Shown: positions 1-64,000 of the stretch, one piece after another
How positions within the stretch are numbered: position 1 is the first letter of the stretch
Layout of the letters: every line of letters begins with the position of its first letter
NCBI GenBank assembly: GCA_951406725.2
Contig: OX597816.1
Coordinates: 142,476,001 to 142,540,000, forward strand
Reading direction: 5' to 3'
Length of the DNA stretch: 64,000 nucleotides
Source of the DNA: Octopus vulgaris
Taxonomy: Eukaryota
Made by a program: the position numbers and the translations under genes
The notes under the pieces: model-generated
The model's input: the letters and a program-made list of their open reading frames with translations, nothing else
What the model was told of the DNA's origin: nothing
The model's database searches: none

Positions 1-29
1 TGAAACCAAGATGGTGACCTGGCAGAATC

Positions 30-150
30 AGTAGCACTCCAGGCAGAATGTTCGGCATCATTTCATGTCTCTATGTTCTGAGTTCAAATTCTACCTCTTT
101 ACATTCTGAGTTCAAATCCTGCTGAAGTTGTCTTTGCTTTTCATCCTTCT
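30..150 (+). mobile_element. SINE fragment (family with core 'ctgagttcaaattc...gcctttcatcct')
   Basis: The same core recurs at about 17430, 20330, 27560 (-), 43250, 48530 and 56340 (-). Confidence 0.55.
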
Positions 151-949
151 GCAAACTAAAGTTTCATTTTTTACAGCGGCCTCAATTGAATTAGTTTTAA
201 TGCAAAAAAAAAAAGAAAGAAAGAAAAGGTGAAATCACTTCAATTGATAAAAAAAATAACTGCTTCCCCGAGTGCAGTATTTTAACCAGTAAATGTTTTG
301 ACCTGAATGGCACAACATAAAGTAACCATCTTTCATACATTGTCACAATATAATTTACACAAGTAATGAATTCTAAAACAAAAGAAAGAAGGCAGTAATG
401 TAAAATGTTCCAAAGCCACAACCATTCCCATTCAACCTAACTTAAAATGTTTTAACTCCTCATCACATGCCATGTTGTATATGGCACATATTGATTTTTA
501 CATTATTCGTTACAAGAAGTGATATTTAAAAGTTTAAAATAACAAATCATTTCTCTAGTCTTGTATGATCATGATTTCAATTTTTTTTTTATTCACTTTG
601 ATTTACAAGATAAAAAAAAATTTTGCAATCTTGTGTTCCTTCAAAAAATGTGCTGACCGCTGTAGAAGTGTATGAGATTGTTAATAAATTTAATATAGAG
701 GAACATAAAAAAATACTATTAGAAATAATTTTGTACTGTAACATCAATTCAATGGCAATATTATTTTCATAATTTTTGCAAGCAAGAGAGACAACCCCCT
801 ACATACTTCACTTTCCTTAAAACTCTTTAGTGAAGCTTAGACTTTTCCACATAGCCAATTTAGTAATGAATGCATCATTTAATAGTTGTAGAACAGAGTG
901 TATAATGGTGTTAGTTGTAGATTAGTAATATATGGCAGTCTGTTGGCTA

Positions 950-1240
950 TGATAAGGGTTCCAGTTGATTCGATTAACAGAACAGCCTACTCATGAAATT
1001 AACAGAGAAGTGACTGAGCACTCTACAGACATGTACACCCTTCATGTAGTTTTCAGCATGACACAGGATGTGACAATGCTGGCTTTTTGAAATACAGGTG
1101 CACCTCACTTTTGCCAGCTGAGTGGGCTGGAACAACATGAAATAAAGTGTCTTGCTCAGGGATTCAATGTTACACCAGGTATTGAACTCATGATGAAGGT
1201 CATATGCAAATACCCTAACCACTAAGTGATGTGCCTTCAC
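950..1240 (-). mobile_element. tRNA-derived SINE, degenerate
   Basis: Shares 'gataagggttccagttgat...cagcct..tcatgaaattaac...gagcactc..acagac' with the copy at 5860-5960. Confidence 0.6.
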
Positions 1241-1297
1241 AGATTAATAATATATAATAGTATATTGTAATAAGTAGTATATAATAGTTTATTGGTG

Positions 1298-2150
1298 TAT
1301 GGAGGTGGTATCAAAAAGTTCCCAGACTAGTTATTTTTAATAAACAATAATTTTTTACTTGAAGTTTTAACTTCATCTCTTTCAAAATAGTCACCTTGTG
1401 CAGCAATACACCAGTCTCAGTATTCCTGCCACTTTTGGAATCTGGCCTGGAAGTTGTTTTCCATAAGCAAGCCAAGGACCTTCTCCGATTCGTTCTGGCT
1501 CTCAGCAACAGTGTTAAAACAGTGACCTTTCAGCTGCATTTTCATCTTGAGGAAGAGATAGAAGTCTGCAGGTGCTAAATCTGGCAAATAGGGTCGGTGC
1601 AGAAGTGATACCATGTTGTTTTAGGCAAGTAACTCATGAATGAGGAGAGCTTGGTGACAGGGTACATTGTCATAGTGAAGAATCCAATTTTTCACGTTCC
1701 ACAGATCCAGTAGCTTTTGCCAAATATCCTCCCTCAAATGCTTCAAAACTTCATTGATTGTCCTCTAATGATCTTCATGCTCAAGCTGATGAATTTTCTC
1801 CACATTTCCAGAGATGATGATCAGGGCAGGTCTTTCAGGTCACACATCATCTTCTAGGGACATTTTCCCGCTTTTGAAGTGCCTATACCACTTGAAACAT
1901 TGTGTATGACCTATTGCCTCATCATCATAAGCTTGACAAAGCATGCTCAATGTCTCTGTAGCAGATTCCCCAAGTTTAACTCGAAATTTCATGTTGGCTC
2001 TTTGTTCCAACTTCCTGTCCATGACAAAATCACAGACTATTGCATACATGTAATCACAAAAACACAAATTTCACAACTTATAAAGTAAGCATAGCGATGT
2101 CACTCGGCAGGCACACTGCCTCAGGAAGGTCACTGCTACCTCTCACTTAG
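1298..2150 (-). mobile_element. mariner transposon remnant
   Basis: N-terminal HTH peptide EQRANMKFRVKLGESATETLSML...WYRHFKSG (1840-2067) and C-terminal HRPYLPDLAPADFYLF (YSPDLAP motif, 1417-1614). TIR 'ggtatcaaaaagttcccagactag' at about 1307 matches the reverse-complement end at about 36220-36250. Confidence 0.9.
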
Positions 2151-2916
2151 TCTAAAGACTGGCAGCTGATGTTTTGCAAACCCTCCAACAGTTCCTGTTT
2201 AGTTCTTACTCCTTTTTCCACCACCATGCATTCTAAATCTTCTTGATTTCCCATACAGTTATAAGGACATCATATGTGTAAGTCAATACTTTCTCACTAA
2301 ATCTTGGTTTAAAATAGATACTTTTCAGTACAAACAACTTCTGTTGTAAAAGCTCAAACCAGAGTTTACGAAACCAATAAGCAGGGGATACTTTAACAGA
2401 ACAAATACATACTCCCAGACAGTACTGACTGGTAAGCATTAAACCTGACCACTGAGCAGATACTGCTACATAATAATATATAGTCACAAGTAGAATGTAG
2501 ATGTTTTACAGTTTATTTCAAATATCAGCTTCTTATTTTGCTTTCAAGTTACTAAGAATTCAACATTATTGGAGAGCTTCAGGCTACTTCCATTGATAAA
2601 TTCATTTGTAGGTCAATGGTTAGTTAAAAGCCATGTGATGACCTATATTGCTGTGTGCCAATGTAACTGAGTCTATAATATCAGCATAGAAGAGAAAACT
2701 GCTGCTTAATTCTTCATTTAAAACTTTATGGATTTTCTAGGAAATAATGCTTGCTTTTATGTGTTGTAATTGATGGAGAAACTGATACATAAAAAATATT
2801 CCTAAAAATATTTGATTCTCTTGTGTGATTTCCTATTAATTACCATCTTATTGTTCCTTTGACATTAAGAATTCAGTTTATAATTGTTACCTTTTTTGTT
2901 TTTGTTCTTTTTTCAG

Positions 2917-3104
2917 TGGTTTTATCTCTATTTCTATTGATCTTGATAATTGTATTGTACATAATCTGCTACCATACAAGACAGAAAGGAGACTATGAAA
3001 CTAAAGAAGCTAAAGGTGCTGACTTGGCTGATAATCCAGATATGGCCATTATGTATAATCAAGAAGGTTTACCAATTCCCAAACGGCAAGAGTGGTTTGT
3101 TTAA
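2917..3104 (+). CDS. last coding exon of a neurexin IV / Caspr (contactin-associated protein)-like transmembrane protein
   Basis: Polypyrimidine tract plus cag acceptor at 2914-2916 (phase 1). Transmembrane helix VLSLFLLILIIVLYII, juxtamembrane band-4.1-binding motif RQKGDYETKEAKG, and C-terminal PDZ-binding end EWFV*. Confidence 0.85.
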
Positions 3105-4974
3105 AATTTCACAAGATTTCACACCAATCTGCATTCGGTTGTGGAACAGTTTAGGAATAACAGTGAAATGGGATTTAACACCGCCTTTCATCACGTCTTT
3201 GATGTGATATATCATATGAAACAGGCATTTATACATTTCATAGACATCATGAATATACACTACTCACATACAAACACAGCTGCTCACATACACACTTACA
3301 TAGGTATGCATCTGTATGCATGTGTGCACTCATGCATAAACAAGCATACATGTATGTTTGAATATACAAATTATAAGAACTAGAAATAATAAATATTGTC
3401 TTAATGAAATCTAACAAAGAAGCCTCCCTCTTCATGTTCTGCTGATCTATTTTATATCAGGAACTTGCAAAATATCTCCTTTAACAACAGAAGAAAATGA
3501 AAAAAAAGAAAAAAAAGCTAAAGAGAAAATATTTTTTTTAGTTCCAAAGTTAATGCTTAATTGGTTTAAGAACTAATCTTTGAGATTATCTAATAAATTC
3601 CCACATTATTTTACACTGCCGTGCCAATTCCATGAATTTTTAGTTTTCTTTTCTTATAAACAAATTTCTTTTAACAATTTTGTTAATCTATGAGGAATTC
3701 TTTGATTCTGTCATAATATCTGTAGATATGCCTTTTATTTTAGTGTTTAATTAGTTAGGATGAACAAACACCACCATTGATGTAAGGTAGTGGCATTCTA
3801 TAAATAAATATTTACAGGCATATTTTCATTTATATATATATATATATATATATATATGAAGTGTTTGAAATGTCACACCTTTTGAAGCTATTTTATTATA
3901 AAACAAGTGTGTGTATGTGTGTATAAAGTCAATATTTTTTTATTATTTTAATGAATTTTTTTTTTTACATTATCTTCTGATTTTGTATTATTTTCCTTAT
4001 TTTAAAAGACAATTTACCCCTCCAATGTAAATATATTCATTTCTGCTGGTTTCTCCATCTACACATTTTTTTTTTTTTACTTCAACTGAACAAAGTGGAA
4101 AGATCATATCACAATGTTTTGGACTGAAGTTTTCTAATTCTGCTTCCAAGATATTTTTTACTGTAGATGTATTCACCTGCAAATCTGATCAACAGCAAAG
4201 AAAATGAGCTGTATTGCAACCTTCTCAATTAGTTTGAATTTTGAAAATAAATTTTTATATTTTATACAAGAAATTTCATCGTTTGTTGTTATTGCTCATT
4301 ATTGATAATTTTGTTTCAATTTACAAACATGGTGGTTCTACAATAATTCAAAATATGAACATGTTCAGTTGGCTGTGATCAAAACAAAAAAAATATATGT
4401 TAGGTTAACACATTTGAAATTATTAGTCATTTATTCATTATTGCTGCTGTTTTTTAATGCCAAGGACATTACAGTGATGACCATACTGCTTTTTTATTCA
4501 GACATAGTATACTCTAGTCTATATAATTCAATGTATCCATCCTAATGAAATGATTTTAGGAAAATTTAGCTGCTATTTTTAACTATTCAATTGACTGTGT
4601 AAAAACTTTCCAGTTGGCTGGCTCATTATCATTTAGTTAAGCTGTAATTTACGAAAATATTACCTCCTTAATAACTGCTTTTGTAATCTTGTAAACTGTT
4701 TTAAGAACAGAGAAGTCTTTTTTTTTTTATCTTTTACTTGTTTCAGTCATTAGACTATGGCCTTGCTGGGGCACTACCTTGAAGAATTTTTAATCAAATG
4801 GATCAACCTCAGTACTTTTATTTTTTTCTTAGCCTGGTCTCTATCAGTCTCTTTTGCCAAATTTATAAACAAACCAACACCAGTTGTCAAGCAGTTTTGA
4901 GACACTGGTAACCCTCCTGCTATTACATTGTACTACCTATGAATTGGTTTGTAAAATTAAAGATATTCTTTTAT

Positions 4975-5280
4975 TCTTTTACTTGTTTGTCATTTGACTG
5001 CAGCCATGCTGGGGCACTGCCTTGAGGGGTTTTAGTTGAACAAATTGACCCCAGGGCTTATTTTTTTTAAGCCTAGTACTTATTTTATCAGTCTCTTTTG
5101 CTGAACTGCTAAGTTACAGGATGTAAACACACCAACACTGGTTGTCAAGCAGTGATGGGGGACAAACACACACATAGACATATATACATATATAATGTAT
5201 AAAACAGGTTCCTTTCAGTTTCCATCTACCAAATCCATTCTCAAGGCTTTGGTCAACCTGAGGCTATAACATAAGACAGT
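4975..5280 (-). mobile_element. SINE (same family as 37350-37785)
   Basis: Contains 'cagccatgctggggcac', 'agtacttatt' and 'caaggctttggtc'; internal CA repeat. Confidence 0.7.
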
Positions 5281-5824
5281 GCTACTCAATGTGGTGGTCT
5301 GCAGACCAGTGCCAGTCTGTGAACCCTCAGTTGCTGGTACACAGCAAGTTTCCAGAAAAGAAAGAAACATTATAAAATGCTTTCAAATGCTTATAAAATG
5401 CTTATGTAATATTGAATTATTTTTTACAAAATAAATATAAAATAAAAATAATTGTCAACTGTTATTATATTCATTATATATATTGTTTCTGGTATAAATT
5501 AATATTACTAAGAAATATTACTGGTTCCTGGCACATGAAAAAAAAAACTGCCAGTATGCCACATCAGATAGTTTGAGAAGCTCTGGTATAAGACACTTGC
5601 CCAAGGTGCAACACAGTGGGACTGAACATGGAACCATATATATATATATGCATGCACACGATAGTCTTCTTTCAGTTTCAGTCTATCAAATTCATTCACA
5701 AGACTTTGGTCAGTCCAAGGCTATAATAGAAGACACTTGCCAAAGATTCCACACAGTAGAACTGAACCTGGAAACATATGGTTGGGAAGCAAGCTTCTTA
5801 CCACACAGTCACACCTGGGGAACT

Positions 5825-6210
5825 TTTTTCAGTGCTAAAGACCATGGCACCCCGTTGGTTACGACAAGGGTTCCAGTTGATCCAATCAATGGAACAGCCT
5901 GCCCGTGAAATTAACGTGCATGTGGCAGAGCACTCCACAGACACATGTACCCTTAACGTAGTTCTTGGGGAGATTCAGCGTGACACAGTGTGTAACAAGG
6001 CTGGCCCTTTGAAATACAGGTACAACAGAAACAGGAAGAAAGAGTGAGAGAAAGTTGTGGTGAAGGAGTACAGCAGGGTTCGCCACCACCCTTTGGCAGA
6101 GCCTCATGGAGCTTTAGGTGTTTTCACTCAATAAACACTCACAATGCCTCATTTGGGAATCGAAACCATAAGTCCACTGTCCTAACCACTGGGCCATTGC
6201 ACCTCTACAG
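5825..6210 (-). mobile_element. tRNA-derived SINE
   Basis: Reverse-complement head 'gaggtgcaatggcccagtggttagg...gtttcgattccc' with A and B boxes; related to the 11553-11844 copy. Confidence 0.75.
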
Positions 6211-6299
6211 CCAAAGATAAATTAAAAGTCTATAAGAACCTATTTGTGTATTTGTGTACTAAGAAAAATAATGAATCTTAAAGTTCACAAACAAATTCA

Positions 6300-7255
6300 T
6301 AAGCAGTACAGTGTAATAACAAGAGGATAACTGGTGTGCCTAGGTAATCCTTTCACTTGACCAGTAACCTCCAAAACAATATAATATATAGTACTACCCC
6401 ACCAAAAATGCTGTCTGGGACAGACCCCCTACCTCACCTTACTTTCTTTTAGCTATACTTGTGCACAGGTATCAATCTTTCATTCAATTACCACCTTTTA
6501 GTCAAAGCTTAAACAAGCAAGATTTTTTATTCTTCTTCCATGGATTTTTTAGGTTTCAACTATAGATGATGACTTCCAAAAACAATTTTTCATGCTCAGA
6601 ATTACTGAAGCATGGAATAGACTACCTGCATTTGGTTATTAGCTTTTAGGATACTACATTCTTCAAAACTTCCATGCTTCCCAAAATTCACTGATAGTAC
6701 ACCTGATGCCACCACCCCCACCCCCCGCGAACTTTATTTTAAACTAGCAGTATCGCCTGGCGTTGCTCGGGTTTGTTTCGACCCTTTAGAATTGGAAGTT
6801 TTGAAAAGTAAAAATTTTGCATTATGTAGCTTATTATTCTCTTTAGGTGAACATTTTTCTGGTTGGAATACACCGAAAAATGGTGACACAGCAGTCAAAA
6901 GATCATAAAAAAAAGGGATTTTCATAGAAAAAAGCACCTTTTTGATGTAAATAATTTTTGGTCTTAACCAGGTCCAATGTGAATTTTTTCTTCGGCGGAA
7001 GGAAGAGCAAGCTTTCTTCTATCATACTCTCAATTTTGGTCAATTTGCACCGCAGGGTCTCGGAGGAGATAGTGTTAGTTGAAGGCTACCAATATGCCAC
7101 ACACAGACAACTTCAGCTTTATATATAGAGAGATTACTCATTTACTGTTTGCTTTCTGTGCAATATTTTTTGTCCTGTACATGCACTTTTGGCTACCTTT
7201 TCTGATGAGTTGTAGTGCACCTAAGCACTGTATACAATAAGTTAATTATTATTAT
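6300..7255 (+). mobile_element. CR1/L2-like LINE 3' end, interrupted by a Helitron
   Basis: 6590-6690 matches 60455-60560 (RVAEAWNKLP-type end). The 3' tail 'gatgagttgtagtgcacct' is shared with 60590. Confidence 0.6.
6744..7133 (-). mobile_element. non-autonomous Helitron
   Basis: Minus strand starts 5'-TC (7133) and ends CTAG-3' (6744), between host A and T, with a subterminal GC hairpin and no TSD. Its 3' end is near-identical to that of the 16991-17387 copy. Confidence 0.8.
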
Positions 7256-8289
7256 AACTCCATGGATAATCTCAGTTAATAAAAGTACTTCAACTTACTA
7301 TATTGCATATGCAAGACACTACTATCATGTAGGTAAGATGACAATTGTTGAAAATTCTCTGAAGAATTTAGTATATAGTTAAGTATATACCCAAGTTCTG
7401 TCTTCAGTTCCTTTCTTTTCTGGGTGGGCATGGTGTCTGATTATGTCTTTGAACCTATTTTCCCTGCAGATTTCAATTTGAGAGATCATACAAAGGTTTC
7501 GGGCAATGTGCCCACTTTATTGATTAACTTATAGCTCATCTCTCTCTATCTATGAAACACACACACTCATATAATGTATATGTACAGATACATTTACATG
7601 TACCAGTTCAATCTCAAGTATCTGAGAGAGCCTGCAGTGTTCATGCACACTGATATCTGGCTTGCATGTTTGCTTCATTAGTGAATGCTCGGGTGAATGA
7701 ATGGTTTTCTAAAGTTAGTGTTGCAAATGGTTTGTCATTTGCATCACAGAGTTCTAAGAGTTTTGCTCTCTCTTTGTTCTAAGTACCAATAAACATAACT
7801 TCCAGGTACACCAGAAAAGACGATATGGTGTTGCTCAACATATCAAACCTACAGTCATGATAACAATGTTACTGTTATCTGTAATTGAGGTGGTATAACA
7901 AAGAAACTCATAGATATGACCCTTTTGCTTATGTGTCTGTCTTGGCTGTAGTACATATACAGAGATAACTAGTGCTTCTGTGTTGCCTGTGACAAATCTA
8001 AGCTTCATTATTTAGTTACATATAATATATCAAAAGACAAATGAATACTAGCAGAATTTTAACTAAAACATGTATTTAGAAATACACCAGGTGTTTTTTT
8101 AATTAAATAATGTCAGGTGGGGCTGCAGTGCTCATGACCACTGCAGGCTTTGTACACACATACATTATATGAGTGTGTATGTGTGTTTCAAAGATAGAAA
8201 GAAAGGCTGTAAGTTAATCAGTAAAGTGAGCACAATCCCTGTGACATTTGCATGATCTCTCAAACTGAACTTCTGCAGGGAAAATACAC

Positions 8290-9140
8290 TCAAAGAAAGA
8301 AACAGGGTGTCTGGTCCAAATGATTACAGTAGAGTTAACTTCACAAAAGGCAACCTAAGTGGCAATGTGAAATCAGATGGCATGCTAGATTTATCTGATA
8401 CTTTTCCATCTTATCCAAGAGATGATAAAAGCTTGAAACTCCTGCTAGATAGAAATTTTCGAATTCCACAAAATTAAATCCTGTCTGATATTGAATAATA
8501 ATAAAGATAATGTGACTCAGATATTGATGTCATAAAGAAGTCAAGGTTAAGGAGTTCTTTTATTCAACAACAGTTGTAGTGCTAATATCTAATCTTCCAA
8601 TTCTTAACAGTGGAAAATTATTTCTCAATACTTCAGGATAAATTTTGAAATCTTGAAATATACAGGGATTTTTTTCTTCAAATTTTCATTGATTCTCCTT
8701 AAAAATCAATATTTTAATTGATGTGCAAAATCAATAACTTGGCAGTTTAAGCCTCACCAGTACTATGGTTGTCATTCCATTTAATCAGGTGTTGAGATAT
8801 TGATTTCTTTTCCAGCAGGTACAAAGGGCAGGACCTATAATTTAACAAGTGAAAAGGAATATTGCCACATTCATGCCTTTTCCTAAGGGCATCAGCATAG
8901 ATGAAACATCTTCAACCAGCAATAGAAACCATATTATCTTCTTGTTTGGCCAGGAGCATTGTTATCTGTTCTCTTGCTCTACAGTACTCACCTCAAATAA
9001 GATGATGATTTCCAAAACAGTCTTCTGTAAACGTTTTTTAAAAACTTATCAAAAATATTTGGGTGATGCCCAGGGAATATTATTCTGTATCTATTCCATA
9101 ATGTTAGCTTCATTATTTGTATTGATAGCCTGTTGAGCAA
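8290..9140 (-). mobile_element. highly decayed non-LTR retrotransposon RT fragment
   Basis: Minus-strand peptide remnants resemble the RT QGDSLSPLLF region near 8500-8520; many stop codons. Confidence 0.35.
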
Positions 9141-9892
9141 CCCCATAAGAGGCTCCCAAGTTGGCTCAATTACTCCCTAGTTGTATTCAATTGTGTTATA
9201 TTCAGTTGGATTGTATATATTGCCTTGTGTTGTCATGTTGATGATACCGCTGTTATTATTGATATTGTTGATGTAGCTGCTGCTACAGCTGCTGTTGCTG
9301 TTATTGTTATTCATTTTGTTGATGTTGTACATCAACAGTATTAATAATTATTGGTGAATATTGCTTAATTTTGATCAATCAGACCTATGAACAATAAACA
9401 CTGTAACCATAGTTGTCTCATCTTTTTTTGCAGAAACAGTGTTTCTGTGATTGTATCCAATGTGATCTTCACTTTTTGAGATAAGGAGTGATTTGAGAGA
9501 ATTTGGTGGTAATTTCTAGTATGTCAAGCAACCATATTAAAGCAATAGCAACAATTTTTGTTGTTTTGTGCTCTGCTGTGCTGTGTTGTCTTGCTGGCAA
9601 GGTTTGGACTCTATGACAGGATCTAATGGGGGATAAGGATTTTATTATGTTCCAGTATCTGGTTTGGTATGGTTTCTATGGCAGGATGCCTTTCCTAATA
9701 TCAACCACCTTTGAGCATGTACTGGTTGCTTTTTTTTCATCTCTTGAGCCCTTGTGAGGTCACCATACAGCTCACAGAGGAGATGAGGGAGTAAAGTATG
9801 AAAAAATGGGAGGGAGAAGGGGTAAGCAGACTCTTGTAGAGAAACTACAAGGTTACTCATCTTTAGGAGAGAGTAAGAACGGTAGGAGCTGC

Positions 9893-10762
9893 AAGGACAT
9901 TTTACCCCCTGCAGGACAATTCCCCCCAATGACAACTATCCCCTAGGACAGTCACCTCTCTTGTTAATTACCCCCTCTCCAATATATTAAGTAGTTTTAA
10001 ATCATCATCTAAAAGTACAAATTGTGTGTTTCCTTGCAAATATTGTACCACATTTATGTTTTCATAATTGCTAACTGGCATTAATACTGGCTGAAACATC
10101 TAAATATTCTTTTTTAGATGGCTGTTTAGCAAAACCCGCCAAGGATTGAGTGTATAAAATTCATCAGTATTTAAGCTGCAGGGCCAAATTGGGGGAAAAT
10201 TTTTGTTTTATCCACACATAAAGTGCACCAGTGTTTAAAAGACGTATAAAGCTACAGGTGCACAGCTAGCTTTTGTGTTGTTGACATGTATATAGATTCA
10301 AAATGCCATATTTTATAACTATGAGATGTATTATGATTTTATCTTACTAAAACCAACAACAAATATATTTCGTCAATATTAAAGTCTTTATTTGATTAAA
10401 AATAACATTATCAAAATGTGAACATTATCAAAATATAAAAAGAAATATACTTTGCTTCTTTCAGGCACCAATGTACTGTAGCAGTAGTCTTTCACATTGT
10501 TTACCGACTAACTTTTCCTCTGAAAAAATCAGTGGAATCATCTGATCTCCATACACAAATTATTTTCCTCCAAAAACTTATAAAACATACACAAATTAGG
10601 CACACCTTTCCCTAAGCCACACACTAAATTTCTCAGGTAAAAAGGGTGGCTTATACATTGGAAAATACAGTACACATCGGGGGGTTAACTGCTTAAGGAT
10701 AATTGTCCTAAGGGGTTGTTGTCCTCAGGGGTACTTGTCCATGGGGTGGGGTAAATGTCCTA
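9893..10762. mobile_element. putative non-autonomous TIR element with repetitive subterminal arms
   Basis: Left 'aggacattttacccc' followed by repeated 'ggaca..' units; right end carries reverse-complement units ending 'ggggtaaatgtccta'. Confidence 0.5.
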
Positions 10763-11552
10763 GACTCAGTCCAGATGGCTTCTCAATGTACGAGATGTGT
10801 AGAAGTGTGTTGGGACAGGATTTTGCAAGAATTTATGGGCGAGCAAGAGATGTGAGCAGATAGGAGGTAAGTAACAACTTTAAAGATTGGGATTGAAAAG
10901 TGTTGGGAGTAATGGATGACCAATGATGCATGCGTTGGGGAATGTAGAGGGGTGGGGGAGAGCAACAGGATAGTAATAGTGATAGTAGTGATGATACAGT
11001 TAACAGGGAAAACAAGAAAGAGATGACATGTGGTTGAGATGGGGAGAGAGGCAGGTATAGTGCATGAGAGGAGATAATTAGGTGAGAGAGATGAATCACT
11101 AATGTGGGCGAGAACAATGCTTAATGGATGAAGAAAGACTAACAAGTAAAATAGTTCAAGGTATCAAGAAAGTACAATTATCTTGGTGTGTGGAGAGGGG
11201 GTAGTCACAATGGTTGGAGGAGAGTTCAGAGAAGACTGGACAAGGTGTCTATATGTACTTATACATGCAAACAGTGCATGTAGGAGTCAGTTTCACAAAG
11301 TTGGGCAGATTTTCTTGAGATCCTCGTATTGCTAGAAATCCTGGTCCTTTCTCATCTTCTCCATGAGGTTAAGGGTCTTGAGATCAGCCTTACAATTTTG
11401 TCCCATGTTTTTCTAGGTCTTCATTTTCCATGCCCAGAATTTCCACTCTAATACTTCTATAAATTCAGCTAGATCATCAATATATGGGAGTTGTCAAGGA
11501 CATCCAGTTGTAAACGCTCTGTGATGGCCTGTTGGACAAATATATATATATA

Positions 11553-11843
11553 TCACGTGATCACGTGACCGACCAGACCATCAGATGTTTTACACATCGC
11601 TGGTCACAATGCGTTCGCATTGTTTTAGCCTTCGAATAACGCCACCCCGCTGGCTAAGCGAGCAGGCCAACAGAAAAAAGAGTGGGAGAAAGAGTACAGC
11701 AGGGATCACCACCCCCTGCCGGAGCCTCGTGAAGCTCTTAGGTGTTTTCACTCAACAAACACTCACAACGCCCGGTCTGGGAATCGAAACCGCGATCCTA
11801 CGACCGCGAGTCTGCTGCCCTAACCACTAGGCCATTGCGCCTC

Positions 11844-11844
<1 letters not shown>
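11553..11844 (-). mobile_element. young tRNA-derived SINE inserted in (TA)n
   Basis: Head 'ggaggcgcaatggcctagtggttagggcagcagactcgcggtcgtaggatcgcggtttcgattccc' with A/B boxes; CpGs are intact. Confidence 0.85.
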
Positions 11845-11894
<50 letters not shown>

Positions 11895-11961
11895 ATTTAA
11901 TAAATAAAATATATGCATACATACATATATGTACGTACCTACATCTGCATGTATATATACA

Positions 11962-12017
<56 letters not shown>

Positions 12018-12469
12018 TACAGGACACCACAAATAGACTTAGAACTCAACGAGAAACAAAAACATACATGGAAACGGACTATTTTTTTAACAACGAAAAA
12101 ACAGAGTACAAGACAAACAATACAAGGAATATTCCCCTTCATCAGCTGTCCCTGGTTCGACTCCATGCGTGTTTCGAAGGTAAGGACAGAACAAAACCCG
12201 TCGAACCGGTCCTTCCTGCAAAAGAATTAAATAAAATTCCTTTGCAGAGGGGTAAAAACAAGAAAAGAAAAAAATGTGACAAGAACAGGACGTAAAAGCA
12301 ATACAAATATAAATACAAATGCAAATACAAAAAATACAGTACACATAAAGAATAAAAACAGGACAAGGAAACCAACATTGAGGGCCTTTTTTTAAGCCTA
12401 GACGATGGAAAAATTCAGAGCACAAGAAAAAAGTCATGTTGACCTGTAGAAGGCTGCGGGCGAAAGGAA

Positions 12470-13135
12470 GCTGGTCGAGTGTGTGTGTGTTATGTATGGA
12501 TGAGGACAGCTTGTGTGAGGAAATGCCACTCCTTAACTGTGGAAGGAACCTGTGGCAGAGGTAGACCCTGGAAGACATGGGATGAAGTGAAGCATGACCT
12601 TCAAACATTGGGCCTCACAGAGGCAATGACAGGAGACCGAGACCTTTGGAAATATGCTGTTTAAGAAGACCCGGCAACTAAAGTGAGATTGCAGCCATGC
12701 ATATCTGGCCCAGTTAAAAGTACTTCTGATGCATCAGGCGATATGATATGCTTGAGAAGGCCTGTTGAGTCAAGTAAAACCAATATCATAGCTGTGGTCA
12801 GTGTCCCCTGACTGGTTCCCATGCTGGTGGCATGTAAAAAGCACTATATAAATGTGGCCAATGCCAGTACCCACTAACTGGCCCCTGTGCCAGTGACATG
12901 TAAACAGCACTATCTGAACATAATCGATGTCAGGCCCGCCTGACTGGCTCCTGTGCTAGTAGCATGTAAAAAGCATCCACTACACTCTCGGAGTGGTTGG
13001 TGTTAGGAAGGGCATCTAGCTGTAGAAACATTGTCAGATCAGATTGGAGCCTGGTGCAGCTGCTGGCTCTCCAGATCTCAGTCAAACCGTCCTACCCATG
13101 CCAGCATAGAAAACGGATGTCAAACGATGATGATG

Positions 13136-13140
<5 letters not shown>
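12470..13140 (+). mobile_element. RTE-clade LINE 3' end
   Basis: Peptide LTVEGTCGRGRPWKTWDEVKHDLQTLGLTEAMTGDRDLWKYAV, 3' UTR with tandem 'ggcatgtaaaaagcac' units and a (GAT)n tail; same family as 21140-22588. Confidence 0.85.
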
Positions 13141-13194
<54 letters not shown>

Positions 13195-13503
13195 GTGTGT
13201 GTGTATACATGTATGTATGTGTGTGTGTCAACATCCATGTTTATGGCCTATGTCCCACAAATTGGCAATAGAAATCGATAAAACAAATATTAGACTTTAA
13301 AATAAGTACCGAAGTTAAATTATTAAGACTAGATCCTTGAAGACAGTGCTCCAGCATGGTTCTGTTTAAGTTCTGCAAGCATTAAAAGAACCTTATATAT
13401 TTATATACCCGTCTATCTTATCTATTTATCTGTCTCTATGTATGCCTATATCTATCAATCTCTTTATATATCCTTTTATTCTGCGCGCGTGCACACACAA
13501 ACA

Positions 13504-13535
<32 letters not shown>

Positions 13536-13921
13536 TACACCTAGCCGTTCCATTAATTAAACCATTAAATATGTATTTATGTATCTTTCCATTCGTCCAC
13601 CTGGCATGAACTAAAATAACCTAGGTAGAACTGCAAAACCAAGAACAGATATAACAAGAGTTATCTCCCTTAGCCACCTCCTTATGTCATTCTCTTTCGA
13701 ATAAGCTAAGTGAATGAGCAAAAGCTGAGGCAAGAATCGATTTTTATTATACCTTAATGGTGTAATAAAAATCATTTTTTGCCTCAACTTTTGCTCGCTC
13801 ACTTAGCTTATTCAAAATTTGCGTGTTATAGACAAGAAAATATAAAAATTGGATCGAACAGGTAAGTTGTCTCACCATTCATTAATTGTTTTGTTGACTT
13901 TGCACTTTCCTAATGATTCAC

Positions 13922-14318
13922 GGATCTTTTCGGTTTGAACGGCAGTTTTTCTAGCGGTGTCATATGAAATTATGACCCTAGTATCGATCTATTGCATTTC
14001 AATCTGTTTCAGGGTTTGGGGTGGGGGGAAGGGTATCTTTTTTTCTTCAGAAATTGTAATAAGCCCAATCTGTTTCTTAAACGAGGGACATATTCATACG
14101 GCACAGAATGTTTTCACCTCAATAGACGTCATTGATTGGTTTAAATTGCAGAAATTGAAGAAAAAAAAACAACAAATATCTTACAAACTATAGAATTTTC
14201 TCAATAAAGCCAAGAGAAAAAGATGTTTTATAAACACATTCTACCAGTATACGAAGTTTAAAAGTGTTTAGTTACGTGGAAATTATTTTAAAAACTGCCG
14301 TTCAAACCGAAAAGATCC
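13922..14318. mobile_element. MITE, probably Merlin superfamily
   Basis: Perfect 29-bp TIR GGATCTTTTCGGTTTGAACGGCAGTTTTT; 8-bp TSD TGATTCAC (13914-13921 / 14319-14326); second copy at 57111. Confidence 0.9.
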
Positions 14319-14694
14319 TGATTCACTTGAAATTTCATTCACTATTTAACTCCCAATAAACCTTAAAAAAATTGAATAAAAACTCAGCTGTCAAGTTGTT
14401 TAGTTTTCTGAGCTTTATCAAGCTGGTAAATATCAAATCATTGGTTTCATTGAGCCGTAATATATTTTTTCTTCAATATAATCAAGATATTCGCCAATCA
14501 TCCACACTGATATTGCTTTTGCATTCAGTCATTGTCATTTCGCAACTCTAAACACTAGCTGGTTGGCCTATACAGTAGGTTACAGTTCGCTACTGTCAGG
14601 GCTGGCCTTAAGCCGATTGGACCGATTGCTCCCAATAGGACCCCGCACTCAAGAGGGTCAAATTCTATACTGCAACTTTTCATAAATATCTATC

Positions 14695-15540
<846 letters not shown>

Positions 15541-16990
15541 ACAACATCCATATCATATTGATGTTTAATATATCCTCACTTCCTAAAGATTTAAAGGAAT
15601 TTTACAGCTATTCCTAGCATGTTTATTGACTTGTAAAGACTCCTTCACTGGCCCCTTATGTACTAGTTAGACTGTTAGTAAAATGGTCTTTAGTGAGAAG
15701 TGTTACAGTCACACAACAGTTAACATATGTGAAAAAAAATAATAATAACCAGATCTCTACATTGCTGACAAATTGCTAAACATCTGTGATGTCATTTAGC
15801 TTACTTGTAATATTCATTCTGATTAGGACTTTCATTTGTCCTAGTTTCATCAGGACTCTCCTGATTTAATAATGTTGGTTATACTTTTTATCCTGGTTTA
15901 TCAGGAAATGTTAAGTATTAATTAGTCTTCTTGATGCATTATGAAACAACTATAGCAATAATTCGACCAGGATTTGAAACTAAAACTCTCAAGTTCATTC
16001 ACATGCATAAACCATGACATTCAGAATTGTTCCTTGAATTGAAAAAAAAAGAGAAGGCTATTTAAAAATCAGATGTCCACTATGAAAGTAAGTTAGTAAC
16101 AATCAATTTTCATAAGCTGAGAGAAAGAATAAAGTTCTGAATACTGACCATTCACACAGTAATAACTGATTATATTAGGCCTTATATAAGATATGTTTTA
16201 CATGAGGAATAGAGGCATACTGCAGAGTTTGGATGATTCAGATCATTTCACAGACAATTCACCAAAATGACCACTGACTAAGATATCTCTCATACTGTTT
16301 TTGTCTTTTATCTTTTTTTTCTCTGTCTTAACCAAGCTGCCAAGAACTACTGGATTTTTGACAATCATACTTAATTCTTCTTTCCCTCACACACACATAT
16401 ATTTATGGAAACATACACCTTCTCTCCAATGAGTATTTTGTTTGTTTGTTTGTTTTTTTTGTGCTGTACACACAAACACACACAAACACACACACACACA
16501 CATACACTTGTAGTTAAGATCAACCAAAGGATTGGAAAGGAAGTAATATTGATGAATTATTTGATGAAGATGTTATTGCATAGAGCTTTTGAGCTTCTAA
16601 AGTAGAAGTCTGGAGAATACAGAACTCTAAGTGTGGAAAAGAAGTGGCAATTTTTATATTTTGTCCATTGTATATTAGTGAAAAAAACTCTTGGTACCAT
16701 ACATTCTTTGTCTTCCCTGTATTTCTGTGACAGTTGAATGAGTATCTTCTGTAACAAATAATGTGTGGTCAGATGAGTGGGGCAATATGGCAGAAGCTAT
16801 AGTCAGGAGTTTTCTGATAACTAAAATAAACATCCTATCAAGCCACTCAAGATTTTTTCAGAAAATTAAAACTGACAATGAATTTCAAAGTAGTTTCAAT
16901 TAAAAAAAAATTGTCAAAGTGCTGGTGATTGAATAACATATTACTTGACAATAAAATATGTTTGTTTTTAAATGCTATTCTATTTGATAA

Positions 16991-17387
16991 TCTTTATATA
17001 TAAAAGTGAGGTTGTGTGCTGTCTGTCTCCTACAATTTAGATTCCTAACTACTCCCACATTTTGCGGTGCAGTTTAACCAAAACCGGGTATCTTATAGTC
17101 GTGATTTATATCGAGCTCTTCTGGGTATTAGCGCGCGTCTACAATGAGTCTACGATTTAAAAAAAAAATTTACCATCAATTTTTCCCATTTTTAATGCAT
17201 TTTTGGCATATATAAGGGAAGTAACTCTCTAAAAATGTATTATTAAATCTCAGAACGTAAAAAGCTACAGTAACAACCCCCCCTTTGTGTTAGCCATATT
17301 GAGATGGCTATTATACTTTACATCTCTAAAAATGCTTATATAGTTATTTCCCTTACAAACCCGAGCAACCCCGGGCGATACTGCTAG
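16991..17387 (+). mobile_element. non-autonomous Helitron
   Basis: A|TC at the 5' end, hairpin 'cccgagcaaccccggg', CTAG|T at the 3' end. Confidence 0.85.
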
Positions 17388-18754
17388 TATTATATATACA
17401 TGTAGCATGTCTGGTAATATGGCTAGCGGTATTTCATCCATTTTTACATTTTGAGTTCACCAAGGTCGACTTTGTCTGTCATCATTTTGGGGTCAATAAA
17501 ATAAGTATTAGTTGAGCACTGGGGTCGATGTAAAATGACTTAACCCTCTCCTGAACTTGCTGACATTATGCCAAAATTTGAAATCAATATTTTACCTGCA
17601 TGTGCTGTCAAGTAAAGATTAATTGCTTTGTATATCCATTTACCCATGCCAGCATGGAACGCGGACGTTAAATGATGATGGTGATGATCTGACTGGTGGG
17701 AAGAGGAAACTCACTCTACTTTAATACCCAACCAATATGCTACAGTTTTTCAGATTTTGCATAATATTCCAAAAGAAACTAAAACTAGAACCATAGAAGT
17801 TTCAATTCCTGTGGTCCCACTTTTGACTTCTTTTGGTCCTGGTTCACTGCTAAAAATTATTGTAAGCCTACTTCTAGTTGAGATAATTGACACTTTTCAT
17901 TTGTAATTCTCCAAATTCCTTAGAATGTGTGACAATCAAAACTAAGAGCCCATGATCTTCAGAATGTTATGAATTGTGGTGGAACACTTATATTGTACAG
18001 CTTCTCCTCTATTCACCAAACTAAATGTGATTTCAGATTGATATACATTTGCCTAAGAAAATACTAGAAATATATTTTAGATTTAGAAAATAATTCTTTG
18101 GTTGAAAATATTTTCGAAGTATGGGATTTTGTGATAACTAGAAATAGTGTATACCATATTTTTGAACCAATGTTTTATACTGGTTTTTGATAAAGCTTGA
18201 AGAAGTAAATTTAAGCGATATTTCCGGACAATTGCGAATTTGTAGGAAAGGTTTAACATAACCTGAGGTGAGCAATAAGCCTAAAATTATTCCCTATTAG
18301 AATTACTTCCCTTTAAGTTAAAGTTGACATTTGTTAGCTCCCTTATATTAGTAGCTGTTTTTAAGCACCGTCGGCTTACAATTTTCTTAATTTTAAACGA
18401 TAGATCTTTAGGCTGAGACTGCCCCCTCAGCTCATCAACAATCTGATTCCACTATCACATTCTTTCTTTCTGTTATACTAAGGCCTTCATAAATCACCAC
18501 TTTATATTCTCCATCGCTACTACAATACTACCACTTCATCTGTCTCTTATACGGCAAACTTCAGTTATTATCATCACACTGTAACCACTACTGCATCCTC
18601 CCTTTCTCTATACCTCTTCTACTGCAACTTTCATACGCCACCAATACACGACATCCTCCCTGTATCACATATATTTTGCTATTATAATTTTCACGTATTA
18701 CAACCACCCCAAGTACACCAATATAATGTACCTTCCCTTTGTCTCTTGTTGAAG

Positions 18755-19050
18755 CTGCATGGCTCGGTGGTTAGAGTGTCAGGCTCACAATCATGAAATA
18801 GTGAGTTCGATTCCTGGCCCATGCAGTGTGTTGTGTTCTTGAGCAAACACTTTATTTCACGTTGCTCTAGTTCCTTCCGCTGTTGAAATGACATGCGACG
18901 TCACTGGTGCTAAGCTGTATTGGCCTTTGTCTTTCCCTTGGATAACATCGGTGGCATGGAGAGTGGAGGCTGTTATGCATGGGCGACTACTGGTCTTCCA
19001 TAAACGACTTTGCCTTGACTTGTGCTTCAGAAAGTAACTTTCTAAGAGCA
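18755..19050 (+). mobile_element. tRNA-derived SINE (another family)
   Basis: A box 'tggctcggtgg' and B box 'gagttcgattcc', followed by a SINE body. Confidence 0.7.
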
Positions 19051-21139
19051 ATCTCATAATTTTATGAGTAATGTGTATTAAGTCTATAAAATTGTGCATA
19101 AAATATATAAAGTGCATTAAGTAATCATCATATTCCAGTTTCTTTCACTTTCAATGAGTAGTGGATGAGCAAGTATCTCTCCATACAGGCACAACACAGG
19201 CTATGCTTTCAGGTTTTTTGGATAAAGTTTTTAGAAAAAACCCAATAGGTTTACCATTAACTCCATGAAATATTCATGGCCAAAGTCTCTTCTATTGTAA
19301 CTGCAAATGTTCCTAAACTAGATATTGAAGTATATTTGTTTCCCTTCTTTTTGTTATCTCTGCAGTATCTCATTCCCAAACCTAAATTATCTAAACTTTT
19401 ACTCAAGGAACAGTGCTGTTCTGAAACACTCTTCTCTGCCAATGTTTTCTCTACAACCTGCAGAAATCCAATCTGAACATTGACAACATTGACATCATCA
19501 ACCAATCTGGTATGATGAGAGGAAGTGAAGTAAAAGTGGATTGTAGTTTATTCACAAGATCAAAGGTTGCTAGAATAGTGATTGATGACCCAGGGAGAAA
19601 AAACAGCACATAGGTTTACCATTAACTCTGTGAAATATTCATGGGTCCTGCTCATTATTATTATTTGTTTAGAACTAAGTCAGCTTTGATTCATCCAGAC
19701 CTATGATGCAAAGCATTCCTTTTTATTCATAGTTTATTTAAAACCATATACAATTTCAAACCTTTAATATGGTAGGATATAATTTAAGGGAGATTTGTTT
19801 GCTATCTCTGACAGATCTAGCAACACAAAGGTATCGTCATTAGCTAAAAGGTTTTTATTATTCTGAGCCCTAACTATAGAATTTAGGATGTTTGTATATG
19901 TGTAAAATTAATAAAATGTCTTTAAAGGCATAGAATAGTTCCTATTTCAATCAGATACTGATGTGTTAGAGATGAAAATTAATAGAAAGAACTTACAACA
20001 AAGTTAATTTATAATTCAATGTAAAAATATAACTATGAACATTCTAAATACTGACAATGGTCATAAAAATGTTGTTGCTGATAGTTTGAGTGACCAAAAT
20101 GAACTTAATATTGAATAAAAAGATATTTGCTATTAGTATAGAGTAACATTAAATAGAAATTTAAAACATTGATAAAACACACACTTAGATTTCTGAGATT
20201 ATTGCGTTCCTCAATCAATAATGGCCCTGCACTTATTTTCTTTGCCAATATATAAATTAAGGTGGCAAGCTGGCAGATTTGTTAATGTGCTGGACAAAAT
20301 GATTAGCAGCATTTCTTCCTGCACTTTATATTCTGAGTTCAAATTCCACTGAGGTTGATTTCACCTTTCTTCCTTTTGGAATCAATAAAATAAAGGGCCT
20401 GTAGTCCTTGGATTGGATGGGTAATCATTGTCCAAATTCTTATTCAAAACTATTATCCTCCTAGATAGGTCAGGGGATCATATCTCAAATGTTATTGGAT
20501 TTGGTATGGTTTCTACTTTCAGCCCATCACTGTCTCCACTCCTTTGTTAACCATTCTACAGAACGTACTAGCTGCATTTTATTGTGGCATCAGCACTTGT
20601 GCAGTTGCTTTATACCCTAGGCAGAAGGGGGTCCTCATTGTTCTAAGCTATCTCAGTCCGTATGGAGCAATGAGACAGATAGAGTGAGTAAAAGAGGAGA
20701 AACTACAAAAGAACTAGAGTGAAATGGAGACATAGTTGACATGATGATTGGAGTGACAGCATAGAAGAGGTGGGTGGAAGTGGAGAGACAGTGCTAGAAA
20801 TAATGGAAGAGACAATATTGGAAGGTGTAATAAGAAATTGATTTGTTCTTATCAAGAACATAAAATATCAAATAATTGCTTTCATACCAATCTCTAACAT
20901 TGGAATGAAATACATGGGACTTATAATCTTAAGACCAAAAATTTCAAAACTATAAATTGCATTTTGGGGGATCTTTTTAAGTAGCTTTAGCTTTATAATA
21001 ATTAACATGGGGAATGTACCATTCCTTATAATAAAGATGTTTGGATCTCCTGGAAAGAAATCTATAGTTAGACATCTTTCTAACTTGTTTAAACTAAGTT
21101 TCATGTTGGACTGGAGAAATATCTACAACATGCCACAAA

Positions 21140-24100
21140 TCATCATCATCATCATCATCTAGCATCCGCTTTCCATGCTAGCATGGGTTGGACGGTTCAA
21201 CTGAGGTCTGTGAAGCCAGAAGGCTGCATCAGGCCCAGTCTGATTTGGCAGTGTTTCTATGGCTGGATGTCCTTCCTAACACCAACCACTCCGTGAGTGT
21301 AGTGGGTGCTTTTTACGTGCCACCCACACAGGTGCCAGACAGAGCTGGCAAACGGCCATGGACGGATGGTGCTTTTTACATGCCACCGGCACGGGGGCCA
21401 GGCGAGGCTGGCAATGGCCACGAACGGATGGTGCTTTTTACGTGCCACCGGCACGGGGGCCAGGCGTGACTGGCAATGGCACGGAGGCCAGTCGGGGCGG
21501 CGCTGGCAACGGCCACGATCGGATGGTTTGCTTACTTCTCACCGGCACTGGTATCACAGCTGATGTTGATCGACTTCGATTTTGGTTCTGCTTTCTGATA
21601 TCTGATTTGATTTGGTTTGATTTTGATTTTCACTTGCCTCAACGGGTCTTCACAAGTGGAGTTTTGTGTCCCAAGAAGGAAAGGTATGTATAAGTTGACT
21701 GGCTACATACCAGGTAGAGGCCACGGGTTATGGTCTCACTAGTCTTGCCAGGTCTTCTCACGCACAGCATACTTCTATAGGTCTCGGTCTCTAGTCATTT
21801 CCTTGGTGAGACCTAAAGTTCAAAGGTCGTGCTTCACCACCTCGTCCCAGGTTTTCCTGGGTCTACCTCTTCCACAGGTTCCCTCAACCCCTAGAGTGTG
21901 GCACTTTTGCACACAACTATCTTCAGCCATTCTCATCACATGACCATACCAGCGCAAAACGTCTCTCTTGCACACCACAACTGATGCTTCTTAGGTCCAA
22001 CTTTTCTCTCAAGGTACTTACACTCTGTCGATTATGAACACTGACATTACACATCCATCGGAGCATACTGGCTTCATTTCTTGCGAGCTTACGCATATCC
22101 TCAGCAGTCACAGCCCATGTTTCACTACCATGTAGCATGGCTGTTCGTACAAATACATCATACAGTCTGCCTTTTACTCTGAGCGTGAGGCCTTTTGTCA
22201 CCAGCAGGGGTAAGAGCTCTCTGAACTTTGCCCAGGCTATTCTTACTCTAGCAGTTACACTTTCAGCACACCCACCCCTGCTACTGACTTGGTCACCTAG
22301 GTAGCAGAAGCTATCAACTACTTCTAGTTTTTCTCCCTGGAACGTGGTAGAAGTTGGTCTCTGCACATTTTCAGTGTTTATTGCTCCTGAGCATCTGCCA
22401 CAGACAAAAACTATTTTCCTAGTTAGCCTTCCTTTGACATTGCTGCACCTCTTATGTGTCCATAGTTTACACTTGGTGCACCTTATAGAGTTTCTACCTA
22501 CACCTCTTTTACAGATCGAGCAGGGCCATCTACCTGAAGGTGTTTGTGATTGGTCTACCTTCTTACTTATTAGGACTTTGGTTTTGGCGGTTAATATAGG
22601 GCGTTACGATTATCAGAAAATCAAAAACAAAATGTGTGTAATAGGTGTAAAACAACTTCCTATGAACGAATATGAAAAGAAAAATTCGCGCACGCGAAAG
22701 GGGGGTGGGGGAGAGGCCTCGGAAAATTCACATCGGGAAGTTCCGAAAGCGTCTGAGGAGCTGGCCCGGGCACCAAAACAAAAAAAAAATAGTGTAATAT
22801 GTGTAAAACAACTTGCTCTAAACGAATATGACAAAACAAATGCGCTCTCGCGAAAGAGGGGTGGGGGAGAGGCCTCGGAATATTTATATCGGAAATTTCC
22901 GAAAGCGTCTGAACCGGGCACAAAAACAAAAATAAAAACAGCGTAATAGGTGTAAAACAACTTGCTCTAAACGACTATCACGAAAAAAATGCGCGCTCGC
23001 GAAAGGGGGGGTGGGGGAGAGGCTTCGGAAATTTCACATCTTCAGTCCACGGCCTTTAAACTAAGAAAAAATAGTGTAATTGGTGTAAAACTACTTGTTC
23101 TAAACGAGTATCAAGAACACACACTCACACATGAATCATAAACTCCGTATTTTTGTACATATTTCGCAAAAAAAATAATAAATAAAGAGAAGAAATTCTG
23201 GAAAAAGTGAAGAAATGTTGGATCTCATTCCTTGGTTAAAGCTATTTTAAACATTAAATTTATGCTTTTCTTTGAAATAGTTCAGATATATGCAATTCTT
23301 CTCACTTATTAAGATGCATTTATCAGAAAAAAAGAGACAGAAAAATTATTATTTTGTGTCAATCCTTCCCTAATTATCCTTTATTAATTAGTTTTGGCGT
23401 GTATTTTTTTCCCAAATTTATTTTTTCACCTTTACAACACTGTTTAGTAAAGCAATTAATTATCTTTATAATTTGCATATTTGACTTATTAATCAAAATT
23501 CTCTAGATGTAATATATACTAAGTAATGCATCCTTCATTTATGTGTTCCGTTCTGTATTATGCATGCGTGACTGTTTGTATGTAAGTGTGTTTAACTGTG
23601 CACATGAATGTGAATATTAAAGAACATATTTATTTACTATGATTGTTATTTTCAGAACAAATAAATCTTTTGGCTGTTATGTTATTGATGTTATTATTAT
23701 TGCTAGTTAAAGGGTGGTGACTTGGCTGAATATTTTGAGTCTTGTAGTATGTAGTTGTGTTAGTCAATATTCTGAGTTCAAATCCAACTCATTTCTTTAT
23801 CATCATTATCGATGGACCACTCAAAGAGGTATGTATACATTATCATTTTCGTAACATAATTTCTGTAGTATTTCAAGATGTTTCTAACACGTATTTTGAT
23901 TCACATGGCGGAGATCCAACATTTCTTCACTTTTTCCAGAATTTCTTCTCTTTATTTTTTTTTTTGCGAAATATGATTTTATGATTCATGTGTGAGTGTG
24001 TGTTCTTGATACTCATTTAGAACAAGTAGTTTTACACCAATTACACTATTTTTTCTTAGTTTAAAGGCCGTGGACTGAAGATGTGAAATTTCCAAAGCCT

Positions 24101-25400
24101 CTCCCCCACCCCCCGTTCGCGAGCGCGCATTTTTTTCGTGATAGTCGTTTAGAGCAAGTTGTTTTACACCTATTACGCTGTTTTTGTTTTTGTTTTTGTG
24201 CCCGGTTCAGACGCTTTCGGAAATTCCCGATATAAATATTCCGAGGCCTCTCCCCCAACCCTCTTTCGCGAGAGCGCATTTGTTTTGTCATATTCGTTTA
24301 GAGCAAGTTGTTTTACACATATTACACTATTTCTTTTTTGTTTTGGTGCCCGGGTCAGCTCCTCAGACGCTTTCGGAACTTCCCGATGTGAATTTTCCGA
24401 GGCCTCTCCCCCACCCCCCTTTCGCGTGCGCGAATTTTTTTTTTCATATTCGTTCATAGGAAGTTGTTTTACACCTATTACACACATTTTTTTTTTGATT
24501 TTCTAATAATCGTAACGCCCTATATTAACCGTTTTGGCTAGGTTGATTCTAAGGCCCTTCGATTCTAATCCTTGCTTCCACACCTGAAACTTCTCCTCCA
24601 GTTTTGATAGTGACTCATCAATTAGAGCAAGGTCATCAGCATAGAGGAGCTCCCAGGGGCATCCTGTCTTGAATTCTTCCATTATTGCCTGGAGGACTAT
24701 GATAAATAGGAGGGGACTGAGGACTGAACCTTGGTGGACCCCAACCTCTACCCGGAATTCTTCACTGTACTCGTTGCCAACCCTCACCTTACTAGCAGCG
24801 TCTCTGTACATGGCTCGCACAGCTCTCACTAATCACTCATCTATCCCTAGTTTCCTCATTGACCACCAGATAAGGGATCGGGGGACCCTGTCGAAGGCTT
24901 TCTCCATGTCAACAAAAGCCAGGTACAGGGGCTTATCTTTGGCTAGGTATTTCTCCTGCAGCTGTCTTACCAGGAATATAGCATCAGTAGTACTTTTCCC
25001 TGGCACGAACCCAAACTGCATCTCATCTAAGCTAACTCTCTAATTAGTTGGGCTATAACCCTCTCCGTAACCTTCATTACCTGATCCAGCAGCTTGATAC
25101 CCCTGTAGTTATTTGTATCTAGGGCGTCACCTTTACCTTTGTAGCAGTTGACTATTATGCTGCTACACCAGTCATTGGGAATGACTCCTTCGTGTATCAC
25201 CTGGTTAACTATACGGGTGACTAGGCTATAGCCTACACTACCAGATATTTTGAGCATCTCTGCAGTAATTCCTGATGGGCCTGGGGCTTTCCCTGTTTTC
25301 ATGCTTGTAATTGCCTTAACTACTAAGGAACTCTCAAATCGGATTGCTGGTCCCTCTGTTGGGTCGACATTCGGCAGACTCACTTTATTCCATTCATTTT
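21140..25400 (-). mobile_element. 5'-truncated RTE-clade LINE, split by a TIR element at 22589-24530
   Basis: RT peptides KAPGPSGITAEM, YRGIKLL, QFGFVPGKSTTDAIF, FVDMEKAFDRV, GVHQGSVLSPLLF, LLYADDL, FCYLG and MLHGSETW; (GAT)n tail at 21140-21160. Confidence 0.95.
22589..24530. mobile_element. non-autonomous DNA transposon with about 630-bp internally repetitive TIRs (Merlin-like foldback)
   Basis: Ends GGTTAATATAGGGCG...CGCCCTATATTAACC; 8-bp TSD GTTTTGGC (22581-22588 / 24531-24538). The mirror-image ORFs at 22613-22960 and 24159-24506 reflect the TIRs. Confidence 0.92.
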
Positions 25401-27139
25401 GAACTGCATAAAATACTACACAGGGAAACTACCGCTAATGTTCCTAGTGCTGGTTAGCATACCACTGCTAGATTCATTGCAATTGTAAACCACTGTTAAA
25501 TATCCTCCTGTCAGACTCATGTCACTATAAATCATGCTTAAGTACTCCATTGCTAGACTATAGGCTTTTTCATCAATAATTTTGAATTCCTCTACCTTTA
25601 TTGCAATAATATTTAAACTCTTCCAATATCATTAAAATCAGTTTTATATTTCTTATAATATACTGATACAGTCAGCAATTAGATGTAATAACCCTTTAAT
25701 CCAATTCTTTCTTAATATGCTCCATGTCCATCTTCCACTAATGATCAGTTAGCAAAAGTAGTTTCATTTGTCTTATCACATAACTATAACACTGCAGATA
25801 TGCAGCAATTGCAATGAAACTAAACACTACAATATTCAACCAGTTTTTTAGCTCCTAGCTTTTTAATCGTTGCACTATTGGAACATCACTTTTAAGGGAT
25901 TCAGTTGATTATATTGACCCTCAACATTTTGTCTGCAACTTATATTATTGACTTCAAAACAAGATAAAAAGCTAGGTCACTCAGACTAAAGAGATACAGT
26001 CAAGACAGGTTGAATTTTTGAAATGCCATACCAATGTACCCATATGTACATCAGGCAAGTGTCTATTGTTTTCATTTACAGTTTTTCCTTTGCAATGGAT
26101 TCAGTCAACACAAGACCATAATAGAAGTTACTTGTCCAGGGTGTTATACAGTTGGTGAGAACCCAGGCTACATGGTTGCAATACAAACTTTTCAACCATA
26201 GTTTTTGCCTGCATCCATATACTTGAATTTTAAAATGCTAACAATTAAATAATTCAATATAGATGTTTCAATTTTAGTAAATGTCCTATCTGCTGTTTAA
26301 GTTTCCAATGCCGTATAGCACAAAGAAACTCCACATATTCCAACCAGCCATGTCTATTGTTTCTTTTTGTTTGACCATCCATTCATGATATCTTTTTCTC
26401 TGCATTGTTCTCTGCCAAGTAGATCTAGGTCTTCTACTTTTGCAGTTACTTGGAACTATCCATTGTACTACCTGATGTATTAGCCAGCCTTAAAACTGGG
26501 AACAAAGTATGTGACACACTCATCCTTATTTCTTCAGTTATATATAGTATTTAAATCAAAAAAATGTCCTGTTTTACAGAAAAATGCTACTCTGAAAATC
26601 CAGTCATACTATTTGAGAGCAAAAACCTTGTTAGTTTACCCTAGGAAATAATAATCTAAACTCTGCTACTCTTAATATTGAATAAAAGTTTAAAAGCAAA
26701 CAAAAACCTTAGTAAAACTTCAGAAGTTCTTACAACTTTGGTCGTTGTAATGCTTTGCTTTCATTTGATTAATAAAAATTCTTCTTCGTATAATGATTAC
26801 GCTTTCATTTTGTGACAAACAACTATCATGCTGAAAATACCAGCTTCTAAATCTGGTTTTCTGATTTGGTGAAAATGATTAAACTTTAAACCTCAGTAAC
26901 ATTTTTCTGCAATAAGTATGTATATATGTGTGTGTGTGTGTGTCTGAGTGTTTATTTACAATGGACAGCAGAAAAGAGTCCACTGTCATCAATTGTTGTC
27001 AATTTACGCCCTCTCTCCTTAAAGCTATATAATGTCACATTCACCTTTGTTTCCCTTTATGGGCATTTTAAATACTTATGTGTATGTGCATTGTTTGAGT
27101 GTGTATTTACAAAAGTATGTATGCAGCATCATGTGTATA

Positions 27140-28905
27140 TCCCTGAGGTCAATTTCAGGTATTATTCTGTTTTTTGACATCACATATTTGAAATCTCAAC
27201 TTTTTTTCTACTGAACCAAATTTCAAATTTTGTAGCTTAGGAGGTGACCAATCTAAAAATGTATAAACATATCAACTTTAGTAAAAAACTGAATTAGTGA
27301 CAAAGCCTAGAAGTGGTTGTGCGTGAGTAAATGTTGACCTTAAGAATATTATTCACACACTGCTATGTGTGAATGATATTTATTACAATATAGTGTATTC
27401 TATGAAGATGAGGCAGATCTTTGCAAGATACCTTAAGACTGAATTGAATCAAACATTTTGTAATATTGGTTTCCAATTTTGGCAGAAGGCCATCAAATCC
27501 AGAGGAGAGGAAAGCTGACACTCATTTTATTGTGTACCAAAAAGATAAAAGGCAAAGATGACCCTGGCGGAATTTGAACACAGAATGTACAGACAGACAA
27601 AATGCTGTGAAGCTTTCAGCCAGGTGTTAACAATTCTGCCAGGTTGTCATCTTAGTACTGTAGTAATAATATTACTTGAAAATTATTTTACATACTTTTG
27701 GCACATTTAGCTTATAGAATAACTTATTTCATTTTCAATATTTTTTTTAAAAGATTAGCACTACAAAGCTTGTCTTGATGAGTTCTATCACATGAGCTAA
27801 ACAAAAACAATGTTTTAGCTTTGCATTTGCGTGTTACCACTGTTTTTGGCACATTTGACTCCAGTAGTATTTTATTTAAAAAATTTGTTATATATATAAT
27901 TAACATCATGAGATTACTGCAGTTGAGATCAGAAAAGTTAAATTTAAATATAGTTTTCTTTTGAAAGAATAATAATATTTGGAGTCAAAGTCAATTTCAA
28001 GCATTAATCACCCATTTGTGACCTCACATATTTGACTACAACTTTTTTTCTACAGAACCAATTTTCACATTCTTTAGCTCAAAATTTAGCTTATGATGTG
28101 AACAATCTAAAAATGTAAACATCTAATTTGATTAAAAACTGAGTTAGTGAGAAAGCCTAGAAGTGGTCATGAGTGAGTAAATGTTGACTTTAAGAATATT
28201 ATTCATACACTACCATGTGTGAATATGTTTTGAAAAGATTAGCACCACAACACTCATCTTGATAAGTTCTATCATATGTGGTAAAAAAAATTTTGTTTTC
28301 AATTTACTTTTAGGTGTTACCACTTTTTCAACACATTTGGCCCCAGTAATATTTTATTAAAATTTTTTTTTTTTTTTACATAATTGGCATCATCAGATTC
28401 CTCAAATGGAGATATATCAGAAAAGTTGAATTTAAATATAGTTTTCTTTTGAAATAAGAATAATATTTGGAGTCAAAGTTGATTTCAGGCATTAATCCCC
28501 TTTTTTTATTTTTTGTGCCAGTTTTTACCTCAGTACTTTTTTTTCTACTGAATATTTTTGCATATAAGTAACATGGATAGATTCCTCTCATCGAGATCTA
28601 TCATATAAGCTAAAGTAAAATATAGATTTCTCTAAAAAAAAAAAAAAATCATTTGGACTCAAAGTCAATTTCAAGTGTTACTCTCCCATTTTAGACCTCA
28701 CATATTTTGCTGAAACTTTTTTTCTACCAAAGCAATTTTCAAATTTTCTAGCTGAAAATGTATTTGAGGGTGTGACCAATCTAAAAATGTAAATATTATC
28801 TAATTTGGTTAAAAACTGAGTTAGTTACAAAGCCTAGAAGTGGTCATGAGTGGGTAAATGTTGACCTTAAGAATATTATTCACACATTGCCATGTGTGAA
28901 TGATT
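27140..28905. repeat. degenerate tandem triplication (units about 700-850 bp)
   Basis: 'aaagcctagaagtggt...gtaaatgttgac.ttaagaatattattca' occurs at about 27302, 28152 and 28829; 'gtcaatttca' blocks also repeat. Confidence 0.8.
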
Positions 28906-29497
28906 GCACTAATTTTATTTTAAACAATATAAACACAATATTTTTGCATCTGAAATAAATGGTGGATAAAAATGAATTGATTTTTTCAAATCACTCACAT
29001 AATAATTAGACAGGAGAAGAGGCTAAGTAAACAAAAAGAAATAATGAAGAAGATGGAAATGGACAAAAATTGTGGCAGCAGTTGGAATGCTGCGAGAAAA
29101 AGAAATAGAGACAACAAAGTTGCATTGTATAGAAATAACAGAAGAGAGCCGAGCAAAATGTAAATATGAACAGGTTCTTGAGTAAATAATGTTAAAAAGA
29201 TTTTATTAATTATTATAATTATTATTTAAAAACAAAACAAATTTTTTTTTAATTTTCTTTTTTTATTTTGCGCAAAGAATACTAGAATTCATAATATATG
29301 ATAATATAATGTAATCCCTGCAAGAGAAAGAAATAGAGACAACAGAGCCATGTTATATAAACATGCTTGACCTAACAAAATGTTCGGTCAAGCTCAAATA
29401 ATAATATATAGAAGAGAGCTGAGTGAAATGTGAATATGAAGAGGTTCTTGAGTAGATAATGTTAAAAAGATTTTATTTATGATAATTAATTATTATA

Positions 29498-31468
29498 CTA
29501 GCTGAAGCTGACCCGCTCTACGCGCGGGTAAGAGTGTGGTTGTTACTTTCTGTTGCTTCCTTTCAGCATATAAAAAGCACCATCTGAACATGGCCAATTG
29601 CAGCGCCGCCTTGACTGGCTTCTGTGCCGGTGGCACGTAAAAAGCACCAACCGATCGTGGCTGCTGCCAGCCTTGCCTGGCACCTGTGCCGGCGGCACAA
29701 AAAAAGCACCCACTACGCTCTCAGAGTGGTTGGCTTTAGGAAGGGCATCCACCTGTAGAAACACTGCCAGATCAGACTAGAGCCTGGTGCAGCCTCCTGG
29801 CTTCCCGGACCCCAGTCAAATTGTCCAACCCGTGCCAGCACGGAAAACGGACGTTAAATGATGATGATGATGATGATGATGATTCTCCCTCTTTGTTTCT
29901 CTCCTTTCTCCACTCTCTTACTCTTCCTTTCTCTCGGACTCTCTATCTTTATCTATCTCTCCCATTTATAAACAACAAAAGATCTTGATTAAGTTGAGAA
30001 ATAAAATATTTAGAAAGATCAATCATAAATATCAGGCAGTAACAACGGAAAGGTCTGCTTCAAGGCAGACAGCAAAACACTAACATTTAAAAGGGACAGA
30101 CGAACTTGCGAGCTGAATAAAAATAATAAAATATTGGAAACCAAAGTTTGAAGGGATAGAATCTGAGGATAGTAGAGTCACCATGGCTGGCATTTCTTAA
30201 CGACGGACAGCAACGTTTTGACAGTTTAACGGCTGGTGTAAAATTTTGAACTTGATGTAAAAGAAAATCCCTAAACACCAAGTTTTGAAGTGATTCTTTC
30301 TCACGACAGTAGACTCACCATGGCAAGCATTCAAAACTTCTTCATCATGGACGGCAACACACTGACGATTAAAAGGCTGGTGCAAATTTTTTAGCCTGAT
30401 GTAACAGAGAATTCCTAAACACCTGCTCCTTTAAATTTTAATCCCCTTCCAGCCCCATTTAGACCCTTTTCACATTTTGGTTAATATAACCCGATTTCAT
30501 TCGGGTCTACTGGGGCCACATTTTATAAGATGAGGAATTTTGTCCTAGAGGTCACGCCTTTCATTTGAGGAAAAAAATAGTTGTCATGCAAACTTGCCAG
30601 CACTTTTAACATAGGTCTGCATATTTTCAGCTCAACCGACCACATAATGCACACATTATATATATATATATATGTATATGTGTGTGTGTGTTGGAGTCTC
30701 TCTCATACGTGAGTGTTGACGCTGAATTCGACTGATAAGCAGGTAACCTTGTCTTTGTTGAAATAGTTGTGAGCTGCTGGAGTTATTTCTCTGATGGGTA
30801 ATAGGAATTTCCATATCCTCCGAGGAAACAAACTGTTGACCCAGACAATTAGAATTAATTTTAATAAAAGCATCAATTTAAGAAAAAATAATAAAGTAGT
30901 AAAAAATGAAAATTTAGCACGAAAAATTTGCAGGGTTCTAAATAAATGTTAAAATATAATAGATACGAAAAACCTACGTTATCACCAGAACACGAATGCT
31001 CGTTGGTGTGTTCTGTTTGTATTTGCTCCATCGGCGCGTTGACAGGCAGACAATAGAATGCGATGGCAAGATTCATAATATTTGTTGTCATGATTGTGTG
31101 GTGTTGGTGGCGATGATAATTCTCTTTATGAATGCAGACAGCGAGATATAGAACGCCGTTTGACAAAGTGAAAGTGATGGGAAGGTAGGAAATAGAGTGA
31201 GTGAAAAAGTGCTGGGAAGGGAGGAAATAGCGTGAGTGAGTGAGGAAGACAGATACATTAAAGAATGGGAGTGGACTTGTCAAAGTGGGTTTTTGGCCCT
31301 AGCAACGACACCTTTTAAGATAGGGATTTCTAAGGTAGCCCATGGGCATCGTCACCTCATTTTACATGTCCCTGTAAATTTTGGAGTCAATCTGACGGGA
31401 TGTAGTGGCCTTGAAAGCGATCCAAGCGGTCGAGTCAAACAAACTTTTTTCAGTTTTATAAATAGAGA
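29498..31468 (-). mobile_element. non-autonomous Helitron (about 2 kb) containing an RTE 3' tail
   Basis: Minus-strand 5'-TC at 31468, CTAG-3' at 29498, hairpin 'acccgctctacgcgcgggt'. RTE 3' UTR plus (GAT)n at about 29565-29883. Confidence 0.8.
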
Positions 31469-33179
31469 TTATGCTATAAAAGTAGTATGAAAATAAAGGT
31501 TATAAATACAATGAATATTTTAACAAAGTATATGCAATTTTAACTAAGTTTAAGAAAGTAAATGGAAATTAAAGAATTAAAAAAAAAAAAGAAATCAATA
31601 TTTCTAATGTGCTACAAGGTTACAGAATTATAGTCAAGGCTCATTTGAACTTTCAAAATTTTATTCCGTCAAGTACTAAATGTAGTTGACCAATACATTC
31701 ATTTAACTTGAGTTTAATATATATGTGTTGCATAAATATGTACATTACTTTGTACATAAAACATATCTGATTATTTAGCCCCAGACCACTCCTGAGCTTG
31801 CCAGCCATTCTGTATATCTGATACAATATGTCTAGTAATACATCATCAAATGCATTTTTTCTAAGAGGCAGTAGGAAGTGATTTGAGAGCAATTTGGCTG
31901 CTATTTTTTTTAACAGGTCAAGTGACCACATTGTCTCACTTAACACCTGTACCTCCCTTTGTTCATGCTATTCAAGTTACCCTTGAGCACAGTGAAAAGG
32001 AAGGAAAGTATTAATTTAATGAATTAATGAGAATTCGGACATGGTGTTAATTAAATTTGACCGGACAATGGTCACTGGAAAGAAAAGACAAGACTCACCC
32101 AGAGAGAAGACATGACCCAGTGGGCAGTTTAACTTCTCTAGTGTTGTGAGATAAAGAGGAATAGGCAGAGCAGATTGGAAAGAAAGGGTAGTAAAGCATG
32201 TTCAGAAGATAGAGGAGGAAGTTTCAGTAGTAGGAAGTGTGTAAGAAGGAAACGCAAATGAAAAGAAGGAGACAGACAGAAAGAAAGATAGATATAGAGA
32301 GAGAGGGGAGGAATCAGATAGACAGGAGGATTGATACAGAAATGACAGAAAGGGAAGGAGAATAAGTTGAAAAGAAAGTAAAACATAGAAAGAGGAAGAG
32401 TGGGAGAGAGAAAAGCAAACAGAAGAGAGAGAGAGACAGATATATAGGAATAAGTAGGAGAGAGAGTAAACAAACAGAAAGAAGAGTGAGAGAGGATAAG
32501 TAAGAGTAAAAATAGGGCCAAACAAAATGTGAATATGAAGAGGTTCTTGAGTAAATAAGGTTAAAAAGATTTTATTATCATTATAATTATTAATTATTAT
32601 GCTATAAAACTTATATGAAAATAAATGAATATTTTAACATAAAGTATATGCAATTTTAACCAAGTTTAAGGAAGTTAATGGAAATCAAAAAATGGAAAAA
32701 TATCAAATTTCCTAATGCACAGTGAGGTTACAGAACTATAGTCAAGGCTCGTTTGAGCTTGACCCAACATTTTGTTTGACCAATTTTCATTATACCTTGA
32801 ACAACTTCATTTCTCACAAAATTAGATCACTTGATCCCCAAAGTTATCCCATGTTTTATCTTTAAAAACTGTCTGAAAATTTTATATTTAGCCTGTAAAA
32901 CAGAAACCATGCCCTTTTAAATTTTGATGAATGTGTGTACATATGTGCGAAATGTTGAAAATACAATATTTGAAAAATATATAAAATAAGTAAGAATGAA
33001 GGAAAATAGATTTAATAAGAATAGAACAATTTTCTTCAATCAAATCACATTAAAATATCTAGTGACCTTTCCTTATTACACATATATTCTGTAGCTTCTT
33101 CAATTATTTTTTCAGCTCCTAACAGATTCCTAATGTTTTCTTCATTAAAATATCTAGGGTGATATCTACATTAAAATAT

Positions 33180-34426
33180 CTAGGGTGACCTTTCCTTATT
33201 ACACATATATTCTGTAGCTTCTTCCATTATTTTTTCAGCTCCTAACAGATTCCTAATGTTTTCTTCATTCTTTGCATTTTCACAGACAACCAAAAATGTG
33301 CTATTGTTTTTCCGTGCTCGGCCTCTCATTTGCACCAGAGTTACAACTGAAGTTGGTGGATTCAGTGTAATCACTAAAGAACACTTTGGTAAATCAACAC
33401 CTTCTTCAGCTACAGAAGTTGTAATAATAATTTGATGTTTACCCTCTTTTATTTCCTGAAATACCTTCCTTTGTGTACTTACTCTCATTCCATCACCACC
33501 ACCACCACCATGACCAGTGATACTAACAACAGAGAGATGCTTCTCATTAACCAATGGTGAAGTCTTCATCATCTTGCCAAGTTCAACAGCAGTTCTCCTT
33601 CTCTTCACCATTACTAATATGAGTCCAGATGGAATATCACAATTATCAGTCATGTATTCACCAATAGTTTTTACCAGATATTTAAACTGTGCTGAAACAG
33701 GGATATTGTTCCCTACAATTGTGTTAACTATTGATCTGATGTTATCACAACAAAGACCATTTCCAGAAGCAAGTGTAAACGAATATTCCTTATTTGAAGG
33801 ATCAGAAAGAAATTTTAGTTCTTCAACTATACAAGAAATTCCTCCATCGAGAGCATCTATAATAAGGGAAACAATTTTTTTAGTGTGATTAATTACGATT
33901 GTCCCTTTTTCCATTTCTCCAGTGATGGTTACAGACCTTAATCTTTCCTCAATTTCATTCAGAAAGCTTTTGTCAATTAAATCCTCATTCGATGGTATTA
34001 TGTTTCTTGAAAGATCAGAACAGTCCACAAGAACTTTCAAACATTCCAAAAGATATTTTTTAAACTCAGCTATATATGGTAACTCAGCATCTTGGAAAGG
34101 AATAGTTTGAATTTCTAAATGAGCAGTAGATTTATACTTCATTAGCTCTTTTGTTTCCTCTTTCACAATGTTAATTTTCGAATTGTTTAAATTAGTTACC
34201 AACGTTTGAAGCATAGTAATAGTTTTTGAAATGGTTTCCTTCCCAGCAGGTGAGGCAGTTAGTCCTAGTAATTGGGGACAATCTTTCTTTTCTAAAGTAT
34301 GGTGCTCTTCTCCCAAAAGTTTTCTGAATGGATGTTCTTTGTCTGAATGGTGGACTTCATCAATAACCACAAGACTGAAATCCTTCCATCTTAAGACTTT
34401 TTCTTTCATTCGACGATCACAGTATA
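33180..34426 (-). CDS. ZnF-RIG-I/Dicer-like DExH helicase, exon 4 (last): motifs II-VI
   Basis: Acceptor ttttacag at 34427 (phase 1). Motifs VVIDEVHH (II), LGLTASP (III), LVMVKRRRTA (IV), TSVAEEGVDLPKC (V) and LVQMRGRAR (VI); stop at 33180. Confidence 0.93.
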
Positions 34427-35244
34427 CTGTAAAAAAAAAAATGCCAAGCAGAAAATTAGAGAAAAATTTTGAAAACTTTTATATGTATTTTTTTTTAAAG
34501 TTTGTGTAGTCAAAAACTCTTCCACTATAATACAGATTGTATTTCCTTATATAGTCATAACATTTCTAGAGGAAGGTACAATAGAAGTCAAATTCGTTAC
34601 ATTTCTAGTATTTCATTTATCAAATCTAGAGTCTCAGATTGATTTATTCTCATCAAGAACACAAGAGAGAAGATCATTTTTATTACCATTATAAAAAGAA
34701 CCCAGTACATTCTGTTAAGTGGTTGGCATTAGTACGTGTCGTAGAAACCATGCCAAAGTAGACAGTAGAGTTTGGCACAATCTTTTGGTACACCAGCTCC
34801 TGTCAAACCATCCAATCGATGCCAGCATGGAAAACAAATGAGATGATGATGATAATTATTTCATATCAATCTCAAATGTTCGATTGGAATAAACAGGTGT
34901 TAAATAGTCACTCTATGCAGCAATACACTGGTCCCAGCATTCCTGCCATTATTGAAATCTGGCCTGGAAGTTGTTTTCTGTAAGTGAGTCAAGGACGTTC
35001 TGTAATTTGCTCTTGATCTCAACAATGACAAATAGGGCAGGTGCAGAAGCAATACCATTTCGTTTTTGGCAAGAAACTCATGAGTGAGGAGAGTTCAGTG
35101 ACGGTGCATTATCATGAAAAATCCAATTCTTTGCACTTCACAAATCCGGTCACTTTTGCAGAATGTCCTTCCTCAAATGCTTCAAAACATTGCTGTAGAA
35201 TTATTTACATTTGACAGATATTTGTCTTCATCTTGTTTGTTGTT

Positions 35245-35292
35245 AAACACAACGTTTCGGCTGATATACCCTCCAACCTTCATCAGGTGTCT
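35245..35292 (-). ncRNA. minimal type-I hammerhead ribozyme motif
   Basis: Minus strand reads AGACAC-CUGAUGA-A-GGUUG(gaggguauau)CAGCC-GAA-A-CG-U-U-GUGUUU. Stems I and II pair, the core is intact, and stem III is a minimal palindrome (ACGU). Confidence 0.75.
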
Positions 35293-35370
35293 TGGGGAAA
35301 TTTCAAATCTGGGTTCTCATTCTTAAGGTATTTTTCAATGTTATTATCATTATCATCTTCATCATCATCA

Positions 35371-35422
<52 letters not shown>

Positions 35423-35607
35423 CATCATCATTATTGTTCAGGTCACTGCCTGGAATCAAACTTGGAATCTTGGGGTTAGTAGCCCAAACTCTAAACCACT
35501 ACGCCATATGCCCATGGGCATATGGTGTAGTGGTTAAGAGCGCGGGCTAGTAATAATAACATCGAAAAATACCTTAGGAATAAGAATCTAGGCTCGAAAT
35601 TTCCCCA

Positions 35608-35653
35608 AGACACCTGATGAAGGCAGGAGGCTATATCAGTTGAAACATTGTGT
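35608..35653 (+). ncRNA. degenerate hammerhead motif (second arm)
   Basis: agacac-CTGATGA-a-ggcag...cagtt-GAAACATT-gtgtt; stem II is partly broken. Confidence 0.55.
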
Positions 35654-37349
35654 TAACAACAAACACGATGAGGACAAATATCTGTCAAATGTAAATAATG
35701 TACATAATTCCTCACCTCTTAAATATAGAACTGTATCGCTGTAGAATTCTTGATTGACAATCTGGCCCTGGGGGACAAATTCTCAATGCAAAATACTGTG
35801 AACATCAGAAAAAACGATGAGCTTGCTCTTGATTGAGCTATGGAGATGAAGGGCTCTTCAATTGTGATGAATGCTGCTTCATCTTGGAGTCATACTCATA
35901 GACCCAAAGCTTGTCACTAGTGATGATATTCAACATGAAGGATGGGTCATCAGCAGCACGCTGACAGAGATATTGACAGACTTCAACACAATGTTCTTTT
36001 TGCTCAGTGGTTAGCAGATGGGGGACAAATGCTGCATGTTCAATTCAGACATTAGAATTGCTGCACAAACCCATATGGTAGACCAACAACATGATCCCAA
36101 AAACACAAATTTCATAACTTGCGAAGTTAACACAGTGATGTCACACTGTCTCATGAAGGTCACTGCTAGCTCTTACTGTGCATGCAACCATGTGCTACCA
36201 TCTGTTGGTGTGCTAAAGAACTAATCTGGAAACTTTTTGATACGACCTTGTACACACACACACACATATATATGCATATATATAAGTGGTAAGAACTGAT
36301 CTAAGGATGTTGGGTTTCACAGAAGAAATGACAATGGACAAAGATGTCTGGTGGTATATTCTTGAGAAGACTTGCCCACATCAGCAAAACTGAGTTCTAG
36401 AAGCGCTCTGTGTTCCACCCACATGTAACAAGAAAACTTTTCATATACCCTACCCCAACAAACCAAATTACATTTCTTGTCTGCCTTACATTTCCTCCTT
36501 CATGCACTATGCTTACCTCTTACTCTCCAATCCTGTCCTCATGGTCATGTTTCTCTGTATTATTGCTATTCGGTAGTCCTACACACCTCTATATACCCAA
36601 ATTTTCACCAGTCACTACATTCTTCTTCCTCACTCTCTACTAACACTTCTTTAGCAATGTCCTGTCACTTATATTATGACTTTCAAACCTCAAGGGTATG
36701 CCCTGGCACTTGCCACCATCTATCTCTCTCTCTTCCTTTACTCAACCATCCCATTTATATTCTGATCCCCATCCTTTGTGAGTATGCCTGACACTTTACC
36801 ACCATCCCTATCCTGCTATCTCCCACTCTCTCTCTCCTCCTGCTCTTCCTTCAGACAGGTTAACCATTTATCTCCTTTACAGCAGCTCACCTGTTTCTGT
36901 CCTCATTCCTGATCTCTCTCTATCTCTCTCTCCAGCCGGGTAACCATGTACCTCCTCTACAGTGAGACATCTATTTCTGTATGAAAGGCTCACAATAGCC
37001 TTTCATATCTGACACAAGATCACCTCCTCCAATGCCCCCTCCCCTCTCAAAAGGTCGTTGTCTTGCAAGTTATTTGGTGACTGTCAGTGCAGGTACCACT
37101 TAAAAAGCATCCAGTCCACACTGTAAGTGGTTGGCGTTTGGAAGGGCACCTAGCTGTAAAAACTTTGCCATGTAAAAAGCACTCTGTAGGGTGGTTGGTG
37201 TTAGGAAGGACATCCAGCCATGAAAATCCTGCTAAAACAGACACAAAAGTCTAGTGCAGGCATTTGCCTGGTCAGCTCCTGTCAAACTGCCCCACCTGTG
37301 CCATCGTTAAACGATGATGACGCATATATGCGTATTATATATATATATA

Positions 37350-37510
37350 TAGGTGCAGGAGTGGCTGTGGTAAGTAGCTTGCTTACCAACCACATGGTTC
37401 CCGGTTCATTCCCACTGTGTGGCACCTTGGGCAAGTGTCTTCTACTATAGCCTCGGGCCGACCAAAGCCTTGTGAGTGGATTGGTAGACAGAAACTGAAA
37501 GAAGCCTGCC

Positions 37511-37585
<75 letters not shown>

Positions 37586-37785
37586 TGTGTGTCTGTGTTT
37601 GTCCCCACAACATTGCTTGACAACCGAAAGTGGTATGTTTACGTCCCTGTAACTTAGCGGTTCGGCAAAAGGGCCCGATAGAATAAGTACTAGGCTTACA
37701 AAAAATAAGTCCTGGCGTTGATTTGCACAACTAAAGGTGGTGCTCCAGCATGGCCACAGTCAAATGACTGAAACAAGTAAAAGAG
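37350..37785 (+). mobile_element. full-length tRNA-derived SINE with internal (TA)n
   Basis: Head 'gcaggagtggctgtggtaagtagcttgcttaccaaccacatggttcccggttcattccc', tail 'gactgaaacaagtaaaaga'. Confidence 0.85.
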
Positions 37786-37919
37786 ATATGCATATATGCA
37801 CATATCCATATATATGCATATATACATATATGCAAATATGCATATATGCATATATACATATAATAATAGTAATCCATAGACAGAATTTATAAATATTTTA
37901 ATGTGTCACTATACACATT

Positions 37920-38452
37920 TTCCCATTGACCCAATTTGCTGACTTTTCTGATGGCACGCAGGTGTTGATGAATGGTTGAATTACCAAATCCAAGCTTCTC
38001 TGCTAGTTCCTCAATAGTTACGATGGGATTTTGTTCCACCAGGGTTTACAGGACATCCTTGTCAAGCTCCACAAATCTTCCAGGATGAGGCTCATCCTCA
38101 AGGCTGTAGTTTCCAGCTCAGGATTTCTGGAACCACCGTTGACTGGCTTATGCTTATTGTCCGATCCCCATATATTGCATTAATATTCCTCTCACTCCCA
38201 TTGTGTTGTTAGCTTTATTGATCTCATAAAGCAAAATATGCTGAATATGCTCCTTTATCACTTCCATTATAGCTTTGAAAAAATAACTGTCAAAATCGAA
38301 CTGCACTCTTCAAAACTTGCACAAAGAATAAGTGCAAGGTAAAATTACTACCTGCTTTTATAGCAAGTTGATGCAGGTAATTTATCCTGTCCCCCTCCAA
38401 CTTTTCATTCATGCAATTGAAAAAACCGCATTATTTATAGGATAACCCAATA
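37920..38452 (-). mobile_element. mariner (Mos1-like) 5' remnant
   Basis: TIR TA|TTGGGTTATCCTATAAATAATGCGGTTTTT. Minus peptides QRWFQK..GNYSLEDEPHPGR, NPIVTIEELAEKL and HLRAIRKVSKLGQW. Confidence 0.8.
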
Positions 38453-38457
38453 CATAT

Positions 38458-38504
<47 letters not shown>

Positions 38505-39326
38505 AGCATACATATACATACATATATGTAGACACACACACAAACATATATTCATACACACACAAACATATATTCATACATACATATATATATATACATA
38601 CATACATACATTCATACATACATACACACACACATATATATATATATACATACATACATTCATACATACATACACACACACATATATATATATACATACA
38701 TTCATACATATATACACACACACACACATATATATATATATACATACATACATATTCATACATACATATATATATACACACACACATACATATATATATA
38801 TACATACATACATATTCATACATACATATATATATACACACACACACACATATATATATATACATACATACATATTCATACATACATATATATATACACA
38901 CACACACATATATATACATATATATACACACATACGTATTTATACATACATATATATATATACACACACACACATATATATATACATATATATATATACA
39001 CACACACACATATATATATATACACACACATATTCATACATACATATATATACACACACACACATATATATATACATATATATATATATACACACACACA
39101 TATATATATACATATATATACACACACACATATATATATACATATATATACACACACACATATATATATACATATATATATATACACACACACATATATA
39201 TATACATATATATATATACACACACACACATATATATATATATACATATATATACACACACACACATATATATATATACATATATATACACACACATATA
39301 TATACAGACATATTCATACAAACATA

Positions 39327-39362
<36 letters not shown>

Positions 39363-39447
39363 CACACACACACACATATATACACACACACATATATATA
39401 CACACACACACACACATATATACACACACACACACACACATATATAT

Positions 39448-39485
<38 letters not shown>

Positions 39486-39532
39486 TCATACATACATATA
39501 TATATATACACACACACACACATACACATATA
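38452..39532. repeat. compound (CA)n/(TA)n/(CATA)n microsatellite
   Basis: Directly visible. Confidence 0.95.
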
Positions 39533-39534
39533 TT

Positions 39535-39915
39535 TTGCACTGTAAGTTACACCAATGCTAGAACGGGACGACACTGCATAGTGCCAAATGTCCCAGCAAT
39601 GCCATCACGCTTCGGGACCAGCTTCTGCAACAGCCTTGGTTTCAAGGGCCCACAGCTTTTTAATATTCTCCCAAAGAGTCTGAGGAACTTGCACAAAGTA
39701 GATGTAGCAGTTTTTAAATCAAAACTGGACATCTTCCTGTCAAGAGTCCCAGATGAACCTACTTCACGGCAAGAGGTGCAAATGAGAGTAGCTGTATCAA
39801 ACTCCATTCCTTACCAAGTGCCACATATTAGACGAGGTTCGTCGCAATAACAGTGTAGCACAAAACGGCGGTGCATCAGCATGGCCGCAGCTCTGAGCTG
39901 AAACTAGAAAAAAAA
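39535..39915 (+). mobile_element. CR1-like LINE 3' fragment
   Basis: Peptide RTGRHC...[20 protein letters not shown]...[18 protein letters not shown] followed by an A-rich tail. Confidence 0.7.
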
Positions 39916-39919
39916 CAAA

Positions 39920-39936
39920 AATACACACACATACAT

Positions 39937-39975
<39 letters not shown>

Positions 39976-40000
39976 CACATACATATATATATATATATAT

Positions 40001-40089
<89 letters not shown>

Positions 40090-40360
40090 CATACACACAC
40101 AGATATATATATACAAATATATATATATATATATACACATACATATTCATACATACATATATATATATACACACATACATATTCATACATACATACACAC
40201 ACATACATACACACACACATATATACATACACACACATATATACATACACACACACATATACACATACACACACACATATATACATACATATATATACAC
40301 ATACATATTCATACATACATATATATATATATACACACACACATACGTACATATATATAT
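39920..40360. repeat. compound (CA)n/(TA)n microsatellite
   Basis: Directly visible. Confidence 0.95.
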
Positions 40361-40500
40361 AGGGAGATGTACTGGCATAGCAAGTGACCTGATCTGAGAT
40401 TGTGCGCTGGAACGAAAACAATTGCAGCGTGGAAGGTGTTTATAAGCCATTTAAGAAACACACAAAAACTGTTAGATTCACTTCAACATTTAAATTTAAT

Positions 40501-40549
40501 TTGTCAAAATATTTCCGTCGCTTTGAGACCGCGACCTGTTCACTGACAA
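40501..40549 (-). ncRNA. hammerhead variant (G3:C8), copy 1
   Basis: UUGUCA-GUGAACA-G-GUCGC(ggucucaaa)GCGAC-GGAA-AUAU-UU-UGACAA; A13>G substitution in this copy. Confidence 0.55.
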
Positions 40550-40576
40550 AACTCCATGCTGAGATGCAGCAGAGTT

Positions 40577-40625
40577 TTGTCAGTGAACAGGTCGCAGTCT
40601 CAAAGCGACAAAAATATTTTGACAA
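40577..40625 (+). ncRNA. hammerhead variant (G3:C8), copy 2
   Basis: UUGUCA-GUGAACA-G-GUCGC(agucucaaa)GCGAC-AAAA-AUAU-UU-UGACAA; G12>A substitution in this copy. Confidence 0.55.
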
Positions 40626-41410
40626 GTTAAATTTAAATGTTGAAGTGAATCTAACAGTTTTTGTGTGTTTCTTAAATGGCTTATAAACACCTTCCAAGCT
40701 GCAATTGTTATATATATATATATATATATATACATATACATGTTGCATGGTAGTGAGACATGGGTTCTAACTGCGGAGAGCATGCATAGGCTGGAGAGGA
40801 ATGAAGGTAGTATGCTTCATTGGATTTGCAATATCAGAGTGCATGACCGAGTACTGAGATATGCAGAGGTGCATGAAACTGAATAGAGGGAAAGAGAAGT
40901 TGATAGGTTAGTATCTAACTGGGGTAGTATTGTGTGGTTTTGGTTGAAGAGGAGAAATGAGTGAAGGTAAAGAATACCACTTGCGAGGATGAGGAGGCTA
41001 TGAGGAAGATGGGGATGAGGTGGATTAGAGGAATTTGCAAAGGTAACAATGAGAAGGAATAGTTTAATAAGAAGCGTATTATTAGATGAGATGCATAAGT
41101 TGTGGTACCTCAAGGTTAATTTTAATTCTACTTCTATCATAACACTGGTCAACTGATTGCAATGATAGAAGACACTTGTCCAGGACCACTTATTTTCAAA
41201 GCAAACTTCTTAACCACACAGCCATATGTACACCAATTCATCTACTAACTTCTCCCAGACTAATCAGTAGTATTGAATTCCCCACTGCCATCTCAAGATC
41301 ACTATTACAAAATAGTTGTTAGTGGTGCATTTAGAAACAGAAGAAGAATAATATCTTTTATTTTACAAATTACATGGAATATTTATAAAAGGAAACTTGA
41401 AAGAACTGAC

Positions 41411-41535
41411 CTGCTGTACTGATAATAACATCATACAATGATAAAGGATCCTTAGCAGACCCTGGATGACCACCATAGACACAAATTATCTTTAGGTTCC
41501 GTTCAATAATATTTTCAATATTTGTTGTATCAAAT
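41411..41535 (-). CDS. ZnF-helicase exon 3 (motif Ib region; absent from the ORF track)
   Basis: Acceptor ctttatag and donor G|gtcagt. Reads (R)FDTTNIENIIERNLKIICVYGGHPGSAKDPLSLYDVIISTA; phases 2 and 1 match the neighbouring exons. Confidence 0.85.
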
Positions 41536-42189
41536 CTATAAAGACAAGAAACATTTTTTTTATGATTTGCAGTTATTTGTTAAGAAGTTTATGGAAGTAT
41601 TAAATAGTAAAAATTGTATTGTTAATTTTTTTAATTCAATCAAATACATTTGCATTCTTATAATTTAAAAAACCTAAAAACTTTCATTAATAACAAAATG
41701 TTAATTCAAAAAATAACACCATCAAAACTAGCTGCAACCACGTAGTACTATAACTACTACTGTTACTAATATTACTACCACCACTACAGTTGCCACCTCC
41801 ATAACTGTCACTATTACCACTACAGTTGCTACCTCCATGACTGTCACTATAAACACTACTACTACCACTCTCACACTTCACTTGTTACCTTTACTACTTC
41901 CATCACATCCAAATATATTTCAGCATGTTCCCAATACAACATATTTATTTATTCAGCTGTAACAGTTTAAATTATTAAATGCTATTGTAATAACCTTGCA
42001 TAACAATACCAGGACTGCCAAAGAATACCAAGTGGCACACCACTTCCTGCTCACAGTGGGTGCTAGAAGTATTGTTGACAACCACCTGTTAGGAAGCTTA
42101 GGTCAGACTTGATCCAGCTGATGATGTATATTCAGAGATGTTCCAGCTATAAGCACCCAATATTTTATTCAGGTATTTAATTTATTTTA

Positions 42190-42535
42190 CTTGTTTCACT
42201 CACTTGACTGCAGCCATGCTAGGGCACCACCTTGAAGGGTTTTAGTTGAACAAAACAACCCTAGGACTGTTTTTTTAAGCCTAGTACTTATTCTACCAGT
42301 CTGTCAAATCTCTAAGTTACAACATCAACACCAACACTAATTGTCAAGCAGTGATGGGGGAATAAATACACACACACACACACACAGCAGGCTTCTTCGA
42401 GCTTCTGTATACCAAATCCAAGGTTTTGCTCAGCCTGAGGCTATAATAAATGAACTTGCCCAAGGTGCCACACAATGGAACTGAACCCAGAACCATGTGG
42501 TTAGGAAGCAAACTTCTTACTACACAGCCATGCTA
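42190..42535 (-). mobile_element. SINE (same family as 37350)
   Basis: Reverse complement of the head 'ggctgtgtagtaagaagtttgcttcctaaccacatggttc' plus body. Confidence 0.75.
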
Positions 42536-43641
42536 TGATTACATTATCCAATGTGCCCTTATCTTTTAAGATGACAAAGTATAAATATGATGGAGATTCT
42601 GCTCTTATTTCTAGCAAGCCAGGCAGCAACATAATGGTTGGCTCAATGAGGACCACCAGAGAATGATGAACATGGTAGATGTGCTGTTGTTTCAGATGTG
42701 TAACAGGTGTTGTACCCTCTGTTGGACACACAACAGAATTTGCAAAATAGAAACGCAAGCTATGGGTTGATGTTAGGAGTGAAGTTGTGTGAAGCTGTTA
42801 AATAATTAACAATGATTGTGAAATTAAAGTACTGAACTCCAAATCAAATAGCTATGTTAGTGTTAACATATTTAATGCAGGAAGAAGGAATAACTGTGTT
42901 GAAAAACTATACTAGTCTACAAACTAATGTTATTTTCATTCTTCCAGGCAAATATGGAAGAAAACTCTGGATGTGTTTTAGTATTATTCTGACCTAATCA
43001 GCAAATCATAATGTTCATCATAAATGTCAAAGCAGTAAAAACAATAATCACAAGTTAACTGTACAATACTGTACATTTGTTGGTACAGGAAAACAGAAAT
43101 TGAATATCTCAGATGCCAAATTCAATAATCGAAATATAAAACCTTTCTATAACAGCTGTTAATATTAACTCTAGTAGGGCGGCAAGCTGACAGAATTAGT
43201 AGCACACCAGGCAAAATGTTTAGTGGCATTTCATTCATCCTTATGTCCTGACTTCAAATTCTGCTAAGGTGAACTTTGCCTTACATCCTTTCAGGGTTTA
43301 TTAAATAAGTACCAGTTGAGCAGTGGGGTCGATGTGATAGACTTAACTCCTACCTCATGAAATTACTGACCTTGCACCAAATTTTCTACCGAATATTATC
43401 AGGTCATTAAGAATGAAATGTGTGATTTGGAACTGAAAGTTTATTTTACTTTATCTCAACAAAAAGCAATGCAGTTAATCAAAGTATGCATCTAAATTAT
43501 CAACACAATTTTGCTATTTTATCACTAGCTTATTTCTGCTGACAGTGAAGAATTCTGGAGAGCAAAAGGTGATGAAATCACAAAAGGCTGTTTTTGCATC
43601 ATCAGATTTGAAGTTTTTTCCTTGCAAAAAGTTCTCTAATG

Positions 43642-44800
43642 CAGTGATTCCCAACATGGTCTCCAGAGAATTCGTAGCCATAAAAAAATTGAAGCCATTT
43701 CAGATCTACACAATATTGTTTGATAATGAATGAAGACAGAATAATAATAAGAAAACAATATTCGATAATTATTCCATAAGAATCAATAATGTATAATATA
43801 TAATCAATAATATATTACAATCAAGAATTACATAACTTACATTTTACAATCACAACAGTTACATAATAAATCTGATATTTTTAATAGATCACTAGACAAT
43901 ATTGTTTAATAATAAATTTGATACTTTTAATTTATAGAAATAAAGTATTATTTTTATTTGTAATAATGTCTGAAACAACTGCTAAAAAGGCAAAACTACA
44001 AAGATTTTATCATGTTTGGTTTTGTATCTGTAGACTCAAAACCTATGTGTCTTGAATGTGATGCCATCATGACAAATCATTCCTTGAAGAAAGTTAAGCT
44101 AGAACAGCACCAGAAATTAAGACTTCCCTCATCTGTTGGTAAAGGTAGGGAATATTTTGAGGATAAAAAGAAAATACAGCCAATCAAACTACCCGACTGA
44201 AAAAGCAAAGACACTCAAACCAAGTTATTTTGTCTCTGAAATTATTGGTAAGGTTGCAGTACCTCAGATTTATGGTGAGAAACTTGTCAAGCCTGCTATG
44301 ATAGCTTGTGCAAATGAGGTTCTGGGAAAAGATGCTGCATCTACTCTGAGTACAATTCCACTTTCAAATAACACAATTACAAGAAGACAGGATGAAATGT
44401 CTAATTTTGTTGAGAAGAAAATTGTAGAAATTCTCCAAAAGACAAATTTTTCTATCCCGGTTGATACTAGCACAATTCATAACCAAGCTATCCTTTTGGT
44501 CTATGTCAGATTCATCCATGAAGATGATATAAGGGAAGAAATGTTATTCATTAAAAGTTTGTCTGAAACTACTAATGAAGAAAATATATTCAATGAAGTA
44601 ATGCAGTATTTTAATATAAATATTTCATAGACAAATTTGATCAACAAGGCTGATTTTTAAGAGTAAAGTCACCAGACAGGAACTTCTCAAATCATCGACA
44701 TACAGTGTGTTCATTCGCCACATCTTCATCAAACATTTCCTTGGTTTTGAGCTGTCTGGGATGCATTGGTTCCATAACGTAGCTCAACACAAATTTTTGG
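43642..44800 (+). mobile_element. hAT (Buster/ZBED5-SCAND3-like) transposon remnant
   Basis: CAGTGATTCCCAA terminus. BED-finger remnant FGFV..KPMCLEC...KLEQH, then GEKLVKPAM, IPLSNNTITRR and ILLVYVRFI; frameshifted. Confidence 0.85.
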
Positions 44801-45169
44801 TCAATCCATGGATTCACAAAAATTGATTTACAAGAGAAAACTCACAGACACCATGAATTACATTTTGAAAAGTGATGATGTAACTCTTCAATGTTGCAAA
44901 ACAAAGAATTGTCAGGATAAAACATTAGAGTTAACAACTGTCAAACTTGGTGCATAAGAAAATTGGACATTTTATTCTTAATGACCTGATAACTCTGATA
45001 TTTCTTGTTTGCTTCACGGACACCAGTTCCATTTGTATTTCATGTTTAGGTGGTTAGCAGTAGGAAATACATCAACAAATAAAGAAAACAGTAATATATA
45101 AATATCCAAAGTATTTGCAGATAAATGGATACAAACAGTAACAAACAGTAACAAAAAGAAAAGACGAAC

Positions 45170-45323
45170 CTGGAAAATTTCTGATCTTTCAACTCATTTT
45201 GAATATAATGGAATTGCTGCAAAGCCAACAGTACTTTGTCAACAATGAACAACACAGGACGTCTAGGATTTCGTTTTAACATATGAGAAATTACCATAAT
45301 ACTTATTAGAGTTTTACCAGTTC
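45170..45323 (-). CDS. ZnF-helicase exon 2 (Walker A completion, motif Ia)
   Basis: Acceptor tttacag. G|GA joins exon 1 to give LPTGTGKT, followed by PVLFIVDKVLLALQQ; donor AG|gttcgt. Confidence 0.92.
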
Positions 45324-45825
45324 CTGTAAAAGAGCAATATAACAACAATAAATCTTCTCAGTGTTTTCTAATTTTTTTTTTATTTTCTAATTCTACAATC
45401 TTCATGACAAAATTCTAATGTAAAATAGCTTTTCTTTTTAGTTTCCTAAGTCAATATTCTTTTTTTAAAAAAATATTCTAACATTGGTTAGTATATGCTT
45501 AAGAAATATTAGGAGTGGAAGTAAATTCAGTACCTGTCCGATTTTGCAACTACAGTGAATTAATTTGCTTTTCATTTGACAACAAGCAATGCCACTGTTT
45601 TCACACTTCCTCTTATCGATCTTTTCTTTTGCTTTGTTACATTCATATTAGACATTCACCAATAATAATGACAGAACTTCTGAGGTTGAGTGACCTGCTA
45701 GAAATAAAATCCAAATCTCCCTCCTCGACAAATGATGTAGCTCTAATCATTTCAATGCCTCTTGTATTTTTTTTTCCTTATTCATTACAAGATAAAATTA
45801 AATATATTATTAAAATAACATTTTT

Positions 45826-46305
45826 CACGTGTATGAGAGAGAATCGTGATGTTGTAGGAGAGAAATGTGTCCACATGGATGATGGTTCATTTGCACTAAA
45901 CGAGGCTGCAAAGAGAGAGGTTTGGAAACGCCACTATGAAAGGTTGCTCAATAAAGAAAATGAATGGGAGAAAGAGTCTGCTGAATGTCAACCCAACAGA
46001 GGGACCAGCTATCCAAATTGACAGTACCTTGGTAGATAAAGCAATTAGGAGTATGAAGACAGGGAAAGACCCCGGCCCATCAGGAATCACTGCAGAAATG
46101 TTCAAAATATCTGGCAGTGTTGGCTATAGCCTAGTCACCCGTATAGTTAACCAGGTGATACACGAAGGAGTCATACCCAATGACTGGTGTAGCAGCACCA
46201 TAGTCAACGCTCTAGATACAAATAACTACAGAGGTATCAAGTTGTTGGATCAGGTAATGAAGGTCACAGAGAGGGTCATAGCCCAACTAATTAGGGAGAG
46301 AGATG
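45826..46305 (+). mobile_element. RTE LINE internal fragment
   Basis: Near-identical to the reverse complement of 25030-25400 (PTEGPAI..KTGK.PGPSGITAEM..NYRGIKLL). Confidence 0.9.
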
Positions 46306-47599
46306 TTAAACGATGATGATGATGTTGTAATTGTGTATTATCAATTTCTATATTTTTTTATATGTGTATTGGTGCGTATTTTGTGTTTGTGTGTTTTGGT
46401 TAGAGATTATAAAAGTAAAAGGATTTTGTCTATTTAGTTGTTTCGACAGTTTTCCATACTGTATGGTCCTATATTTGCATTACAGAATATTTTTTTATTG
46501 TTTTCACGTTTTTTTTTAATTTATTGTTTGTCTGCCTTACAATGCAACATCTTTTCACTGCAAACTGCTAAAGATGCAAAGCAGTATTCGTGAACTGAAG
46601 TCAAACACTTCATGTCTTAATTTATCGTTACCTGAAGTCAATTTCAGAGTAGTCATGCACTACCATTTTTGAACATACCAATCATACTTCTTTCCAAAAG
46701 AATAGTTCCTTTTACTGTTGAATAAACTTGCAGAGGGGAAGTTTCAACATCTTCTTTCAATTTCCTTACACCATTTATGTGGCTGTTTCTGACAAGAAAT
46801 TTCACTTTCATGTAAAACAACTATATTTTGTTGTCATTATCTGTAATCTACTCCCAAAACACTTCAGTAGCTCTACTTTGCATCATAAAAATGCAACAAC
46901 CTCAACAATAGCCAGACTTCTATTTGGTTTTGTAATTCTTAGGTTAATCAGAAACATAGTTTGCTGTGCATTATCCTTCTTGGTAGTTCAAAGCAACTTA
47001 AACCGTCCAAAAGATGGGTGCATTTGCTAGTTTTATATAAATACCTTTCAAACGGCATACCTTTCTATTCACACTCAAAATATTGAGTGTTTATGGGGAA
47101 GCCTGAAAAAGTGTATTATTCGACCTGAAATGAGACCTAGCCAACCCAGCGACTTCATTAGTTTCTTTTGGAGGCTGGAAGACTATACTCCTGTTCCTGA
47201 TGACATGGAAGAATGTATACCGGTTCTTGATGTCGTTCACCAATAACTCCTATAAGGTACGTTGGCGCATTTTTTACACTTTAAAACATTCTCCTTACTC
47301 CCAACTAAGCTTATACTGTAAAACGTTCAATACAGGTCTTCCTACACCCATTAGGCTTGTTAACTTGCTTACTGGTGGCTCAGAGAACTTGTAATAATTA
47401 ACCGAAAGTTTTAACAAATATGGATGATATCAGACTGTCGTGAATATGCTAAAAACAACAGCTAAATTAGCCTTAACTTTTTCTAAAGTAAAACCATATT
47501 CAACACCATATTTATCTTTTAAAAAACCTTTTTCTATTACTCAAACAAGAAAAAAATGAATCTAAGGTTTTTTTTGGGGGGGGGTGGGGAGCTGGACGA

Positions 47600-50500
47600 C
47601 AGTCAGCCACCCGCTCCCTCAAAAAAAAACCAATCTTTCGGAATTTTTTTTTGCTTTCTCAGTGGATTCCTAGGTTTTTAATGATGCAGATTCCGAATAT
47701 GCAAAAAAGAAATCACGTTTTTAAAATTCTAAATCCCCACCCCCAATTTTTTTATTTTAAACTTTTTTCGAAATTTTTTTTTTTCAATCTCCGTAGAAAA
47801 GTACGGAGATTTACAATATGGCAAACAAAAAATTAATTAATTTCAAATTCTATATGAAAAAATCCAACTTTGATCCACTCGGTGTGGATCAAATTTGGAC
47901 TATGTAGATCCCGAGAACGTAGAAAGTTGGGGAGAAAATAATTCGGGGTTACTTTTGAGGACCGTTCCCTACTCGAGGGAGTATCGGAACAAGTCATCCG
48001 TATTTATTTCATTTTCTCCGTTTTGTGCGTTTGTGCATCCGTAGATTTCTACTGAAGTCACAGGCAATGAAAGACAATTTTCTACGAATGTGTTATATTA
48101 TGTAGATTCTGAATACACAAAACTTTTGGGGAAAAGTGTTTTAGGAGGGGGTAGTGTGTGGAATTTCGGAAAATTCACCGGCGTCCACTTCAACTCGTCT
48201 TAATACTTTTCAGAGTACGTAAATTACGATTATATCGGAATTTGATTTGACAAGAAAACTAGAACACTCACATACATACGACACCTATCACTAATTTCTT
48301 CGAAATTTCAAGTTTCATTTTGTAGATATACGTGACATGTTAGTATGTACGTGTACGAGCCCACCAAATTTATTTTTCATATTAAATTCTGATATAGTCG
48401 TTAAAGATTACGCACACCACCCGTTTTCGATCTAACCCTAACCGCCGAAAACAGGTAGTGTGCTGGCGAGCTGGCAGAAACGTTAGCACGCCAGGTGAAA
48501 TGCGTTGCCGTATTTCGTCTGCCGCTACGTTCTGAGTTCAAATTCCGCCGAGGTCGACTTTGCCTTTCATCCTTTTTATTTTTTACTACTACTATTATTA
48601 TTATTATTATGAATTTTTTGAAAACTTTACCATATCTGTATTCTACACACGAGAATTCATACGAAACTTAACAGATCCTTCAATGGATCGATTATACAAA
48701 AATAGGAAAGACTTCCTGGCATAACTACGGATTTCTGCGCACACACACACACCGACTTTGGATGATCATAATTTTCAGAAAAATGGATATTTTTTTAATG
48801 AAATTTTCTACAAATGTGTTATGTCACGTAGATTCCGAATACACAAAACTTTTGTGGGAAAGTGTTTTAGGAGGGGGGGTGAGGAATTTCGGAAAAGTCA
48901 CCGGCGTTCACTTCAATTCGTCTTAACTTCCAAGAAAATAGATATTTTTTAATGAAATTTTCTACAAATATACCTCTGAGTACGTAGATTCTGAGAACCT
49001 AGGAATTTGGTGGAAAAACAATTGGGGGTTACTTTCGAGGAGCGTTCCCCACTCGGGGGAGTTTCAGAACAAGTCGTCCATATTAGTTTCATTTTCTCCG
49101 TATTGTGCGTTTGTGCATCCGTAGATTTCTACCGAAGCAGCTGGCAATGAAGCTTTTACCAGAAAACTAGTTATGCTAAAAATACTAGCTAAACAGAAAG
49201 ACATTGAATAGAATAATTCCGTTTGAACTGTTTGATTACATATATAATTGCGTGTGTGTGTGAGAGAGAGAGAGGGGGGAGACTAGAAATCTACGGGTGC
49301 ACAAACGCACAAAAAGGAGAAAATGAAACTAATTTGGACTTGTTCCGTAACACCCCCGAGTTGAGAACGGTCCTCAAAAGTAACACCCAATTGTTTTCCC
49401 CCAAAATTCCTATGTTCTCGGAATCTACATAGTCCCAGCTATATTTGTAGAAAATTTCATTAAAAAATATCTATTTTCTTGAAAGTTAAGACGAATTGAA
49501 GTGGACGCCGGTAAATTTCCCGAAATTCCCCCACCCACCACTCCTAAAACACTTTCACCCAAAAGTTTTGTGTATTCGGAATCTACATGACATAACACAT
49601 ATTCGTAGGAAATTTCATTAAGAAATATCCATTTTTCTGAAAGTTATGATCATCCAAAGTCGGTGGGGGGAGGGGACAGGAATCTGTAGTTATGCCAAAA
49701 ATAACAGCTACAGGTCTAATACAACTTATCTGTTGCATACGATCTTTAAAGGCGGAAAACACCAGAAGCAAAAATAAATAATATACATGCACAGTTAAAT
49801 ATAGAAGTGTAAGTTGTTATATAATCCCTATAGTAAATATATAATTCCTTGTTTGGACTTTTTTAATTACATGTGTGTGTGTGAGAGAGTTGTAGAAATC
49901 TATAGATGCAAAAACACACAAAACGGAGAAAATGAAACTAATATGGACGACTTGTTCCGAAACACCCTCTAGTGGAGAACGGTCCTCAAAAATAACCCTC
50001 AGTTGCTCCCCCCCCATTCCAATGTTCTCGGAATCTACAAAGTCCAAGGTATATTTGTAGAGAATTTCGTTAAAAAATATCCATTTTCTTGAAAGTTAAG
50101 ACGAATTTAAGTGGACCCTGGTGAATTTTCCGAAATTCTCTACACCACCCCCTCTTAAAACACTTTTCCCCATAAGTTTTGTATATTCGAAATCTACATC
50201 ATATAACGTATATTCGGAGACAATTTCTTTTAAAATATATCCATTTTTCTGAAAGTTATGGTCATCCAAAGTCGGGGTGGGGGCAGAAATCGGTAAAGGT
50301 ACCCAGAAATCTATAGTTATGCCGACTTCCTTTTGTATCCACCTATAATATATATTTTTTTAATATTAGACATGTTGGAAAATTGATTTCCTACTATGTC
50401 TTATAATAATAATAATGATGAGAAAGTCATGAAAATTAGGAATTTCTATTTAAAAAAAAAAATTCATTTTTGTATCATGTATATTCATGTCCCAAGGTTA

Positions 50501-51260
50501 GACAAATTGGGACACGAATATACATAATACAGAAATCCTTACCAAATGTGCTAGTGAGTAACATCCCCATATAATACCGAAGCCATTACAAAACTGACAA
50601 GACCACAAAAGGTATCTGTTAACGCGCAGACGACATCTCTATGTGTTATTTTTTTTAAATTTATGCTGGGGTACAAAAGGAAGTCTCCCCCCCACCCAAA
50701 AAAAAATCGGTGCGTGATTAAGGGTTATTTAGCTGTTATTTTTAACAGAGCTTACGACTCATATCCTCCTCATTTATCAGTTTGACATATTGAGGTTTTT
50801 CAAGATCTTTCTCCCCATAAATACATTTTTTTAAAATTCGTGTGAATTCCCGTGTGTAGAATATAAGTTCGTAAAAGTTTTCTGAAAATTCCAAAAAATA
50901 AATAAGTCATGAGGAGTTACAAGGCATACTTAAAACAGAATTCTGCCAAATTTCATTTTTTTAAAAATTACATATTCTCTGAAAGTTGAGTAAAAGCCAT
51001 CTCGTGAATTTTCCAACACCCCTCACCCCAACCCCAGAATTTTTTTTTAACGATATGATCAGAATCTACACCACCTGAACAAGGCCGGTTTGAGGTAACA
51101 GCAACTCGGGCGGTCGCCCGGGGCGCCAGCAATTCCAGGGCCGGCCCTGCACCTGAAGCATAGTTGTAGAAAATTTCATTAAAAAGTATAAATTTTTCTG
51201 AAAGTTATGAGACAACAAAGACGTGGGTGGGACACTTACTTTCGATTTAGTGAAAATTTA
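47600..51260. repeat. cluster of inverted copies of one repeat family
   Basis: Plus copies at about 47850-48210 and 48755-49135; minus copies at about 49283-49700 and 49890-50325. 48611-48665 mirrors 50837-50895. Confidence 0.75.
51080..51149. mobile_element. 70-bp hAT-type micro-MITE
   Basis: Ends CAAGGCCGG...CCGGCCCTG; 8-bp TSD CACCTGAA (51072-51079 / 51150-51157). Confidence 0.8.
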
Positions 51261-51477
51261 ACTAGTCCTAGAATCGATGATTGCCCTAAAGAAACACTAA
51301 GTGAGAGAAAATTTTGTCTTGAATCTTATGGTTTTTCAAGTTTTTCTCTGTTTTTTTTCGATTCTTATTACTTAAATCAAATGTTCGTGCTTTTTTAACC
51401 TTTGAAAATGAGCAAATATACAATATTTCTAGAATTATTTTTTTAAATATATTAAAAATGCAGAAAATATATCAAAC

Positions 51478-52150
51478 CTGTGGGTAAAAATATAACGCTA
51501 TCGTAACAATGAGATTTTTCGAACAATTCGGCTTGGTAACCTCTTGGAATTGAATCTGTCAAGCAATAAGCCTCATCGACAGGGTCTTCACAGTGGCGTA
51601 CGATGGGGGGCAAATTATAAAGTTTTGATGGTTGTTCGGAGACATTTTTGGAGTGTGCGCTACTTTGCAAATGAGAAGTTACAGCACTCAGACATTGAAG
51701 TTTTTTAGAACAAAGAATACACTTATATCCTATTATCTCGCCGACTTCATCTTTATAAACGCGTATAAATTCGTTATGATCTAAAGACGTGGGCTGTACT
51801 GAAACAATGTTCGGAATGACTTCCGCCTGTCTAGTGTTCTCATCTTCTTCGCACGTCTGTGTCGTCTGCACGTTAACAGATACCGTTTGTGATCTTGCCG
51901 GTTCTGTAACGGCTTCGGTATTACATGGGGATACGTTACTCACTAGCACATTAGGTAAGGATGGGTATACCTGCTGTACATAACTTGCCGGTTCTACCTC
52001 CTGAATAGGTAGAGATGTGCAAAAACGTTCTCTATCAGAAAGTTTTTTTTTATGCTTCTTTCCCAATAAATGACTTTCTTTATGTTCTTTGGATGTATAC
52101 TGGACGATACACAAATCGCACCTACCAAGGGTGCCCATTGTTGATGACAT
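51478..52150 (-). CDS. ZnF-helicase exon 1: two U1/matrin-type C2H2 zinc fingers + helicase Q motif
   Basis: First ATG at 52150 (the track's 52168 start is GTG). Fingers CDLC-x12-HLLGKKH and CILC-x12-HLQSSAH; then PRGYQAELF (Q motif) and VIFLPT; donor G|gtttga. Confidence 0.9.
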
Positions 52151-52169
52151 CGAGAGAACGTAACTCACT

Positions 52170-52620
52170 CTAATAACTAAACATAACTTGTCAGAAATTA
52201 AATTTGCGCATGCCTATAAGTGGTTGCGATAAGGTACTTATATGCCCCTATCCCGTATGACATGTAAGAATACTCAGTGACTTTTACTTCCGCGAAATAA
52301 CAGGTTGTGTGACCGGTTAATATGTCAATAAGATATTGAGACCAGGTAAGTCGAAGATATAAATGTCACAGAACAGCTTGGTTGCTTCGTAAGTCCTACC
52401 ATGCTGAATAATTCTTTAATGTTTACTGTGGTTCAGTTAATCCTGAATCATTCTCAGCTTTTACACATAATGACTTTTGGTTGTCTTTTTGATGAAATTA
52501 AAGATGATGCAGCAAGTGAAATGACGTGGGTAGTCCGCGGAAGTATAAGTGTTTGCATAGAGCACCGTCTAGCTAAAGGAGATAATCTACTTCTACTTAT
52601 CGGAAAGCATTTAAAGGGAG
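52170..52620 (-). promoter_or_regulatory. putative promoter of the ZnF-helicase gene
   Basis: CpG-retaining unique DNA just upstream of the ATG. Overlapping E2F-like TTTCGCGG and ETS CGGAAGT motifs (minus strand, about 52286-52297), a second CGGAAGT at about 52538, and GCGCATGC at about 52206. Confidence 0.45.
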
Positions 52621-55302
52621 CTAACTTTGACTTAATGAAGAAATTATTGGGTTGTAGTCAGCTCCCTTCGAATTGTATTTCTTTATTCAGTAATTCATCG
52701 CGAATTGATATTAGTATAATCTCAATTAATTTAATATCATATTGCTCGCCACAATATCTGGTTAATTCTTTATCAAAGTTTATATATATACAACACAATT
52801 TCATTTTGACTATTTTCTTCCGTTTGTAACTTTCATTTCTGAATACTTTCGTTTTCAACTGTCATATGACATCCGGCTTTCTAATCATTTGATTAGTAAA
52901 TGCGACGAATCGTGATGTAATTTGCTAAAAATACAACAATGTCATGGTTATTTGAAATAAATAAATGATACCCGGCTTTCTGAGAAACATGATTCGGCAC
53001 AAAATAAGTAACTGGGAAGATTTTCAACGTAATTTCCTGGAAATTAGGAATGTATAATAAGAAAATGTATGATTAACAGGTTAGGTTAATGTTAAACATT
53101 AACCAAAATTTCATTAAAAGATATCAGTGATCTTTCCTTCCAGAAAAATGGATACATTTTAACGTTTCTGGAAAATGAATATCTTTTAATGAAATTTTAT
53201 ACAAATACCTTTCAAACAGTATAGATTACGATTATAAGGAAATTTGTTGGGATTTTCTTTTTCCAATATGGGGAGAGGAGTTTCAGATCAAAAACCCACA
53301 GAAGTTGAAATTTCTGTTTTGAAGGGGAAATTTCCAAATTTTTCCCCCACAGCTTTCGAAATGATGGGAGGAGGGATCATCATTTTCAAAAAAAAAATTT
53401 TTTGAAAATTTATGATTTTTTTTTTTGTCTCTTAAATCTTTAAAAAATAGGCGCAGGTGTGGCTGTATGGTAAGAAGCTTGCTTCCCCATGCCTCGTAGA
53501 TCTGCTTAAGCTCTTTCATCTAGCAGAGCATTACAGGCTTGACCACCTGAATGTCCCAGAGTGGCCCCGGAATAATGGCGACGGAAGGCTCAAGTCTTAC
53601 TTAGACAGGATAGTGATAAGAACTAGAGATAAGGATAATTTTAGCTGTCCACAGCTTGTCCAAGTAGCGTACACTGACCATAAAATGGTTAAGTGTAGAT
53701 TGGACATAGATAATACAGTTAAGAGAGGATCCTGCTACTGGAAGCTAAACAAGTCTGTTTTGACTTGCAAGGCATATCGTAGGCGGATTAAGGAACTAGC
53801 ACAGAGGGCGTTAACCGGTGGTGGTTCGCCCTCAAGAGAACCATTCGTTTCGAGTCTGATAGGTTTAGCCACCAGCTAAGGATAGAAGAGAAGGGCAACT
53901 AGTTAAGTACTTAGAGGAGGCGTTGAGGTTGGGCTCTGCATCCTACATTTTGGCAGCGAGAACGGCCCTGAACCATCACCTCAAAGCCAAACATGAAGGG
54001 TGCAGAGTTCGGGCTAAAGTGCGCGCATTGGGCCGTGAGGGAATTAATGTTGCATTATCCCAGGCAGGTCGATCTACAACAATCTCCATCTTATACGCTA
54101 CTCCTTAGAGAGGGTGAGGAAAGTTTCTGGCACGGTGGGGTGGGGGCACTGGTACATTTGGACCAGTCTAAAGCATTTCATAGGGTCGACCATCAGTACT
54201 TGGCAGCGGTCCTCAAAGAGGCCGGCCTGGACCCGACCTTCCATGGTTGGATTGCTGCGTTGTACAGTGACATCGAATCTGTCGTGAAAGTGAATGGTTT
54301 CTTTTCGAAGTCATTCAAGTCCGAGCGCTCAGTGCGTCAGGGGTGTCCCCTATCTTCGCTTTTGTATGTATTGGCTTTTGAGCTATTGCTGTGGAAGTTG
54401 GAGGCACTAGGGGGTGTGCCGCATGATCTATGGTGTGGAAGAGGAACTACGGCGTATGCGAATGACATCTCCATCATCATGGTGGATAAGGGCCAACTTC
54501 CATTGGTAGAAGAGGCTATCAAAAGTTATGAGACAGTGGCAGGAGCAAAGATTAACAAGGACAAGTCAGTCGGTTGCAACTCAGTACCTGGAGGGGCAAG
54601 CCGATGGCGTCCAATAATGTCATGGGTCATTTGGACGGAAGGTTCTGTTAAGCTGCTCAGAGTCTGGGTTGGTCCAAACCTCTAGATAGAGAAAAATTAG
54701 AGTGAGGTGACCAGCTCTAACCCAGACCTGGTCTGGGAGGGCAGAGGTGGTGCAAATGTTCATAGCATCAGTAATTACCTACCATCTGACCGTGGTGCTT
54801 TGCCCCGATTTATGACTGAACAAGATGGAGAGAATCCTTTTCTGCTTTTTGTGGAAGGGAGGAAAGCCACTTGTGAAGCACTCTGCTGCCAGAAACCGCT
54901 AAAGGTGGGCTAGGGATGCCTTGGCTGAAGATGCGAAAATTCGCGTTATGGTTGAGGCACCTCTGGCTTTACCTGGATGGAGAGCAGGTGTGGTCACCAC
55001 ATGTCTGGTTCTATCTTCTGCAGTTAACGTCCTTAATGGACATTGGTACAGGGATCAAGCAGAGACCTAGCCTGGGAGACTAGCAGCTGCTCTATCGAGC
55101 GGGCAGTGCCAGCAACAGGAGTTCCACCACGGATCTTTATAGCGGGTTAGTGGAGTTTATGTTCGAAGACACCTTGGGGGAGACCCTGGGCTACAAGGAA
55201 AATCAGTTGATCGACCTACTCAGAAGAGCTTTCGGCTAGAAATCCCTGGCTTGGCAGTGCTTCCGTGCAGCATTACCTGTTCATGATAAACTGTCAAGGC
55301 AC

Positions 55303-56082
55303 GAAAGTGCCATCTCGCTGACATGTCCGAAGTGTGGGCAGGACAGGGAAACTGTCTTGCACGCATTCATAGAACAACTGTTGTCATCGATGGGAAGTGT
55401 ACAGCTATCAGCTGAGTCTATCATCGAGATTGTGCCCCCTCCTTCCCTTAACAGAGAGAGGAAGGCTTACTTTTTCTGCGTAGTAGCCATACTGAAAGAA
55501 AGAGTATGGAAGACGCATGTGAAAGGAATAGTGACAGGTACCTTTGTATCTGGCCATGGATTGGTTAACTTTTTTAATTACCACCTCAGTAGTAAGATCT
55601 GGTTGGAGAAGAGGTACCAGTCATGAGAAAGATTCGATAAAAGATGGAAGTTTGTGGCAAGAAAGCTAGGTAAGTGGAGCCCCGGAAGAAAAGAAAGTGC
55701 CATCTCGCTGACATGTCCGAAGTGTGGGCAGGACAGGGAAACTGTCTTGCACGCATTCATAGAACAACTGTTGTCATCGATGGGAAGTGTACAGCTATCA
55801 GCTGAGTCTATCATCGAGATTGTGCCCCCTCCTTCCCTTAACAGAGAGAGGAAGGCTTACTTTTTCTGCGTAGTAGCCATACTGAAAGAAAGAGTATGGA
55901 AGACGCATGTGAAAGGAATAGTGACAGGTACCTTTGTATCTGGCCATGGATTGGTTAACTTTTTTAATTACCACCTCAGTAGTAAGATCTGGTTGGAGAA
56001 GAGGTACCAGTCATGAGAAAGATTCGATAAAAGATGGAAGTTTGTGGCAAGAAAGCTAGGTAAGTGGAGCCCCGGAAGAAAA
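55303..56082 (+). repeat. 390-bp tandem duplication inside the Tx1-like element
   Basis: 55303-55692 is repeated at 55693-56082; the translated ORFs are identical. Confidence 0.95.
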
Positions 56083-56227
56083 GCAAAGGTTCTACCCTGA
56101 TGGCAGGATGCCTTTCTTGTTGCAGTGTGTATCAAGATTTTTGATAAATTCATCATTCGATAAAATGAACTTTTTAATCGTCACAGCTTCTTTACTCCTT
56201 TATGTTTGTCCCATCCTTGTAATACCT

Positions 56228-56452
56228 ATTTCTTTACTACCCACAAGGGGCTAAACACAGAGAGGACAAACAAGGACATACAAACGGATCAAGTCGTTTA
56301 TATCGACCCCAGTGCGTAACTGGTATTTATTTAATCGACCCCGAAAGGATGAAAGGCAAAGTCGACCCCGGTGGAATTTGAACTCAGAACTTAACAGCGG
56401 ATGAAACACCATAAAGCATTTCACCCGGCGTGCTAACGTTTCTGCCAGCTCG
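56228..56452 (-). mobile_element. young SINE inserted in the LINE 3' UTR
   Basis: 18-bp TSD CCCATCCTTGTAATACCT (56210-56227 / 56453-56470); same family as 48460-48575. Confidence 0.88.
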
Positions 56453-57110
56453 CCCATCCTTGTAATACCTGTATGGCAAATTTTAATGAAATAAAGAAGT
56501 TTGCTTCCCAACCATATGGTTCTGGATTCAGTCCTTGCGCTTGGCTCCTTTGGGCAAATGCCTTCTACTATACCCTCAAGCCAACCAAAGCCTTGTTAGT
56601 GGATTTGCTAAACAGAAACTGAACAAAGCACATTATGTATGTATATATATCTGCGTCTATTTGACCCCACCACCTCTTGACAACTACTGTTAGTGTATTT
56701 ACGTCCCTGTAACTTAGCAGTTTGGCAAAAGACACCAATAGAATAAGTACCAGGCTTTAAAAAGAAAATAATAAGTCCTGGGGTTGATCCATTCAACTAA
56801 AAGTTCCTCAAAGCAGTGCCCACGAAAAATTTTTTAAACTTTATTTTTCATAATCACATAAATTCCCGTGTGTAGAACAAATATGCAAACATTTTCTGAA
56901 AACTCCCAAAAATAGAAATGTGTAGGGTAGGATTCGTGGCAGACAAACTGGAGACAAATACTTCGCTGGTGGCTAGCTAGGAAGTTGGTCAACAGGAAAG
57001 AAAAATGACTTCCGGGTGGAGAACAAAACAAGAATGTCAGCAGAGTGCGTGAAACGAATCTGAAGGAACTATACAAAACTAACTGATGATATAAGCCCTA
57101 TTGTACCTCG

Positions 57111-57520
57111 GGATCTTTTCGGTTTGAACGGCAATTTTTTTCTAGCGGTGTCATATGAAATTGTCACTCATAATTATGACCTTAGTATCGATCTATTGCA
57201 TTTCAATCTGTGTTAGGGTTAGGGGAAAGGGTATCTTTTTTTCTTCACAAATGTAAATAAACCCAATCTGTTTCTTAAACGAGGGACATATTCATACGGC
57301 ACAGAATGTTTTTTTACCTCAATAGACGTCATTCATTGGTTGAAATTGCAGAAATTGAAGGAAAAAAACAACAAATATCTTACAAACTATAGAACTTTCT
57401 CAATAAAGCCAAGAGAAAAAGATGTTTAATAAAAAAACATTCTACCAGTATACAAAGTTTAAAAGTGTTTACTTACGTGGAGATTATTTTAAAAAACTGC
57501 AGTTCAAACCGAAAAGATCT
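57111..57520. mobile_element. MITE, second copy of the 13922 family
   Basis: Same TIR and body; TSD GTACCTCG (57103-57110 / 57521-57528). Confidence 0.9.
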
Positions 57521-58079
57521 GTACCTCGACAAAATCAAAACATTCGACTTTGGGTATTTCCATGCCAAATGGCAGTTACCGAAATGGGAGGAGAAGAAAC
57601 CTAATGAGTTGTGTATGTGCTTATTTTTGTCTGTGTGCGTGCCTGTTCTGTTATGTATTTATGGGTCGTGGAATATAGATATAACGAAATTATGCCAGCA
57701 ATGTCTCATTTTAAACTTGCAGAAAAAAGCCTTGCATATTTGTTCTTACCTGCTTCATGTATGTATATAAAATCCACAAATTTCCAAGCAGAAAACAGAA
57801 TCGAAGTTTATGCATAGCAAATATCAGAAAACGAGAACACCATATCAATTATACTAGTTCATGTTTTGTTTTTTGTTTTTAACCACTAAAGAGAAGAAAA
57901 AGAGGGACTATATTTTATGTTATGAATTTCATAACAAACATTCTTGAAGTTTAAATTATACAGTATAATACTGCCTAACGCATTTTATGAAATTCATAAA
58001 AGCATTGTATCGTCACCAACTAAACTCAGATATGTTGAAAATAACGCATCTGATGTGCCATGCATATTACGATATTTCA

Positions 58080-58840
58080 ACTTTACGTGGCTCCACAACC
58101 CACCCCTACTGTGTTTGTGTGGAATGTAGGGTCGTTAGGGGGGTCTACAAAATGAGCACTGTGGTTCACTTGCAAAGCATTATATGCCTTCAGGTAATTG
58201 GTTATAATCTTCATCCCTGGCAGCACATGGTCATTGATTATTGGCAGCAGTGTCACTGCACTTCGGTCCAGGACAGGAACACACATCTTAGCGTCCCACC
58301 ATTCCAAGAACCCAGTTGCCCAGCTTATAATGACCTCTGTGATATTTGCGATGTATAGACTTTGATTCATCTATCTTGACGACATCCTGCCCACCAAGTT
58401 GGACAGGATTATCAATGCACCACGTGGCACAAATGTCCCGAAAGTAGTTATACCAATTGACTATTGCTTCCCATCCGATCCCAACTTCTCTTGGAACTAG
58501 ACTGCTTACTATCCATTTCAGCCCAGTAATAGATTAAAACTAGGAGCCATGCCAGTGATATGCAGGAATCCACAAAAAAAGTCTTTTCTCAAACTTCAAT
58601 GGTGCCTACAAGTTCGACATCTCCACATTACGCCTTCAGAAGTTTTTCTTTGGTGTAAGGGTCATCAGGTTATCGCAATACTCAGCCAAATTTTTTATTA
58701 GCCCCACAGAGTCAAGGAATTTGAACTGTTCGACATACCCTAAACCTCTCTGAGAATATATTTTTCGCATTAAGTTATCAATGGGTATTACGGAATCCAC
58801 TATGTGGTATTGATTGTTCATCTTGAAATGCAATAGACAT
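58080..58840 (-). mobile_element. Merlin (IS1016/ISXO2-like DDE) transposase remnant
   Basis: Peptides GGQDVVKIDESK, VPVLDRSAVTLLPIINDHVLPG.KIITN..KAY..L.VNHS.HFVDP...HTNTV; frameshifted. Confidence 0.85.
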
Positions 58841-59659
58841 GTAGGGGCTCTTCCTAGAATTTAAAAAGGAAGAAAGGCTGAAAACTACTGTTTATATACA
58901 CAGAGGGTGACTCAAACAGCATATACTTTTTTTTCCCCATGTTGGTAAGTTGAAACTGACCAATAAAAGTGACTTGATGCAAAAGAAAAGAACTTGGTCA
59001 CCAGACAATAACTATTGTCTTGGTTAGTTCCAGTGACCAAGTTCTTATTGGTCCCCCCCCCCGCGTTGGGAAGTTTCAACTTTTTCTCTTACAATATTTA
59101 GTCATACATGCCCAGTGAAGTATGCTGGCTTCATTTCTTTCAAGCTCATGTTTTGCTGCCATGTAGTATAGCTGTCTGTACACAGGCATCATACAATCTA
59201 CATTTTGAGAGAGGCTCTTTGTTACCAACAAAGGCAGTAGCTCTGAACTTTACCCAGCCCATCCTTATTCTAACAAGTTTAAAAACAAAGAAACGGTCAT
59301 AGGTCTCTCTGAGGTAATATTTGTACATTTCAACAAGACATTCTCATGACATATTTCTTTTGAGTTGACAAACTGTCACCATAACTGTCATAGTCTTTCC
59401 CATGCTAAAAAAAAAAAAAATTTTGACAATTTAAATTTGCTGAATGACCCCACTCCCCATATTTGGCAAACCAAATGTTATACATATCTCAAGTACAATT
59501 TAATACTGATTTTGGTTCCTCAAAAATTAGTAATATTTTTTTATGAAATATTGCAGCAACACATTTTCAGGCAAAACAACAATCTATCACCCCCATCCAC
59601 TGTGATTTAACTTCCTTAATAATGCAACAATTTTTAGAGAGTACAGAATTAGTCGATTA

Positions 59660-59915
59660 GGCACAGGTGTGGCTGTGTGGTAAGAAGTTTGCTTCCCAAC
59701 CATATGGTTCTGGGTTCACTGGCTGCATGGCACTTTCGGCAAGTGTCTTCTACTGTAGCCTCAGGCCAAACAAAGCCTTGTGAACAGATTAGGTAGACAG
59801 AAACTGGAAGAAGCCCATCATATATATTGTGTGTGTACATAATTTATATAAAATATTGGTTGATTAATTCAATTAAAAAAAATTCAAGGTAGTGCCCCAG
59901 CATGGCCTGAAACAA
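59660..59915 (+). mobile_element. SINE (37350 family), internally deleted
   Basis: Uninterrupted head 'ggcacaggtgtggctgtgtggtaagaagtttgcttcccaaccatatggttc'. Confidence 0.8.
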
Positions 59916-60149
59916 GAATAGATTTAACATAAAAAAAAAAAAATTCTGCTGTGAAAGCTTGTCATGTTTCACCAGTTTAAATAACATCCAGAAATCAAGA
60001 CTCGTCTCCAAAACACTAAAATCTACATCTTCAGTTCAAATGTGAAGTAAGTCCATCATTGTATGGAACTTTTCTTCAACAATAGAAATAAACCCAATTA
60101 GTTGTCAATATAGAAATCAGAGAAAGAAAGTGGCACTGGACACAATCTC

Positions 60150-60645
60150 AGTACAGGCAGTTGCTCAGAAGAAACCTGCAGAGAAAAAGGAAGAGAGGAA
60201 TGCTAAGGAACTGTATATACTGATGGATATAGCCCCCCCCCCCCAAACCTGTACGTTTGTCTGAAAATACTGTCCAACAGTCAGCAAGAACCAATGGCTG
60301 AAATGTTTATCAGTCATACATAGAAGTATCACTAAACTCAAGTCAAAAGTCTGTTTTAGAGAATGATCAACACACTTCTTTGTATAACTAAACACACGTG
60401 GACATGCCTACAAAGTCAGAAAACAACACAGCTCCCATGACTTTCGGAAACATTTTTTCACGCTCAGAGTTGCTGAAGCATGGAATAAACTGCCTGCGTC
60501 AGTTGTTGACTGCCATGACACTGCATCCTTTAAGGCCCTCATGCTTTCCGAAATCCGCCGAAACTACACCTGATTATATATACACTTTAGATGAGTTGTA
60601 GTGCACCTGAGCACTGTGCACAATTATTTTTATTATTATTATTTT
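60150..60645 (+). mobile_element. CR1/L2-like LINE 3' end
   Basis: Peptide TRGHAYKV..HDFRKHFFTLRVAEAWNKLPASVV; (TAT)n tail. Confidence 0.75.
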
Positions 60646-61334
60646 AAAAACAATTTAGATTCTGTTTGTACATAACAATTAGAAGCAGTATTATCAAACT
60701 TGCCTTGTTGGGAATTTCAAGCAGCTAACCATTCTAGATAAACTGCATACTAATGCAGGGAGAGAAAAATAAATATTTTTTTCCTCTTTTATATTAATGA
60801 CCTATTTGCTGTTACCTCTAACAAATTTCATTCTTTTGCAAAGTATACCACTTTTCACTCCAACACACTAGCACCATCAATTCCATTCCAACCCATATTT
60901 TTGTTATAGGCATTTAACTTGAAGCTATTCAAGCTACATATAACTACATCAACCTGACTAGGTTCATAAAGCCTATGTAGATTATGTGCATAAGCCACTT
61001 AACTAAAAACCTTAAAACAAAAACATCACATGCTTGACTAAGCACCCACATCTAAATATGCTATCAATAAACAAATGGGCAAAAGTGGCTGGCCTCACTG
61101 CTCATTACCAAACTTATTTATAACAATAAACTTTGAATACAACGTAATATTTTGAAAAATAAACTAAATTCCAAATCAAAATGTTCACTTACAAAGTGAA
61201 GACATTTTGGCATATCTGAGAGAGAAAGTGGGGTAGGGAAGGAGACATCTTTTCCCACATTAAAAACAAGCATTTCACTTTGTTAAAAAGACAACACTCA
61301 GAAAAACTTGAATTAGAAATATTGCATAAAAAAT

Positions 61335-61469
61335 TTATTTGTCAGCTGACGCTTTTGAAACAGCAAATGGTTCATCTACTGGAAGTGATCCACAATCTGC
61401 AATGATAACTGGAACTACAGGTCGATTTTGTTCACCAGTCTTAGTATTTTCAATTTCACGAACCACTTT
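61335..61469 (-). CDS. PPIB: peptidyl-prolyl cis-trans isomerase B (cyclophilin B), last exon
   Basis: Acceptor ttgcag; KVVREIENTKTGEQNRPVVPVIIADCGSLPVDEPFAVSKASADK*, a typical CypB C-terminus. Confidence 0.9.
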   Translation of the reverse strand, partial: KVVREIENTKTGEQNRPVVPVIIADCGSLPVDEPFAVSKASADK

Positions 61470-62166
61470 CTGCAATTAAAAGACAAATTAATTAAAATGT
61501 TGTAAAACAATATTAGAGACTTGGTAACGAAAATCTTCCAGTGATGGAACCACAGGTTTCAATCTCAAAAATCAGCAAAGTGTATTGTATTCCTATAAGT
61601 TAGTTAAAAGGTGAAGGAGCTGAATATAAATCTGCTTCTGATATTATCATTAAAACTGGAGAAGTGAGCCTCTGATTTTCATACTTCTGTCATAAAGCAA
61701 GAACAGCACGGTAATCTTCGTAGGCTTTCTCACATAGGTGACTCAGAATAATCAAAAGGTGTTGTTTGTTTAACTCTTTAGCATTTAAACCAGCTATATC
61801 TGGCCCAAACTGGCCAGATTTGGCTTCTCACATCTACTGAACAATGTCATATTAGAATTACGCAATCACATCATCAAAATTTCAAAGCTGTGAAATAATG
61901 CATGATTAATTCAAAGCAATGTAAGTAAATAAACATTACATTTGGTGGAATAGTTTGAATGCTAAAAGGTCAAATAGACATTAGCAAGAATTTAGTGTAA
62001 CACCAGCTATAATATAATGTTAAAAAATACAAAAATAACTTGCAAAAAGATTTACCTAGAAATTATAAGACAACAGGTGCAAGAAAAACATATCTGACAA
62101 GCACTACTGCTCATAAAGCTTATTGAAAAATGAAGTAAAGAAAATAGGACATCAATGGTATCTTAC

Positions 62167-62351
62167 CATCCCTTCAAGGACTTTACCAAAAACAACATGG
62201 CGTCCATCAAGCCACTCAGTTATCTTAGTGGTAATGAAGAACTGTGAACCATTTGTATCTTTGCCAGCATTTGCCATCGACAGCCAGCCAGCTCCATAGT
62301 GTTTTAGCTTGAAGTTTTCATCAGAGAATTTCTCACCATATATACTGACAC
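62167..62351 (-). CDS. PPIB: cyclophilin B, penultimate exon
   Basis: [60 protein letters not shown]; acceptor cttag and donor gtaaga. Confidence 0.95.
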
Positions 62352-63439
62352 CTAAGTGGAATCAATGAAAATAGATATTATATAAAGGTAGTAAATCAGA
62401 AATAGCAACAATCTAAAAAGAAGGGTGATAGGATAGTGGTGGTTATGGTAAAATAGTGAATCCAGAATAAATTATCCAATTAGAAAAAGATCAAAAATTG
62501 ATTAACCATTTTCCCTTTAGCAGTTTTGGCATCAAGGCAGGTTGCATTTAAAAATTCAAATATTTACATGAAAGACATAGCCGTTTTAAATCACAATTTT
62601 TAGTGTCTTTATTATTAGATTTCTGGCAAAGTATACTGAGGTTTCCTTATCAAAGGATGTGTATTTGGCTTTTAATTGGATTCAAAAAGGTAAGGCAGTG
62701 GTCATGACTTTTACAGGCCTCAACTGACTGGTGACATTGATTCTAAGAAGGACTAAGCAAAGTATTTGGCAAGTATTGAGACAGTAGAGATGACAAGAAG
62801 AGAGAACAAAAGCTTGCTAGTTCAGAGGAATAGAAGCCATTATAGTAACAGGAGAGGAGATTTCAGTTACTAGCTCACAGAATGCCTATGAGCATTTGTC
62901 AATCAACTGAAAAGGTTTAGAATGTTTACGTAAATTGTAACAGCAGCAATGTCCTGTACAGATAAGGGGTGTTTTAATGTTGGTCACACTTGAGCTTTGT
63001 AGAAGATCAGCCCAAAACAGGGATGCTGTCACAGTGTAATCTGCTACTCTTTTGATAGAAGTATTAACATTCATTTTGACATTAATACAAAAGCCAATGC
63101 TTTTAGGGATAGAAAAACAAGGAGGTATTTAAATTCTATATTTTATTGAGAGACATTAGCCTTGCAAATGAAATTGGCAGTCTCATCATATCCTTTCAGT
63201 GTAGTCTTTTGTACAATACATCTGATTCCTCTTATATTCCATTTTTCTTTTAGATTATTTCCACATACATCAGAACAGACTTGCCTCCATTTCTTTCCAT
63301 CCTTAATACATTTTCTGCATTCAATGTCCATTTTTTACTACCATGTAATATGTACTTTGTAATATCAAGAATCATACAATTTACCATTCACTTGTAGAAA
63401 GAATCCCTTTCTTGCCAAATCTTTTCCACTTTACTTATT

Positions 63440-63950
63440 CTGGATAGTTTGCTTTTAGAAAAGTCCCTATCGCTACTGATTTGGCCACCTAGGAAACAAG
63501 CTGTCGACTATATTTTGGGAACCTGACTGTCTTTGTAAACCAATTTATGATGTTGTGAACCTGTAGTTTATATGTGGTACACAGTACAGAATTCCTTCTT
63601 ACTCCTACTGAGTGTGGCCACCTCCCAGATTCTAGAGTCAAGTCTTCCATCTGCAATTTTTGTCATTGCTTTCAAGCCACTCAGTTCTAAACTTCCCTTC
63701 CACATATGGAATTTCTCTCATTCTTACATAGATTCAGCTAGAAGATCTAAATAAGTCATCAGTATATGGAAGTTTCCACAATCAGCCAGTCTTAAGCTCC
63801 TCTGCTGTTGTCTGTAAAACTATAATAGACAAGAGTGTGCTGAGAGCTAAGGCCTTTTAACATACAGCTGAACTCTAAATTCCTTCCTGAATTCATGTTA
63901 ATACTCACCTTGTGTACATCATGTCTGTACATGGTTAGAATGGTTCTCAA
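63440..63950 (-). mobile_element. old RTE LINE fragment in PPIB intron
   Basis: Minus peptide DLLAES..EKFHMWKGSLELSGL resembles the RTE DLALI.ES..EEKFQVWKQGLESKGL seen at about 24560-24640. Confidence 0.6.
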
Positions 63951-64000
63951 AAGCAATTCATCTCTTAGCTTCCTTTATGACACAAGAACAAAGAGTACCC

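Follow-up and report, generated by a model that had tools for sequence, protein, structure and literature searches.

Gene Structure and Exon Junctions

The window, a stretch of 64,000 nucleotides of the Octopus vulgaris genome (contig OX597816.1, positions 142,476,001 to 142,540,000), carries a zinc-finger helicase gene on its minus strand. Four GT-AG exons of 673, 154, 125 and 1247 nt (2199 nt in total) were found at 51478..52150, 45170..45323, 41411..41535 and 33180..34426, respectively. Exon 1 encodes the ATG, two zinc fingers, a disordered linker (aa 44-121), the Q motif and the first half of Walker A; exon 2 encodes the remainder of Walker A (TGKT) and motif Ia; exon 3 encodes the region of motifs Ib/Ic; and exon 4, whose acceptor position is common to many relatives, encodes motifs II-VI, Hel2i, the final helix and the TAG stop. 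Conceptual translation of the spliced exons gave 732 aa and a stop, and comparison by eye showed this sequence to be the same as P0004, labelled 'dicer 2-1 [Octopus vulgaris]'. The four-exon in-frame model of the initial annotation was thus confirmed by the splice ends, the translation and P0004, and, judged from the sequence, the gene is real.

Junction 51478/45323, between exons 1 and 2, has independent support because two ORFs clustered with the close relative P0250 (P0368 and P0370) stop at FLPTG, at the same codon. Junction 41411/34426 is supported by short ORFs of relatives that begin near the octopus exon-4 border: of the 42 that extend to the C-terminus, 20 begin within profile positions 111-126, a range that includes the octopus border at 121. 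For junction 45170/41535, the support consists only of reading frame, splice signals, unbroken homology and the database gene model. Between 0.96 and 0.99 of the words in exon 4 were present in 14 runs from four studies whose RNA nature was a guess; this was not counted as evidence.

No extra finger, CARD, RLR-CTD or Dicer tail was found in the introns, elsewhere in the window or in its flanks (60 kb upstream, 20 kb downstream), in a search that detected the octopus CTD and CARD loci as positive controls and ran the Dicer-tail query without one. The absence of upstream CARD exons and of a CTD, as first described, therefore held over this range. The possibility that the gene model is truncated or split was discarded, as no more fingers lay nearby, exon 1 had a single genome match, and Argonauta has a two-finger protein of identical architecture (787 aa). 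A second gene copy was also rejected: the sole other match is a copy of the last 28 codons directly past the stop, in the 3' UTR region (33063..33146, minus strand).

Zinc Fingers

A six-frame search of the window with the pattern C-x2-4-C-x12-H-x3-5-H gave only two matches, at 52120-52052 and 51721-51653, in agreement with the two N-terminal C-x2-C-x12-H-x5-H fingers initially reported. Finger 1 (aa 11-33, 52052..52120, minus strand) is probably of the matrin/JAZ type and has a basic GKKHKKK helix, and finger 2 (aa 144-166, 51653..51721, minus strand) precedes Walker A by 79 aa, a spacing found in most orthologues. Finger 2 is predicted to be ordered together with the helicase and has lost most of its basic residues. 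The net charges of fingers 1 and 2 are +5 and +1, respectively, and in octopods the strongly basic helix is kept only in finger 1, so that tethering in octopods would be weaker than in the 10-finger orthologues.

JAZ/ZNF346-type fingers bind dsRNA with avidity, and matrin/U1-type fingers may also bind protein or single-stranded RNA. Finger 1 matched the family finger profile at 3.8e-11 and reached 21.4 bits against Pfam zf-met (cut-off 21.2); its zf-C2H2_jaz match (E 0.048) was under the cut-off. Argonauta and 10 of the 11 long members were over the cut-off for zf-C2H2_jaz or zf-met, the octopus being just at that for zf-met, and the fingers of 10 of the 11 long members scanned passed zf-C2H2_jaz ('double-stranded RNA-binding'). 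The first finger of the long orthologues begins no more than 15 aa from the start in 18 of 34. Finger 1 of the octopus protein likely binds dsRNA. For ZNF346, four fingers with high avidity for dsRNA have been described (10.64898/2026.06.03.729416).

Helicase Core, Predicted Fold and C-Terminal End

The motifs Q, LPTGTGKT, DEVH, LTAS, EEGVD and QMRGRAR were all found, which bears out the intact SF2 helicase of the initial annotation, with Q, I, II, III, V and VI of the core intact. On the minus strand, the Q motif PRGYQAELF (aa 202-210) lies at 51521..51547, Walker B DEVH (aa 340-343), followed by an IIa-like K-x-H-P-F stretch, at 34350..34361, the Hel2i helical insertion (about aa 433-556) at 33711..34082, motif VI QMRGRAR (aa 683-689) at 33312..33332 and the final helix (aa 702-730) at 33189..33275. 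The protein stops 43 aa after motif VI, where about 45 aa had been estimated.

The AF2 model, built from 67 rows, had a pLDDT of 85.5 and superseded an 18-row run in which aa 1-170 were unresolved. In this model, aa 199-732 superposed onto RIG-I 240-775 with Z 28.1 and rmsd 4.1 over 506 aa. The aligned 506 aa and the predicted helices at 433-556 uphold the long Hel2i-like insertion. The final helix was aligned to RIG-I as far as residue 775, which corresponds to the first pincer helix. A Hel1-Hel2i-Hel2 core is activated by duplex RNA, without unwinding. A structure search with the model returned RLR and DRH-1 entries at the top 36 ranks and FANCM at rank 37 (Z 25.2), the RLR and FANCM Z-scores being only about 3 apart; all ESM Atlas matches were <0.9. 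An IIa-like K-x-H-P-[YF]-N stretch is conserved, and Vc is unlike the RLR consensus. Conservation of motifs IIa and Vc, which make second-strand contacts, is reported to be mainly structural (PMC3590228).

The predicted RLR-like fold, together with the long low-confidence linkers of the model, could suit a true upstream sensor that signals via an adaptor docking on the fingers or on the disordered linker, and a planarian RIG-I without a CARD is reported to signal (PMC11103948). However, no signalling domain was found in any family member scanned, linkers across the family range from some 110 residues to many hundreds, and the octopus CARD and CTD lie at a locus of their own on C2. We regard such a sensor as very unlikely, and the term 'sensor' proposed at first finds no support in the signalling sense.

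Family Range and Architecture

Finger and helicase proteins with the same short end were found in molluscs, a nemertean, a flatworm, hemichordates, crinoids, a coral and sponges. Finger counts reach 13 in molluscs, and the long members have 6-13. Motifs I, II and VI passed simple patterns in 52 of the 55 finger-bearing members, and the C-terminal end lies 38-60 aa past motif VI in 50 of 54. The N-terminal slot holds Z-alpha in the coral members and a dsRBD in Dictyostelium HelF. Motif VI is degenerate in a coral protein, so ATPase activity would not be universal in the family. By comparison with these members, the two-finger octopod form reads as a reduced member of a zinc-finger helicase family.

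The family carries the database labels 'dicer 2-1' and 'DCL2-like' and, in oyster, 'DICER'. No description of it was found in the open-access literature, six gene identifiers were not mentioned in main texts of that literature, and a term search of the main text of the Amphioctopus poly(I:C) paper (PMC11252417) found neither helicases nor Dicer. The family is apparently unnamed to date.

The intact octopus helicase, set beside the degenerate DECH box reported for mollusc Dicers (ECSN in cephalopods; PMC11114477), could be an in-trans motor for Dicer that, like nematode DRH-1, offsets the decayed mollusc Dicer helicase; Dictyostelium Dicers are also reported to have no helicase. However, the family is older than molluscs, being present in sponges, coral and deuterostomes, it has no known Dicer-binding domain, and antiviral siRNA is reported as unproven in oyster (PMC5869526). 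Such a role is quite improbable.

Phylogenetic Position

Trees of 91 and then 60 rows, hand-picked from about 400 fetched proteins, included no named DRH row and no eukaryotic FANCM row; two RdRP rows were long and several rows had odd composition. The zinc-finger helicases formed one clade (100/98). Their nearest named relative was the dsRBD-helicase HelF of Dictyostelium (98/94; 96 in another tree), in a 98/94 grouping that takes in the unnamed row P0291. The family, HelF and the RdRP-fused helicases were joined at 98/95, P0304, P0318 and P0300 having been labelled RdRP-type without a check for a full RdRP match.

In AU tests, whose groups were named partly after sight of the first tree, union with the RLRs was rejected under both the mixture model (p 0.015) and LG+F+G4 (p 0.009). 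Union with the Dicers and exclusive union with the RdRP-fused helicases were rejected under the mixture model (p 0.004 and 0.017, respectively) but not under LG+F+G4 (p 0.072 and 0.20, respectively). A FANCM/Hef-like dsDNA translocase would fit the longest N-terminal overlap, which was that of the FANCM structure (181-725), and LG+F+G4 did not reject a union with archaeal Hef (p 0.052). However, archaeal Hef, the root of the tree, was set apart from all DRA-type rows at 100/100, the domains that relatives carry N-terminal to the helicase bind duplex RNA, and the oyster relative described below probably responds to dsRNA. This alternative appears extremely unlikely.

In these trees, the helicase is a separate lineage beside Dictyostelium HelF and the RdRP-fused helicases, and the octopus protein is neither an octopus oddity nor a truncated RIG-I or Dicer. 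With the helicase outside the RLRs and Dicers by tree and AU tests, the proposals that an RLR or Dicer shed its C-terminal domain, and that fingers replaced a lost C-terminal RNA-binding domain, were not borne out. Given the placement next to HelF, the fingers more likely occupy the position of the N-terminal dsRBD of HelF.

Induction of a Probable Oyster Relative

The published primers for oyster 'DICER' CGI_10020752 translate to TSVAEE and SEKMEE. SEKMEE was present in 5 of the 409 fetched proteins, a set that left out the real oyster Dicer; all five are family members, in which some 156 nt separate it from TSVAEE. The link is made by two 6-residue peptides, and the matched proteins are oyster-like, being 74% identical to the Saccostrea member. 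The virus-induced oyster 'DICER' is therefore probably a zinc-finger helicase, and since its primers encode family peptides, a relative of the octopus gene is probably dsRNA-induced.

CGI_10020752 showed log2FC of 0.81, 1.66 and 1.55 at 0.5, 1 and 10 days after poly(I:C), respectively, relative to seawater (PMC7064767 supplement), and published log2FC values of 1.09 and 1.90 after OsHV-1 in unprimed animals. This induction is modest and speaks to regulation, not function. A protein unable to dice agrees with a review reporting no induction of oyster dicer by OsHV-1. The Aplysia orthologue is reported to map to human DDX58, not DICER1, and to lie in an immune module with hub ZNFX1 (PMC8195618). 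The identity of 'DICER' as a family member would call for a corrected annotation: the sustained 'DICER' response of primed oysters, so far classed with RNAi, probably comes from a non-dicing protein.

HelF is reported to be a nuclear suppressor of RNAi (PMC2175303, PMC4894637), and helF deletion to make cells hypersensitive to RNAi (PMC2175303). The 98/94 grouping with HelF-like proteins and the family members being the best non-amoebozoan matches of HelF in the local set would suit a retained HelF role, in which a regulator, probably nuclear, binds small-RNA intermediates or dsRNA of endogenous origin and dampens RNAi, dsRNA induction being feedback; the nucleolar localisation of ZNF346 is likewise reported to require its fingers. 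Against this, the RNA-binding domains differ, HelF has an extra tail, endo-siRNA components are reported missing in most lophotrochozoans (PMC11114477), and the oyster relative behaves like interferon-type genes. We consider a retained HelF role rather unlikely.

Proposed Function

On balance, we favour the reading that the octopus gene encodes an ancient animal zinc-finger helicase, related to HelF, that acts as an inducible dsRNA clamp in antiviral defence and neither signals nor cuts. Its direct basis is the gene structure, the intact motifs, the family range, the tree position and the predicted fold. By analogy, the octopus protein would bind dsRNA and act as an ATPase. The fingers would tether the protein to long dsRNA, as known from JAZ/ZNF346-type fingers, and the RIG-I-type core would spend ATP on translocating along the duplex or remodelling it. 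Induced by dsRNA and virus, to judge from its relatives, the protein would help antiviral defence as an effector or cofactor, without signalling or cutting. LGP2 acts as a cofactor. More speculatively, the octopus protein might displace proteins from viral or endogenous dsRNA, or present RNA to RLR, Dicer, ADAR or PKR-like partners in the style of LGP2.

The weak Pfam scores of the octopus fingers count against an antiviral clamp, as does the reported activity of HelF, the nearest characterised relative, as a nuclear RNAi suppressor and not an antiviral effector.

The non-canonical invertebrate dsRNA helicase of the initial annotation, with matrin/JAZ-like fingers and no CARD, CTD or RNase III, stands on its conserved architecture, its predicted RLR-core fold and an oyster relative that is probably induced by poly(I:C). 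The chances seem about even that, since before the sponge split, animals have had a third lineage of duplex-RNA ATPases that went unnoticed next to the RLRs and Dicer, an offshoot of the HelF branch that grips dsRNA with finger arrays (and Z-alpha in coral), is virus-induced within the invertebrate interferon-like response and was misread as oyster 'Dicer'. If true, the small set of dsRNA motors in animal antiviral defence gains an ancient branch with ties to an RNAi regulator of amoebae. At 732 aa, the octopus protein is a compact family member suited to biochemistry, and oyster with OsHV-1 is an available in vivo system.

Comparison with Known Systems

RIG-I, MDA5 and LGP2 share with the octopus protein the Hel1-Hel2i-Hel2 fold, the first pincer helix (Z 26-28) and motifs Q to VI; the octopus protein differs in lacking CARD and CTD and ending at RIG-I 775, with about 20% identity. 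CARDs and PF11648, the RLR CTD, were not found in it, and the single octopus genome match of PF11648 was on C2. C. elegans DRH-1 and DRH-3 are, like the family, invertebrate duplex-RNA ATPases without CARDs (DRH-1 structure Z 26.2), but DRH-1 keeps the CTD.

Dicer shares the helicase similarity, the best PDB sequence match being the reconstructed ancestral Dicer helicase AncD1D2 (E 3.7e-29). Unlike Dicer, the octopus protein has no DUF283, PAZ or RNase III; DUF283, PAZ and tandem RNase III were not found in it or in the family members scanned, and the octopus RNase III matches lie on C4, on C11 and, at a distance of 40 Mb, on C3. The helicase-RdRP fusions (Dictyostelium Rrp type and others) were the next matches after the family, at about 29% identity, and differ by their RdRP; the RdRP domain (PF05183) was absent from the octopus protein and the family members scanned, and a search of the octopus genome, run without a positive control, found none.

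JAZ/ZNF346, ZFa and ZMAT3 resemble the family in their C-x2-C-x12-H-x5-H fingers, which are set far apart and have a basic second helix, but are not known to have a helicase; ZFa matched the octopus N-terminus weakly (E 0.44). HelF (DDB_G0294407, Q86L44; P0405) differs in being amoebozoan, in having a dsRBD instead of C2H2 fingers and in a C-terminal tail about 150 aa longer, but it shares with the family an N-terminal duplex-RNA-binding module joined to a Dicer-type helicase without RNase III, CARD or CTD, and a P-T-[TS]-V-T-A stretch before motif VI.

Gene model and surrounding sequence

The octopus finger-helicase gene lies on the minus strand of the window (52150-33180). As in the initial annotation, four GT-AG exons were joined in frame to give 2199 nt encoding 732 aa, and the product matched P0004, a database protein named 'dicer 2-1 [Octopus vulgaris]'. 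Judged by its sequence, this is a real gene. The positions of introns 1 and 3 were seen again in relatives. The gene was present in one copy in the genome, except for a duplicate of its own last 28 codons. This duplicate, directly past the stop, carries one substitution and a 2-nt deletion near its end, and a 26-bp tandem repeat joins it to the gene end (33063-33188 in all). The Octopus bimaculoides model P0005 (499 aa, without fingers or Walker A) is probably an incomplete annotation.

Both fingers, previously placed at the N-terminus, were encoded in exon 1, and no other such pattern was present across the window. A profile built from 351 family fingers detected no extra fingers in the introns, in the remaining window or in flanking sequence of 60 kb on the upstream and 20 kb on the downstream side. 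The reported lack of CARDs and an RLR CTD held in the same regions, where neither query gave a match, while both picked up octopus CTD and CARD loci. These two loci, on the same strand of contig C2 with 130 kb between them, are probably the canonical octopus RLR gene. Eleven CARD_2 matches were clustered in about 200 kb of another octopus contig (G000:C24:38852643-39058600, L005-L009).

A 159-aa open frame was located on the plus strand at 52350-52829, 200 bp upstream of the gene's ATG and opposite to it; it had no Pfam matches, and its Atlas leads, all under 0.9, were to RAG1/transposase-like clusters. Broken reverse-transcriptase-like frames at 21923-25428, 45900-46316 and 53451-56088 are presumably LINE remnants, judging by their RT motifs, and the last contains a 390-bp tandem duplicate (55303-56088).

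Family range and architecture

Searching for longer relatives brought up 34 proteins, 1352-2394 aa in length and with E-values of at most 1e-78; they come from bivalves and gastropods, from Lineus (a nemertean) and from unnamed records. Below them the matches dropped to helicase-RdRP fusions at E 1e-45. The 34 relatives carry 6-13 fingers (median 10) preceding the helicase. A spacing of 73-86 aa separates the last finger from Walker A in 33 members of this set, against 122 aa in Lineus and 79 aa in octopus. Other members came from Argonauta, Ptychodera, Glandiceps, two crinoids, Montipora, Oscarella, Sycon and Macrostomum, and none of the named matches was from a vertebrate, arthropod or nematode. 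The motif I, II and VI patterns were passed by 52 of 55 finger-bearing members, and the protein ended 38-60 aa past motif VI in 50 of the 54 having that motif, the four exceptions including two Dreissena isoforms with tails >500 aa. Because this architecture recurs across members, the short C-terminal end and N-terminal fingers are regarded as the ancestral design, and the octopods as having lost the middle fingers. The tails of the Dreissena members P0144 and P0145 (520-578 aa) had no Pfam matches. Coral-type members P0264, P0381 and P0319 have a Z-alpha domain ahead of two fingers, and motif VI is degenerate in P0264 and P0381.

Phylogeny and predicted structure

The family formed a single clade in the quick tree of 91 rows (support 97) and in the careful tree of 60 rows rooted on archaeal Hef (100/98). 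It grouped with amoebozoan dsRBD-helicases (96 and 98/94, respectively), which include Dictyostelium HelF (P0405, Q86L44). RdRP-fused helicases joined next (98/95, careful tree), and RLRs and Dicers fell outside. Union with RLRs was rejected under the mixture model (p 0.015) and was the only union rejected under LG+F+G4 (0.009). Unions with Dicer and RdRP-helicases were rejected under the mixture model (0.004 and 0.017, respectively) but not under LG+F+G4 (0.072 and 0.20). Union with Hef was not rejected under LG+F+G4 (0.052). HelF is thus the best-supported link, short of proven orthology. The N-termini of two RdRP-type helicases weakly resembled the RIG-I CTD (P0293, E 9e-5; P0304, E 2e-5), and the CTD fold may sit ahead of the helicase in that lineage.

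The AF2 model of the octopus protein (67 aligned rows) had a mean pLDDT of 85.5 and a pTM of 0.78. Finger 1 was ordered, with a disordered linker (44-121) setting it apart. The stretch 131-200, which holds finger 2 and its connection to the core, scored 93-97, which suggests that finger 2 docks on the helicase. Residues 199-732 superposed on RIG-I 240-775 (Z 28.1), an alignment that in the model spans Hel1, Hel2i and Hel2 and, going by RIG-I numbering, presumably includes the first pincer helix only. The initial assignment to an RLR/Dicer type stood for the predicted RIG-I-like core fold and failed for grouping with either in the tree.

Responses of relatives and proposed function

Oyster CGI_10020752 was named 'DICER' and classed under RNAi (PMC7064767). 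Its primers in that source translate to TSVAEE and SEKMEE. SEKMEE was present in five of 409 fetched proteins, a set excluding the CGI_10020752 gene model and oyster Dicer; all five are family members in which TSVAEE lies some 156 nt further upstream, and one of the five, P0125, carries seven fingers and lacks RNase III. The oyster 'DICER' is therefore a probable family member, going by these peptides. Compared with seawater, poly(I:C) reportedly raised its expression by a log2FC of 0.81, 1.66 and 1.55 at 0.5, 1 and 10 days; in oysters that had not been primed, OsHV-1 raised it by 1.09 and 1.90. The same source names it as one of the genes showing sustained upregulation during its 126-day experiment (PMC7064767). 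Its Aplysia orthologue was mapped to human DDX58 within a ZNFX1-headed module (PMC8195618). NVE21083 is an entry in the supplement of PMC8476169.

We lean towards reading the octopus protein as an inducible dsRNA clamp. The fingers would tether it to dsRNA, the helicase core would hydrolyse ATP on the RNA duplex, and the output would be dsRNA remodelling or presentation, not signalling or cleavage. Of the rival readings, a HelF-like damper of RNAi is possible but doubtful, a motor acting in trans for Dicer is unlikely, a sensor signalling via an adaptor not yet named is quite improbable, and a DNA translocase is very improbable. The dsRNA-ATPase chemistry common to the clamp, RNAi-damper, Dicer-motor and sensor readings, taken together, is very probable; their pathways differ. 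No description of the family was found in the open-access literature searched, and database names of its members vary (Dicer, RIG-I-like, uncharacterised). The protein failed the defining tests of RLRs, Dicer and helicase-RdRPs, and its RNA-binding domain differs from that of HelF. Its predicted way of working resembles that of duplex-RNA-activated ATPases.
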